Of a DNA stretch of 64,000 nucleotides, positions 1-64,000 are shown piece by piece (within the stretch, counting starts at the first letter, position 1; the number at the start of each line of letters is the position of its first letter). The position numbers were made by a program, and so were the translations under genes. Under the pieces are notes generated by a model, which searched no databases, had not been told where the DNA came from, and saw only the letters and a list, made by a program, of their open reading frames with translations. Origin of the DNA: Neoechinorhynchus agilis (taxonomy: Eukaryota; Animalia; Acanthocephala); NCBI GenBank assembly GCA_051530055.1, contig CM121342.1, positions 9,315,480 through 9,379,479 of the forward strand. Direction: 5' to 3'.

Positions 1-255
1 GCTGTCTGTAATATGTGGGATAAACGAACAATCTAAAAAGAAGGATTGCTGAGCACAGAAGAGCAGCTATCAAAAGTCTGACGTGAGCTCGGCAATAGTG
101 TCTCACATCAATGGCAGTGGGCATGAAATCAATTTTGATGGCGTCGAGGTTCTTGCGAGGAGTAATGTAAGACACGACAGAGTGAAGCTGACTACAAACT
201 CGGTCTGCGAGTCCCGCCGGATAAACTATTTAACCATGCTTCTTTTAAATTGTAG
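1..255 (+). mobile_element. Penelope-like element, degenerate GIY-YIG endonuclease 3' end (family A)
   Basis: Manual translation gives YVG*TNNLKRRIAEH...SSAIVSHINGSGHEINFDGVEVLAR, a typical PLE GIY-YIG C-terminus. A pLTR with a hammerhead follows. Confidence 0.8.
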
Positions 256-256
256 A

Positions 257-296
257 TTGACTGAAGAAGGCCAACGAAAACACCGAAAATTTTCAA
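257..296 (+). ncRNA. Minimal type I hammerhead ribozyme, stem II mutated (PLE family A pLTR copy 1)
   Basis: TTGA-CTGAAGA-A-GGCC-AACGAAAA-CACC-GAAA-AT-T-T-TCAA. Core and stem I (TTGA/TCAA) are intact; stem II is broken relative to copy 2. Confidence 0.65.
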
Positions 297-560
297 GATA
301 AATATATTTTCTGAATCAAACATCGCTAACTGAAACTGAAAATAAAAAAGGAAATCGAATTCATTATGATCAGCTTTTCTAATTGAAAAAACTTGTCCGG
401 TTGGATAATAAACTGGTAAAACGTTTCTTAACTGATTTAGGAAACTCTTGCCCAAAGATTACGAAGGCGCCAGGGCCTCAGTTGCCTCCAAATTAGCATG
501 CCTGATCGAGCGCATCCTACGTGATTCAACTATTTGACAATGCTTCTTTTAAATTGTAGA

Positions 561-600
561 TTGACTGAAGAAGGCCAACGAAAAGGCCGAAAATTTTCAA
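561..600 (+). ncRNA. Minimal type I hammerhead ribozyme (PLE family A pLTR copy 2)
   Basis: TTGA-CTGAAGA-A-GGCC-AACGAAAA-GGCC-GAAA-AT-T-T-TCAA: CUGANGA/GAAA core, stem I 4 bp, stem II 4 bp, palindromic helix III (AATT). Lies in a ~120-bp direct repeat (~224-341 and ~529-645). Confidence 0.8.
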
Positions 601-689
601 GATAAATATATTTTCTGAATCAAGCATCGCTAATTGAAACTGAAACTGTAATGAATAATTTCTTTACAATAACCAAACAGATCTATAGC

Positions 690-1328
690 GAGTCTGCTTT
701 ACACCAACTGCGTCTAATGGAGAAATTGTTCTTGAGAATAGTCCGCAACAAAAATGCATCGGAATTCCTAGAAAGTTGTAAACTGTGACCCCAAGAATCG
801 GAGCCCTGCAGTTTAGAACTAAGATGGAGGAGTTATTGTATGACTTATCGATTAGAATTAAGAATGTTCCATTAGGGGAGCTTGAAGGAAGTTACAATAG
901 GGCGATTTTGAAGGGAAGAAATCGGGTTTCGAATGTAACAGATACGATGTTTGTTAGACTCAAAGAGATCAACGCACGACTAAAAATCGATAAAGGACAT
1001 CGATTTTGTGTGATAAACAAAGAACAGTTCAAACAACTGGGTGAAGAAATTCTCTAAGCGAATGAATTCAAGAGGTTAGATGTTTGTCCCATAGAAAAAC
1101 GTGAGAATGAACTTAACAGATTGCTTCTGAAATTAGTGAAACAGAAATGTTTACCAGAAGAGGAATATAGAAGAATACGATCTGTGAATGTAAAGACGCC
1201 AAAAATTTATTTATTGGCAAAGATCCACAGAACACCCATCAAAGAGCGACCGATCATCGCTGCACACTCTTCCTATAATTATAAGTTTCCAAAGAAATTA
1301 TCTAGTTTTATTAAACAGCTCCTAACCC
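690..1328 (+). mobile_element. Penelope-like element ORF, 5' part up to the RT N-terminus (truncated by a LINE)
   Basis: PKIYLLAKIHRTPIKERPII resembles the PLE pre-RT motif PxxYxLPKIHK..RPII. It lies directly downstream of tandem pLTRs. Confidence 0.75.
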
Positions 1329-4270
1329 CATAACATAACATGATTTATTCATCGTAAATTATTATTATTACAATAGTAAGATTCTAATTCCTGTTAATTC
1401 GTCCATTTCTCGAGCCTTATAAGGAAGAAGTCTCTTAGCTCTCCAGCCCAGGTAAGAGGCAACGAGTCTAGATGCTTCAAAAAGGCGTTAATGAACTGTA
1501 GTTTCTGTTCTGGAGGGCGACCTCTGGAAAAAATACCAGGCTAGAGATTGCCCGAGTATTCTAAATGGATTCGATTTGCTTAAGACTCAATCCAAGATTA
1601 CAGGCCCGTCTGGCTTTAGATTTGGCAATTTTCAAAAGTTTTCTCGTTCTGGTAATATCAGGTCTAACAGAGAGATTAGCATTAAAAGTATGTCCTAAAA
1701 TTCGCAGATTGATAGGGGAATTTGAATCTATTTGTGGAGGGTTTAGATTAGGGTTAACAATTTTATCTAAGAAAGTTTTAAGGTTTTTGCGAAGACGACT
1801 AGACCGTATTTTGAAAATACATTTCGTTTTCGATAAGTTCAAAGAAAGGTTCATTTTTGTCAAGATGGAGTTGAGGTAGTCCAAAGATTGCTTTTCTCTA
1901 CTCTGTGAGCGTCGAAGACAAATGTGATGTCATCTGCATAACAAGTTAAAGAAGCTTTAACTTTGAAATTTTGAACAATGTATTGTGAGGTCATTAAAAA
2001 CAAGATAGGGGATAGCGGCGCACCTTGCGGCACGTCGGTGAGAGGATAATAAAGGGTCTGTGATGTGTCGTCATCAAAAAAGAACGATTTCTTGAATAAA
2101 ATATTGTTGACTCTAGAGATGATGTTATGAGGAACACTGAAAATTCAAGAATTTCAATTATAAAATGAAATATTGTCGAGAGCACGAGATAAGTCCGCGG
2201 CTAAGATACCACGGGTGCATTGGAATCATTAAAACTGGAATAAATGTCGGGAAGAGCTGTGTGAACTGATTTACCCTTCTGAAAACCATGAAAATTGCTA
2301 GAAATGCAATGATGCTCCAGCCAGTGAGCTAAAGCACGCTCGTAAATCGTCACTAAAGGATTTTGAAGTGAGATAGGTTGAAGATCATTTGGATGAGCTA
2401 TTGATCTTTTCCTATTTTTAACAAGGAAAATTCGTCTGGATGTGTTAATATCACTCCAAGCGTATGGAGAACTGCTCAGCATTAAAATGGCAATAAACCG
2501 AATACAGTCTTGCTGGAGTAGGTTAAATATTTTAGCACTGGAGGTTCTATTAGAGGATGAGGTTTTAGGGTGGAACGGCCAAACATTCAAAATGTCATAA
2601 ACATTAAGGTCTGAGCGACCAGCTATTAGTCTGCGAAATACTAACGAGGGTCTATCCTTTATACAACCAACAGAATGGAATTCGAAAATAGCACTAAAAA
2701 TAGATTCCATATTAGCAGATTTTAACCAGCTCACAACTTTTGATTTCCAATTGATGAAGTTCTTTTTTGAAAAAGTTGACAACCATTTCGAAGAGTAAGG
2801 TTTAAGAGTGTCGAATACCGCACCTTCTCTTCTGTAATGCTGTCTACATCGAGCAGCATAAAAAGTGATTGGAAAGCACCTTGGAGAGAATGGAGTCTCC
2901 GGCTTGTTTAGCTAGTTATAATTGCCTTCCAATAAAGCGCAAGGAATGGCTTTCGTAGGGTCTAGAAAAGATCCTTATTGGATGATATAGATATAAATTG
3001 TCCGTTTTGTTGATTAAGCTATTTATGTTAGGGAGGGTTAAAAGGAAGTTGTTTTTGGAAACATAAAGTGAAAAAATATTTTGAACGACGCATTTAAAAA
3101 GAGCGATGTTCAGGGGGGACAGATGAGAGATTCTTCGTAAAGTGTCGTTAGTCCCACAAGACCAAATTAAAAAATCGTGACCGGTCAGGTCAAAAAGGGA
3201 AACTTGACTATAAACCTGAATTAAGAGACTATGACATTTCCTACTGATAATCAAGTCTAAAAAGGAGTGGGTGCTTTTGTAGATTACGTGAAATGACGGA
3301 GATTGTGGTAAAGAAAGTTCACAGGAAGGTTTGACGAAGTTGATCATTGCTTTGGTCCATTTTAACGAGGGATCGTTGAAGTCCCCAACAATAAAATCTA
3401 TGTTGAATCCAAGGAGGGACTTTAATATATTTTTAGGGGAAGGACGATGCACAAAACCAGGTTTAATGCGCAAGTTTGCAATAGTGAAATATCTTTTGCT
3501 AAATAAAAATTTGTAGAGAGAGAGTAAGATAGTTCATTCGAGCTAAAAGCAGAAATCAAAGTAGCATTAAGTGAGAAATTAAAAATTGATATTAGTCCTT
3601 GCGAGGAATGACCAAAAGTAGTAGTGATGAAGCAGCCGAACTCTGGAGAGTTGAGTTGACGTAGAATATTGTATAGTTGAGCGTTCGTATGAATGCTCTT
3701 GGTTTCCAGTATTAAAAAAATTGAAATTCCCGGGATAAAACGTGTAAACTTGTGGAGATTTGTCGTAGATAAAGTTTAACTTTAACATATAAAAGTATTT
3801 CAAAGTATTCTTTGTCCTCTTGGCTAATACTGGGCTGTAATTCATTCGCAAAGAATTGCACTTTATGTGACGAGCATGATATCGTTGAGGTTGGCGATCG
3901 CAAATTTTTGTAGATTAATTAGCCAATTATGATTGGTCAAGTAAATTCTTAGAACATCACCGAAATATGTAACATGGTCTATACGTTTGATTCCATCATT
4001 TTTGAAAGAACGGGCCCATGGGGTGATTGTTGGTTCGATTTTATGGTGATTGCATTAGGCCATCGCTTAGTAGGATAAAATAAAATAAGCTTCTTGGGAA
4101 TTGATTGAAGATGTCCATTTATTAAGCTGAGGAGTAGGGTTCGAAACAGAATCAGACAGCAACGGCTCTCGCAATGCTGAGGAACCGGAATTCTTAGAGT
4201 TGGGTGCTCGCTGACCCATCACAGATCCTCCACGATCATCGGGAGGGTTCCCGGGTTTCAGAAACAGTTT
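1329..4270 (-). mobile_element. Degenerate APE-RT non-LTR retrotransposon (CR1/L2-like)
   Basis: APE motif IVGDFND (2916-3473); RT motifs QPISLQN and FHGFQKGKS (2201-2782); C-terminal LRILGHTFNANL; 3' end AATAAA plus (TGTTA)n tail at 1329-1355. Confidence 0.8.
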
Positions 4271-4359
4271 TTGAACTGCTAGCGCGATTTTTCATTATAA
4301 CAAAAACTGCGCATTTTTAGAAACGAAAAAAAATCGCCAACTTTTTTAAACACAATGGT

Positions 4360-4850
4360 TTTTAACGTTTAAATTTACGGCAATAATCGATCCATCTAAT
4401 TAAAAAACGATTTTTTATATGGCAACCAGCTTTAAAAATCGATTAACGTAGGTTCAATAATGGACATTTTCTTGTGTAACACCTTAGAAAATGGATCAAA
4501 TCAGTCTTAATTTAAAAAGACTTCAAGCAAGCAGACTACAAGGCTACTTTTCACAGATTGATTTTTCTATTAAAAATGACGACAAATATTTAAACGCGCG
4601 CCAAATTAATAAACGGATAAGAATTCTGTCGTTTTTTTATACCTTTTATATCGTCGTCCGTTTTCCATCGCTGCAATTTCGTTCCTCCCATTGCTTTGTT
4701 TTGTTCTCCGATGAATCGAGCGACTTTGGAGCTAATGGTTGATTTCTCACCTTCGTAACGGGGACACGTGGAGGCGCCTCAATGCACGTGAGTAATATTT
4801 TGAAATCATTGGAAACGTCGTTGTACAGTTAGTTTTCCTTGAAAAATATT
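4360..4850 (-). repeat. AT-rich dispersed non-coding repeat, probable 5' UTR module of the LINE family
   Basis: Clearly homologous by eye to ~20440-20940, ~22940-23027/23352-23400, ~23460-23740 and ~34020-34190. It sits immediately upstream of the LINE at 1329-4270. Confidence 0.65.
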
Positions 4851-4859
4851 TACATTGTG

Positions 4860-5093
4860 TCCAAATTCGTGCATTCAATGCACTTTTCGAGTTGTAAGAG
4901 AATTTATCGCGGTGGCCTTCACCAGTCGTTTTTGTAGGGAAAGTGTTCTCAATATTTTCGGAATATCATACTTGTCATGCTTTGGCTTCTTGACATGAAT
5001 ATCTGGGTTTTTTAATATATATCGCACATACACAAAACACACAAACGTTATATAAACGATATTGTTCAATGACGTAAATTCGTCATCACTACA
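4860..5093 (-). repeat. Solo/partial LTR of the Mag-like element at 11976-14600
   Basis: ~4915-5093 is nearly identical to ~11976-12163, which starts with TGTAGTG right after a PPT. No TSD found; the left boundary is approximate. Confidence 0.65.
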
Positions 5094-5479
5094 TTTCGAC
5101 TGTATTGGTACACAGATTGAAAACACTTCGTCGCTGTTCTGCTGATCTCTTGAACCACGAACGAATTGATGAATTTTAAAGTAAAACGATTTTAGTCTCG
5201 ATTCGAAGAGCTCGCGCGTGGATCTTTAAATTCACACGGTCTTCAAACATTGATCTCAGCTGCTTTTATACTCACTTGTTTATTGTTGACATTTTTTGAA
5301 AATATTATTGCAGTTCATGCCAGTCTATGTGATGTCCTCGTTTTGAGTAGTGTTTTGGCAAACGTTTTATGTCATAATCAATGACCAGGTAAATAGACGA
5401 ATGCTTATATTGGCCCACCTCCATTCGCGATCCATTGCTTCAACTGCTCGATCGACAAGGATGTGCACCGTTTGAGTTT

Positions 5480-5583
5480 TTAGCGGCGTCACGAAAAGAA
5501 AACCAAGTATGTTCTTTCGTCTTTCGGCTAAGGGAAACTTCTTACGGGTACACGTCAATCCCGTGGAAGAAGTTGCCGCCACA
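5480..5583 (-). repeat. 3' LTR (104 bp)
   Basis: Identical to 9508-9641 apart from a 30-bp indel. Starts TGTGGCGGC and ends GCCGCTAA; preceded on the minus strand by purine tract GGAGGGGAGGTA. Confidence 0.95.
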
Positions 5584-5607
5584 TACCTCCCCTCCAGTGT
5601 CGCCGCA

Positions 5608-8600
5608 CTAATCCGTTCCGTCCTGGAAACGTGCCGGTCTTTTGACTTGCCGACCGCAGCGCGTCGTTTGCTGGTTGGGAGGCCGTACTGGGTGCAGCAC
5701 CGGATCAGGGATTTGTGGTACATGGAGTTGGTCATTTGTTTGCTGGCTCACGTGGGCTCTCTTCAATCTGTCTACCGAGACGTGATGTTCTCTCCCGTTG
5801 ATCTGGACCTTGAAAGTTTTGGCACCAGTCTGGAGGACCCTGTACGGGCCATCATACTGACAAGACAGCGGGGGCTTGACCGCGTCGACCCTGACAAAGA
5901 CAAATTTGGCATTATCCAGGGAAGCTGGCGTTCTGGTAGGGTGATTGCTGTTGGCCTTCTTGGTCCACCTTGGAGGCGCGGGCATTAAATCCATTAGCTT
6001 GTCTCTGAGTTGTGCTAAACGGAGGCTGGGTATTTCGGATGCAGCGTCCTGAACAAACTCTCCAGGTAGTCGCAGTGTTGATCCGTAGACTACTTCCGCC
6101 GGGGAACAACCAAGGTCTTCTTTGGGCAAGGTTCTGAGCTCTAAGAGGACCCAAGGCAGGTCTCTGGCCCACGCCGATGATGAAAGTCGAGCCGTGAGGG
6201 AGGATTTGAGCTGTCGGTGGAAACGTTCTACCATGCCGTTGGCTTGCGGGTGGTAGGCGGTCGTACGGTGGACGTCTACTCCGAGGGCTTCGCCAAGGTG
6301 CGACCAAATTGCGGAGGTGAATTGGTTTCCTCTGTCGGAGGTAATATGGCTCGGTACGCCGAACCGAGCAACCCATGCGCCGAGGAATGCCTTTGCGCAA
6401 GTCCCTGCGGTTATGTCGCTTACCGGAACTGCTTCGGGCCACCGCGTGTGTCGGTCAACCATGGTTAGTAAGTATTTAAATCCGTTGGAGGATGGAAGGG
6501 GTCCAACCAAGTCTACGTGAACCTGCGCGAAGCGGGTGGCCGGTAACTGGAATTCAGAGAGGTCGCTTTTTACATGTCTGTGGACTTTGGACCGCTGGCA
6601 AGAGACACAGACCCTCGACCATTGGCGGACGTCTTTTGCCAGGCCGTGCCATACGAACCGCTTGGAGATCAGCTTGATTGTTCCGTTCGCTCCGGGGTGC
6701 GCAGTGTCGTGGAGGAGGTGAAAGACCCGGCTGCGCCAGGCAAGTGGAAGCCATGGCCTGGGCTGATCCGTTGAGACGTCGCAGAGCAGTTTCGGTCCTC
6801 TGGATGAGAGGTCGATTTTCTCCCAGCGGAGTGCAGGACAGGCTATCTGACAGGTAATGTACTCGTCGTCGGCCTCCTGGTCCGCGGCCAACCGCTCGTA
6901 GTCGATACCCAAAGAGACGGCGGATACAACTGGGGCGCGGGAGAGAGAGTCCGCGACTACGTTGTCTTGACCGGATACGTGGCGTATGTCAGAGGTGTAC
7001 TCTGCGATGAACGCCAGGTGTCGCTGTTGACGGGCTGATATCGGAGTGGACTTTTTCGCCAAGCTGAATATGAGCGGCTTGTGGTCGGTGAAAATCGTGA
7101 ACTCGCGTCCCTCGACTTGGGGGAGAAAGTGTTTGACCGCGAGAAAAACGGCCAAAAGCTCCTTATCGTAGGTGCTGTACCTTGTCTCGGCATCACGCAG
7201 CTTTCTGCTGAAGAAGGAGAGGGGCTGCCAGGTACCACCTTGTTTCCGTTGCTGGAGGGCTGCGCCGACTGCCCGGTCCGAGGCATCAGTGATGATGGCG
7301 AGCGCTGCTTCTGCGTTGGGGTGAGCAAGGAGGGCTGCATGTGCCAATAGCTCCTTGGTGTTTTGGAAGGCCTGCGAGGATTCTAAATCCAACGGGACGA
7401 TGTTGTTCTTTGCCTTGGGGTGGACGTCCAGAACTCGGTGGAGAGGGACCATGATCTTGGCGGCTCGGGGAAGGAAACGATGGTAGTAGTTGACCATCCC
7501 CAGGAACCGCTGTAGCTCGATCATCGTTAAGGGCTTAGGATACTCGCGGATGATCTTGACCTTGTCTGGTAGGGGAGCGATGCCGGCACCCGAAACCTTG
7601 TGTCCCAGGAATTCGACGGAGCTGAGACCGAAACTGCATTTCGCCGCGTTGATGACCAGGCCGAACTTCTGTAGTCGTGTGAGGAGTACTTCCAGGTGTC
7701 TGAGGTGTTCCGTCTTGTTACGGGAAGCGACGAGGATGTCGTCGATGTAGACGAAAATGTACGGTATTTCGCCTAGGACGGAGTCCATAAATCTCTGGAA
7801 GGTCTGGGCGCTGTTGCGTAGGCCGAACGGCATACGAGTGTACTCCCAAAGGCCGAATGGGGTGATTATCGCCGTTTTTGAGATGTCTTCCGGGGCTACC
7901 GGGATCTGGTGGTAGCCCTTGACCAAGTCGATCTTTGAAAAGACTGAACATCCGTGCAGGTTGCCTGCAAAATCATGGATGTGCGGCAGAGGGTATCTGT
8001 CTGGCTCCGTCGCAGCGTTTATTTGTCTGTAGTCCCCACAGGGCCGCTTGGTTCCGTCGGTCTTGTCGACTGTATGAAGGGGGCTCGACCATGGGCTGCT
8101 TGACTTGCGGATGATCCCATTCTGTTCGAGTTTCCTGAACTCTTCCTTTACTGTCCGGAGGATATCTGGAGCGAGGCGCCGTGCCCGTGCGTGTCTCGGT
8201 GGTCCGCGTGTCACTATGTGATGTTGCACCTGGTGTTGCACAGCCGAGTCGAATCTTGGTGTAAGGACAGCTGGATACCGGAGGAGCAACGCCTCGAAGT
8301 TGTTACTGGGCCTGGTCAGGACGCTGACCAGTTGGGTTGACCTCGGCGTTTGAAGGGGAATTGTGGTGGTTCGTGTATTGGAAACCAATCTTCGGCCTTG
8401 CAAGTCGATCATTAGCCCGACGTTTCGGAGGAAATCGGAACCAAGGATGGGATGCTTGACGTCGGCTATGATAAATTTCCACTGGTACCGGGCCCTGCCT
8501 GCGAGATTGATCGATAGGCTTTTAGTGCCGTAGGTCAGGATGGTGCTGTGGTTGGCGGCGATGAGCCTTTTTTTGTTGGGATGGGCTCGTTCGTTTCCGG

Positions 8601-8742
8601 ACGGTGGAACTATGCTGACTTGCGCCCCTGTGTCCACGAGGAAACTTCGACGGGAGTTTGCATCAAACACGAAAAAAAGGTCGCCCATGCTGCTGGTGCC
8701 GGTCGCGTGGGCGATTACTGTCGGCCGGCATCGGCGTTTCCC
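5608..8742 (-). CDS. pol: Pol polyprotein (protease, RT, RNase H, integrase with GPY/F motif)
   Basis: [40 protein letters not shown] (HDTAH...CVSC), [24 protein letters not shown]. Uninterrupted within ORF 5608-8916; the true start is inferred at the frameshift site. Confidence 0.95.
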
Positions 8743-9489
8743 TGTGTTGTTGAGGCAACTTTGCCGTTGAAAATGCAAGGTGGGATGCAGTTCCTGGATC
8801 GGTTGCCCCACTGGGCATGGAAACGGCATATACCTGGTATAATCCTCGCAGCTGATTTGTTTTTGCGGCGTTGTCGAATCCCGTCCACCATCGGGCTTGT
8901 CTGCTCGATCGCACATACTGTCGAGTCTCCTGCGACTTGAAAATAGAACTTGTCTGCCACTTCGGCCAGTTCGGTCAATTTGAGAGTATCCATGGATGCG
9001 ACGAGTTCACGGACCTTCGTAGGCAGCTTGCTAATGTAGTGGTAACGGAACAGGGGATTGGCGGCCGGGCAAGCGGGAGGGGGTATCCTCGTTGATTGTC
9101 ATCTCCACTATTTCCTGCATCCGCCGATATCCAGGAATGCTGAAGATCTGCCTCAGGCGAGCTTTCAGCCCATCGTACCGATCGCCGGGGGACGGCAGGT
9201 TGGCGACAAAACTCCCGAGCCGGCACAGAGTCTCGGCGTCCAAACTAGTAAATACATAGTCATATTTTGTCTGATCCTGGGTGATGTGGCGCAGTTGGAA
9301 TGTCGATTCCATCTGCAAAAACCACATATCGACGTCCTTCGGAGTAAACGTCGGAAGTCTCACTGAGACAGAGCTGATCTGAGCGAGGTCTGCCATTGCC
9401 TGGTTTATGGAAATAACCGAGGAAGTGCTTCCGCTTGATTGTGGTTCCGTGACGATGTCGCTATCAGAAGGTTGCTGTTGTTGTGCCAT
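8715..9489 (-). pseudogene. gag: Gag, disrupted by an internal deletion/frameshift near 9060-9075
   Basis: N-half VRLPTFTPKDVDMWFLQMESTF...TPSRL is in one frame. C-half PLFRYHYISKLP...LAEVADK...[18 protein letters not shown] (CHCC) is in another. Confidence 0.85.
8736..8742 (-). promoter_or_regulatory. Putative -1 ribosomal frameshift heptamer G_GGA_AAC
   Basis: Gag frame reads [10 protein letters not shown] and the -1 frame reads GKRRCRPTV into pol. The XXXYYYZ heptamer lies just before the gag stop. Confidence 0.75.
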
Positions 9490-9491
9490 TC

Positions 9492-9505
9492 CGTCGGGGT
9501 CACCA
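9492..9505 (-). promoter_or_regulatory. Primer-binding site complementary to tRNA-Trp 3' end
   Basis: TGGTGACCCCGACG lies 2 nt after the 5' LTR and matches the metazoan tRNA-Trp end (...CGTCGGGGTCACCA, recalled sequence). Confidence 0.85.
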
Positions 9506-9507
9506 AT

Positions 9508-9641
9508 TTAGCGGCGTCACGAAAAGAAAACCAAGTATATTAATATCTGATACATGAGTTACCTGTTTGTTCTTTCGTCTTTCGGCTAAGGGAAACTTCT
9601 TACGGGTACACGTCAATCCCGTGGAAGAAGTTGCCGCCACA
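9508..9641 (-). repeat. 5' LTR (134 bp)
   Basis: Direct repeat of 5480-5583 with an extra 30 bp (ATTAATATCTGATACATGAGTTACCTGTTT). Confidence 0.95.
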
Positions 9642-10339
9642 AGTTTAATGAAAATTGCTGCGAATCGTTGGAATCTTCTAGTTCTCGATTGAGCTTTTGA
9701 TAAAAATTAAATTTAGAACAAAATCCAGCTCGCGAAGTAGTTTACTGCAATTTGCGCTTTTTACAGAATATTCTTGTCGAAACAACGAAATAAGTGAGCG
9801 CAAAAGCTTCCTTGTTTGCAAGGTCACTTTATCCAGGAATCTTAAGTTGGGGAAACGAAGTACTAAAAATGCAGGCATGTTCGTGCTTTGATATTCAAGA
9901 TGCAGTGGTGACCTGAACATACGATATGGAAACAAAACAGTTGGGGTATTTTGAATAAAAATACCATTTGCAAGTAGGTTTTCAACGATTAATAAATAAT
10001 AAGAACGCCACTTTTGTGTTCTGAATGTTGCAATTTGTGAGTTTTTCCTCTAATGTTGAAAGTATGGACATGATTCCTAGAGTCAACCGTGTGTATAGTA
10101 TCCATCTTCACTGTGACTAGTCTTTAATTTTCTTAAAATTTCATTGATAATCTCAAGATAAAACCTTTTGCTTAAAGAGGAAAGCTCGACATTGCCCAAT
10201 TTGGGAATAAAATTTTGGGAATTAGCATTTTTTCATAAGATTAACATGCAAATTATAGTCACCATTGGGGTTGGCCACAATGACCTTTTTGTATAAAAGA
10301 TACGCTTCGTCGCGTACGTGTGAAGGAGAAAGCCCAGTC

Positions 10340-10935
10340 TTGATCAGAACCAAACCTCACAGATTCACTTTTTTCGTTTACACAGAAGCGGGTTATTATC
10401 ATTAGTGCGTGTCTTTATCCTAGTAAATTGAAATAGAGATTAAGAATTTTTAGAAATTTAGAAGGATGCACTGCATGGATTTCCCATTCTCCATCTTTCG
10501 ACGCAAACCTAATATCTATCTTCGAGATATTGAGGCTAGCATCCACGTCGATAATAATCATAGTAATATCATTCCTCGGGGTAATCTTTATTTTCTTTGG
10601 TAAGGGGATGCCCGCTGATTAACAAAAAAAGTATCCCTGTTATTTTAAAATAAAATGAAACAAATTTACACTCCTTTTCCCGAAATAAAAGATTAGTTAA
10701 TTTCATTTTTATGACGAATAATGTTAAGCATAACAATATTTTTCAAGTAGCAGAGTAACACTGTGTTACTTTTACATAGCCGCTGTCTTCTATCAAAATA
10801 TTTTCAGCCTTAATATCCTTATGAACAACATTAATTCGAAAACGAGGACAATCTGAGCTAGTATCAATCTACTTTCTTCTTTACTAAATCGTCGTTTTGC
10901 ACGTAAATGTTCATACAAATCATCGCTCGGTAATC
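10340..10935 (-). pseudogene. PKA catalytic-subunit-like (AGC) protein kinase pseudogene fragment
   Basis: DLYEHLRAKRRFSKEESRLILAQIVLVFE, then (frameshift) NVVHKDIKAENILIEDSGYVK followed by a GT donor at 10769. Later GILFLLISGHP resembles subdomain IX. No DFG exon found. Confidence 0.75.
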
Positions 10936-11099
10936 CAAAATACTTGAATGAAATATGGAACTCAGTATTCCTTTTTTGCAGGGTGGTCGCTTTGTTTGCC
11001 TGGTTTGGATAAGATATCTCGTTTAGGATTACATTCGGGGGGAATCTAATTTTGGTCTTCGGTGAGCTGCCACCACCCCGAGAATTTAACATTAATTAT

Positions 11100-11975
11100 T
11101 GAATTAAATATTTCGGAACCTGAGTTCCCTCTTCAGTAAATTATTTTTTAGTGTGCTGTGTGGTTAGTGGTTTATATTGTTGAGTCGACTACTGTGCCCG
11201 AGTGCGTCATGTCCGTGGGAAGTAATCCGATTTCCCCCCCCCCGAGCTTGTGTAGGGCCTTTGTTTCCTTCCATCTTGTTTGCCATCTCAGTACAGTTGG
11301 CATCCTTAATGATCCGTCTTTGCCAATTGTTTTCGCGGTGTAATATTTTTGCCCCGGTAAAGTCTATTTTGTGGTCGTGCTCCCATGCGTGGTTGAATAC
11401 AGCCGAGAAGGTGTCCATTTTCAGTAAGTTGTATTGGTGCTGTTTAAGGCGTGTTTTAAGCCCTTGTTTCGTCTGTCCGATATATATTTTCGGGCAATCC
11501 CCGCACGGGATGCTGTAGACGACAGAAGGTGTGGGCATCTTGGGTTTGCGTTTAAATACACCACACAATTTGGGGGCTGCGGGAAAGTAAGAGATGATTT
11601 GTTTTTGGGCCTTCCTTAATGCGTGTGTCAACATGTTTGTTGATTTGGAGTCCACATATGTGCTTTTGACGTATTTAGGGGTTATTGTTCCGGACGTCGG
11701 AGTTGGAATGGTTTTTCGTTTCCTCCAGTGTTCGGCCCTCTTAATGACCCACTCAGAGTAATGTTTTTGCCTTAACATTGTTTTAACCTCGTGTGTGGCG
11801 GTTACTATGTAACCTTCAATGCAGCATATATCCCTGACTCGACCAAACAGTGTTCTAGCCGCTCCAATTTTGTACTTGCTTGGACCATGGCTTTTCCAGT
11901 CCACTAATCAAACGTTGTCGGTATTCTTGACGACCATAACATCCAGGAATGGTATTTCGTGTTTGGAATTTTCGG
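11100..11975 (-). mobile_element. Penelope-like element 3' part (RT end, GIY-YIG, pLTR; family B)
   Basis: IPFLDV RT motif; VVYSIPCGDCPKIYIGQTKQGLKTRLKQH; hammerhead downstream. Confidence 0.9.
11104..11139 (-). ncRNA. Minimal type I hammerhead ribozyme (PLE family B)
   Basis: TTA-CTGAAGA-G-GGAAC-TCAG-GTTCC-GAAA-TA-T-T-TAA: intact core, 5-bp stem II, palindromic helix III (ATAT). Confidence 0.85.
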
Positions 11976-14600
11976 TGCCTTCACCAGTCGTTTTTGTAGG
12001 GAAAGTGTTCTCAATATTTTCGGAATATCATACTTGTCATGCTTTGGCTTCCTGACATGAATATCTAGGTTTTTTAATATATATCGCACATACACAACAC
12101 ACCAAAACACATAAACGTTATATAAACGATATTGTTCAATGACGTAAATTCGTCATCACTACATTTCTTCCCCTTGAAGATAACGGTGCTTTCGCCTTAT
12201 TCGTGTACTTCGCCGGAGCCCTAGTCCCTCGTTCACTTCTTTTCGTGCTTCTGATTCATCTTCGTTTCTTTCGCTTTGGTCATCTGGTAATCTAAATTCC
12301 TCATCGCTCATATTCCTTTCAGCTTCACTACTTTCCGTGCTCGATCTTTGTTCTGATTCTTGTCGCGTATTGCCTCTTTCCACTATCTGATCGCTTTCAT
12401 TTTCATTCTCGCCCCTCGTTAAATCTCCGCCTACCTCTTCATTGATATTTTGCTTTGAATCCTCCTGATCTCTTTTCCCAATCGTTCTTTTTCTCAATTG
12501 GTCGGCATGCATTCTCTTTTCCCCTCCAGTTGTTTGTACGACATAAGACAAAGGTCCATTCTGTTTCATTATGACGCCCTCTTTCCATTCTTTTTTAATA
12601 GTGTCTCTAACCCACACCTTATCGTCCGCCTTGTAATCTGTCAAAGTTGCACAATTCTTATCATGGTTCTGTTTTTGCAGTGTTTTCTTGTTGTTGGATG
12701 TCTTAATTGCACTCGGTTTTATATTATCCATCAGAGACGTTAAACGTCGACCCATCATCATTTCGGCTGGACTTTTTTGTGTTATGGTGTGCGGGGTGTT
12801 TCTATAGCACAGAAGAAAATTTTGCAGACTTCTTTGCTCGGGTCTTGTTCGTCGTTTTAGGGTCGCCACAAATCTCTCTGCCAGTCCATTTGTTTTAGGA
12901 TGGTAGATGAAACTCCTACAATGTGAGATTTCATTTTCATTACAAAACGTTCTGAACTCATTTGAGATGAACTGCGGTCCGTTATCAGATACGATTCATT
13001 AAGGGATTCCGAACCTAGGTAGCACCTCCCGCAGGCAATTGATGGTTGTTTGTGCCGTGAAACTTGGTTTCAACCATACCTCTGGCCATTTTGAGAACGC
13101 GTCGACTGCTACCAGAAAATACATACCATCCATGGGAGCCGCGAAATCCACATTAATTCTCTTCCCCATTGGAATAATGGTTGTTCTCGAGTATTTGGTC
13201 GTTGTCTCTGGCAATCGACACAGCATGCAACATGTCATTCGATGTCCTTACCCATTACCGGCCACCAAGAGTAATATCTTGCTAAGGCATCATTGCCTTC
13301 TCTCCTGGATGCCCTTAATGCAGCTTTTGTAAAACCTCGTTTCTTTGCGAAGCGGGGATCACCATCTGGTCGAGCCATAATAATACATCATTTTCCATTG
13401 ATAGCTCATCCTTGCGTTTCACAAAATCCGTATCTTCGGATTTCGGTTTTACTGGCCATCCGGATATCAGATAACGCTTTACTCGAGCTACTTGTGTATC
13501 TCTGATTGATTCCTCTTTTAGTCTTGCCAAGGATAAATTCAGGATTGTCGGTGTTTCCTCCCTGACGCGCGCTATATCCATCTCAGGTTCGTTTGAAAGA
13601 TCCGAATTAAGACTAATGGGCATTCGAGAAAGGACATCAGCGTAATAGTTATTGACATCGGCTACGTGCTTGACTTCATAATCGTATTCTGCCATTTGAA
13701 TCGCCCATCTTATCAACCTAGAGTTAGCGACCTTTCCCAGATTCTGTTGGCGTCCGAAAATGTACTCAAGGGGTTTGTGATCAGTATATAACTCAAACTT
13801 TCGATCAAACACAAAATCGTGGAAACGTTTCACGCCATATAGCAGCGCCAGGACTTCTTTTTCATTAAAATCTGGAATTTTTAATGCTGTTTTTACTATA
13901 ATTTTGCTTGTGTCAGTAGAATTGAGATTCGTTCTTTTTGTCAAATTCTTCCGTGTTTATATTTTTCAACCGTGATTTTTTGCATTATTTTAATGTTTTT
14001 AATTAAAATCTGGAATTTTTAATGCTGTTTTTACTATAATTTTGCTTAAAAGTGTCAGTGAAATTGGGATTCGTTCTTTTTGTCAAACTCTTCCGTGTTT
14101 ATACTTTTCATCCGTGAAGCAAAACATACAGGTTGCAGATCACCTTTTTCATTTATGTGGAATAACACGGTTCCAAGTCATAATTCACTAGCATCACATG
14201 CTAGTGCTATGCTTCTTTTCCGATCGTATGGAATCAATCCTCGCGGTCTTCTCAATGCTTCTTTGACTTTTTGAAACGCGTTCTGGTGGTCATCATTCCA
14301 TTGCCACGTTATACCTTTCTGTGTTAATTCATAAAGCGTGTTGCAGGATCGATGAAAATCGGCACAAAATCGTGCATGGAAATTTGCTAGACCTTGAAAA
14401 GCTCTCAAATCTTTAACATTCTTAGGTTCCGAAGCTTCTGCTAGTGCCAATACTTCCCAAATCAATCTTGTTCACATCCACGAGTTCCGCTAGAATTTTT
14501 AAACCAAACTATAACATCCCTGGTAGGCCAAACAACGATCGACCAGATGCTGGCACCACGACTGCGTCGACTATCTTCCATTTACTAGGAAATCATCCAT
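11976..14600 (-). mobile_element. Degenerate Mag-like Ty3/gypsy pol fragment with PPT and partial 3' LTR
   Basis: Protease tail (VVVPASGRSLFGLP), connection (PKNVKDLRAFQGLANFHARF), RNase H (CDAS; TDHKPL; ADVLSR), integrase (VDFAAP; YRNTPH), PPT AAGGGGAAGAAA (12164-12175), then LTR TGTAGTG from 12163. Confidence 0.85.
13865..14117. repeat. AT-rich tandem repeat (~138-bp unit, ~1.8 copies) interrupting RNase H
   Basis: Units start TTAAAATCTGGAATTTTTAATGCTG at 13865 and 14003, inserted between the codons for FASR and EKE. Confidence 0.85.
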
Positions 14601-14639
14601 GCGAGACTGTGGGACATAGTCTTCTTGTGTCAAAGCAGC

Positions 14640-15160
14640 TCTAACCCTTTCCTGGATAAGCAACGCAGCATCCCCTTTCTTGTCAAGCCCAGCGATATGA
14701 ACACCAATCACTTTCCATGTCCCACTCACTTTGGTCAACAAAGGGGTAGATGTTTTCGACACATAGGCCCACCCATGTGTAATCGGCAAGAACTCGGGCA
14801 ACGCCCTCAATCGTTATGGAATCGATAGGTCTCAGGCTTAACGCGATCATCCTTTTGATATGAGTAAAGTTGGCGTCAAAGAGAACCAACTCACCCTCAC
14901 CCTCGACCATGTCAATATCCTGATGACGAAGAATAGCATTAACATTCGTTGGGGACTGTCGAACTCCCTTAAGAATTTCGGGACATAATTATGTCGACTT
15001 CATGGAAGTGTATCAACACTGTGTCTAACCACAGAAACGACAACGAAAACCAAGTGCCTTCTTCTGGTATCAGATGTAGTGGAACAACTATGGTATGTGG
15101 CCCCACGGCGAACGCGTGACAATTGCCCACTTCCGTTGAGATTTTAGCGATAGATTTCGC
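14640..15160 (-). pseudogene. 3C-like cysteine protease (viral), frameshifted
   Basis: GNCHAFAVGPHTIVVPLH (His codon 15074-15076), DTVLIHF, DYTWVGLC (Cys 14761-14763), TPLLTKVSGTWKVIGVHIAG (GVHIAG 14688-14705). Confidence 0.8.
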
Positions 15161-16700
15161 CTAATTATTAATAATATCAATCAGAGAAAGATCAGCTTCT
15201 GGCTTCATGTGCTTCTTCATATGAACTTTGTTCGGAGGCGCCGCACGCCGTATCTGGCTTCTCTTCACTGGTTGAAACTCTTTTTCAGCGCCCGATAGCG
15301 CAGGAATAGTCTCCGGCTCCATGTGGAAGGGGATCACCCTATCGGATTCTTCCCAGTCGACCACATCTTCAGCTCGCTGCCATTTGGTCCGGAACCATCT
15401 CAAAAGGCAGTCACCGGCACAAAGCGACGTCAGGACTAGAAAAAAACCCAACCAAGAGCTTCTTCATACCCCCCATCATGCTACGGAGACCTTCTATGAA
15501 TTGGTTCTTCGCAGTCACCATGAACTCGAAGACCCTTCTGTCGAGGAAACCCTCCCATTTCTGTTTGCACCAGTCCCAAGCCTCTTTGAATCTATCCACG
15601 GAACTGGAAGCCTTATTTTGGAGAGGATGAAGAATGCAGTCTTCGAACAACATACGCACCCGGGCTAGAACGCACATCGGGGCGTCGTGAAGCGACGAAA
15701 AATTGACCTCCATTTTCTCATCATCGACAACCCAGACAAAACCAGGCCCATTCTTGACTCTGTGGCGCCACATCCCCCCTTGTAAACGGCCGATGTCCAC
15801 GTTAAGTGAACACAATCATGGAGCATCTTAAAGAACTCGATTCTAGGGGTCTGAAATGCCACAGCTTGCCATGATATAGAGCATTAAGATGTACTCTTGA
15901 TGTCTGTCGGCCTGGGGCTTGCATATCTGGTCAAATTCGTTCCATTTTATCCGGTATCCCGATGCACTTTGTATACGACCTGTAGGCCTCAGATGTTCCA
16001 CACATCTTCGACTGTAAAGTCCCGACACGGCTTCAGTTCATGGACCTCATCCTTCTGAGACTCGTCCCACATGATTCCGTGCTTTTCGGCCATGGACAGG
16101 AGATACTTTTCATTTTCGAGTTCCTTTTTGTTGAGTTCTACCTCCTCGTGTGTTGGGAGCTTCTTTTTAATACGGCCACTGGAGTCCCGATAGTGTCGAC
16201 CTGCTTGTTCCCCATTTGCGGTTTATAAATAACCCTCGCGCTGTCTATGCTGGCTTCTTCTAAACCGCCCTGTTTTAGAGGTCGGCTGACATGATAAAGG
16301 ATCCGGTCCGGTAACCAACATATTGCAACTTCCACTTCGTGCACTCACACCATCTTTGACCCCACAGGTCACGTAGAGGTCTTGGTAGTACTTCTGATGC
16401 GTTCTGTGGTCGACAATATGTTGGCCTATGCGCCACCCAGCGGACCCACCATGAGGTGATGCGTAGTTGTTGTTGCAGTCCGAGCATGCCATGCGTTTTG
16501 ATTCACACAAAGCGCATCTGACCTGGGCATCTTTGAACTAAAGAGTTTTTTGGGTTTCCCCCATCTCGGACATAATAACTTTGATCCTGTTTATTCGCTG
16601 CTCGTCGTCATGAACATTCGCCATCAAAGCCGACTGAGAGGATTTACGCAGGAAACAAAGTGCTACATATGCCACGAATTCATCATAATTGTAGGTTTGG

Positions 16701-17150
16701 CTACCAATACGAAACTAGCGATTCCTTATTGTAGCCACCGGGGAGAATAGTACCTACTCGTTTCAATTCAGCTTGAATATCAATTCGCCTCTTAAGCGCA
16801 TCGGTATTCGTCAAAACGTCACCAACAACACCAGTCAGCCCATTGAACGCCGCGTTTGATGTGATATATACGAAATCAGAGCTAAAGAACAGCGTGCCCT
16901 TTGCTGAGCACTCGGCCACATTCAAAGGATAAGCTGTCTCGTCACCCATTCGTATAACATTCAATACTTCATTGAGGACAATCGAGCGGTGACGAGCCTG
17001 CAACTCAAAAACGCGTTGATAATTGTAAGTGTCGAAATACGAGCTATTCGGATTATAGCTGTATTTGTCCACTGAAGCGCTATAAGGCAGGGGTCACAAT
17101 GCCGCATACACATCATGGAAAAGATGGTCTACCAATACCGATTTACCTAG
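16701..17150 (-). pseudogene. 2C-like SF3 RNA helicase (viral), partial
   Basis: In one frame: LGKSVLVDHL (Walker A end, 17139-17147), one TGA, then YSYNPNSSYFDTYNYQRV, YPLNVAECSAKGTLFFSSDFVYITSN (motif C) and DALKRRIDI. Walker B acidic residues appear deleted. Confidence 0.9.
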
Positions 17151-19240
17151 GATCGTACCGATTCATAATAGAACAAGAGCGTTAACAGAGGCTTCGTCTC
17201 CTAGTAACGCGAAGGAATTGAGGAGTTTCATCGGACTGGCAAACTTTCACGTTCGATTCTATCCGAAGTTCCAAGAGCTATGTTCACCGCTGAACGAACT
17301 AACGGGATCGAGATCCCAATGGGAATGGAAAGCGCGTCTTGGGAAGGCCTTTGTTGAGCTAAAAAAAGTATTTACGAAATCCTAGAGGATTAATTCAATT
17401 CGATCACAAAAAGGAAGTTGCACTAGTTTGCGACGCGAACAGAGATCAACGATTTGGTGCCGATATCGTTCGCTTCACGCGTCCTCACCAAAGCAGAGAA
17501 AAACTGTTCGCAAATCGAAAAGGAAGCGCTTGCATTAATTTATGGCGTAAAAAAATACCATGATTATCTGTATGGGAGGTGTTTTACCATGTTCACGGAT
17601 CACAAGCCATTGCAGTTTATTTTCGGTCGAAATCGAGTTCTGTCCAAGGTAGCCAACTCTCGCATCGTTCGCTGGGCTCTTGAATTGTCATAACCCGATG
17701 TAAGGGAGCGAGTTTACTATATAACGCATGAGAACGAAGCCGCTCTGGATCTCAACGATACAAATTTAAGAGAATGCAAGAAAACAGATAAGCAAATGCC
17801 AAAGGTGAAGAGATTTTTAACATTACGATGGCCAGTCGCGGTGGAAGCGATGGATATAGCTTTTTGGAGGCGCCGGGCAGAATTATCTGTACAAGGCAGC
17901 GTCATAATTTGGTTGGACCGAATAGTGATTTTGAAGGCTCTGTGACGAAACGTATTATCGAAATTGTACGAAGGACATCCTGGCATTGCAGCGATGAAAG
18001 CTCTTGCTCGCTATTATTGTCGATGGCCAGGAATGGATCAGAACATCGAAAAGCACATCAACAGATGTTATGAGTGTCAATCCAGGAGACCGGCACTGAG
18101 GGGGATGCCACTATTCTCTTGGGAACCATCATGCGAGCCTTGGAAGAGGATCCATCTAGACTTTGCCGGGCCGATCAGCGGCTCGATGTACATGATAGCG
18201 ATAGACGCGTTTTCTAGGTGGCCCGAAGTATAGATGCGACTTTCATTCAATGCCAGAAACACAATCGAGTGTTTAAAGGAAGCATTTGCCCGCTGGGGAG
18301 TACCAGAACGGACAGTCACGGATAATGGGCCTCAGTTTGTGGCAGGAGAGCTCTCAGAGTTCTGTGGAAAGAATGGGATTACCCATTGTCGCAGCTCGTT
18401 CTATCACCCGAGGATCAACGGACTGGCTAAGCGATTCGTTGGAACGTTGAAAGGCAGAACAAGTGCTGGCATCAATAGCCTCCATAAGATGGTTTTGCTT
18501 ACCGCAACACTTGTAACGCGCTCACAGGCCAGTCACCGTCACAAATGATGATGGGACGGCGAATCCCGATATTGTTCGACAATTTGAAGCCAACACCTGC
18601 GAAGACCGAGGGGTAAAAACGGAGGAATGAAAAATGTCACCACGACCAAAAGGCCAGAAGATTCGAGGAATTCGATGGTAAGAGCGCAGTCTAGTACCCC
18701 GATGGTCGCCAAGAGAGATGGATACAAGCGTTGATACAGGAAAGAAAAGGCCCACTGTCGTACAAAACAGAGACAACCAGGGGATCATGAAAGCTCACGC
18801 CGATCATTTAAGGCACAGGGAGAGTGAATACTCCGAGCAGGAATACAATAAGCCCGCCGAGGAACAGGAGGCACGAAGTCAGTCTCAGTAGTGTGGAAAT
18901 GGCACAACGAGAGAAGCACGAAAGGACGACGGATGAACTCGGCGAATTAAACGACCCTGGGGATGCGAAGAATGAGGAGAATGTATCGGTGTATCATAAG
19001 GAAGAGAAGGTTCTTCAACCTAGGCGAAGCACTCGGATACGGTCGAAGCCCATCAGACCTCATGATGTTTTCCTTAAGCAAAAAGAAAATGGGGACGAAC
19101 GTCATGTATGATTGATATTGCGCACAATCCGCTAAGCGATATTAATGCGCAACGTGCCATTAACGTGATAGAGCAAACAGGGGGTGTGCATTTTGTTCGA
19201 AGGTTTTACTAAAAAGGTTACTCATGTCAGTTTTAAGGAG
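17151..19240 (+). mobile_element. Degenerate Mag-like Ty3/gypsy pol fragment (connection, RNase H, integrase, probable LTR start)
   Basis: FASRVLTKAEKNCSQIEKEALA, TDHKPL, HPGIAAMKALAR..C..C, IHLDFAGP, TDNGPQF. Confidence 0.85.
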
Positions 19241-19249
19241 GCCAACATT

Positions 19250-19840
19250 CTATAACCCGTAAATGTGACCAATATCGCACAATGCATACCGCTAACCTCC
19301 CCTAAAGACTGGGTTCATATAAACATGGCCAGAAAGATTTTTCTCTCCAAAAAAGGAAAGGCCATTTCAGCAGCGGACGATGTGTGTCCAATTTCCATTC
19401 AAAACTCTCTCGTTACCCAGCATAAGGTGGATTTTGGAAAAGCGGCATTCTTATCCAGCGAATCGGATCTAAGAAGAAAACTGATTCTTGAGACCATTCA
19501 CATCCGGCGAAATCCAACGATGGAAGGCAACAAATCAAACCACACTCTGGTGCTACCAAAGTTGCGTAGTACGACGAACCAATTAGTCGGCAACAAACCG
19601 CAGGTGTGTGCGGATCGAAAACCTGCGGATCTGAGCTACATCCAGACATGACCTGCTATGCATGCTGTTTATGTCATCTCCATTTTAGATAGAGACTAAA
19701 GAGGCAAGGAAAATCTTGTGAAATATTTCGCAAATAAATGAGTAACGACAACACCGGGGACAGGATTCGCCAACGTATAATCAAATTTACCCCGAGGGCA
19801 ATGACATATGCCATTTAGGAAAATGGTGGTTTGCATTCTT
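19250..19840 (+). mobile_element. Chimera of LINE RT fragment (~19250-19415) and PLE family C 3' end with degenerate hammerhead (~19692-19731)
   Basis: RKIFLSKK..DVCPISIQNSLV resembles the LINE at 2201-2782. The rest is similar to 21345-21680. The HHR core is mutated (CTAAAGA). Confidence 0.75.
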
Positions 19841-20439
19841 GTGCTAGAACCCTCACCATTAGCGTCTCGCGTCTCGCATGGCATTTAAGAAGGCTGCTTC
19901 ACGAAGTCCACGCTGATTTGGCTGAGGCGCTTTTCAAACTATGAATAGATGTTGGGGAAGTGAGAGAGCAGCGCACAGAAAAGTTCATCAAGGATGAATT
20001 TTGGACGGAATCTAACGTTACTGATGCACATTTTGTAAATAAAAAATTGACAATTTGGTGAATATCAATCAAATAAGACAGTTACGAAACTCTTATACAA
20101 TCTAATTAGCAAAGAACTATGGTCGATAAACCAGTGATTTAACGGATCTTTGGAGCAATAATAAGAGAACTTCGTGTTAAGAAAATGGTTGAAGAATTGA
20201 ACAAGCAATTGGCGATAATCGATTGCAACGCTAAAATGCAATGCAGCTACAGAAAATCTCTAAAAACTAGCGTTTGGAAAAAACTAAGAAACATTTAGGA
20301 AAATTTGATTTATGACTGAAATCTAAAACACTTTTAGGTTTACACAGCGGAGTTTGATATCAGCTACAAGGCAGCCTCGTAATAAATTCTCCAACAACTG
20401 AGAGTCAATTGATTATAATAATTATGATCACAATGAAGA

Positions 20440-20940
20440 ACATTAATCGAAAAACGACGTTTCCAATGATTTCAAAATGTTACTCGCCTCCAAGCTCCAA
20501 AGTTATACGATTCATCAGCGAACAAAACAGAGCGTTGCGAGGAACAAATTTGCAGCCATAGAAAACGGACGGGGATCTGGAAGGTATAAAAAACGGCAGA
20601 ATTCTGATCCTTTTATTTATTTGGCGCGCGTTTAAATATTTGAACAATGAATTATCTTTTCAACATAAATACTTGTTGTCATTTTTTAAAAATCAATCTA
20701 TTAAAAGTAGTCTACTTTCTCTGTCTTAAATTAACGGCGATTTTATTGGTTTTCTGTTTTTTTACACAAGAAATGTTCATTATTAGACCTACGGGCAGTT
20801 CTAAGTTTAATAGAATCAAAAAATTTACAATCAATTTTTAAAGCTGGCAGCATATAAAAATGGTTTTTTAATCGAACGTATCGATCGGTACCGTAAATTA
20901 AAACGTTAAAGCCCACTGCATTCAAAAAATTAAAAATCGG
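20440..20940 (+). repeat. Dispersed AT-rich repeat (inverse copy of 4360-4850)
   Basis: Shared blocks, e.g. ggcgcgcgtttaaatattt and aaagctggcagcatataaaaatgg. Confidence 0.7.
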
Positions 20941-20959
20941 ATACCATGCTGACCAACGT

Positions 20960-21100
20960 TCATTGGTTTGCGGTGTGTGGCAAATAAATTCACAGAAGAC
21001 GTCTCTGTCATCCTTCATCCAACTGATTACAGTCTCAAATGTTGGCGAGGATCCAACTTTATAATCATTTATTCGGTCCATCCAAGTGATGGCCACATTT
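20960..21100 (-). pseudogene. Possible BTB-BACK (kelch-like) gene fragment
   Basis: TFETVISWMKDDRD resembles the BACK motif VFEAVIxWxKHD. The match is short. Confidence 0.3.
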
Positions 21101-21344
21101 TATCTCACTGAAATCGCACCCAATCCTCCCAGTGAACATTTTGCACAAAAATTTGCTTTCCGCCTTAAAATCTTAAGGTAATTTAATATTTGGTAGACGC
21201 AAAAGTGAAAAGGAAACCATCGATTTTAATGGAATCGTTAAGATGAGGATGCCCCGTTTATTGAAAAGCTAAAATTGATTTTTCTTTGCCTTCTGTAGCC
21301 GTTTAAACATTGTTAGAGATTGAGGAAGCTGTGCGTGTCAATAG

Positions 21345-22600
21345 AAAATTATAATTGTGCGTTGGCGAATCCTTTCCCCGGTGTTTTCGTTAATCATTTA
21401 TTTTAGAAATATTTCGCAAGGTTTTCCTTGCCTTTTCAGTCTATCTAAAATGGAGGACGTAGACAGCATGCACAGCCGGTCACGTCTGCATGTAGCTCAG
21501 ATCCGCGGGTTTGCTAATACCCGAAGTGTGGGGAGTTCCATCCGCACACACCTCTTGCGGTTTGTTGCCACGCAACTTTGGTAGCACCAGCGTGTGGTTT
21601 GATTTATTACCTTCCATCGTCGGATTTCCCCGGATGTGAATGGCCTCAAGAATTTGTCTTCTTCTAAGGTCCGGTTCGCTGGTTATGAATCTCGCCTTTT
21701 CAAAATCCACCCTGTGCTGGATTGTTTGCTGGTGGTTCGAGATTGCTGAGGATTTGTCAAATGTCCTGCAAGCTTGCTTATGCTGCGAAATCCGTTTCCT
21801 GATCCCTTGCATGGTTTGTCCAATGTAGACCTTTGGGCATTCTGCACATGGGATTTTGTATATCCCTGATTTGGTCTCTTGCATGGTTTGCCTCTTGAGA
21901 ATACCTGCAATGGATGCACCAGTTTGTTGTAGATCAAAAGATTTGGAGCGAGGTAGTTGAGGCGCCTCAGTTTTTCGGTCGCGTTGTCACTTATGTGGTT
22001 AAAGCCAGTGTTTTTGAGGGAGATGCTTGCGGTATCCTTCTTCTTGCGATGGCCGCTATGTGTTGCCTTTTTCAGACTGATTTTGATGGCATATTCAGGG
22101 AAGCCTCGTGATCTAAGAACTTTCGTGATACTTTGTTTTTCTTCTTATCAATCCCTGCTTTCTGAAGAAATCATCCTGGCCCTCTTGAAGTAGGACGTTG
22201 CCGCTGTTATTTTATAGTGGAACGGTTGGTGACTCGACGAGTGAAGTGGACCCCATGCTATACCTGGTTTGCGGTAGAGTTGTGTTTTGATGTTGCCTTT
22301 ATCATCGTGTTTTATCTTTACGTCCAAAAAGGAGATAGCCCCCTCTTCATCTTCCTGAGTCATTGACCACTGGATGCTTGGATCCTCCATGTTGAGTGGA
22401 ATGCTTAGGTCTCCCTTGCTCGTTTCATCATCAGTGACTATGAACACGTCGTCAACATAGCGATACCACTTTTTGATGTTGGGTTGCTTCTTCAAGTTGT
22501 TTTCCCATCTTCTCATGTAGAGATCAGCTAGAGTGGGTGCCAGAGATTGCAACTCCGTCGCGTTGTTCATAGAAAACTTGATCGAATTCAAAAACGGTCT
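21345..22600 (-). mobile_element. Penelope-like element (RT + GIY-YIG + pLTR; family C), 5'-truncated
   Basis: PTLADLYM, WYRYVDDVF, ISFLDV, LYRKP; GIYKIPCAECPKVYIGQT. Confidence 0.92.
21404..21443 (-). ncRNA. Minimal type I hammerhead (PLE family C), core G8>A
   Basis: TAGA-CTGAAAA-G-GCAAGG-AAAA-CCTTGC-GAAA-TA-T-T-TCTA. Confidence 0.75.
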
Positions 22601-23027
22601 TGCATGTGCACCACTGCAGTAGAGTTATCCACGTTTTATGATCAAGGCGCGGTTCTTCGCATTGATTGTGTAGAAGTTCAGCTGCTTCTTGAGGACTCTA
22701 CGGAAAAATAACTAGATTACTGAGCACTTTCATCAACAGACGAGGTCTTCTACAGCCAGGGCTTCAGCCGGACAAGAAGGGATAGACTAAAATTTAATGA
22801 TGAAAACAATAGCGGCTTGCCAGTAAAAACTTAAAATAGATTGTAATGAGTGTGATGAGGGAGTATAAAAACGCCTCCTGTCTATTTGTTTGCCGCCCTC
22901 CACAAGCGATTGCACGTTGGTGCGCGTTTGACTCGATTTTCACCCTTTAAACGCAATTGGTTCTAACGTTTGAATTTACGGCGCCGATTGGTCAATCGGA
23001 CTGAAAAAACCATTTTTATATGCTGCC

Positions 23028-23351
23028 GGGGCCCAGTGGCCGTGCGGTGTGCGCGTTCATAATGCGCTCGATATGTCGCTGGTTCAAATCCACTGGTCGC
23101 TAGGTTCCACGGGGGCTCGAGGCTGCTGGAAGGGTGGGGTCAGGTTTTAGATCACCCATGGGCCCCAAAAGTGGGTTGTCCCTCCCTTCGAGTGCGGCTA
23201 AGTGCATACGATGTGTGCAAGTCAGCCGAAAGGCTCCCAAAAACAAAAAGGAATATAGCCGAAAAAGCCCAAAAGAGGATATCGCAAGACCAATCAATCA
23301 ATCTGAAGAACATAACCTTGCGTATGTCTGACTGTAAGGATAAATGAAAAA
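23028..23351 (+). mobile_element. tRNA-derived SINE (324 bp) with 10-bp TSD
   Basis: A-box-like TGGCCGTGCGG; anticodon-like arm GCGCG-TTCATAA-TGCGC (CAT); B box GGTTCAAATCC; A-rich tail. TSD ATATGCTGCC at 23018-23027 and 23352-23361. The empty site is visible in the repeat copy near 20840-20865. Confidence 0.85.
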
Positions 23352-23459
23352 ATATGCTGCCAGCCCTAAAAATCGGTTCCTGTAGGCTGAGAAAGTCTGA
23401 GGGTCGAGAACAATCTCGTTACATAGATGAGTCAGTTGATTTCACCATAACACTAACCG

Positions 23460-23740
23460 GATAATCACGTTTCCAATAATTTCAGATTATTACTCACGTG
23501 CACTGTGGTACGAAGGTAGTACAAATCAACCATCAGCTCCAAATTCGCTCGATCCACCGGAGAACAAAACAGAGCGATGGGAGGAACAAGAGAGCAAAGA
23601 TAGAGAACGGACGGCGATTTGGAAGGTACCAAAAACGACAGAATTCTATTCCCCGCAATGTTTTGGCGCGCGTTTAAGTATTTGTCGTCATTTTTTAAAA
23701 TTTTTTTTTGTAAAAAGTAGCCATGTAGTCTGCTTGCTCA
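23460..23740 (+). repeat. Dispersed AT-rich repeat copy
   Basis: Homologous to the reverse complement of ~4520-4830. Confidence 0.7.
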
Positions 23741-23899
23741 AAGTCTTTTTAGTGGTAGTTTTACGTGGATGCGGCGAGTGTCGGCTATCGCAATGGCTAA
23801 TGCCCAAATTAATATGATTTGCTCAATGTTTGTAGACCTAAATAGATAATTAGGCCGTTTTCCCTTTCTGGCACAGTCCGAGGTGTTGTCTTCTACTCG

Positions 23900-24460
23900 T
23901 GAGTGGCTCGGGCTGCAATAAGTTGAGCTTAGAATGGGCAAGACTCAACGTGTATTATTCATCTGAAACGATGCCCGCGTTATATCCTTCTGAATATCAG
24001 CTATCGTTCGATGTATTATGGTCGGATTTCTTCGTGTCTCGGACTTGGGCAGTATCTGGCGCCACTGACCGTTTCGAATGTAACAATGCGAATGGATATA
24101 TGAACGCAGTTCTGCCTAAGACTAAGAATTCGTTAGCATTGTGGATAGGTGATCAAGAGTTGTATAATCTACTACTTTTCGGTTCTCGCGAACTTTTGAA
24201 AATTGCCAAAAGCAAATAGAATCCATTTAGAAAACTTGGGCAATCTCTAGCCTGGTATTTTTTCCAGAGGTCGCCCTCCAGAACAGAAACTACAGTTCAT
24301 TAGCGCCTTTTTGAAGCATCTAGACTCGTTGCCTCTTACCTGGGCTGGAGAGCTAAGAGACATCTCCCTTATAAGGCTTGGGAAATGGACGAATCAATAG
24401 GAATCTAGCATGTGACTATTATAAAATAACTCATGATGAATAAATCATGTTATGTTATGT
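23900..24460 (+). mobile_element. 3' end of the APE-RT LINE family (same family as 1329-1900)
   Basis: 24210-24420 is a close reverse-complement match to ~1380-1580 and ends in AATAAA plus (TGTTA)n. Confidence 0.85.
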
Positions 24461-24469
24461 TTAAAAAGA

Positions 24470-25240
24470 CAAAAATCGAATCAAACGCGCACCAATGTTG
24501 CCCCAATGTTAGAACTTCATCAGCTCAATTTTTGACCGTCAATCAATTTGAGCGGCGACTGGATGAAGTTCAAGCCCGACTCACCGAAGCGATCACTACA
24601 CTCGAGAGGAAGCTCAGCACTCTCCTCAATAATTTTGACAATGTTCCGAATCTACTTTCTTCATGTATTAAAGTGCCGGATAACTGTGCACGTAAAAGGG
24701 CTGGCAATTCAAACTTGGATCCTCAAGGTTTTAAAAAACAAGTCATAGAACCCAATCCGTTCACATCTGAAAATCCTGATTCCCTTAAGGACGTCGAGGT
24801 ATCAGACGCTAAATTCGTCACAAACATCATCGCGAATCAATCCTCGATTATCAAAAATGGCACTGCATCCCTCACATCCAATGGAGCTGCCAGAATTCTA
24901 TGATGACTCAAAGGCTCAGGTAACTGTGGGGATCTGAGGGTGCTACAATGGAACTGCGGCGCGGGACAAATTTAGCAAGGTTAGCTCGCTTTATATCAAG
25001 TGTTTCGATTTTCTTCATACAAGGAATCAAAAAACGTTTTTTATTCAGATCAACTATATGCTCATCTCCCCCAATTCCACTCTCCCTTTCTCACTTTTTT
25101 ATCACTACTCCAGTAGGTCGTGCTTCGCAGGGACTTTTATCGGTTATCCAATCCACTCTTAACCCCAAGTTAATTTCGTCATATGAAAACATTATATCTC
25201 TCGTAAATTTTAACATCAGACCTGGCTTACGACTCAAGTC
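24470..25240 (+). mobile_element. LINE 5' region: ORF1-like coiled-coil plus APE N-terminus
   Basis: ORF 24433-24903 (ERRLDEVQARLTEAITTLERKL) is followed by LRVLQWNCG, an APE start motif. Confidence 0.65.
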
Positions 25241-25244
25241 CCTA

Positions 25245-26200
25245 TATTTTGTCCACTGTGACACCGTCCGGTCTACGCCAATCGAGTCGGCAAATACTGC
25301 TCGGCTCTAGGATGTTGGGCGCATTCACTGAATTGAGGGCACAGCTAAGAATTGCGTTCACTTCGGCATGTCGTGAGTACCTTCCGCCCGATTGCCGGCA
25401 GACGAGACCATAGCGTCCCGATGGTTCCACGGTCGCTCTGCAACGGCAGCGATGGGATGTGCACTTCGGTACCGCAAGTCTTAGGGACACTGCAAAACTG
25501 ATTGTTTGCAACCATTGACGGGAACCTGCTAGCTGCCTGAATCTCCACATCAAAGATTAAGCGCCTCCACGAAATCTTCATCCAAAGTGTAATTCTCCCC
25601 AAGAACGGATTTAACTACTTCGCGGCTTGCTTAATACGATCAGAAATAAGTTGGCAGAGAAATATCGTCTGCTTTTCGGATACCCAAACCGCCGGACGAC
25701 ACAGGCAAGGACGCTTGACGCCAGGCTTCGTTCGGCAGCTGAGTACTTAAAATTTTCTCGAGGGAGGCTTTCACCGTCGCGTCTAATTTTGCCAGCTTAT
25801 CTTTATGTCTAAAAAAGGTGCTGTGTGCAGCTTATACAGCAGTTTTGGAATAAAGAGGGTGTTCGTGATCATGAACCGAGCCTCGTGTGAAGACAATTCA
25901 TCAACTAGTTCGCACAGCACCGAAAGTTGCGGTTGAAGATTGGCAATCTCTGCCTCGACATTCCAATTTATTTCATACTGTGAGATCCTTCTCTCGTTTA
26001 TACGAAAGCCGTTCTCTTCGCTTTCCTGGGTGGCAATTTTTCTTAGCGAAGCGTTCCGGAGACCCTCTTCTAGTTAAAATTTTATCGAATCGTTATTGGG
26101 GTGCCCGGTACATCAACAAAAGTACGCGGACCCTCTTGCTGACCTACATCCTTTCTCATCAAGATGATGGAACACTTTCTAAAGTAAGAAACGGACACCT
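25245..26200 (-). mobile_element. Old CRE-like non-LTR fragment (RT C-terminus + RLE)
   Basis: AWRQASLPVSSGGLGIR; HRCRC..GLVC..GGRYSRHAEVN; EPSSICRLDWRRPDG. Confidence 0.8.
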
Positions 26201-26227
26201 TGGAAATCCAAGTTATTTTTTTGGATG

Positions 26228-28260
26228 AAATCCACACCGTATTTTCCTCCCTTCCGCTGCACTGACGGCACCATCGGCGATTTCGAGGGAGTAGGGGATG
26301 TTGCTGGCTGCGAGGGTGTCCACACACGTGGCTTCCCAGGGAATGCATTTGCCCTCCCGCCACGGGAAGACCGAAATTCCATCGGGCCTACGGCCGTCTA
26401 GTCGACAAAGGTGGGCGGGTTCCAGGATGTTCGGGAAGTTCGCCGTTCTCAACGCCCGAGAAATTGCGTTATTGATTTCAGAATGGCGTGAGAATCTTCC
26501 TCCTGATCTTCTGCAGACGAGACCGTGTCGCCCGAAAGCATCAACCAAAGACCCACATCGACAGCGATTTGGCGTGCATATCGGGAGACCAAGTCTTAAG
26601 GATACTGCGATCCTCGTTACCTCATCAGTAAGAAGAGTTCCCACTGATGCCAGAGGAACAGCCTCCAACCACGCCCCAGATTTTCCTGTTGAAACTGCCA
26701 ACAGTCTAGCTCGGACGACCCCATCGCGAGAACCTGAAAGTAGAGAGCTGTGAGCTCTCGCGACAAGAGGTCCGTCCCAGATAGACTGTCTGAGGCCATT
26801 CACGGTAACATGGTTAGCGCCTGTCTGCTGTCACCATTCCTCAACCGCCACTACTAAATCTCGGTCAAGACAGAACTTTTCCTTCAAAATTTTCTTCGAT
26901 ACTGGTAGGCTCTCCTCAAACGATCCAAGAAAGGCTGGCAAAGCAAGGTCCACTAGTGCCCGAATCCCCAATCCCCCAGATGACACAGGCAAAGAAGCTT
27001 GTCGCCACGCCTCATATGAGAGCTGGACATTTAAAATACGCTCGAGACACGCCCTCACCTTGCCGTCGAGCTTAGCCAATCCTTCCTTATGTTTGAAAAA
27101 TGTTGCTGTTCGAACCTTGTACAATAATTTGGGGATGAAGAGCGCATCTTTATAAGAAACAAGGCTTCATGAGCCGAGAGAGCGCTCACCCTATCGCACA
27201 GCAACGAAAGTTTCGGTATGATATGGCCGATCTCATCTTCCACATTTGAATCGAAGACGCAACTGCCCAGGAGGCTTAGTTGCTCCCGAGTCACGAGTTT
27301 CAGAACTGGAGCTATGGCTTCGAAACCAGCCATTAGTTCTTTGACTTTGGTGGCGTCTCCAATATTCAATACAAGGAGCTCACATTTTCCAGCATTGAGC
27401 ACAATGCCCATCTTCGAGGTCTCCCTAATCAGCGTCTCCAAATCACGCAATACAACGGAGGGATCACCACCGAGCGTAGCGTCATCCAAGTACCAAGCGT
27501 TGAAGCTGGAATGGAGAGAATGCGCTATTGGATTTACTGTTAGGGAGAATGCGATTGGACTGAGGGGATCTCCTTGCTGCACTCCTCTTTCGGACCAAAT
27601 GAGGTGCTCTTCGAAAAGCAAAGGAATCGCCGTCCCGTAGGCATTGAGAAAATACTGGAAGGCTTCTGGTGCGTGATCCCGAATTGCGCAGAACATGGTT
27701 TCTCTATTGAGAGAGTTAAAGGCGTTCCGAAAATCGCACTTAAGAATCACGCACGGCTCTGAGCTTCTCGTAGCAAAGTTTCGGAGCGGGTGGACAATAG
27801 CTTCAACCCCGCAGGATGTGCAGCAGCCCAGTTGGACTGGACGAAGTTGTTGTCCGGTTTTCTCTGTAATACGTTCGCAGAGAATTTTTCCTGCGAGTCG
27901 GCGTATCGTCGAGCCATGAAGGCGCACAGTTCGTTTGCAGGCAATCATTGAGCAATCCCGTAAATGCTTTGGCGACCAGATATCGCGCGCCTTTAGGGAT
28001 CCGTTTCAGGACGTTCCTGGGCAGAAACCGCACGATATCAGGTATCGAAATAGAATCAGTGGTGATCTGAGGGGTCTCAATCACAAAAGGTTCGATTAAT
28101 TGTGGTGGAGAACCAGACCCACTACAGCGGAGATCCCGGGGACCATGCGTTGCACGGAACCAAAATTGGATACCACGAAGACCTCTTTCCGGTTCAACGA
28201 CTCCTTCTACGATCAGAAAGACGGACACAGAAAAGTGCGAAATTCTATTCCGTAACATAG
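26228..28260 (-). mobile_element. CRE-like non-LTR retrotransposon (RT + zinc knuckle + restriction-like endonuclease), young subfamily
   Basis: CDFRNAFN, GVQQGDPL, WYLDDATLGG, CRCG..HGLVC..RHSEIN, RPDGISVFPW..WEATCVDT. Nearly identical to 49190-50965. Confidence 0.9.
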
Positions 28261-28269
28261 AAGAGGGTC

Positions 28270-28750
28270 GTGCAAAGGGCGTGATAAAGCGCGACTTTGA
28301 ACTTTGATGGGAATCTAGAACACAAAATTAACACCCTTCTAAAGAAATTATCGGTGCTTTGCGATAGGGTCTGTGAGCTTGGATCACACGAGGCCCCAAG
28401 TTCCTTTATGCTCTACGCATTGCGCCGTTTTTCAAGCACAATATTCAGCTTGGCAAGCTAGATGACAGATTGAAGGACTGCCTCGAGCGAGTTTTAAATG
28501 TTCAAGTGTCAAAAGAGGCATGGCGACAAGTATTTTTGCCTTTATCTTCTGGCGGGTTGGGCACCTGGAAAACAGCAGACATATCCCTGCCCGCATTTTT
28601 AGGCTCCGATGTGGGATGCAGGAGCGCAGTTCAGCGCATTTTGCAAGATACGTATCGTCTTGATGGGCATTTTTGAGAGGGAATCAGTTTGTGGTGTACG
28701 CTGACTAACTCCGATCAAGTAAGAAAATTTTTCGCGTGGTACTTTAACCT
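28270..28750 (+). mobile_element. CRE-like RT C-terminal fragment
   Basis: CLERVLNVQVSKEAWRQVFLPLSSGGLG. Confidence 0.75.
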
Positions 28751-29639
28751 AAGCGATCAACCTGTTTTTAAAAAGATTGATATCCTTGTTTAAACTTTTA
28801 CGTCCAATCTTAAAATTAATGATGACATTAGCAAGCTTAAAAAATACTAAATATCGCTAGAATCAATGCTAATCGAGCTTTCAAGCTAGGTCTTAGACCC
28901 AAAGCCATCCAAATAGTCTGGAATCCCTGGGCTATTTCGGCCATCGTCTTTTTTTTCTAGAGGCAGACCGCCAGAATTACGCCTGAATTTCTTTAGCACA
29001 TTTCTCAGTCCTCTATTCCTCCGAGCATAAGCCATAATGGACCTTGTCAGAAATGTCCAAATGGCTAAATTTGTAAACAAGCATCAGTCTTGCTTTCTCT
29101 AAAAAATTTGCCACCCCCGCATCATGTCTGTGTGCTCATGCGAATAAATCACTTGTTGTTATCGTGACAAATTCGAGTCAAATAAGGCGGACTACAGACT
29201 AAAACTCAGGATAACGCCACCGTTACTTACCTTTTAGATCTGAACAAATCCGACGAAACGATCGAAATATTGAGAACAATAAATCAACATCTATTTTTCT
29301 TATCCCCAAAAATACACATATTGCAAACGTAGTAAATGTCTAAAACAATGGGTAAACAGGAACCCAAATTGAGGTTCCGACCACCTTGATCATCCTACCT
29401 TTTTCTAGAATCTGAAAGTCCCAAGTAGAGGACGAATTATTAATAAAATTAAATTATTTTTCTCTATTTCGCCTTGACCAAAACAGATATAGAAGTCTGG
29501 ACCAAAAAATCTAGTGTTGTATATACATGAAGATATAGAAGTTCCCATCCAAAATCTTTTGTCCTTTTGGAATTTCCGGAAGAGCGAAGATGGGAACCTG
29601 ACCGAATATCAAAAGGACTTACAAACAAGCGGAGAACTT

Positions 29640-32340
29640 GCAAGCAAAACTAAATTCGGTTCATCAAATCACTACTTTGGGACAAACAATCTCATTTGCA
29701 CGGCAAACACGATCTTTATCCTATGTTACGACTGGAGGATGTGGTCAAATCCCGCGATCACTACAATCGGCAACACCAGAAAATCCGTCGACGCTCCCCG
29801 ATGACGCCGGCAGTCTTCCTTCCGCTGCTGATCTCGTGCGTGTTCTTCCCAGGAAAAATGATTCACCGCACTTCTGCTGGACTGCTTGGAGCGAAATGCA
29901 GTCCTCTTGTATACGGCTCTTTGCTTTCTCCAGACTTGTACTTTCCGCTGGCGACAGTTCGGAGGAATCCCTCACTGCGGTAATCAAAAGACGCCTCGTT
30001 TCCTTTGAGGAGTGTTTCTCGAGCACTCGTCGGTTAGCAAAGGAGCATCCCGAACAACGTGCGAATGAGACTAACTGCCATCGAACATCTATAAGACCGC
30101 TTGCTGAGCGTGTATTTTCAAAACTCGCTGATGGAGACGCTCGGGGAGCTGTCCGTATTTTGTCCTCCTCTGAAATATTTGCAAGTTATTCGCCCTCCAA
30201 ACTTCAGGGTTTAAAGTTGAAGCAACCGCAAAGTTCAACCCAAACAGAAAATCCTACATGTTCCATCCCTCAAAGACATTCCACTTCGACAGTTGAACTG
30301 AGAATGGCCATATCCTCCTTCGCCAATGGCCCTGGCATCGATGGGCTTCGTCCTGAGCACCTAAACGATATGGTCGACCCTTTCATCGAAGAAAATTTAC
30401 ATCTGCGGGCAATTGAGTTATTTTTGGCGCATCTTTGTGCGCTTTGAACAAAAAGACTAGTGGGATTCGTCCCATCACCATAAGCTCTGCTCTACGTCGC
30501 AAAAATCCTTTGCAAGCGTATTGCAGAAGGGATAGGGCAGCAACTTCGCTCAGTCCAACTAAGATGCTGTACACCCTGCGGGTCCGAAGCCAGTGTCCAC
30601 GCACTCCGCCAGTTCATAACCAATAGTTCATGCCGTGTGTGATTTTGAAGCGCGACTTTACAAATGCCTTCAATTCCATTCACCGTACCGCTCTGTCTGA
30701 GGAACTCAAAAGTCACGCACCAGAAGATTTTCCTTGTTTTCTCAACGCATACGGGACCCCGACTCCCTTGCTGTTCAATGACCACCTCATTTGGTCCGAA
30801 CGAGGAGTACAGCAGGGAGACCCTCTCGGTCCAATCGCTTTCTCCCTTGCATTGAATCCAATAGCGCACTCTCCCCAGTCCAGCTTTAACGCTTGGTACC
30901 TGGATGACGCTACGCTCGGAGGTTATCCCTTCATAGTACTGTGCGATCTGGAGACACTCGTAAAGGAGATTGCGAGATTGGGCGTTGAGTTTCATGCACG
31001 GAAATGCTAACTGTTGGTAATGAATATCGAAGATGAGTCAGCACAGAGCGAAATCGTCAAAGTTTTTAGAAATATGGCACCCGGTTTAGAACTTATCACT
31101 CTAGACCGGCTGAGTCTTCTAGGGAGCTGAGTTTTTGATCCTAATGTGGAAAATGAAATCGAGCATCTACTCCCGAACATCACGATGTTGTGCGATAGAG
31201 TCCGGGAACTTTCGTCACACGAGGCTCTATTCCTGATCAAGAATACCCTCTTCATCCCGAAACTGCTTTACAAACTGAGCACCGCTTCCTTCTTCAAGCA
31301 CGTTGATAAGTTTAAGAAGCTCGATGACATTGTGAAGGCGTGTCTCGAGCACATTTTAAATATCCAGCTATCAGACGAGGCCAGACGACAAGCTTCATTG
31401 TCTGTATCGTCCGGTGGCTTCGGTATTCAAAAAACAGTAGATGTGTCGTTGCCCGCGTTTTTAGGATCATTCGGAGGGAGTCGGGATCTAGTAAAACGTA
31501 TGTAGGGACCCAAGTTCTGTTTAGCGGACGAATTTCTAGTGCGGTCCATGAATGGTGGGAGAATACGGGTTACGACTAAGTCCCTTGAATGGCCTAAAGC
31601 TATATTTCTGGGATAAACCTTTTGTCGCCTGAGCTCCCAGTTCTCTAATTTCAGGCTCTCGCGATGAGGTCGACCGTGCAAGATTGCTGGCAGTCTCTAC
31701 AAGAGAATTCTTAGCATGGTTAGAAGCAATACCCATTGCATCCGTGGGAACACTCTTCGTAGACGAAGCAGTTCGGATCGGAATGTCCTTCAGATTAGAT
31801 CTACCGATTTGTGTCGAGCATCGTTGCCGGTGTGGAATGATCGTGGATCCACTGGGGAGGCATGGTCTTGTTTGCAACAAATATGGGGGTCGTTTCTCAC
31901 GGCATGCTGAATTGAACGACGTAATTTCGCGTGCCCTAAATACGGTGAACGTCCAAAACATTTAAGAGCTAAGCAACCTGTGCCGACTAGATAGTCGTCG
32001 TCCGGATGGCGTCACCGTATTCCCGTGGCGAGAAGGCAAATGTCTTCTCTGGAACGCCCTGTAGACAAGTTCGCGGCAAGTAACAGGAGGTTTGTAGTGC
32101 AGTCACCAGGGGGGAACGGCTACTGCCGCGGAGGACCGAAAGGTGGCGAAATATAAAGAATTAACTAGGTCTCACGTTTTTGTACCCTTTGGGGTGGAGA
32201 CTCTTGCCGCGCTCGGTAGCTCGGCACTTAAACTTACAGAGGAGTTATCGAGTAGACTCCAGGCCAAGACAGGAAATACAAGAGCTGGTGCCTTCCTGCG
32301 CCAAAACATTGGTCTCGCGATCCAAAGAGGAAACGCAGGG
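29640..32340 (+). mobile_element. Long degenerate CRE-like element
   Basis: GPGIDGLRPEHL, RPITI, DFTNAFN, GVQQGDPLGP, WYLDDATLGG, HRCRCG, FVPFGVETL, IGLAIQRGNA. Confidence 0.9.
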
Positions 32341-32459
32341 GAGAGCGATGCTTTTCCTTCGTGGATGGTGATGATTGTTGAAACGTTTTGTTGTTGTGCG
32401 TTTGCTTCGTTTGTTACTTCAAACTATAGTTAAATCCAAAGATCGAAAAAGTGATCCTT

Positions 32460-32900
32460 CAAAAGCCCCTTTTTATTTTGCACTGCGTAAAACTGCGGCC
32501 TTAATTGCGAAAACGGACAAAATTGTATTACTTGCAGACTTTAACACACGAGTTTGGCCGTGACTACGTTACCTGGAGTAAAGTAATTGGATTTCATGGA
32601 ATGAGGAAGTGAAAATCTAATGTGCTGTTACTGCTTGGTATTTGCGCCGAGTTTGAATCGTGCATTTCCAAAACTTACTGAGGCAGTTGGATGCACCCGA
32701 AATCTTAACGCTGGCATAAAATTTATAATATGACCATAAGACAAGAAATATCTATACTACTTCTACGTGACGAAAGCAATCAGAAGTGGAGATGACTTTT
32801 GGACAGACAATGGAATCCTATAAACTCAAACCAAAACGCTGCATAACGGAGATCCGTCGAAAGCTGGAGATCACAAAGATTCATCAATTAAAATCGCAAA
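32460..32900 (+). mobile_element. RTE-like APE endonuclease remnant
   Basis: DKIVLLADFNTRV, VIGFHG, WMHPKS*RWH, FWTD. Confidence 0.7.
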
Positions 32901-34019
32901 TGGTTAAGAATCACTACAAAAAATCATTAAGGAATAGTCAACACTCAACGCTCAACACGTGACTATTACTGGAATCAACTGAAGCCTCGTATTACCACAG
33001 CTGCCACTGTGAAAAAACAACACATCTCTTCTTTTATCTAAGCAATCAGGCAGATTACCAAAATGAACAACACATTGGGATTCCAAAAGAGGAAGCAATC
33101 CAACCGATTTGTTAAGGACTCCAAGATCCCAATTCCCATCGAACGAAGAAGACTTCACTTCCCATCCCTTAAATTGAGTGATAAAAGACAACAGCGGATG
33201 GGTCAATATCGAGAAAAGAGAAACGCCGAAACTATTCAAAAAACTGATTACAAATACCAGTCTGGCCCGCCATCATTACCGATTCCCATCCGAGGCAGAG
33301 GTAGGTCTCGCTTTCGAGCTATGGTTACTAGACGATACAAGCGCCATGTGAATCAAGGAATTTCTGAATTCAACGAGCGTTCAATGTAAATGCTCAGGAT
33401 GAACCAGCGCAACAACCTTTAATACCACACCTTCAAGAAAACTGCCTAAAAATTCAGTTAAAACCCCGTTGCTATTGATCAGACGCACTCGACTTCCAAG
33501 TTAACAATTTCTCTAACATAATCAGCACCCTCGAGACCTAAAATACCTAGAATATCACCAGAAATAAACCCTTCCAATCGATCCACTAACTCTCCCAAGC
33601 TCCCTACCTTTCGTCGTTGACCGTCATACTGCGATTCCATCATCCACATCGGATCCGTCATCCACTCCAAATTCAGGTTATCACGAGGACCTAGAGGTTC
33701 ATGGTTCCTCTTCTTTATCGAGCCCTCAAGATCTGATGACAATGATTATACTGACACAAAATCTCGCGAAGAACATATTAAAAGACTATGGATATGGATG
33801 TGAAATGCAATCAAGAATATACCTATCGAATCGGTGGAATGGAATAACTTCAGGCTTTCAACAAACAAAATTACTTGACTCGTTTGTCAGTTCAATCTAT
33901 TTTTTAACGTGTTTTTCCTCACGTGGAATTAACATAGAAGAATACTTTCAAATAATTTTCAAATATGGCGACTCACTTTGTTCGCTCCCCGAGTTATTTT
34001 CTGACAAGCGACAATTAAG

Positions 34020-34190
34020 GGTAAGAAATCAACCACCTGCTCCAAAGTCGCTCGATTCATCGGAGAACAAAACAAAGCGAAGCGAGGAACAAAATTACAA
34101 CGATGAAAAACCGACGGCGATTTAAAAGGTATCAAAAAACGACAGAATTCTTATCCGTTTATTAATTTGGCGGGCGTTTAAATATTTGTC
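34020..34190 (+). repeat. Dispersed AT-rich repeat copy
   Basis: Homologous to the reverse complement of ~4575-4750. Confidence 0.7.
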
Positions 34191-36327
34191 GTCATTCTGC
34201 TTGGTCCCTTTAAATTGACGGCGATTTTATTCTTTTTTTCAGGTGTTGCATTGTTCTTTGGGATCGCAACGCTCATCAGGTTCTTTATTTTTGTTTCATC
34301 CGATCTTATCCAGTCATCTTCCAGTATATGTCCTAAGTAAACTACTCGTGTTTGAATAAGTTGGCACTTTTCCAATTCAAAATTCATCCCCTTCTCGTCC
34401 AATAACCTCAACACCTCTCTAAGATTTTGGAAGTGAATCTCATCGTTTGCCCCCCGTGACAATTATATAGTCAAGATACACTCCAACGTTACCAACGTTT
34501 TTTAGTATATCATCAATGATCCTTTGGAAAAATTGAGGCGCATTAGTGAGACCAAAAGGCAATCGCCTGTATCGGAATAAACCAAAAGGTGTCGCGATTA
34601 CACACAATTTGCTGCTTTCCTCATCGGGTTCGACTTGTAAGTAGGCACCCGATAAGTCCGAAGCTGAATATTTCTTCCCACCAACCAATTTGCTTAACAA
34701 CTCGTCCACCATCGGCATCTGATACGATTCGGCCATTAAATGCGGGTTGAGCGTGCTTCTGAAATCCGCACATATCCTCACTGATCCATCTCCTTTTCTG
34801 ACCACAACTATTCGTTTTCGGCCGGGTCCACTACTTCTAAAACTCCTCGCTCCACTAATCTTTCCAAATCGCATTCCACCGGTTTCTGCAGAGCGAAGGG
34901 AATACGTCTTGCTGAGCATTGGACCGGTCTTGCTTCTTTATCGATGCACAAATGCGCTTTGACCCCTAGATAGGTTCATCCTTCTGCACGCACAATCTTG
35001 GAAACCATTTACTGATTATCTTACGACTCACATCAAATCCTTCCTGTTTTCGGGTGCTGCAGATCTCTACTGACTTAGGCATCGTCATTTTGGACACTTT
35101 GCGCCATGCTAGACCAAATAAACATCGTGTTCCTTCCGATGCTTTAATAACCGCCGCTTCCAATCGCCGAGAACGACCATCAATTCGGACCATTACCATG
35201 CATTTCCCCAGACAACATAGCGGCGTTCCGCCAAAACTGCATATGTTTTATCCTGGTTTCAAATTCGGCTTTCCGATCCTTGTCCATGCTTCTTCAGTAA
35301 GGATTGTTATATCCGCACCCGTATCGAATTGCATTTTAATCCTTACTTTATTTATTTTCGGCGAGATCATTGCTCTTCGAATAGTTTCTCCTTTGGTCAC
35401 CGCGCTTACTTCTATTGACTCTTCTTCGGATGAGAAAATTGATTCGCTTCGCATTAATTTTGTGAACCGTGATTTACGCGATCGGCACATCCTTGCGAAA
35501 TGGCCTGTTTTGCCACATTCATAGCATTTCGCTTCTTTGGCGAAACATTTCTGCTGCTTGGTATGTGAGCGACCACAATTCGGGCATTTTACACGCCTTC
35601 GTGTTAAACTTACTTCCGCTATCTCTTCGGATACCACTGCTGGCTTGACTTCATCATTTTCGATCAACTTTGCCGTTTGTTCTGCTAACTCCAATCCTTC
35701 CGCCATCTGACTAAGCTCTTCCAACGATATTGATGATCTTCCTAATGCTGCCCTCCTTAATGCTGTTGATGGAGTATTGAGGATGATATGGTCCTTTATC
35801 CTATCGTTGGCAGCTGTCACTTCATCTCGAATTCGGGAGTTGAAAAAATTACACCCTCTCGCACATCATCTGAGCTCAGTAATCTATTCAAGGCGCGTTT
35901 GTTCGTGCCGCTTTCTTAGTTGGCGTAGACGATAGCGCTGTGCCACCTCGTGAATTTTCCCCAAAGTGATTGTACAGCTTCAGAATCAAATCCTCATATG
36001 TTAATTTTTTAAAAGCCCGACCCGTCGTTAATTTTTTAACTCTTGGAACACAGTCGCACTGAGCCAGGAAAGAAGACATCCTCGTTTTTCCCACTATCCA
36101 CAATTCCATTTACTTCGAAATGCTGCTCCAACTGTCCAACATATTCCATCCGTGCTTGCTTCTCTCCATCAAATGTCTTGAATACCGATAAACTGCTAAT
36201 CCTCTGAGTCAGGTCCTTTTCCTCCGTCCATCTTTCTAAGATCGCTGATTGTCTCTCCTGCTGCTCAAGAAGCTCCAATACCTTGGTATGTATTTCCATT
36301 AATGATTGGATCCCACCCTCGTCGCCA
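34190..36327 (-). mobile_element. Mag-like Ty3/gypsy 5' part (PBS, gag with two zinc knuckles, protease, RT), degenerate
   Basis: PBS 36310-36327; CPNCGRSH...CYECGKTGHFARMC; FDTGA; RICADF, YRRLPFG, YLDYII. Confidence 0.9.
36310..36327 (-). promoter_or_regulatory. PBS complementary to tRNA-Ser(GCT) 3' end
   Basis: TGGCGACGAGGGTGGGAT on the minus strand; matches the recalled metazoan tRNA-Ser(GCT) end. Confidence 0.8.
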
Positions 36328-36467
36328 GGTGATAATGTTGACATCGAAACAGCAGCTAGTTTTTTTTAAACTCACAAACCACACACACGAATTTTTTGTA
36401 ATTGTGTTATCGATCGGCGCTTTGTGTAGTGAGTGAATTATCAATCCCCGCTTAACATTGGGACATT

Positions 36468-36485
36468 TGGCGACGAGGGTGGGAT
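36468..36485 (+). promoter_or_regulatory. PBS complementary to tRNA-Ser(GCT) 3' end
   Basis: TGGCGACGAGGGTGGGAT, 2 nt after an LTR-like ...GGGACA end. Confidence 0.8.
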
Positions 36486-38590
36486 GCAAAAGAGACTGAG
36501 CAACATCGAAGAGGTGCTGATCAATCAGGCAGCAGTTAATGAAATTGCTGCTAGAAGATAGACGAGAACAAAATACAGGAAGTAGGATGAAGATTTCAGG
36601 TTTCCGCAGTTTCTTTCCCGCGAAGGAAGAGTGGACGGAATACGAAACTCAATTGGGCAAAGATTTTGGGTACTGCGGGGTGACAGATGATGACGTTAAC
36701 CAGTCCTGCCTGCTGGCGTGGATGGATCAAGAGGTATTCGTAGCCCTGAGGAAGCACCTGAGCGCTGATTGCGAGTTTACAGAGATAACGAAAGCTCTTC
36801 GAGACATCTATAAGTCGGAGATTCACGAGATCGCAGCGCGTTACCGATTCTTCAACCGTCCAATGCATAAACCGGACGTGCCGGGAGTGGGTTGCTGATT
36901 TGGGGGAAGCTGCGGAAGGTTGTATGTTTTTCAAGAAAGAAGTAACGAACGAGCAGTCGGCGACCGATGTTTATATCCGCGACGCAATCATCATTAGCCC
37001 GCCACATGAAGAAGTGAGAAAAGCTGCGTTCAACAAGAAAGATCTCACTCTGAAAGATTTGTTGGAGATCACCGACACTTTCGAGAGCACGAAGGAAGCG
37101 ATGAAGATTATTATATCAGGGAACAGCGCACCGTTTTCGGACTCAGAGGTCAAAGCAGTAAGTACCTGGCCAAGGAAGCAGAGACAGTCTAAAAGTCGAA
37201 GAAGTACTGAGTCCCCGGAACGTTGGAGGATGAGATGTTTTCGATGTGGCAGGGACATCGTGAAGTGAAAAAATGTGGAGCAAAATCTATGAAATGTTTC
37301 AGATGCAACAAAATGGGACATTTGGCACGATGCTGCAAAGAGTTGAAAGATGTGAATCAAATAGTACTAAATTCGGATGATGATAGTGATACAATGCTTC
37401 GATGTATTCGGAGACCGAGAGGAAAGCAGAGAGCAGAGATGTCAGCTATTATCAATGGGTTGGCGATTACAATGGAGTTCGACACTGGGGCGGCGGAATC
37501 AATCATCACCAGAGCAACTTGTAGGAGCTGGGTGAGCCCCCTCTGAAGGAGGCGTCAAAGATCAGAGCGTTTGGGGAACGAGGATCGAGACGCTTGGCTC
37601 TTGCGTCTTGCAAGTGAGAGTGGGCCGGAAATTGAAGAATTTGGAGGTGATTGGGATTACTGGAATAGAACGCCCAATTTTCGGGCTACCATGGATGTCA
37701 GCATTTGGTTTGAAAATACCGGAAGCTCGAATCGTTGCAGTCAACCAGATTCAAGAAAACGATGCCAAGGCACGTTCGATAGGTTCCAGAATCTAAGAGC
37801 AGTTCCCGGCACCCTTCGATGGCCACACAGCAGCTGTGAAGGGGTTCGTGGCCGGTTTTGCTTCATTATCTAATATTCAGGGCAGTATTCATAAGACAGC
37901 CGTTCGCATTACATCAAGCTCTAGAGGAAGAATTAGAAAGATTGGTTAAAGACGATATTTTGGTTCCGGTCGATGCGGTGAAAGATGATCTGACATGGGC
38001 CACGCCGATTGTAATCGTGAGAAAAGCCAATGGGAGGATCAGGATATGTGGCGACTTCAGAATCACCTTAAACAAATATCAAAGACTGGACCCGCTGCAA
38101 ATACCTACATTTGAGGAGGTGACTCAAAAGTTAGCTAGCTCCGGCTGGTATAGCTCAATTGATTTAAAGGATGCCTGCCTTTAGATTCCGGTGGATGAGC
38201 AAACCAGCAGGATGCTCACGATTTGTACTCCGTTCGGATATTTTAGATACAGGAGGATGCCCCTGGGAAATTCTACCGCACCCGGAATCTTTCAGAGATA
38301 TATTAGCAAGGTTCTCAAAGGAATCCCCAATACAGCAGCATATCTAGATGATATTATCATTGCTACAAAAACACTAGACGAACACGAAACATGTTTGAAG
38401 CAAGTGCTTGGACGTTTGGAAGATGAAGGTATTCGGGTTCAAGGAGGAAAGTGCGTTTTTGCTGTTAAGGAAATTCGTTATTTGGGCCATGTCATCTCCG
38501 AAAACAGGATAACAACCATTCACGACAGAACGAAAGCGTTGACAGAAGCTTCGCCGCCTAAAAACGCGAAGGAGCTGAGGAGTTTTCCTA
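36468..38590 (+). mobile_element. Mag-like Ty3/gypsy 5' part (gag, protease, RT), degenerate
   Basis: CFRCGR..H / CFRCNKMGHLARCC; FDTGA; RICGDF; YLDDIII; PPKNAKELRSF. Confidence 0.9.
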
Positions 38591-38599
38591 GCATTGGGT

Positions 38600-40175
38600 G
38601 GATGATGGGTTGTAGGTTCTGAGAGGTATGTCATTGGAGGTGATATCGTTTGGCCACCTCCCGTACCATCTCGATCACCTTTCGAGGGTCAGTATTCACG
38701 GCTGTATGAGTGCCTAACTTATCATCAAAAAACCGACTATATTTCCCGCCATCACTCACATTATAGGTCGAATTATCCGTGGTGCCTTCGTCGTCCTCGT
38801 CGTCGCATTCATCTCCGCTGCTCATATCGTCAACAAGTGCGGAATTTGTTGCAGTTGCCACGTTAGCGACCGCAGCAGCCATAACAGCAGCAGCATTGCT
38901 TGGATCAATTTTACAATTGGATAAGTGATTGACCCATCGATTGGCCAAATGTTCTTGTTTGCACAACAATTTCAGATCGGCGATCAGTGCAGATTCCATT
39001 AGGCTTCGACGAGTCGTCCATTGATGTGGATCAAGTTCGGCGTTGTGCGCCGAAAACAACACACGCCTTGATCAAGCATTGTTTTCATACAAAACTCGAG
39101 ATACTGTTCAGCCCAAAGTTTGCCGGGACCATGCGGACCACATGATGCACATCCCGGTTCATTTTGAGCCATCACGTGTTCGTAATCAATCGAACACTGT
39201 CCTGAAATAACTCGCTCAAGAAGGGATTTCCTGCGCTTAACCTCAAAAATATCGCGTTCGTGAACATGACGTAGAAATAAGATTATATTCTGTAAGGCGG
39301 CAATAAATTCCTCACTGGGTTCCGTGGGTCTGTTTTCCATTTTCTCTAGCAAGCCATCAGTATAGTGTACAAGAGCAGGTGCAATCTTCACTCCACTAGT
39401 GCAGACAGCTTCTGTGAAAGCATCGTTAACACAATGATGCATATCCGTGTCTGAATCAAAGAGTACGTCTACATAAGCCCGATGCTCAAACTCAAGAGAA
39501 AGAAGGTCACAAATGAGTTCAAAGTAATCCGATGGCCTCTGAATCTTCTGAATGAGTTGAATCGCCATCTTGGCTAGACATTTTCTGTAGTGATTTCGAA
39601 ACATTATCTGGCCTTCTTCACAAGCCTTCATGTGGGTGTAAAGAACGCTGAGACCTTCCTTATTTTGGTTGGCTAATAATACTTTCACGGCCTTCCCGAG
39701 TTGCTGGGCCCGATTGCAGATCATGCTCGTTTCAATGGTGTTCAGTAATCGGACTCTATAAGATTCATCAAAGTATTTTGTTACCAATTCGTTTTCCACC
39801 ATAAGCATTTCTTTCACCATGCTTAAATATTCTATCGGGTGGGACTCAATCGCACCATTCTCTGAACACTTATCGGCAATCGCTCTCGTGAAAGCAACAT
39901 ATAGATCCATAAATACTTGCATTTGTCCCGACTGTTTAACCAACAAAAGCAGCATTGTTTGCCTCTCGCTCCAAACGATCAAATGTCCTTTTAAGCGTTA
40001 TAAACTGACTTCGAAAATTCTTTAAACACTCTTGTTATCCTCGTTAAACTATCGATAGATTCATCGCAAGTGGTTGGAAACACATTCCTGATTGCCCAAG
40101 CGGCTGCCTCGTCCAATAGCTTCTTGAGCAACGAATATGCGTCGTAAATTACATTCGGTCTGCAATACTCGCAAA
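38600..40175 (-). pseudogene. Divergent cullin-like gene, frameshifted and truncated
   Basis: IEYLSMVKEMLMVENELVTKYF (cullin repeat), LRHVHERDIFEVKRRKSLLERVISGQCSIDYEHVM (like KDVFE..Y...LAKRLL...S.D.E..M), then in another frame LMESALIADLK. The upstream frame gives TLKRTFDRLER. Confidence 0.85.
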
Positions 40176-40670
40176 TCTTGTCCACTAAGTGCGATGGGCC
40201 TCAGAAGCTTGCCATTGTAGAAGTTTTAAAATAAGGGTTATCCATGGAGGGTCGCGGTTGGAGATCCTGATGAATTTCTTGGGAATTGCCGAAGCTAGGG
40301 AATTTTCTATGATTGAGGTTAGGGAGGACAAGGCCAAGGAAGGGTCATTTGTGTTGTCAAAGTGGGACATCCGTTAGAGTTGAATAATTTTATAAAATTT
40401 TGGATGTGATGATCACGTTTATCCCAGACGGGAAAACGGGGAGATTTCATACGCAGAGGTGGGGTAGCGGGAGTGATAGGGACAGATGAATGGTCAGAAT
40501 TCACGGGGGGAGGCAGTTTAGAGGCGGATGAGTAGGCGTCGATATTTGTGAACACTTTGTCGGGTTCAGCGTCAAGACGAGTTGGGAAGTCAATTAGTTG
40601 ACGCAACTCGGAGAAGGGTAGAAGAGAAAATAGATTATTTAAGTCGCCTGCAATTGAGAAATGGTGCGAA
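40176..40670 (-). mobile_element. LINE APE endonuclease fragment
   Basis: AGDLNN..QLIDFPTR..DKVFTN..SDHSSV..DPPWIT. Confidence 0.8.
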
Positions 40671-42040
40671 TTTGCAGTTCCGCTGCATTTTTCCAGGTTT
40701 CGTCTCTAAGCTTCGCCTCAATTGGCTAGTTCTGCCGACTGGGTCACGAAGTCATTAAAATGGACAAGGCTTAATGTTCCAGTTACTTTAGAGCGATAAT
40801 TAATTTCCGTAACTCTTTGCCCGTGTCACGGTGCCTCTTCACGGTTAAATTTTTTATAAGGTATGGAGAATTGTATGGATGGGTTTCTCTTAGACTTGTC
40901 ATAAAGTCCGCATCCTGAATTGTAATTCCCACCATTCGAAATCTTTTTGGAGCCAGAGTTAAAGAAACTCAATTCTGAATTGAAATGTGATGGCATAGCC
41001 ATAATTGAACATTTGAAAAAATTAGATCTCTCTGAAACTGAAATGGTGGCTATGGATACCCGGATTTATCGGATCGGAATACTTAATCACAGAAAACGAA
41101 GCTTGATGGCTCATCTTGAGTCTAAACGGGATCGGCAACTTCACGAAAGGTCCATTAGATCGTTGGCAAGGCAATCACTAACAATACAACGGTGAATCTG
41201 TGGCTACAGTTACTTGAAGTACGCTCGGTCATGGCAAGGGTCGATAATCGCTGTAGTTAGATATACCGGAAGCCAGACGCAGAAGTTGTTTTAAATAGCG
41301 TACATTATGATGAAAAGAACAACTATTCCAACAAGTCCTGATATTAGTTGATTCCAGAAACAAGACTGCGACTATTATTGATTTTACGATTAATTATGAA
41401 ACCGATGAAAAATTGGGAAGCGTAAACACAATGAGACAAAAAGAGACAAAATATGAAGTGATAAGGAAATCAGCTGCATCAAAACAACGTGGATGAGACA
41501 TTGCCATAATATTTCGAAAATATTAGGCTTTTAAGGATCTGATATTTTCACAGGAGTAATGAAATGGAAGACATGCTGAATGCAATTAATGACTTAAAAG
41601 CACAGTGCGTCCCATTTTAGTTTTAAGAAGACGATGAAAATCAAGCAGATTTTTATCGGAAGATATGGGGGAGAATCGATGGTGGAACAACGATGCATGC
41701 AGTTGTAGGCCGATCGGTCCTAATTGGAAGTAATTTCATCGATAATCAAGAATGACTATTCACTCAACGACGTTATATGGAGCAGAATTAAACCGAATGT
41801 TAGCTTCAAGCTTAGCTGCTGATGAGTTGAAAAATAATAGCCTTTAATTGTTTCCTAAAACAAGATTACCCGAGGTTATACTTAGCCAAATTAATCACCA
41901 AAAACTAAGGCTGAAGATATCATTCAATCCACGTAAAACACCCGACGAGAGGAATACTTTGAATGAAATAAAGACAATAATGTTCGATGAATTTATTGTG
42001 TCTTTGATTTCAATCGAGGGGGGAATTCCAATTTATTGAT

Positions 42041-42301
42041 AGTTGCAACCGTATTAACGTCCCCGATGACTGATTTATTTGTACGAATTTTCGTCTGCAT
42101 GCATTCCCCAAGCTGGAAGCTGAAGATTCCATACAAACTAAGACCTGCTCAGGGGGGTGACAGATCACCCGCGGGCCTAACAACCCCGGGCACCCGAGTT
42201 CTGCCCAAGGTACACTCACCATGTACTATTCCAGATACCGCATGCAGGCGAAAATTCGTACAAATAATTCAGTCATCGGGGAGGTTAATAAGGTTGCAAC
42301 T
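42041..42301. mobile_element. MITE-like foldback element with 62-bp terminal inverted repeats
   Basis: 42041-42102 versus the reverse complement of 42240-42301 shows about 4 mismatches. No clear TSD. Confidence 0.75.
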
Positions 42302-42399
42302 TTTTTTTTTTAAAAGCTAGATTTTTTTTTGAAAGCAGCCTCTCGGAGGCAGTATTGTTTTCTATTTGGTTACTTTTCTTTACATTCACCACCTCCCAC

Positions 42400-42700
42400 C
42401 AAATTCCAGCTTTTGTCCTTCCTCGACCGTCGCCATCACGCTGGCAGCATTGCCCCGTTGTACTGCCAGCGAGATATTTTGTCGAAGAAATAAGCCTGCT
42501 CTTGAGTCTCCGGTTGCCCCTCTCAATTTCTTCGAGAGATCCTTGAGCAGAGAGAGTGCCGAGCTGCCGAGCGCTCCATACGTCTCTACCCCAAAGGGGA
42601 CAAAATAGTGAGCCCTCGATAGCTGCATATATTTTCGTACCTTCCTCCCTTCCGCTGCACTGGCGGCACCACCGGCGATTTCGAGGGAGTAGGGGATCAA
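42400..42700 (-). mobile_element. CRE-like RLE C-terminal fragment (same young subfamily)
   Basis: YFVPFGVETYGALG..QNISLAVQRGNAASV. Overlaps in sequence with 49190-49350. Confidence 0.85.
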
Positions 42701-43989
42701 TAAAATGAATTTATTGGTGAAATTCGCGTGCTCGTAGTACAAAGTATGCTAACGAGCATTGATCAACACAATTTTCTATTTATTGGTTTTGCCATCCGAA
42801 TTTAAATTAACTGATTTATTTCCAATATTTCGTCTTATAATTTCGACATAACCAAGGTTTGTCATTGATTCGCAACTAGTAAGCGAACTGCAGCGCAATC
42901 CGAATTTGAGTAATGCCACGAGACCAGTAGTCAGATAAAATAGCGGCATGACGTCGAGCTAAGATCATAAAATTCCAAATAGAAAACAAGCAAAATGTAA
43001 CCAGCCCCTTCATCCGGTTTGTAGATTGCTTGTTTTGAAAACCAGCATCTTTGAAAAATCGACACAATCTTCAAGAACAGCACATTCCTAAATTTTAGTA
43101 AACTCTCTTTTCTTAGCGAGAAACAGTTTTTATGATTAAAATTCCTAATTAAATCTAAATACGTCACATAACTCATTGGTGTGATTCTTTCATGTTTTGG
43201 TGAAATGAATGTACACGCCAAGAAAGCACTCGACATCACGCGTTGCAGTCGTTGCTCTGAATTTCCGTTTCATTGAGCAGTGTAGTTGCTTTGACCTACT
43301 TGAGGGATTCTGCGGATTTGGAGCGTGGTGAAAAGGTTGGTACTTGAAAAGCGTAATGCGGCGCAGTTTGAATGGAATTCAGTTTGATATTCGACGGGAG
43401 CCATCATTGTAACGGTTTTTTTGTCGGATCGCTGTTACATCATCGTGGAAATCGTTTTTTGACTATTTGTTCTCATTAACATTTGCACTTTATCTGTTTC
43501 ATCCGAATCAAAGATTCTCGTAGTTGACCTGCTTTAGGCGAAATATAGCTTCATTCTGGAGTTTTTGTTTATTTCTGCCACGCACACGCGTCTATTTCGT
43601 GTGCAGGAATTCTTGAGACTTGAACATTCGAGTTATAGTAAATAATTACGACCATAAATGATTCGCGCTTTGTGTTCGCCTTCATTGTCATTTCATAGCA
43701 TCTAACTATTCTTATTCTTAACTCCGGTTACTTCGTCCAATATTCTCATGGTGCTACTTCCCAAATCTATCGGAACCATCGGCCTTGGACGAATTTCTGT
43801 GACCGCCACAATGCACCGATTTCCTGGCACTATCTTGAGCTTCTGCATCAACATCGCCTTCTAAAACTACATTCAATTGACTTTCTTAGATATAAAAGTC
43901 GTATTCAGCTGGCTCATTCCACCACTCATAAATCCCGACATGACTGTTGATTACATTATCTTCACCTTCCTTAAGGTTACTCTTTATTG

Positions 43990-45110
43990 TCATGGAGCTC
44001 TGCTTTCTCCGGGCTGTTAACAAACATTCTTAAATTTCGGCTTCCAACTCCCGTTTGTATGAATGGGAGACTTCCACCTTCAGAAGTGGTTCCTTTGATT
44101 TTCTTTTACGCGATTGTGCGCCATGGCATTTGCCGATTATCAACAAAGCGCGAGCCGATTGTTACGCCCGGTGATTTCCCAACGAATTTCTTAGTCGTGT
44201 GCTCTCTCCCAGGTGCTTCAATTTCGCCAGTAGCGTCCTGGGATTGCGCCATTTTCCTAACGTTTTTATTTATTTGGTCAATAAAAGCCTTTATTTCAGT
44301 GAGGTTCGAACACGTGTTTCCAACTGGATTTATTTCGTGAGCTGCGAATTGGTTTTTATAACGCTAATCCGCATGCACCTTCGTGGAATTCAGCAATCTG
44401 GTTGGACCAGTTGCTCCGAGTGTTATTTGTTGTGGGTTGAAATTTGTAATCTGATTTCCAAAATAGGTGTTCACCATTGGAGCATTCACGTTTGCTGGAA
44501 AGTTTGTATTGTGTATTCCCATTCCACTATTCATTTTTGGTCGATGCGGGCCATAACCAAATTGGATGTTTAATGGTAAGTTGGGGTATAACGTTATTTT
44601 TGTACTGAAATGCAAATTGTTGTCCAGGACCATTTTATTGGATGTTTCCGTGATATATTTGTGTTCGTAGGCTCCATTGCATGTAGCTCATCGCAAATGT
44701 AACTTTATATCTGATTTGAGGCAGTTAATTGTATATATTTGGCGGATACGAATTTGGGACGAGCAGGGAATGTCTCTCGTGCTTATCAGTGTAGCCTGTC
44801 GTCCCCTTGCCTCATTCTTATCTACCGTTTGAACCCGAGGTCGTTTTGTTTGGCGTTCCTTTGTGTTGTTCGGATCGTACATTAAAAAGGATTCTCTACT
44901 TACTGTAGTGCTAACGACTCTTACAAATTAATGCTGGTGGGATAAAGTGTTCCTTATCAAGTTCTAAAATTAAGATATCATTCAGATTTTCTGAAATGAT
45001 TAGTGGCGATGCTCACCTTCATCTGATCGATTTCTCTTCTCACGGTCATTGCTGCAAAATATGGAACGTTACTGATCATCCATTGATGGATTTGTTGTAA
45101 CGTGTAAGCT
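43990..45110 (-). pseudogene. foxo: FoxO-like forkhead gene, copy A (intron retained, nonsense mutation)
   Basis: TLQQIHQWMISNVPYF...QMK | 53-nt GT-AG intron 45016-44964 | NLIRNTLSHQH*FVRV...ESFLMYDP...KRPRVQTVD. The phase-0 intron matches the FoxO WK|NS position, and an RxRxxT Akt-type site follows the domain. TAA at 44928-44930. Confidence 0.85.
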
Positions 45111-45252
45111 CTTCTTAGGTATAATTCATTTTTATTTCCAAAACCAAAAAAACACGCAACACACACACCAAAACCCCTTTTAACTTAAACACGCATCCTA
45201 CATAACGCGTAACGTATCGACCTCTTAACATAACGTTAAGCGTTTCTCCCTC

Positions 45253-47447
45253 GAAGTTGTAATGACTCCAAAGTAAAGAATTTATCTGACTACTTATTAA
45301 ATGGTTCATCAGTTCGTTTATCTGGTGCTTTTTGACCTTTCGAATTATATGGAAGTGTCGGACGAACAGTTGTCTGAACAGGCCAAATGGCTAGCATGGG
45401 AACTGGCGCCTTTTAACGTATCAGATAGATAGTGCATTACTTCAGTAGCTGCAATATCCGAAGCTGCTAAAAGATAATGAGTACTTCCATGAGACGGTTG
45501 GTTCCAAATTTCACAGAAATTTACTGGAGAAGTACGCTTGCATGGTTTAAAACTTGTGTTGGAGCATTTTATTTGCTTGTTCAGAATATCGCTCTTATCT
45601 TCATTTGTTTCTTTAATTGAGCGAACATGAACGCTTGTACTTTATAAAATTTGTATGGACAGAACTTAGAATTATACAATTAACCGTTTGTCCCTGAAAT
45701 TTAACACTTTCCATTGCAATTAACGCATTGAAAATCGAGGTAAATTGCCCAAGCACAAAATAACTACTTTCTAAGAACAATAAATCCGCATTGTATGATC
45801 ATAGTAGGTTGAATTATCTACGAACATTTTGTTGAAAATTTCCTTGATGTATTTGGGCTGGTTGATTCCATGGAGTGTAATTCATCGCAAATGTTATTTT
45901 GTTTGCCTCAGGGTTATACGTGTGATCTCTGATAGAAGGCTGTTGATTGCGTTCGTTGCGCAGATATGAATATTGTGCAGCTTTCTTTATAACATGGCTT
46001 TCGGTTGTAAAGGGATTGGGAATGTATCTATTTCTTGTCTGTGTAGCCCGCCGTCCTCTTCCCAGTCTACGCCGGCGATTTACCTGTCCACTGTAAGGTC
46101 TTTTTTGCTAGGCTTTTCTTTATGTTGTTTTCAACATACGTTCAATAGAATGCTTTACATCCTATGATTCTCATAAATCCTACGAATTCATGATGGACAT
46201 AAACTGTGCCAAATCGATTTCTTTTTTCACGTTTAGTAATACAATATATGGAACGTTATTGATCATCCATCGAAAAATTCGTCGCAACATTAAGCGTTGC
46301 TCCCTGCATGTTGTAATCGTCCTCTGAACATCATTAAATTTTAGTTTGCCCCTTATATTAGGTTTATTTTTTAGCCATAAAACCAAACCAATTACATCAG
46401 AGAAGTGATATAACACCATAGTCTCTAATGCACAGTTAAATGTTTGTACATTCTTTTTTGACTTGTGGGGAAGATAATCCCGGTTAAAAATCATTTTATT
46501 GTTCTGGAATATTTCGCGAGGAAACCTCGCCTTATCAATCATTGTTTATCCGGATTCTCAGATACCTCTAGGAGGCGGGATTCATCTGTGAGTTTCCACC
46601 CTTCGGCGGTATTTCGTCTCCTTCGGTTGTGCGTCATTGGCGGTAACGGATTCGAACCAGCTGACCCTTAACTGGGATCAATGTGAGTTTCCTACCACAA
46701 ACCGGCTTGCCAGTAAAAACCTTAAAATATGAGTCTGAACGGTGATTTACTATCCAGCAGTAGTATTCGCGTATCCTACCGGTATTCCATATCTTGAATT
46801 TTAGGTGTGATCCGGAACGTAACGGTTGACTGCTTATCCAAAAGCAGTATCTGTGATCATAGTCTGCGTTGTATTATTAGTCAGTTGAATGTCTCTAAAA
46901 TTATCGAAGTTCTGCAAATTGTCCAGTCGATCAAGATTATTCACCGAAGCAGTTTGCTTCTTTAAATTTGACAGTGTTACAAAGATCAAGGATCAACGTG
47001 AATAGACGATCTTCACTTTTTGAGGGCCGATTATATACTCCTGGATGCATTGTGGAAACATTGACACCTAATCCAAGTGAGATGAGTTCAAGTGATCTTA
47101 CTCGAAGTTAATATTTTATGGGAGCGTCAATAGATGATAATTGGCAGGATACGATGTTATTGAACATTAGATAATTCGGATAAATTTAAAATTACAGGAA
47201 TTTGGTTTCGAGTATTCATCGAAGATACTCAGTTTCTGCGGTTGTTTTTAATTTATCAATAAATGCAAACGTTGACACTTGTCGGATTAAATATTCCTGC
47301 TCGTCTAAATGTTTTAAAAGATGGGTTGGTTCCTCATCGAATGTTGGTCTGCACGATATAGAAGTTCAACAAGTAAGTTGTTGTTTTGTTCTCTGGAAAA
47401 TGTCTATATTAAAACCCTTATTGTCATATATCATTGTCCTCGGGGTG
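45253..47447. repeat. Segmental duplication copy 1 (of 61634-64000)
   Basis: Near-identical sequence; copy 1 lacks ~22 bp and ~150 bp present in copy 2. Confidence 0.95.
45800..46323 (-). pseudogene. foxo: FoxO-like copy B (internal deletions)
   Basis: RTITTCREQRLMLRRIFRWMINNVPY resembles KAIESSPEKRLTLSQIYEWMVKSVPY. The intron/helix-3 start is deleted; downstream blocks align to copy A. Confidence 0.75.
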
Positions 47448-48758
47448 AATTTGATTGTACGTTGGCGAATCCTGTCCCCGGTGTTTTCGTTACTCATTTA
47501 TTTTAGAAATATTTCGCAAGGTTTCCCTGTCTCTTCAGTCTATCTAAAATGGAGGACATAGACAGCATGTACAGCCGGTCACGTCTGGATGTAGCTCAGA
47601 TCCGCGGGTTTGCTAATACCAGAAGTGTGGGGAGTTCCATCCGCACACACCTCTTGCGGTTTGTTGCCGACTAATTTGCCCGTTATGCTACGCAACTTTG
47701 GTAGCACCAGCGTGTGGTTTGATCTATTGCCTTCCATCGTCGGATTTCCCCGGATGTGAATGGCCTCAAGAATCAGTCTTCCTCTAAGATCCGGTTCGCT
47801 GGTTATGAATCTCGCCTTTTCAAAATCCGCCTTGTGCTGGATTGTTTGCTGGTGGTTCGAGATTGCTGAGGATTTGTCGAATTTCCTGCAAGCTTGTTTA
47901 TGTTGCGAAATCCGTTTCCTGATCCCTTGCATGGTTTGTCGAATGTAAACCGTTGGGCATTCTGCACATGGGATTTTGTATATCCCTGATTTGGTCTCTT
48001 GCTTGGTTTTCCTCTTGAGAATGCCCGCAATGGATGCGTCCATTTGTTGTAAATCAAAAGATTTGGAGCGAGGTATTTGAGGCGCCTCAGTTTTTCGGTC
48101 GCGTTGTCACTTATGTGGTTAAAGCCAGTTTATTTGAGGGAGATGCTTGCGGTAGCGCAGACCGCGGGAGCCACTCTGCTCACCGCAGCCAACTGCTGTA
48201 TTTTGGTACGCATACTGTTGTAGTGCATAGCAGTTTCGATAATGTCGCCAAAACATAGCCCACGGGCCGTTACACAATATTGATCGAACGCCGTTGAAAT
48301 GGCCAATACACTAATGGCTGAGGAAAACAAAGCTAATCGAAAACAGTCAGGGGTATCGACTGCAGCCATATATGACGCTGCCAACTTAATATCCTCGTCC
48401 GATGCATCCCTCACCAAGCCAAGTAAGTGAAGAAAAGAATTGCCAAAATGTGGCTTCGGCCACTCAAGGACGGAGACTTCCAATGTACCAGTAAATCCTC
48501 CAACCCGACTGGTGCCGGGTGGGACCCCAACGGGCAAAGACAGACGCTGCTCGATGGAAACCAGCAATTGCAGCGGAGAATTCGCGACGCATTGACATCA
48601 GCCTTATTATTGTCTAGCTATGCATGACGGAGTGTTCGGCATGACGCTACTTATGAGTGCATTGATTCTACGGGCCAAACGACAAGGAAAACCTTGCGAA
48701 ATATTTCTAAAATAAGTGAGTAACGAAAACACCGGGGACAGGATTCGCCAACGCACAA
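47423..48758 (-). mobile_element. Penelope-like insertion (family C) with inverted partial pLTR, 13-bp TSD and non-PLE internal segment
   Basis: TSD TAAAACCCTTATT at 47410-47422 and 48759-48771; GIY-YIG 47579-48043; inverted pLTR 48681-48758; unrelated sequence 48155-48680. Confidence 0.9.
47504..47542 (-). ncRNA. Minimal type I hammerhead (PLE family C), intact core
   Basis: TAGA-CTGAAGA-GACAGG-GAAA-CCTTGC-GAAA-TA-T-T-TCTA; stem II is partly mutated. Confidence 0.75.
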
Positions 48759-49189
48759 TAAAACCCTTATTTTCAACAATTCCGTAAATCGAAAATTGTT
48801 TATAAAACCATTTCGAGACCGATGACGCCACCGTTATTATCAGTTGTTTTCGGATAGATTTGCGCCGGGCCGTTCTCGGCGATGGCATCGGCATTTCGAA
48901 GTATAAATTTCGTTAAATCTTCAAGTTCCCGGTTGGAATCGCTTATCATTCGATTTGGTTCGACCATTTCTTGCTCCTTAGACTGTGTAGAAACTATTCA
49001 GGGACACTGTTTCTGAGCGTTTGTTTAGTTTGTAGCCATTGACAATGAGGATTCCGCAATGTTCAAAGGTGCTGTTCTCAGCAAACGGGCAAATATTTTA
49101 TCGAAATTTACCGGTTCTATACTTCGAGTTGAAGGCACTGAAGGAAATGACACTCCTAAACTCATTAGAAACAATGGAATCGATTCGAT

Positions 49190-50965
49190 ATCCTGGAGCA
49201 GATGAAGTGCCGGGCTGCCGAGCGCTCCATACGTCTCTACCCCAAAGGGGACAAAATAGTGAGCCCTCGATAACTGAATATATTTCCGTATTTTCCTCCC
49301 TTCCGCTGCACTGGCGGCACCACCGGCGATTTCGAGGGAGTAGGGGATGCTGCTGGCTGCGAGGGTATCCACACACGTGGCGTCCCAGAGTGGGCATTTG
49401 CCCTCCCGCCATGGGAAGACCGAAATTCCATCGGGCCTACGGCCGTCTAGTCGACAAAGGTGGGCGGGTTCCAGGATGTTCGGGAAGTTCGCCGTTCTCA
49501 ACGCCCGGGAAATTGCGTTATTGATTTCAGAATTGCGTGAGAACCTTCCTCCTGATCTTCTGCAGACGAGACCGTGTCGCCCGAAAGTATCAACCAAAGA
49601 CCCACATCGACAGCGATGGGGCGTGCATATCGGGAGACCAAGTCTTAAGGATACTGCGATCCTCGTTACCTCATCAGTAAGAAGAGTTCCCACTGATGCC
49701 AGAGGAACAGCCTCCAACCACGCCCCAGATTTTCCTGTTGAAACTGCCAACAGTCTAGCTCGGACGACCCCATCGCGAGAACCTGAAAGTAGAGAGCTGT
49801 GAGCTCTCGCGACAAGAGGTCCGTCCCAGATCGACTGTCTGGGGCCATTCACGGGAACATGGTTAGCGCCTGTCTGCTGGCACCATTCCTCAACCGCCAC
49901 TACTAAATCTCGGTCAAGACAGAACTTTTCCTTCAAAATTTTCTTCGATACTGGTAGGCTCCCCTCAAACGATCCAAGAAAGGCTGGCAAAGCAAGGTCC
50001 ACTAGTGCCCGAATCCCCAATCCCCAGATGACACAGGCAAAGAAGCTTGTCGCCACGCCTCATCTGAGAGTTGGACATTTAAAATACGCTCGAGACAAGC
50101 CCTCACCTTGCCGTCGAGCTTAGCCAATCCTTCCTTATGTTTGAAAAATGTTGCTGTGCGAACCTTGTACAATAATTTGGGGATGAAGAGCGCGTTCTTT
50201 ATTAGAAACAAGGCTTCATGAGCCGAGAGAGCGCTCACCCTATCGCACAGCAACGAAAGTTTCGGTATGATATGGCCGATCTCATCTTCCACATTTGAAT
50301 CGAAGACGCAACTGCCCAGGAGGCTGAGTTGCTCCCGAGTCACGAGTTTCAGGCCTGGAGCTACGGCCTCGAACCCAGCCATTAGTTCTTTGACTTTGGC
50401 GGCGTCTCCAATATTCAGTACAAGGAGCTCACATTTTCCAGCATTGAGCTCAATGCCCATCTTCGAGGTCTCCCTAATCAGCGTCTCCAAATCGCGCAGT
50501 ACAACGGAGGGATCACCTCCGAGCGTAGCGTCATCCAAGTACCAAGCGTTGAAGCTGGAATGGAGAGAATGCGCTATTGGATTTACTGTTAGGGAGAATG
50601 CGATTGGACCGAGGGGATCTCCTTGCTGCACTCCTCTTTCGGACCAAATGAGGTGGTATTCGAAAAGCAAAGGAGTCGCCGTCCCGTAGGCATTGAGAAA
50701 ATACTGGAAGGCTTCTGGGGCAGGATCCCTAATTGCCCAGAACTTGGTTTCTCTATTGAGAGAGTTAAAGGCGTTCCGAAAATCACACTTAAGAATAACG
50801 CACGGCTCTGAGCTTCTCGTAGCAAAGTTTCGGAGCGAGTGGACAATAGCTTCCGCCCCGCAGGATGTGCAGCAGCCCAGTTGGACTGGACGAAGTTGCT
50901 GTCCGGTTTTCTCTGTAATACGTTTGCAGAGAATTTTTCCTGCGAGTCAGCGTATCGTCGAAGAT
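49190..50965 (-). mobile_element. CRE-like non-LTR retrotransposon fragment (young subfamily)
   Basis: Same RT/RLE motifs as 26228-27950, and nearly identical to it. Confidence 0.9.
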
Positions 50966-51347
50966 ACGGCGACGCGGAAAATACATTGCGATTGCTTCAT
51001 CGATTACCGCTGGGTTAAGCTCAGTTCCAATTGTAATTGCCTCTTGTCGTGAGTACTTCGTTTTAATTTTTATATGACGCAAATATTTTATTATGTTGGA
51101 ATTCTGAATTAAGCTCCCCTGATTCCGGTGGCATCGTGCGTTTCCTACTGGTGGATAATGGTTGTATTGTGGAAATTGAAAACTTTGAAGATGAACACAA
51201 CGCAGAATTAGACGTGAGGCATTTTCGGACTGGCAAGACATCGATTCTGAAGATAGGTTTGATTTTCACGTTAGAATTGTTTTATTGAATGGTCAAAGCA
51301 TAGTTTTGAAAGCGCAAATGAAGAGGACAGGAGCAATGCTTTTAGAA

Positions 51348-52688
51348 ATGTCATTTTGCATGACAACTAAAAGTGGTGAAACGGGAACCAAGAAAGATGA
51401 TTTCAATGATCAGACGTCCGACGAGGCACGCCAAGTGGACAATGTTGTTCAACGAGAAGAATACAATAGCTCAGATCGAAATTTTGCCCCACAAATCTCT
51501 TGCTCCGTTGACAGCAATAACGACTGTAACATTAACAAGCAAAATTGGAAGATTTCTAAGAAAACAACAATTACAAAAATTAAGGATGATGTCATTCCGA
51601 TCAACTTTTCTATCCCGAAAGCTCAATATTGAACAATTCTTCGCTGAAGTTAACTACGCGATTGAGCAAAAAATAAATGGTTTATCGGAAGTCAAAACAG
51701 AGAAGTAGCTCATTTATCTGGTCTTTATTAATTTTTATAATAAAATTACTAAACTTAATCGCTTTTGATTCCTGCCTTAAGGAACTTTTTACTTGCATCG
51801 TTTTTAATTTAAGGTATTATAAATTTTTGAGTTTTATTGTTTTCAAATTATGTTGTTTTTTGTTTCACTGAAATTTCGCAAATAATGTAATTAACTAATT
51901 TGAAAAACAAACGATGCAAAAAGCTTGCGAGTGGGTATTTACGTGAACAACGTTTTCCCCAACGCTAGGAAATATTTTCGATTGAGCGTCATAACCTAGG
52001 CGGTTTTCCTCTGGTTCCTAGGGGAGAGATCATTCCGTGAATATTTTGCAAAGAGCATTGTTTTCGCTAACGAACTTTCATTGCGAAAAAGCTACATAAC
52101 TTTATTATCTCTCACTACTTTAACAGTAAGTTTCGGCTTCAAGCCAACGCCCGATGACGATTCCAGCGTCTAATTTGACGCTTCAGAGGGCACTAAAAAA
52201 TAAAAGAAAATCTGAAAATGTGATATTGGTATTTGAAGTCGAATTTCCAATTTCATATTTAATTTGGCACTCAAACGTATAAGAACTTTTGTAGGTTTTC
52301 AATTGCGAATGCGAATTCAAGGAGCTCTCGCGACGCTTCCACAAGAGATCTTTTGCTTCCGTAATGCGGTAGCACTGAACCTTTTCGTGAAATTAAGAGA
52401 AGTGCTCATAAATATAGCATTAATATTAAGCATTTTTAAAATAGATTCCATTCTCACAATGAAAGTGACCGCCAAAAGTCACAAATCGGGTGATTTAAAC
52501 ATCAAACTCGTTTTACCAGCCGCTGCTACAACTTTCTTAATTTTTAAAGTAAAGATCGAGCTCTATGATTGGATTATAAAAAACGCGGAATTGATTTCTT
52601 ACCTAATTTTAGCCTTAAATTATTTGTGACAAAAAGATTTATAATTTGTAAATTCAATTTGGCACTCGCTCTTGGAGGCCTTGTTTTT
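51348..52688. repeat. 1.34-kb duplicated AT-rich segment, copy 1
   Basis: Near-identical to 56014-57358; content unidentified. Confidence 0.95.
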
Positions 52689-53449
52689 AAGACACTAATA
52701 AATCAAAATGTTGGACTCACGAATGTTATAAATCGCTTTTTGCAATGCGCCCCGTGGTCAAAAAATCGTTCTGCGACACTTTTTGATATTATCGAGATAG
52801 AAAATCCCAAGACTCGAACGTGTCCGTCAGTCGAAGAATCTTCTTACGGCAGCTTTCACGAAATTCCGTATATTTTTCAATAAAATTTTCAACTATCTGA
52901 TTTTCCACGTTAATTGCGTCGATTGGACCGATAAAGTTTGTTTGTTAAAGTATTATTCTTCTACAAAGAGCCAATCTCCTTTCAGGGCCTCAATAACACG
53001 ACCGTCAACTCCATGAAAACTTTTCTTTGACTCAATTTTGACATTTGAAACTTCTAATAATGATAAAACATTCAACAAAACAATTGCTGTTTGCAATCTT
53101 TAAACTTTCCCTTAAAAAGGTTGTCGTAAAGATTTAATTGCGAAAAACGTGGTCGAATCAAAAAGCGGAATGTAAAAATTACTTTAAATTTGTTAGGATC
53201 TACAAACACTTCGATTTAAAATTATCGATGTTTAAATCAAAAGATATCATCGTAAATACTGAGCATAATAAAGATACCACTGATGATAAAAGGAGTAGAA
53301 GCCACAAAGACTCGAAGAAAAAGCAAAGGCGGCAGGAAACCCGTGTAACTCAAATCCGACTAAGGGTTCTTGATTAAATGTCTCATCTTATGAGAGAAGT
53401 TTAGTAATAACTTTGAAGCCTCCATTAGTTTAGCTGTAGAGTGAGGAAC

Positions 53450-53830
53450 ACCGGACGATACAAGGAAATCGGAAATTGGTGTGTTTAAAATGGCAAACTA
53501 CTTGTTGGTAACCGATTTGCTGTTCGCGAATATGAAGGTGAGCAAGCAAAATTGAACCGATTTGGGGAAATTTATCACTGCAAATTTTAAGTAAATGCAC
53601 CTACACTTGGTGCAACTTACGAATCCACCGACTCATGGTGACTTTAACGCACGAGTTGGACGTGGATACGTCTCGTAAAATAGGGAAGTGCAACTCTAAT
53701 TGACTGGCATCAAATTGACCATCTCATCATCGAAGGTTGAGACGATTTTTGGAAAGACCATCGAATGTTATTTTCCAAGCTAAATCTCACCAGGAAGCTG
53801 TTGTATAAATTTAGTGAAGGCTTTTATTAA
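53450..53830 (+). mobile_element. RTE-like APE endonuclease remnant
   Basis: GDFNARVG and IDHLII motifs. Confidence 0.65.
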
Positions 53831-53879
53831 CTAAATCGAAACAATGGAAGCAAATCAAAACGTTTTGACGAATGTACGT

Positions 53880-56013
53880 TACACAGGGGCAATCAATACT
53901 GCATATGTAACGTAATGTAGGTTATCACTAAATGCAACGTCGAGTAGGTTATAACAACATTCTTCTCCACTGATATTGTTCGAGGTACGGGGGAGGTCTC
54001 GGGATCCTTTTCCCTCGGCGTACAAATCGCTGATTCTTGTTGTCCTCATTATTCGCTCCAGTATCATCCTCCGCACCTTCACATAGATAAGTCTTTTCGA
54101 GATTTCCTTCTACACCTGTTCGGTCTGAACCTCCTGCGTTTACAGGCCAGTATCGTTATTTAAATCTGGTTCATCGATTTTTCGGGAATCGTTAGAAGTG
54201 TCAAATTCTTCATTAGCACTCTGATTAAGTGAGTGTCGGGCCAGGTCTTTGGTCGAGACTACACCTTCCTTGCCATCTGTGTACTGGACGAGTGCATTAT
54301 GAGGATTTATACTTTTTATTGTAGCTTCTTCCACTTTATCATTGTTCTTGAGCGTCGTATTGAATTTCCTGACATAAACAGGTCCTGGTTTAATCCAAGT
54401 CGGCAAGGTGAATTTAAGCATAGGTTTTCTTTTATATTGAAAAACTCGATCATGGGGGGTTTCTCCAGTAGCAGCGCTTATTAGCATCCTTAATGAAGTT
54501 AATACTTCAGACAGTATCGTCTCCCACTCTGATGACAGCGTTCCACACTATTCCATTGAAACGTTCTACCTGTCCATTTCCGATTGGATGATATGGACTA
54601 GAATGACTGTACGATGTCCCGATTCCCATAAGATTCTCCCGAAATTTGTCTGACATGAATGAAGAAGCTCTATCCTAATGGATGAAGTCCGGAGCGCCGA
54701 ACAAGGAGACGATTGACTTTATACATGATATTGCACATTCCGATGATGTATCTCTACATGCAAAAGGATATCGACTGTATTCGTCTATCGCCATAAACAA
54801 ATAAGATCTCCCAGTTCGTGTAGGTAGAGGTTCCTTAAAGTCTATAGCAATGCGTTCGAAAGGCCGCCTTGATTGAACCAGAGTGCCCAGATCGCTCTTA
54901 AAAAAGGTCGGCTTCAGTTGCGAACAAATATCACACTTCGTCACGATCGAACGTACATCTTCGACGGAGTATGGCAGACTGATCTTGCACGTATCGATAA
55001 AGACGAGTTATTCCCGGATGACAAAGAGCTCCGTGAATTTCACTCAACGTATTCAAATCTTTGACTGCGGTAGTGTATCCTGAAGCACACACATCTCTCG
55101 ATAGCACATCTGCAACGATATTCTTTGAGCCTGCTCTATACACAATATTAAACTTGAATTCAGACAGCTCCAATCGCCAGCGAATTACTTTTTCGCTCTT
55201 TATTTTGCTACGATGCTGACAATCGAATACAAATGAGATTGAGCGTTGGGCCGTGATTATTGTGAATACCCGTCCTGATAGGTAATGACGCCAATATTTG
55301 AGTGATTGGACAATAGCCAAAGGTTCTTTTTCAACCGATCATTGATTTTTGTTTAGAGATCGAGAAAAAAGGTACCGGACATCCATCTTGACTCAAAACT
55401 GCACCGATTGCTGATTCAGAAGCATCCGTTTCTACGGTAAACGCCATTGAAAAATCTATAGTCGTCAGCGTGGATTCTATAATCTTAGTGCGCAGCGCGT
55501 CTAATGACCTCACATGGCTTTCTTCGAGAGGAAAGGTTTCTACCCTAACCAGGGGTTGTATGTGAACTGAAAAGTTCTTACGCCATTTCGCATAATGGGA
55601 AAATAATCCAACGATTCGTCTTAACTCCTGCACATTCTGTGGTACTTTCAGATCCCGCAGAGCCTTAACTCTTTCCGGATCGAGACGTTTTAGTCCGTTC
55701 TTGATTTCATAGCCCAATATGCGTATCTTGTGAATCCCGTAAACACTTTTAACCTTGTTCAGCGTTATCCGCAACTTTTGAGCAACAGTCTGAAAATTGG
55801 CGACCGAATGATAACATCGTCCAAATAAGCATTGGTCCCGAGGAGTTTTTCTTTTTGGATAATATCATCGATTGCACGTTGAAAGACAGCTACCCCATTA
55901 ATAAAACCGAAGGGAATCCTTCGAAATTGGTACAATTTACCATTTGCGTCAAAAGCTGTAAAGCAATTTTCTTTCTCCAGGATTCCCAGTTGATGGTAAG
56001 CTGACTTTAAGTC
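53880..56013 (-). mobile_element. Degenerate Ty3/gypsy pol (RT, RNase H, integrase) with PPT and partial 3' LTR
   Basis: TDASESAIGAVL, HGALCHPG, IAIDFKEP, IDEYSRYP; purine tract GTGGAGAAGAA, then TGTTGTTAT at 53959. Confidence 0.85.
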
Positions 56014-57358
56014 ATGTCATTTTGCATGACAACTAAAAGTGATGAAACGGGAACCAAGAAAGATGATTCCAATGATCAGACGCCCGACGAGGCACGCCAA
56101 GTGGACAATGTTGTCCAACGAGCAGAATACAAAAGCTCAGATCGAAATTTTGCCCCACAAATCTCTTGTTCCGTTGACAGCAATAACGACTGTAACATTA
56201 ACAGAAGCAAAATTGGAAGATTTCTAAGAAAACAACAATTACAAAAATTAAGGATGATGTCATTCTGATCAACTTTTCTATCCCGAAAGCTCAATATTGA
56301 ACAATTCTTCGCTGAAGTTAACTACGCGATTGAGCAAAAAATAAATGGTTTATTGGAAGTCGAAACAGAGAAGTAGCTCATTTATCTGGTCTTTATTAAT
56401 TTTTATAATAAAATTACTGAACTTAATCGCTTTTGATTCCTGCCTTAAGCAACTTTTTACTTGCATCGTTTTTAATTTAAGGTATTATGAATTTTTGAGT
56501 TTTATTGTTTGCAAATTATGTTGTTTCTTTGTTTCACTGAAATTTCGCAAATAATGTAATTAACTAATTTGAAAAACAAACGATGCAAAAAGCTTGCGAG
56601 TGGGTATTTACGTGAACAACGTTTTCCCCAACGCTAGGAAATATTTTCGATTGAGCGTCATAACCTAGGCGGTTTTCCTCTGGTTCCTAGGGGAGAGATC
56701 ATTCCGTGAATATTCTGCAAAGGGCACTGTTTTCGCTAACGAACTTTCATTGCGAAAAAGCTACATAACTTTATTATCTCTCACTACTATAACAGTAAGT
56801 TTCGGCTTCAAGCCAACGCCCGATGACGATTCCAGCGTCTAATTTGACGCTTCAGAGGGCACTAAAAAATAAAAGAAAATCTGAAAATGTGATATTGGTA
56901 TTTGAAGTCGAATTTCCAATTTCATATTTAATTTGGCACTCAAACGTATAAGAACTTTTGTAAGTTTTCGATTGCGAATGCGAATTCAAGGAGCTCTCGC
57001 GACGCTTCCACAAGAGATCTTTTGCTTCCGTAATGCGGTAGCACTGAACCTTTTCGTGAAATTAAGAGAAGTGCTCATAAATATAGCATTAATATTAAGC
57101 ATTTTTAAAATAGATTCCATTCTCACAATGAAAGTGACCGCCAAAAGTCACAAATCGGGTGATTTAAACATCAAACTCGTTTTACCAGCCGCTGCTACAA
57201 CTTTCTTAATTTTTAAAGTAAAGATCGAGCTCTATGATTGGATTATAAAAAAACGCGGAATTGATTTCTTACCTAATTTTAGCCTTAAATTATTTGTGAC
57301 AAAAAGATTTATAATTTGTAAATTCAATTTGGCACTCGCTCTTGGAGGCCTTGTTTTT
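56014..57358. repeat. 1.34-kb duplicated AT-rich segment, copy 2
   Basis: Near-identical to 51348-52688; lodged between a gypsy RT and a CRE RLE fragment. Confidence 0.95.
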
Positions 57359-58370
57359 GAGGCCCCATACGTTTCCACACCGAAGAAGACAAAATGGTAA
57401 TTTCGGATTAGCTCCCTGTATTTTGAGCATTCCCGATCCTCTGCAGCCGTCGCCGCTCCTCCTGGACCTTTTTTCGAGTGGCTGATGTTGGAGTTTGCCA
57501 ACGTGTCCACACACGTTGCATCCCACAACAAACATTTTCCCTCCCGCCAAGGAAATACGGTCACGCCATCAGGGCGTCTTCCATCTAATCTACAAAGATT
57601 AGTGGGTTCTAGAATGTTTGGAAGGGAAAGCGTTTTTAGAGTCCTACTCAGAACGGCATTTATTTCAGCATGCCTTGGAAATCGTCCCGATGACGTCTTG
57701 CATATGAGACCGTGTCTCCCCGAAGAGTCCACTATAGTGCCGCAGCGCCAGCGATGCGGGATGCAAATCGGTAGACCTAATCTCAAAGATACTGCGACCC
57801 TGACGACTGAATCAGCAAGGAGATTTTTTAGGTTTACCTACAGGGAGAGCATTCAGCCATGCTCCCGACTCCTTCGTGGAACAGGCTACCAGCCGGACCT
57901 GAGACACCTCACTCAGAAGATCTTTGAAAGAGTTGTGAATCTTCTGAACAAGAGGAATGTCCCAAGACGACTTTGCATTCATCTGCGGGGAGCTCGTTGA
58001 TGCCTGTCAATTAATGCCATTGAGATAATCCTGTTTCAAAGATCGCATCCTTCAGTGATGTGCCTAAAATGGCATCGGCATAGACTTTACTTGCCCGGCA
58101 AGAGGAGAGGAAGGCAGGTAAAGCGACGTCTGAAGTGGTGCGAACTCCCAAACAACCATAAGCCGTGGGAAAAGTAGCCTGTCACCAACCTGTGTCCGAA
58201 AATTTGACATTCAATATATGTCCCAGCTGCTTACGAATTACCCCGTCGAGCTCTCCTAACAATTTGTCTTCTCTGGAATTTAATCGTCTTTTCAGATTTT
58301 CAAACTTTAAAATGTTTTCCGCATTATTTTCACAATTCAGCAGAAAAATTTAATTTTCTATTTGTAATTG
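57359..58370 (-). mobile_element. CRE-like fragment (RT C-terminus + RLE), separate subfamily
   Basis: HGLIC..GRFPRHAEIN; RPDGVTVFPWREGKCLLWDATCVDT; FVFFGVETYGA. Confidence 0.85.
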
Positions 58371-58687
58371 GTCGATACTTAATGAATCGCTCATTGTATT
58401 TACTCTTCGAGCTCTCCTTTTTCGCTTACTGGGGAAATTGTAACTTTTCATGCATTTGATTGGGATAAAAGAGAACCATTCTAGGTTTTTCACTTTACAA
58501 TTTTATAGTTTGACCTAAGAAATGAATGACCGGCGAACAGATTATCAATGCGATAATAGCTAAGCTTAATCGCAAGTGTAGAAAATGACGCCATTATTAT
58601 AACACGTTTTATTTGTAGATTTACAAGGAAAAGGACCCATGTACCTTTGGGTCCTCATAAATACACAGATATATTAATGTTTTTTGT

Positions 58688-58835
58688 GTGTCCGTTCTGG
58701 TGGGAATGTCCGGTCTGGGGATGTCCGCTCGAGTGGGAATTTCCAGTCGGGGATGTGCGTTCGGGTGGGAATATCAAGTTTTGTTATGTCGATATGTAAG
58801 GTACCGGGGAATGTGATGTCCGTTCCGTTGGGAAT
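58688..58835. repeat. Degenerate GC-rich short tandem repeat (GGGAATGTCC-like units)
   Basis: Repeated gtccg..gggaat/ggggatgt motifs. Confidence 0.6.
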
Positions 58836-58869
58836 TGGCGGATATTGTTTGCAGGAGTGCTTCTAAGGT

Positions 58870-59460
58870 TGATCTTTCCTCAGAATCACTTCAGGTTATG
58901 ATATCCGAGAAGATTGGGCAGCATGGAAAATGGAGCGTAGATATAAGGAGTTGCGAGGTATAGGAGGATGAAACGAATTAGGATTACGAGTGCTGTGCTC
59001 GTGTGAAAAGGGAGCGATATGTGGAAGAAATTGTGGTGTAAGGGTTGAGAGGCGTTTTGATTGTTTTATGAAAATAGCATCAAGGCATTCGGTGAGAGGG
59101 GGAAAACCGGCTGTGCAAATTTTAGATGCTCTTTTGTGAAGAATTTCAAAACGGCGGATTAGATATTTGGAAAGGTTGCAAAATACGGGGTTACCGTAGG
59201 TGAGGGATGGTAAGATTAAGCAGAAGTAAAATTTGTAGAGGTCGGGTGAAGGGATTCCTAAATGTCGCAGGCGTTTGAGGAAATAAATTTTAAAAATGTT
59301 GTGCTTGAGGGAGAGAGTGATGTGCGAGTTCCATTTCAAATTTGATTGAAATTGGATACCCAGAATTCTCAGGGAGGTGACTCGTAGAATGTCATTTAGA
59401 AGCTCAGGGGATGTTGTGGAGTTGCGGTAGAGAGATGGGATCATTTCGGAGGACAGCAAA
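58870..59460 (-). mobile_element. LINE (CR1/L2-like) RT C-terminal/3' fragment
   Basis: LRILGIQFQSNLKWNSHI..IYFLKRL..LILPSLTYG. Confidence 0.8.
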
Positions 59461-59559
59461 AGGTGTGGATGGAAGAGATGTTCAAAATGGTGTCCAAGGC
59501 CCAGATTGAACAGAAAAATGTGATACGGGGAGCATAGATAACCCCATTCCGCACTTTCG

Positions 59560-61633
59560 ATGGAGTCGAGAACTGGGCCGAGTACGTAGAACAAGCCGAA
59601 GCCCACATGGAAATCAATGGAATCAAAGAAAGCGACGAAGAAAAGCGTAGATCCTGTCTATTGGCCTGGGTGGGTCCAAAGATTTACACAGAGCTAAAGA
59701 AGATGGTAGCTGGCCGACCGTTCGACGAAGTCAGCTATGTAGATGTCAAGTCGCTGATTGACGCTTACGTAGCACAGCCAATGCACCAGATAACGGCGCG
59801 CTACCTCTTTAGAACATGCCGTAAAGCAGAAGGACAAACTCAGGCCGAGTGGGCTACAGCACTACGAGGAGCTGCACGAGGATGCGGTTTCTACAACAAG
59901 GAAGTTAAGGATGAACGATCAGCGGTCGACGAAAGGATTAAGGATCATATAATCGTGGCGACACCCTCGAAAGCTTTAAGAAAAGCTGCGATGCAAGGCA
60001 AGGATTCAGCATCATTGGAGGAAGTCTTAAAGATTGCCGAAGCGATCGAGGTAGCAGAAAAGGCGAGTGAGCTGTTATGTGATTCAAAAAGTAACGAGCG
60101 TTCGGATCAAAGAGGAGAGGTCGAGGTTGATCGAATAATAAGAAGTCAAAGGTTCACAAGGAAATCAGAGGATAAGCGAGTACAAGAACCGAAAGAGTTC
60201 GGTAATCGATGTGGAAAGTGCGGATTCGTTCATCGAGATAAAGTTCAATGTCCGGCAAGTAGAGGAAAATGTTACAAGTGTGGTATTAGCGGACATTTTG
60301 CCCGAATGTGTAGAAAAGCGTGGGTGAGACAAGCAGAAGCGGTAAAAGGAGCGCAGCCTAGAGAGGATGAGTGGGAACTTTAGAAAGATTGGTTGTTATG
60401 GGCTGATCTGCACTGCAAATGACGAGGGTAATCGAGCAGAAATAACGGCGAGGGTCGATGGATGTCAAGTGACAATGAATTTTGATACTGGCGCGGAAGT
60501 TAGTATCATCGACGAGGATATGTGGAATAAGATCGGAAAGCCGAGTTTGAAAGCGACGAAGCGATTGAAGGCGTTTGGAGGATCCGAAATCGACTGTCTG
60601 GGCAAGTGCAAAGTGAGAATCGAAACAAGAGGGATAAAGAAGAATACAGTGGTGCACGTGGTAAAAGGAACGAAGGGATGTTTATGGGGGATTGACTGGA
60701 TAAAGCTGTTTGATATGGAGTTACCCCCTTCAGTGATCGTCAGGGGAATAAAGACCGTACAGGAGTCAGTGGATGAGATGCTAAAACAGTTTGAAGTACT
60801 TTTCGAGGAGAAGTGTACCCCCATCAGGAATTTCAGAGTAACACTGCCGATTGCAGACGGTGCTCAGCCCACGTGGATACCAGCGAGGAGAGTACCGTGG
60901 GCATTACAGGATGCGGTAGTTAAAGAAATGGAACGATTGACGAACAAGGGGGTATTGGAACGAGTGGAGACAGGCGACACAAATTTAGAATGGGGAACCC
61001 CTATGGTCATCACGAAGAAAAGTAATGGACAAATACGAATCTGTGCGGATTTCAGAATCACCGTCAATAAAGCTTAAAGGCAGGACAGCTATCATATGCC
61101 AACTTTCGACGACATGCTACAGAGATTGGGGAATGGCAAGAAGTACTCTACTATTGATTTATCGGATGCTTACTTGCAGTTAGAGGTGGCAGACGACCAT
61201 AGGAAACTCCTAAATATATCGGCTCCATGGGGATTGTTCCGGTACCGGAGGATGCCGTTCGGACTAAGTTGCGCTCCGCAGATATTCCAGAAATTTATAG
61301 ACAATTTGTTGATAGATATCCCAAGTACCGGAGCTTATCTCGACGATATAATCATCTCTTGAAAGAATGACGCAGAACATCTCCAAAATTTAAAGGCAGT
61401 GCTCGAGCGACTTGAGGAGGCAGGGATAGGCATCAAAAGAGATAAATGTAGATTTATGGAAGCACGGGTGAGATATTTGGGGCACAGCTTAGAAGACGGG
61501 AAAATAAAACCGCAAGGAGAAAAGGTGACTGCGATAACGTCGGCGCGATACCCACGAAATAAAAAAGAGCTTAAGTCGTTCATCGGTATGGTCAACTATC
61601 TAGAACGCTTCATTCCCGAATTGCAATCTCACT
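59560..61633 (+). mobile_element. Mag-like Ty3/gypsy gag-PR-RT fragment
   Basis: CGKCGFVH...CYKCGISGHFARMC; FDTGAEVS; RICADF; YRRMPFG; YLDDIII. Confidence 0.9.
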
Positions 61634-64000
61634 GAAGTTGTAATGACTCCAAAGTAAAGAATTTATCTGACTACTTATTAAATGGTTCATCAGTTCGTTT
61701 ATCTGGTGCTTTTTGACCTTTTCCGTGATTTTCTTACAGGAACGAATTATATGGAAGTGTCGGACGAACAGTTGTCTGAACAGGCCAAATGGCTAGCATG
61801 GGAACTGGCGCCTTTTAACGTATCAGATAGATAGTGCATTACTTCAGTAGCTGCAATATCCGAAGCCGCTAAAAGATAATGAGTACTTCCATGAGACGGT
61901 TGGTTCCAAATTGCACAGAAATTTACTGGAGAAGTACGCTTGCATGGTTTAAAACTTGTGTTGGAGCATTTTATTTGCTTGTTCAGAATATCGCCCTTAT
62001 CTTCATTTGTTTCTTTAATTGAGCGAACATGAACGCTTGTACTTTATAAAATTTGTATGGACAGAACTTAGAATTATACAATTAACCGTTTGTCCCTGAA
62101 ATTTAACACTTTCCATTGCAATTAACGCATTGAAAATCGAGGTAAATTGCCCAAGCACAAAATAACTACTTTCTAAGAACAATAAATCCGCATTGTATGA
62201 TCGTAGTAGGTTGAATTATCTACGAACATTTTGTTGAAAATTTCCTTGATGTATTTGGGCTGGTTGATTCCATGGAGTGTAATTCATCGCAAATGTTATT
62301 TTGTTTGCTTCAGGGTTATACGTGTGATCTCTGATAAGAGGCTGTTGATTGCGTTCGTTGGGCAGATATGAATATTGTGCAGCTTTCTTTATAACATGGC
62401 TTTCGGTTGTAAAGGGATTGGGAATGTATCTATTTCTTGTCTGTGTAGCCCACTGTCCTCTTCCCAGTCTACGCCGGCGGTTTACCTGTCCACTGTAACG
62501 TCTTTTTTGCTAGGCTTTTCTTTATGTTGTTTTCAACATACGTTCAATAGAATGCTTTACATCCCATGATTCTCATAAATCCTACGAATTCATGATGGAC
62601 ATAAACTGTGCCAAATCGATTTCCTTTTTCACGTTCAGTAATACAATATATGGAACGTTATTGATCATCCATCGAAAAATTCGTCGCAACATTAAGCGTT
62701 GCTCCCTGCATGTTGTAATCGTCCTTTTTAATAAACTGAGCAAAAGTCTCAAATTTTCAAGGATATTTTTTCTTTCAGGATTCCTTTACATTCTTAGTTG
62801 CCGTCTGACCTTGTGGATTTATTGTCTGAGTTGCTGCTGGTTATGTGCCGTATACCATTCTGGTGTTATCATGAGTCTGAACATCATTAAATTTTAGTTT
62901 GCCCCTTATATTAGGTTTATTTTTTAGCCATAAAACCAAACCAATTACATCAGAGAAGTGATATAACACCATAGTCTCTAATGCACAGTTAAATGTTTGT
63001 ACATTCTTTTTTGACTTGTGGGGAAGATAATCCCGGTTAAAAATCATTTTATTGTTCTGGAATATTTCGCGAGGAAACCTCGCCTTATCAATCATTGTTT
63101 ATCCGGATTCTCAGATACCTCTAGGAGGCGGGATTCATCTGTGAGTTTCCACCCTTCGGCGGTATTTCGTCTCCTTCGGTTGTGCGTCATTGGCGGTAAC
63201 GGATTCGAACCAGCTGACCCTTAACTGGGATCAATGTGAGTTTCCTACCACAAACCGGCTTGCCAGTAAAAACCTTAAAATATGAGTCTGAACGGTGATT
63301 TACTATCCAGCAGTAGTATTCGCGTATCCTACCGGTATTCCATATCTTGAATTTTAGGTGCGATCCGGAACGTAACGGTTGACTGCCTATCCAAAAGCAG
63401 TATCTGTGATCATAGTCTGCGTTGTATTATTAGTCAGTTGAATGTCTCTAAAATTATCGAAGTTCTGGAAATTGTCCAGTCGATCAAGATTATTCACCGG
63501 AGCAGTTTGCTTCTTTAAATTTGACAGTGTTACAAAGATCAAGGATCAACGTGAATAGACGATCTTCACTTTTTGAGGGCCGATTATATACTCCTGGATG
63601 CATCATTGAAACATTGACACCTAATCCAAGTGAGATGAGTTCAAGTGATCTTACTCGAAGTTAATATTTTATGGGAGCGTCAATAGATGATAATTGGCAG
63701 GATAAGATGTTATTGAACATTAGATAATTCGGATAAATTTAAAATTACAGGAATTTGGTTTCGAGTACTCATCGAAGATACTCAGTTTCTGCGGTTGTTT
63801 TTAATTTATCAATAAATGCAAACGTTGACACTTGTCGGATTAAATATTCCTGCTCGTCTAAATGTTTTAAAAGATGGGTTGGTTCCTCATCGAATGTTGG
63901 TCTGCACGATATAGAAGTTCAACAAGTTAGTTGTTGTTTTGTTCTCTGGAAAATGTCTATATTAAAACCCTTATTGTCATATATCATTGTCCTCGGGGTG
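61634..64000. repeat. Segmental duplication copy 2 (runs off the window)
   Basis: Matches 45253-47447, including the PLE insertion junction at its end. Confidence 0.95.
62200..62800 (-). pseudogene. foxo: FoxO-like copy C
   Basis: RKNILENL...KRTITTCREQRLMLRRIFRWMINNVPY resembles RRNAWGNL...KAIESSPEKRLTL. It retains the helix-1 region deleted in copy B. Confidence 0.75.

Follow-up and report, generated by a model that had tools for sequence, protein, structure and literature searches.

A decayed fragment of a picorna-like virus between Gypsy remnants in the genome of the acanthocephalan Neoechinorhynchus agilis

Described endogenous elements of RNA viruses

Few RNA viruses of invertebrates are as common as those of the order Picornavirales, but endogenised copies of them are rarely found. 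In the survey of PMC12548735, 8 of the 1,222 eukaryote-labelled RdRps from DNA sources are assigned to this order. As a non-retroviral endogenous viral element (EVE), the locus described here is an ordinary kind of object, but it comes from a rarely endogenised order. The preliminary description of the locus, made from the letters alone, held that reported EVEs belong mostly to other virus groups, and PMC12548735 agrees with this; picorna-like EVEs, however, had been reported before (PMC12282059). These are the dicistro-like elements TgEVE3 and TtEVE3 of horseshoe crabs, which are likewise fragments of Picornavirales non-structural polyproteins in an animal genome. Their hosts are arthropods and they are described as Dicistroviridae-like (PMC12282059), whereas the worm element belongs to an unassigned clade and resides in a gnathiferan parasite.

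Two further systems are comparable. The EVEs found beside Ty3/Gypsy in Aedes aegypti (PMC6797480) resemble the worm element in that an RNA virus fragment lies in Gypsy remnants within a transposon-rich region, but they come from another virus order and another host phylum, and the worm junctions have no LTR. The putative rhabdo-like EVEs of Pomphorhynchus laevis (PMC12548735) are also multiple decayed RNA virus insertions in an acanthocephalan. They represent a negative-strand polymerase on unplaced contigs, and their host was not assured by the authors (PMC12548735), while the N. agilis element is of positive-strand origin, lies on a 16-Mb contig and has read support. Our literature search found no picorna-like virus or element for Acanthocephala.

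Layout of the viral fragment

The window analysed is a stretch of 64,000 nucleotides of N. agilis contig CM121342.1 (assembly GCA_051530055.1), and positions refer to it. When the 64-kb window was searched in its six frames with profiles of the viral relatives, four stretches were matched with the viral order kept, with a match of E 4e-49 at 17150-16722, and the same profiles had no matches in the reversed window. By sequence comparison, the stretch from 17148 to about 14580 is confirmed as a decayed, collinear piece of a picorna-like virus polyprotein, in which the helicase, a spacer with a Cys motif, a VPg-like segment and the two ends of a 3C-like protease follow one another (Table 1). The upper end is sharp at 17148/17149, and the lower one falls somewhere within about 14580-14600.

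Table 1. Positions of the viral fragment, its parts and the adjoining Gypsy remnants in the window.
Feature	Position	Strand	Remarks
Decayed Gypsy pol: RT end, RNase H, integrase	12162..14456	-	Pfam RT_RNaseH, rve
End of Gypsy aspartyl protease region	14465..14584	-, as viral sense	directly after viral sequence
Whole virus-derived fragment	14580..17148	minus = viral sense	~2.57 kb
C-terminal part of 3C-like protease (IGVHIAG)	14637..14744	-	profile E 0.004
Protease middle, ends in GLC, different frame	14761..14988	-	position only
VPg-like segment and N-terminal 3C-like protease, His motif VPLH	15032..15340	-	profile E 1.4e-7
Spacer (3A-like region)	15340..16470	-	viral by position only
Post-helicase segment, CxxC-x6-CxxC motif at 16516-16475	16472..16705	-	profile E 5.9e-10
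SF3 (2C-like) RNA helicase, begins within Walker A	16704..17148	-	Pfam PF00910, 55% to P0001
Decayed Gypsy pol, second family: RT end, RNase H, integrase	17149..18784	+	Pfam rve

All the minus-strand motifs named at the outset were located, in the helicase GKS at 17147-17139, YSYNPNSSYFDTY at 17063-17025, KGTLFFSSDFVYITSN at 16901-16854 and ALKRRID at 16799-16779, and in the protease VPLH at 15085-15074, GLC at 14769-14761 and IGVHIAG at 14708-14688. The helicase of the source virus is of the RNA virus SF3 type, as it matches Pfam RNA_helicase (PF00910) above the cut-off (E 9e-11, 42.6 bits vs 21.5) and its nearest relative is in Pisuviricota clusters; a PDB sequence search with it matched nothing. 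Among 19 relatives, 22 columns are conserved to 90% or more, and the worm helicase retains 21 of these. Walker A is truncated, the bases upstream of GKS being Gypsy antisense, and a four-codon gap affects Walker B. A CxxC-CxxC-like motif after the helicase was found in five of the seven relatives tested, which are the five nearest.

The spacer (~1.1 kb) has no significant homology, and its read depth is continuous with the rest of the element. From GKS to VPg there are 617 codons, compared with 517-574 in four near relatives. The hydrophobic stretch first described as preceding a basic VPg-like segment is indeed there, at 15445-15401 inside the spacer, and the VPg-like segment has an LSG motif at 15298 and a basic tract. 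The VPg/protease start was also matched by an earlier profile with one mis-cut row, P0021 (E 3.7e-7). The clade profiles thus recognise, in order after the helicase, a VPg and a chymotrypsin-like Cys protease, at 15340-15032 and 14744-14637. For the proposed 3C-like protease this means that the VPLH and IGVHIAG parts stand by profile, whereas the GLC part is placed by position: the protease middle gave no score above those of 1000 shuffles, and the catalytic Cys region is damaged and not significant alone. Pfam matches of the 3C type (Peptidase_C3G and C3) stayed below the cut-off, with E 0.11 and 0.23.

Within the anchored stretches there are three stops, at 17096 (helicase), 16540 (post-helicase) and 15163 (VPg/protease), at least three frame changes and one in-frame gap, in agreement with the broken frame reported initially. 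Polymerase, capsid and pre-helicase profiles found nothing over the whole window, where the best capsid profile reached E 0.13, vs 0.78 in the reversed control. Of the suggested Hel-VPg-Pro-Pol block, helicase to protease are therefore present in order, but the polymerase is not in the window because the fragment stops after the protease. The element is unable to yield virus or an active enzyme.

Presence in worm DNA

The element is confirmed as a non-retroviral EVE: its homologues are viruses that have no DNA stage, and it is joined to host DNA, fragmentary and disabled. It was found in six samples from three studies under one species label; one of these samples may be the assembly's own source. 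In five of the nine listed runs, from two studies, 85-98% of the sampled words were present (no RNA run was listed as containing it, and the RNA type of runs X1-X4 is a guess only), and in a further sample WGS and Hi-C reads lie over every bin on both strands. Contigs from X1 and X5, belonging to two studies, span both junctions by at least 79 nt with 0-1 differing letters. Support for the junctions in raw reads consists of continuous depth, and 66 further loose ends lie beyond those listed. The stops and frameshifts are common to the reads, which argues against a live RNA virus, as that would lack them. Gene model KAL7671869.1 (N. agilis, 16.4-Mb contig) is 100% identical to the element, with its first six residues encoded at 17166-17149.

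Depth in run X8, summed by hand, is ~16x on the element and ~19x on 18116-19500. For element and flank alike, a 46-Mb genome should have given about twice this depth, a shortfall that might be due to host DNA, filtering or hemizygosity.

Relatives and placement of the source virus

A HMMER search gave 58 matches, and a word-based protein search gave one relative among 202 candidates. The top matches are picorna-like polyproteins, with RNA_helicase in all 16 scanned and RdRP_1 as well in 13 of them. The nearest sequences (P0016, P0001/L001 and P0015) are unnamed and 52-56% identical in the helicase; the nearest named virus, which is crab-associated, reaches only 45-50%. Scans of metagenomes (301 pattern matches, none confirmed) and of IMG/VR with P0016 added no relative.

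In the trees the element nests in a Picornavirales clade without a family, whose other members include Beihai sesarmid crab virus 2 and a trematode-associated virus. In a helicase tree of 21 rows, from which FMDV and cluster duplicates were left out and in which five named rows had no helicase match, it falls inside the Beihai sesarmid crab virus 2 clade with support of 99/97, and a tree of the relatives' polymerases recovers the clade as well (SH-aLRT 99). Deep support in a 24-row tree is weak, and a constraint placing the element beside the Beihai-99 pair could be rejected, though only mildly (p-AU 0.039). In a quick RdRp tree of the relatives the FMDV, nepovirus and torradovirus rows fall outside the clade, which does not group there with members of Picornaviridae or Secoviridae. 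One clade member is listed with its family as 'unassigned' in Table S3 of PMC9241645. The initial reading of the locus as a viral fossil is supported, and neither of the refuting conditions named with it was borne out; the suggestion of a possibly undescribed lineage is softened, because the lineage nests with several named, unclassified viruses and so is not wholly undescribed.

Clade and element have in common a non-standard Walker B region, and they are alike in the CxxC-CxxC motif after the helicase, the SG motif of the VPg-like segment and the spacing from helicase to protease. The element differs in that it is fossil DNA lacking both polymerase and capsid, whereas most of the complete relatives encode replication proteins and then capsid in one frame. 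In the relatives, weak to moderate picorna capsid matches follow the RdRp.

Gypsy flanks and origin of the element

Both ends of the element lie within Gypsy pol. At the 3' end it passes into a Gypsy protease remnant on the same strand, which matches the Gypsy copy at 37629-37751 (44%, E 5e-5); the pol remnant beyond maps onto an intact Gypsy Pol and has multi-copy read depth. To the right of 17148/17149, 44 of 60 nt match the Gypsy copy at 38506, compared with 9 of 45 to the left, and this second remnant runs opposite to the viral sense. The two flanking Gypsy sequences have no blastn match to each other and are 38-59% identical in protein. The repeat search found no terminal repeats, LTR or target-site duplication at the junctions. 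Because the two flanks belong to different Gypsy families, face opposite ways and lack LTR and duplication, the present ends are perhaps not the original ones. Transposon-protein matches occupy 24 of the 64 kb, on both strands, and the Gypsy neighbours may therefore be there by chance or as later arrivals.

We favour, with a probability of about 0.72, an origin in which the picorna-like piece became fixed between Gypsy pol remnants through the copying of viral RNA by Gypsy reverse transcriptase in a germline cell. The virus would have infected the worm itself, and in an infected germline cell the reverse transcriptase would have changed templates, moving between Gypsy RNA and the viral RNA. 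The hybrid Gypsy-virus cDNA would then have entered a transposon-rich region, where later deletions and a second Gypsy piece may have shaped the present ends. Virus-LTR hybrids of this kind have been sequenced in mosquito cells, as reported in PMC6797480.

The same element could also have been made by LINE or Penelope reverse transcriptase or by the patching of a DNA break, Gypsy having arrived or joined later. CRE-type elements, other LINEs and Penelope elements abound in the window, and the head-to-head position of two unrelated Gypsy families without LTRs would suit this route; it is nevertheless unlikely, as both junctions are within Gypsy pol, the 3' end continues into a same-strand Gypsy protease, and neither a poly(A) tract nor a duplication marks the ends.

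A 19.4-Mb contig carries a second copy, KAL7674655.1, which is 85% and 68% identical to the element in two blocks and is its sister in the tree (100/97). Across 60 helicase columns the copies have 8 differences, all at variable columns (p 0.007), a pattern expected if they diverged as viruses. These differences are not independent, as they cluster within 20 residues of a predicted protein. We infer at least two captures of the lineage.

Acanthocephalans are likely hosts of this unclassified virus group. It is rather improbable that the virus belonged to the crustacean intermediate host (or to fish) and that viral RNA entered the germline of the larva with no true infection taking place. The named relatives do come from samples of crabs, hermit crab, barnacles and crayfish, and the larvae develop in the arthropod haemocoel (PMC12690905), but at least two diverged copies suggest repeated access to the germline. 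The clade also includes Sphaeripse virus 1, which comes from trematode data, an association marked as unconfirmed in Table S3 of PMC9241645; hidden parasites are argued in that paper to be the hosts of several such 'invertebrate' viruses. Finally, although the worms were taken from host gut and the assembly may itself derive from one of the read sets, an assembly chimera or contaminant, or a DNA virus, Helitron or cellular AAA+ sequence, is extremely improbable given samples from three studies, contigs bridging both junctions in two, disabling lesions in the reads themselves, RNA_helicase as the only Pfam match, and RNA virus polyproteins of Pisuviricota as the top matches.

Possible function

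In its present state the element is most likely a neutral fossil, and a putative role as an antiviral piRNA source is possible. That the locus works as such, silencing a circulating viral relative as in Aedes mosquitoes, is nonetheless doubtful. The setting is dense in transposons with LTR fragments, and N. agilis retains PIWI, clustered piRNAs and ping-pong, without RdRP, according to PMC12256650; yet the transposons lie on both strands, and the searches yielded no living virus close to the element; even the nearest is too distant in protein for piRNA pairing. Domestication of the NCBI-annotated 130-codon helicase frame as an expressed, functional gene is highly improbable: two gene models exist and the conserved helicase columns are nearly all retained, but Walker A is cut, Walker B is gapped, a stop comes after, and the first exon of the model is six codons of Gypsy antisense, and a functional gene was rejected.

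Implications

The viruses of Acanthocephala are nearly undescribed, and here a viral fossil stands in NCBI as two host 'hypothetical proteins'. The locus is a 2.6-kb multi-domain, read-supported EVE in a parasite genome of 46 Mb (size from PMC12690905), and it offers evidence, at the level of the germline, on the host of a clade otherwise known almost exclusively through pooled samples of invertebrates and faeces. A broader and quite speculative view, which we regard as improbable, is that the worms have been repeatedly infected by a picorna-like lineage of their own, archived by Gypsy and used as piRNA immunity, and that several 'crab' and 'barnacle' viruses of the clade in truth belong to helminths living in these animals. 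If true, this would be the first piRNA-based inherited EVE immunity outside arthropods, in an animal without RdRP-amplified RNAi. As the species is reported to keep piRNAs without RdRP (PMC12256650), EVE-based piRNA immunity outside arthropods is testable in it through small RNA.

Viral homology, gene order and decay

The element is a real non-retroviral endogenous viral element, and the probability that it is an endogenous fragment of a picorna-like virus is put at about 0.97. Homology, order, presence in DNA, Gypsy sequence at both ends, decay and a second copy were all shown. Every motif listed in the preliminary description was found in place on the minus strand, and the SF3 helicase was confirmed by Pfam RNA_helicase (above cut-off, E 9e-11) with no match to another family. 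Since Pfam 3C models matched the IGVHIAG piece only below cut-off, profiles were built from related viruses and searched in six frames of the whole window, with the reversed window as control. Four matches were obtained, arranged in viral order, and the reversed window gave none. The two ends of the proposed 3C-like protease were recovered in the third and fourth matches, but the piece with GLC did not score above shuffled controls. This piece and 16470-15340, which has no significant homology match, are viral by position. The helicase-to-VPg distance of 617 codons is near the 517-574 of four near relatives. Polymerase, capsid and pre-helicase profiles had no match in any of the six frames of the window.

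Features of the window
Feature	Position	Strand	E value
Profile match 1	17150-16722	minus	4e-49
Profile match 2	16705-16472	minus	6e-10
Profile match 3	15340-15032	minus	1.4e-7
Profile match 4	14744-14637	minus	0.004
Walker B region	17039-16990	minus	
End of Gypsy protease region	14584-14465	minus, same strand as virus	5e-5
Direct duplication (140 bp) interrupting left Gypsy	13858-14117		
Gypsy element (open pol, 1132 codons)	5479-9641	minus	
Intronless cullin-like frame (332 codons; Pfam Cullin)	38631-39997	minus	3.5e-25
Non-LTR elements (restriction-like endonuclease)	25254-32253, 49028-50946, 57256-58259		
Penelope-like GIY-YIG elements	19343-22624, 47582-48106		
Segmental duplicates	45245-47447 / 61627-64000		
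Segmental duplicates	51339-52691 / 56005-57361		

The stops and frameshifts described earlier are present: stops lie at 17096, 16540 and 15163, and the anchored stretches contain at least three frame changes. Walker B has a gap of four codons; in the alignment the clade relatives are themselves non-standard here, with E-x-Q-D or similar vs the usual acidic pair. Among the columns with at least 90% conservation in 19 relatives, 21 of 22 are kept. Substitution damage is thus light. Neither a working helicase nor a working protease is encoded by the element.

Source virus and relatives

A HMMER search of 1.84 billion representative sequences returned 58 matches; in 16 that were domain-scanned, RNA_helicase was found in all and RdRP_1 in 13. 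In the helicase tree (85 rows) the element and the second copy are sisters (100/97), nested in a clade of 21 rows (99/97) that also holds Beihai sesarmid crab virus 2, Beihai picorna-like virus 99, Beihai barnacle virus 4, Sphaeripse virus, a mute swan faeces virus, Wenzhou shrew picorna-like virus 5 and Cryptolin calicivirus 1, presumably trematode-associated. A quick polymerase tree of the relatives (98 rows) recovers the same clade (SH-aLRT 99), separate from the picornavirus and secovirus rows, the only labelled family references; finer branching had weaker support in a 24-row tree. A trematode data set is the source of Sphaeripse virus 1, whose association is unconfirmed and whose family is unassigned (PMC9241645); other members have crustacean and mollusc sources (PMC8624288, PMC7019641, bioRxiv 2025.06.19.660416).

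The closest sequences, all without a virus name, are P0016, P0001 and P0015 (52-56% identity). A CxxC-CxxC motif behind the helicase is common to the element and its five nearest relatives, and most of the complete clade members have one frame, with replication proteins and then capsid. P0016 (Logan contig, 4,168 nt), the nearest of the three, starts at the element's own Walker A position and stops before VPg. The nearest IMG/VR contig, L001, which encodes P0001, has a frame of 1,328 codons that is open but for a single in-frame stop mid-protease (2509-2511), which may reflect a sequencing error, a defective genome or another endogenous copy.

Presence in genomic DNA and junctions

Sampled words of the element were 85-98% present in five of nine listed sequencing runs, from two studies, and one small run had none. 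Four runs were compared with 12500-19500. In a further sample, reads of X8 (WGS) and X6 (Hi-C) covered every bin on both strands; hand-averaged X8 depth was about 16x on the element (11 bins) vs about 19x on 18116-19500, and most Gypsy bins were deeper than the element. The junction check was borne out by contigs of runs X1 and X5 spanning both ends with 0-1 differing letters: 14462-16517 and 14490-16517 at the lower, 16672-17233 and 16672-17227 at the upper. This support comes from contigs and only indirectly from raw reads, and one run containing the element may derive from the assembly's own source.

The upper junction falls inside Walker A and is sharp, the Gypsy copy at 38506 matching 44/60 nt right of 17149 and 9/45 left. 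An X5 contig diverges from the window at 17149 with 12 letters identical to that copy, so other family members continue as Gypsy there. At the lower end viral sequence passes into a Gypsy protease region within a few codons after the viral protease, followed by RT end, RNase H and integrase. The two Gypsy flanks belong to separate families, head to head. Both flanking pol pieces (from 17149 and 14456) start near the RT end (intact-Pol positions 476 and 482), oriented away from the viral sequence. Many reads omit 251 bases at the direct duplication, probably representing other family copies. A repeat search around the element found no terminal repeats or target-site duplication.

Transposon-protein matches cover 24,024 of the 64,000 bases, on both strands. 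Several non-LTR elements, which we take to be CRE-type, and Penelope-like elements are present. The cullin-like frame, amid the transposon field, is either a host gene or a retrocopy; the segmental duplicates, 96-99% alike, are recent.

Host gene models and further copies

The gene model KAL7671869.1, labelled Neoechinorhynchus agilis (16.4-Mb contig), is 100% identical to the helicase frame. Its residues 1-6 are encoded at 17166-17149, in Gypsy antisense, and the model was therefore predicted from the window DNA. NCBI thus catalogues the viral helicase (17166-16704, minus) as a hypothetical protein of the host, joined by splicing to six Gypsy-antisense codons. A second model of the same species label, KAL7674655.1 (19.4-Mb contig), shares 85% identity across 61 helicase residues and 68% across 60 residues downstream. 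Over 60 columns it differs from the element at 8, and these are variable columns (mean conservation 0.38 vs 0.60, permutation p 0.007). That the copies diverged as viruses and were captured separately is suggestive only, because the 8 differences cluster in one stretch of predicted protein. Contig breaks and elevated depth at 16480-16716 in X1, X5 and X8 are compatible with an additional related copy.

Origin and possible role

The virus probably infected the worm itself, and capture by a Gypsy route is modestly favoured. Viral RNA would have been copied by Gypsy reverse transcriptase in a germline cell, similarly to the virus-LTR hybrids observed in mosquito cells (PMC6797480); the hybrid would then have entered the transposon field, and later deletions and insertions would have set the present ends. 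The Gypsy element at 5479-9641, with terminal pieces 98.7-100% alike, looks young and may supply active reverse transcriptase. Since N. agilis retains PIWI, clustered piRNAs and ping-pong, with RdRP lacking (PMC12256650), a candidate piRNA role is possible; no close living target virus was present among the related sequences found.

Endogenous Picornavirales elements are rare, yet reported before: eight eukaryote-labelled sequences have been described (PMC12548735), and horseshoe crabs carry two elements that are dicistro-like (PMC12282059). Pomphorhynchus laevis has rhabdo-like putative elements and otherwise no described virus, according to PMC12548735. No picorna-like virus or endogenous element of Acanthocephala was found in the literature searched, which covered few subscription journals, and supplementary lists could contain one; passages of PMC12690905, PMC11097642 and PMC11978097 have none. 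The element is unusual in virus order, length and host phylum.

Follow-up and report, generated by a model that had tools for sequence, protein, structure and literature searches.

In the genome of the acanthocephalan Neoechinorhynchus agilis a stretch of picorna-like viral sequence lies between the 3' halves of two gypsy elements, and the question raised by this locus is whether virus and retrotransposon were joined before they entered the chromosome or were brought together there by separate events. The locus was analysed within a window of 64,000 nucleotides (assembly GCA_051530055.1, contig CM121342.1, positions 9,315,480 to 9,379,479 of the forward strand), to which all coordinates refer. 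The composite unit (11995-19229; 7,235 bp) consists of the 3' half of gypsy element 1, the picorna-like segment and, in inverted orientation, the 3' half of gypsy element 2, with host DNA absent at both virus-gypsy joins. The virus and element 1 have the same sense (minus strand) and element 2 runs in the opposite direction (plus strand). LTR1 and LTR2 each lie downstream of their own polypurine tract (PPT) and both face outward; on either strand, the unit opens with one element in minus-strand form and closes with the other in plus-strand form. The unit has neither a 5' LTR nor a primer-binding site (PBS).

The virus-retrotransposon chimera is real. An earlier note on this DNA had described an endogenous viral element (EVE) fused in sense to a gypsy pol ending in a PPT and LTR, and these domains and orientations were borne out. 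Its interpretation, a chimera formed by LTR-element reverse transcription, is supported by the in-sense virus and by the joins without host DNA, and is overall partly supported.

The picorna-like segment

The viral segment (14588-17148, minus strand; 2,561 nt) encodes the second half of a Walker A motif, a helicase, a Cys-rich region, a 3C-like protease and approximately six further codons, which are likely the start of the polymerase. A Pfam helicase match (PF00910) was found in the ORF at 16704-17093, and the best relatives are picorna-like polyproteins (41-56% identity). Searching 1.84 billion representatives without a profile yielded 58 matches, headed by the window's own protein and by polyproteins of 2,400-2,700 residues. 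Six relatives were scanned, and a helicase was found in all six, RdRP_1 in five, 3C in four and Rhv in one, with the helicase, 3C and RdRp following in that order within one polyprotein. An SF3 helicase followed by a 3C-like protease, here homologous to that of relatives with PF00548, is the arrangement of the Picornavirales; the captured segment carries no RdRp or jelly-roll capsid genes.

A virus profile built from eight relatives placed the helicase at 17147-16716, the Cys-rich region down to 16388 and the protease at 15355-14987, and the end of the protease (14741-14649) was matched pairwise to the relative P0003. The middle (approximately 16390-15355) gave no significant match to the profile; it is single-copy, and the matched parts on either side of it stand roughly as far apart as expected. 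Counted from where the match begins to the probable cleavage site, the viral stretch spans approximately 847 codons compared to 772 in P0003, which argues against a large internal loss. When the whole window was scanned with the profile, viral sequence was found only within 17207-14987, of which 17207-17149 is alignment overrun. No poly(A) was found at either viral end. The segment is decayed: the 430 codons supported by the profile include four stops, and the frame changes near 16715, 14985 and 14750.

In a helicase tree of 52 rows (three short rows were dropped and four matches excluded beforehand) the EVE was sister to P0005 (support 100/96), a predicted protein of N. agilis and the nearest sequence to the EVE, and the pair fell inside a clade with Beihai sesarmid crab virus 2 (97/91). 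The EVE groups in this tree with unclassified viruses, Beihai sesarmid crab virus 2 being listed as unclassified by NCBI. A first search for a close virus gave 1/202, none close; among viral contigs one locus at 54% was found (14 candidate stretches), among metagenome contigs 0/218, and a query with the P0003 helicase returned only P0003 itself among 137 candidates.

The gypsy elements and their joins to the virus

The pol remnant of element 1 (12176-14455, minus strand) comprises the RT thumb, RNase H and integrase (Pfam RT_RNaseH and rve; profile positions 664-1321) and contains stops and frame changes. An AT-rich stretch of 251 nt with an internal repeat (13858-13975 versus 13996-14117) occupies 13865-14115 in place of 36-39 nt of RNase H; family reads join 13864 to 14116, and the stretch is likely a later insertion. 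The PPT, recognised from its sequence (12164-12175, minus strand), is followed by LTR1, the 3' LTR of element 1 (11995-12163, minus strand; TGTAG...CTACA), whose TG...CA termini form a perfect 5-bp inverted repeat. The LTR had been said to run to about 11976; that end was rejected, as the inverted termini there are no longer than CA, and LTR1 ends at 11995. A 5'-truncated Penelope-like element (11100-11977, minus strand), recognised by a GIY-YIG domain in its translation and by an X5 family contig starting at 11977, sits 17 nt outside LTR1, in the flank and outside the composite unit.

Upstream in the element 1 reading direction lies the tail of an aspartic protease (14453-14587, minus strand; profile positions 363-400), whose score was reached by none of 500 shuffles (147 of which were reported by HMMER) and which shares 43% identity with its counterpart in another element (37629-37754). 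At 14453-14455 (minus strand) the profile jumps from approximately 400 to 664, the RT core being missing through an internal deletion of approximately 0.8 kb with a 3-nt overlap, observed at this locus alone. In X8, 93 family reads depart at 14453 and 98 at 14455, and these similar counts suggest that the protease tail and thumb are likely of one family. The order protease tail, RNase H, integrase, PPT and LTR given in the earlier note was thus correct, except that the loss of the RT core had been missed.

Junction 1, from viral sequence to the gypsy protease tail, lies at 14588/14587, and reads of the multi-copy gypsy family agree with the window as far as 14587 and then diverge (79 reads in X8, 43 in X7 and one X5 contig). 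The viral protease end, ...PQS, does not run directly into the protease tail as had been proposed: the viral frame extends 16 nt beyond the Ser codon, and the join is out of frame, with the viral frame stopping five codons later. As a comparable Q/G site in the relatives precedes a few residues and a Phe, these 16 nt are probably the beginning of the polymerase. No copy of 14588-14606 longer than 10 nt was found elsewhere in the window, and hence no templated filler is evident. The capture had been thought to be preserved at near-nucleotide resolution, which holds for the positions of the joins and does not extend to microhomology (the closest virus found has approximately 55% protein identity); at junction 1 no close viral nucleotide sequence was found against which to score it.

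Junction 2 lies at 17148/17149, within Walker A; the EVE alignment to P0003 starts at residue 414 of that protein, whose Pfam domain starts at 405. The pol remnant of element 2 (17149-19079, plus strand) comprises RT motif 7, the thumb, RNase H and integrase (profile positions 656-1327), and reads of its family begin at 17149. As another viral copy can be matched as far as 17148 and the element 2 family from 17149 onward, there is zero overlap by this proxy, which is approximately 10% diverged. A 6-bp palindrome is centred on the junction, at 1-in-64 odds, and was not used as support. That the viral end cuts through Walker A and abuts an opposite pol had been placed at 17150 and stands, at 17148/17149; chance abutment is less likely, as the candidate target-site duplication (TSD) described below favours the same event.

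The PPT of element 2, again recognised from its sequence (19080-19099, plus strand), is followed, at the same spacing as in element 1, by LTR2, its 3' LTR (19100-19229, plus strand; starts CG, ends CA), placed by the PPT and a contig start. A single-copy X5 contig starts at 19200 and its first 31-mer ends at 19230; with a contig k-mer that we take to be 31, this puts the first non-family base at 19230. Elements 1 and 2 belong to different families: amino-acid identity in the main blocks is 37-54%, the nucleotide alignment agrees at 448 of 782 bases, and no relationship is seen between the two LTRs (14/18 in the best local match). The protease tail differs from its family at 9 or more of 135 nt, and element 2 from a family contig at three of 79, indicating that the event is not recent.

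Both elements are likely of the Mag lineage. The pol order PR-RT-RH-IN followed by a PPT and LTR fits that lineage, the RT core of element 1 being deleted and the 5' part of element 2 absent; Mag elements are also defined by a PBS for tRNA-Ser or tRNA-Leu, which would lie in the missing 5' halves of both. The matches to the gypsy pol include K02A2.6-like proteins, which we assume to be linked to Mag; no report of this link was found in a literature search.

Candidate target-site duplication and proposed origin

GTTTT lies directly outside the LTR1 end (11990-11994, plus strand) and again directly outside the LTR2 end (19230-19234, plus strand), a candidate 5-bp TSD. Identical 5-mers were found in one of 441 offset pairs, at register 0,0 only. 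The chance rate is 0.0012 for any 5-mer match and 0.0015-0.0023 for GTTTT; two or three LTR1 ends and three lengths had been tried by eye first, for which 0.005-0.01 is a fairer figure. The LTR ends can be placed without the TSD (LTR1 by its PPT and inverted termini; LTR2 by its PPT, CA end and the contig start at 19200), but the LTR2 end was first spotted together with it. In Culex, Mag elements have a 5-bp TSD in 20 of 21 rows of the available part of Table 1 of PMC3286476, which also gives LTRs of 119-304 bp with TG...CA ends; GTTTT, if a true TSD, matches that length, and both LTRs lie within that range (LTR1 169 bp, TG...CA; LTR2 130 bp, but starting CG). An unrelated gypsy element in the window (5479-9641) also has a 5-bp duplication. 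Both duplications are T-rich (GTTTT, AGTTT), and a site preference, if any, would raise the chance rate for a 5-mer match.

A second copy of LTR1 (4910-5097, minus strand) retains 4 nt of the PPT end and at least 22 nt of the same trailing sequence, GTTTT included. This copy is the chief weakness of the candidate TSD: if the shared nucleotides were family-level sequence, the left 5-mer would not be target DNA. A local duplication fits better than a family-level leader, given the shared PPT end, the proximity of the copies (7 kb apart, same strand) and the trailing TGG, which stands 8 nt from the LTR end. As a PBS this TGG was disfavoured, the spacer being 2 nt in two elements at 36.3-36.5 kb, which read CA, 2 nt and then TGGCGACGAG; no tRNA for the PBS of the latter was found in the window.

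No empty allele was found among the joints listed (15 of 98). Of the contigs listed, none crosses the left 5-mer, and the one that covers the right 5-mer extends 30 letters to its left. When the host flanks were rejoined, no repeat or ORF in the window gave a match running continuously through them. An inverted repeat across the rejoined site reaches 7/8 with the flank of the second LTR1 copy, a score that 5% of 5,000 random pairs also produce, and 5/8 with the flank of the locus itself; neither was used as support. A TSD around the gypsy piece alone, which would point to its later insertion, was not found.

It is probable that the whole unit is one chimeric cDNA, inserted by a single integrase event that duplicated GTTTT. 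Reverse transcriptase working on element 1 RNA would have made minus-strand DNA of the LTR, integrase, RNase H and thumb; the next approximately 0.8 kb would have been skipped at this stage or lost afterwards. With the protease tail also copied, the enzyme would have moved to viral plus-strand RNA approximately 19 nt past the likely 3C/polymerase cleavage site. It would then have copied 2,561 nt of viral RNA back to Walker A. The chimeric strand would have had no PBS for normal second strand transfer, and its 3' end may have become linked, through template jumping or end joining, to a minus-strand cDNA of element 2 that had stalled; the product would carry two U5 'CA' ends that could be accepted by an integrase. 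Lacking a 5' LTR and PBS, the insertion would have been dead on arrival, and would have stayed single-copy and decayed. The template switch and the cDNA-cDNA join are what we infer from this arrangement; copy choice on plus-strand RNA would leave the virus in sense with element 1, as it is here (10.1101/127498, in the text available).

Family reads stopping exactly at the viral edges (14587 and 17149) speak for a single insertion. Several observations speak against it: one integrase must accept two unrelated LTR ends, LTR2 starts CG and not TG, junction 2 has no overlap (by proxy) where microsimilarity is common at Drosophila switch points, the second LTR1 copy shares its trailing nucleotides, and there is no empty allele among the joints listed.

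The main rival is a history of two separate steps, in which an element 1-virus chimera formed by template switching and integrated, element 2 inserted nearby independently, a later deletion fused the viral helicase to the RT of element 2 and the 5-mers match by chance. Nested and truncated elements crowd the window, at least one change in element 1 (13865-14115) is likely to be later, the families differ with unrelated LTRs, and trailing sequence is common to the second LTR1 copy. We nevertheless regard this course of events as unlikely, as it requires a coincidence of 0.001-0.002 at both LTR ends, the window scan finds no viral sequence outside the EVE, and no 5' LTR1 was found in the window beyond 12167.

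Patching of naked viral cDNA by end joining into a break between existing gypsy fragments would need no template switch. In Aedes, LTR-free insertions occur and EVE-LTR adjacency can reflect LTR density (Crava et al., PMC8048955, as far as its available text goes), and junction 2 is blunt by proxy; the flanks, however, are not halves of one element but different families in opposite directions, and the outer 5-mer duplication is left unexplained, making this very improbable.

Equally poor is the prospect that the same composite was templated by the transcript of an older genomic EVE and not by RNA of a replicating virus. Other viral copies do exist, matching 16446-16539 (at approximately 3x) and 16510-16716 (at approximately 1x, with 8 differences in 194 nt), and the differences listed in the latter fall on all codon positions (four first, three second and two third), a spread that neutral decay would produce. 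The matches to those copies are, however, only 94-210 nt long, and the rest of the 2.56 kb is single-copy; EVE depth in X5 is 109, compared to 107 and 124 for unique flank contigs. A further, diverged copy present in N. agilis' own contigs matches 16864-16982 and 17098-17148, and 12 of the 13 differing sites listed are third positions, indicating a separately evolving virus. The full viral stretch is thus single-copy by depth, and the other viral copies are short or come from a diverged virus; among them none was recognised as an older copy with non-gypsy flanks, which would have told against the interpretation in the earlier note.

Misassembly of repeats with contaminating viral sequence can be dismissed, even in a repeat-dense region and with the window itself possibly derived from one of the bridging runs, since contigs from studies P1 and P2 bridge junction 1 (X1, X3 and X5) and junction 2 (X3 and X5), X2 record 1 agrees with the window throughout 14400-17300 (0 differences), each of 30 bins is covered by raw DNA reads from study P3 and the viral part carries stops. 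The raw DNA reads (X7 and X8), bridging contigs and stops also establish the EVE as integrated and inherited.

Single insertion of one chimeric cDNA is accordingly retained as the preferred reading, and a broader one is offered tentatively, at somewhat less than an even chance: that two stalled gypsy cDNAs, one diverted onto viral RNA, primed one another end to end in one reverse-transcription complex, producing a two-U5 substrate that bypasses second-strand transfer. This would be a general germline rescue route for PBS-less virus chimeras, its signature being outward 3' LTR pairs with one TSD, and the locus would be the first picorna-like record in thorny-headed worms (among the papers searched), endogenisation having occurred repeatedly and from two or more virus variants.

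Comparison with known systems

The route of RNA-virus DNA from a retrotransposon particle to the germline has mostly been inferred from adjacency. A TSD around the virus and both element halves, if true, would mean that the chimera predates integration and that an integrase placed it, and two outward PPT-LTR ends with a shared 4-6 bp TSD are a signature for which EVE catalogues can be scanned. The locus also places a plus-strand picorna-like virus, whose order is seldom endogenised, in the germline of parasites from which hardly any viruses are known. In the available text of one survey, only eight Picornavirales RdRp sequences in eukaryote DNA are counted, and the putative EVEs of Pomphorhynchus laevis are Mononegavirales-like (PMC12548735); like the present EVE these are RNA-virus sequences in an acanthocephalan assembly, but of negative-strand RdRp and on unplaced contigs. 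In the main text of the N. agilis genome paper viruses occur only in the references (PMC12690905). The species has piRNAs (PMC12256650, available text), and the EVE might possibly serve as an antiviral piRNA source. With Beihai sesarmid crab virus 2 and the Logan/JGI relatives (together P0007, P0003, P0001, P0004 and P0006) the EVE shares a helicase clade and the same gene order, but only 47-55% helicase identity.

In LTR-mediated mRNA retroposition (Tan et al. 2016; PMC5131818, in the parts available) the captured RNA is expected to have a 5' LTR on one side and a 3' LTR on the other, an arrangement confirmed for five cases, and microsimilarity was found at 25 of 29 Drosophila switch points (section 5). 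As there, foreign RNA replaces part of an LTR-element ORF, the copy is partial and without poly(A), and several switches are possible. There, however, reverse transcriptase returns to the retrotransposon, whereas here two inverted 3' LTRs of different families are found, with no 5' LTR or PBS; the overlap is 3 nt at the internal RT deletion and zero at junction 2 by the approximately 10% diverged proxy.

Non-retroviral RNA viruses fused to LTR elements by copy choice are described, in the texts available, for LCMV-IAP recombinants (Geuking 2009, as summarised in PMC3205384), FHV-retrotransposon circles of insects (PMC5857290) and Sindbis and CFAV hybrids (PMC6797480); in Aag2 cells the fusion was reported not to be homology-driven, and both orientations occur (PMC5857290, PMC6797480). 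Unlike those somatic or episomal products of experimental infection, the present locus is inherited and decayed, and has kept both joins and a candidate TSD. No matching case was found in the available part of a yeast review (PMC7175516), and the open-licence papers searched, without supplements, held no precedent for the outward 3' LTR architecture or for an acanthocephalan picorna-like EVE.

The Aedes nrEVEs, flanked by elements of Ty3/gypsy and Bel/Pao type and lying in LTR-element polarity (PMC8048955, 10.1101/127498), resemble the present EVE, in the text available, in their position beside LTR elements, shared polarity, repeat-dense surroundings and hybrids such as CFAV-EVE-1, and differ from it in virus order and host phylum. 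The term 'target site' has no occurrences in the main texts of these two papers, in which single-event integration is not shown by a TSD. The locus is a new variant of the known LTR-mediated virus capture, and its candidate TSD strengthens the support for that process.

Viral copies beyond the composite

Sequencing reads revealed another locus with a diverged viral copy matching positions 16864-16982 and 17098-17148 of the window, at approximately single-copy depth. This copy differs from the window at 21 of 119 nt in the first interval and 5 of 51 in the second, and 12 of the 13 listed differences fall at third codon positions. It is likely to be the counterpart of P0005, a predicted N. agilis protein (ACOME3_000931) which has 85% identity to the window over 16976-16794. 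The diverged copy suggests that a sister virus was endogenised independently. Short additional copies of the Cys-rich viral region, approximately 95% identical to the window, were also found in reads from other loci, matching 16446-16539 (depth about 3x) and 16510-16716 (about 1x).

A second database protein, P0002, is predicted and was found to be 100% identical to residues 5-130 of the viral helicase ORF (16704-17093); because of this identity, the decayed EVE appears to be carried in database annotation as a host gene.

Read depth across the composite

Window-type contigs from sequencing runs X1 and X3, which were taken as RNA runs by guess only, covered most of the composite within 12590-19163 at a depth of about 3-16, and depth in the flank (20106-20400) was 0-2.7 in these runs. 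The repeat-to-virus depth ratio was 4 and 18 in X1 and X3, respectively, compared to 587 and 74 in runs X5 and X8. The depth pattern in these presumed RNA runs, which is strand-blind, hints that the composite is transcribed.

Neighbouring retroelements and duplications

A second copy of LTR1, the 3' LTR of gypsy element 1, was identified at 4910-5097 (94% identity), along with 4 nt of the polypurine tract end and the same trailing bases; it is probably a local duplication tied to the Penelope-like insertion at 11977. Penelope-like fragments (GIY-YIG) lie at 11100-11977, 19417-19819, 21346-22624 and 47416-48154, and the bin 19478-19791, within one of them, reached approximately 590x single-copy depth in X5.

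A near-intact gypsy element of another lineage (5479-9641), with a DUF7041 gag and a pol ORF of 1,132 codons, is likely to be young; its LTR stretch is 99% identical and it has a 5-bp duplication (AGTTT). At 34250-38622 two Mag-like elements lie back to back. One element appears to have inserted, in opposite orientation, at a distance of 22 nt from the 5' LTR end of its partner, which left two primer-binding sites facing outward.

A Cullin-family ORF of 332 codons (38999-39997) is surrounded by repeats. Three duplicated pairs (45245-47447 and 61627-64000; 51339-52691 and 56005-57361; 26237-27912 and 49286-50961, the last containing an RT domain) are recent duplications with 96-99% identity.
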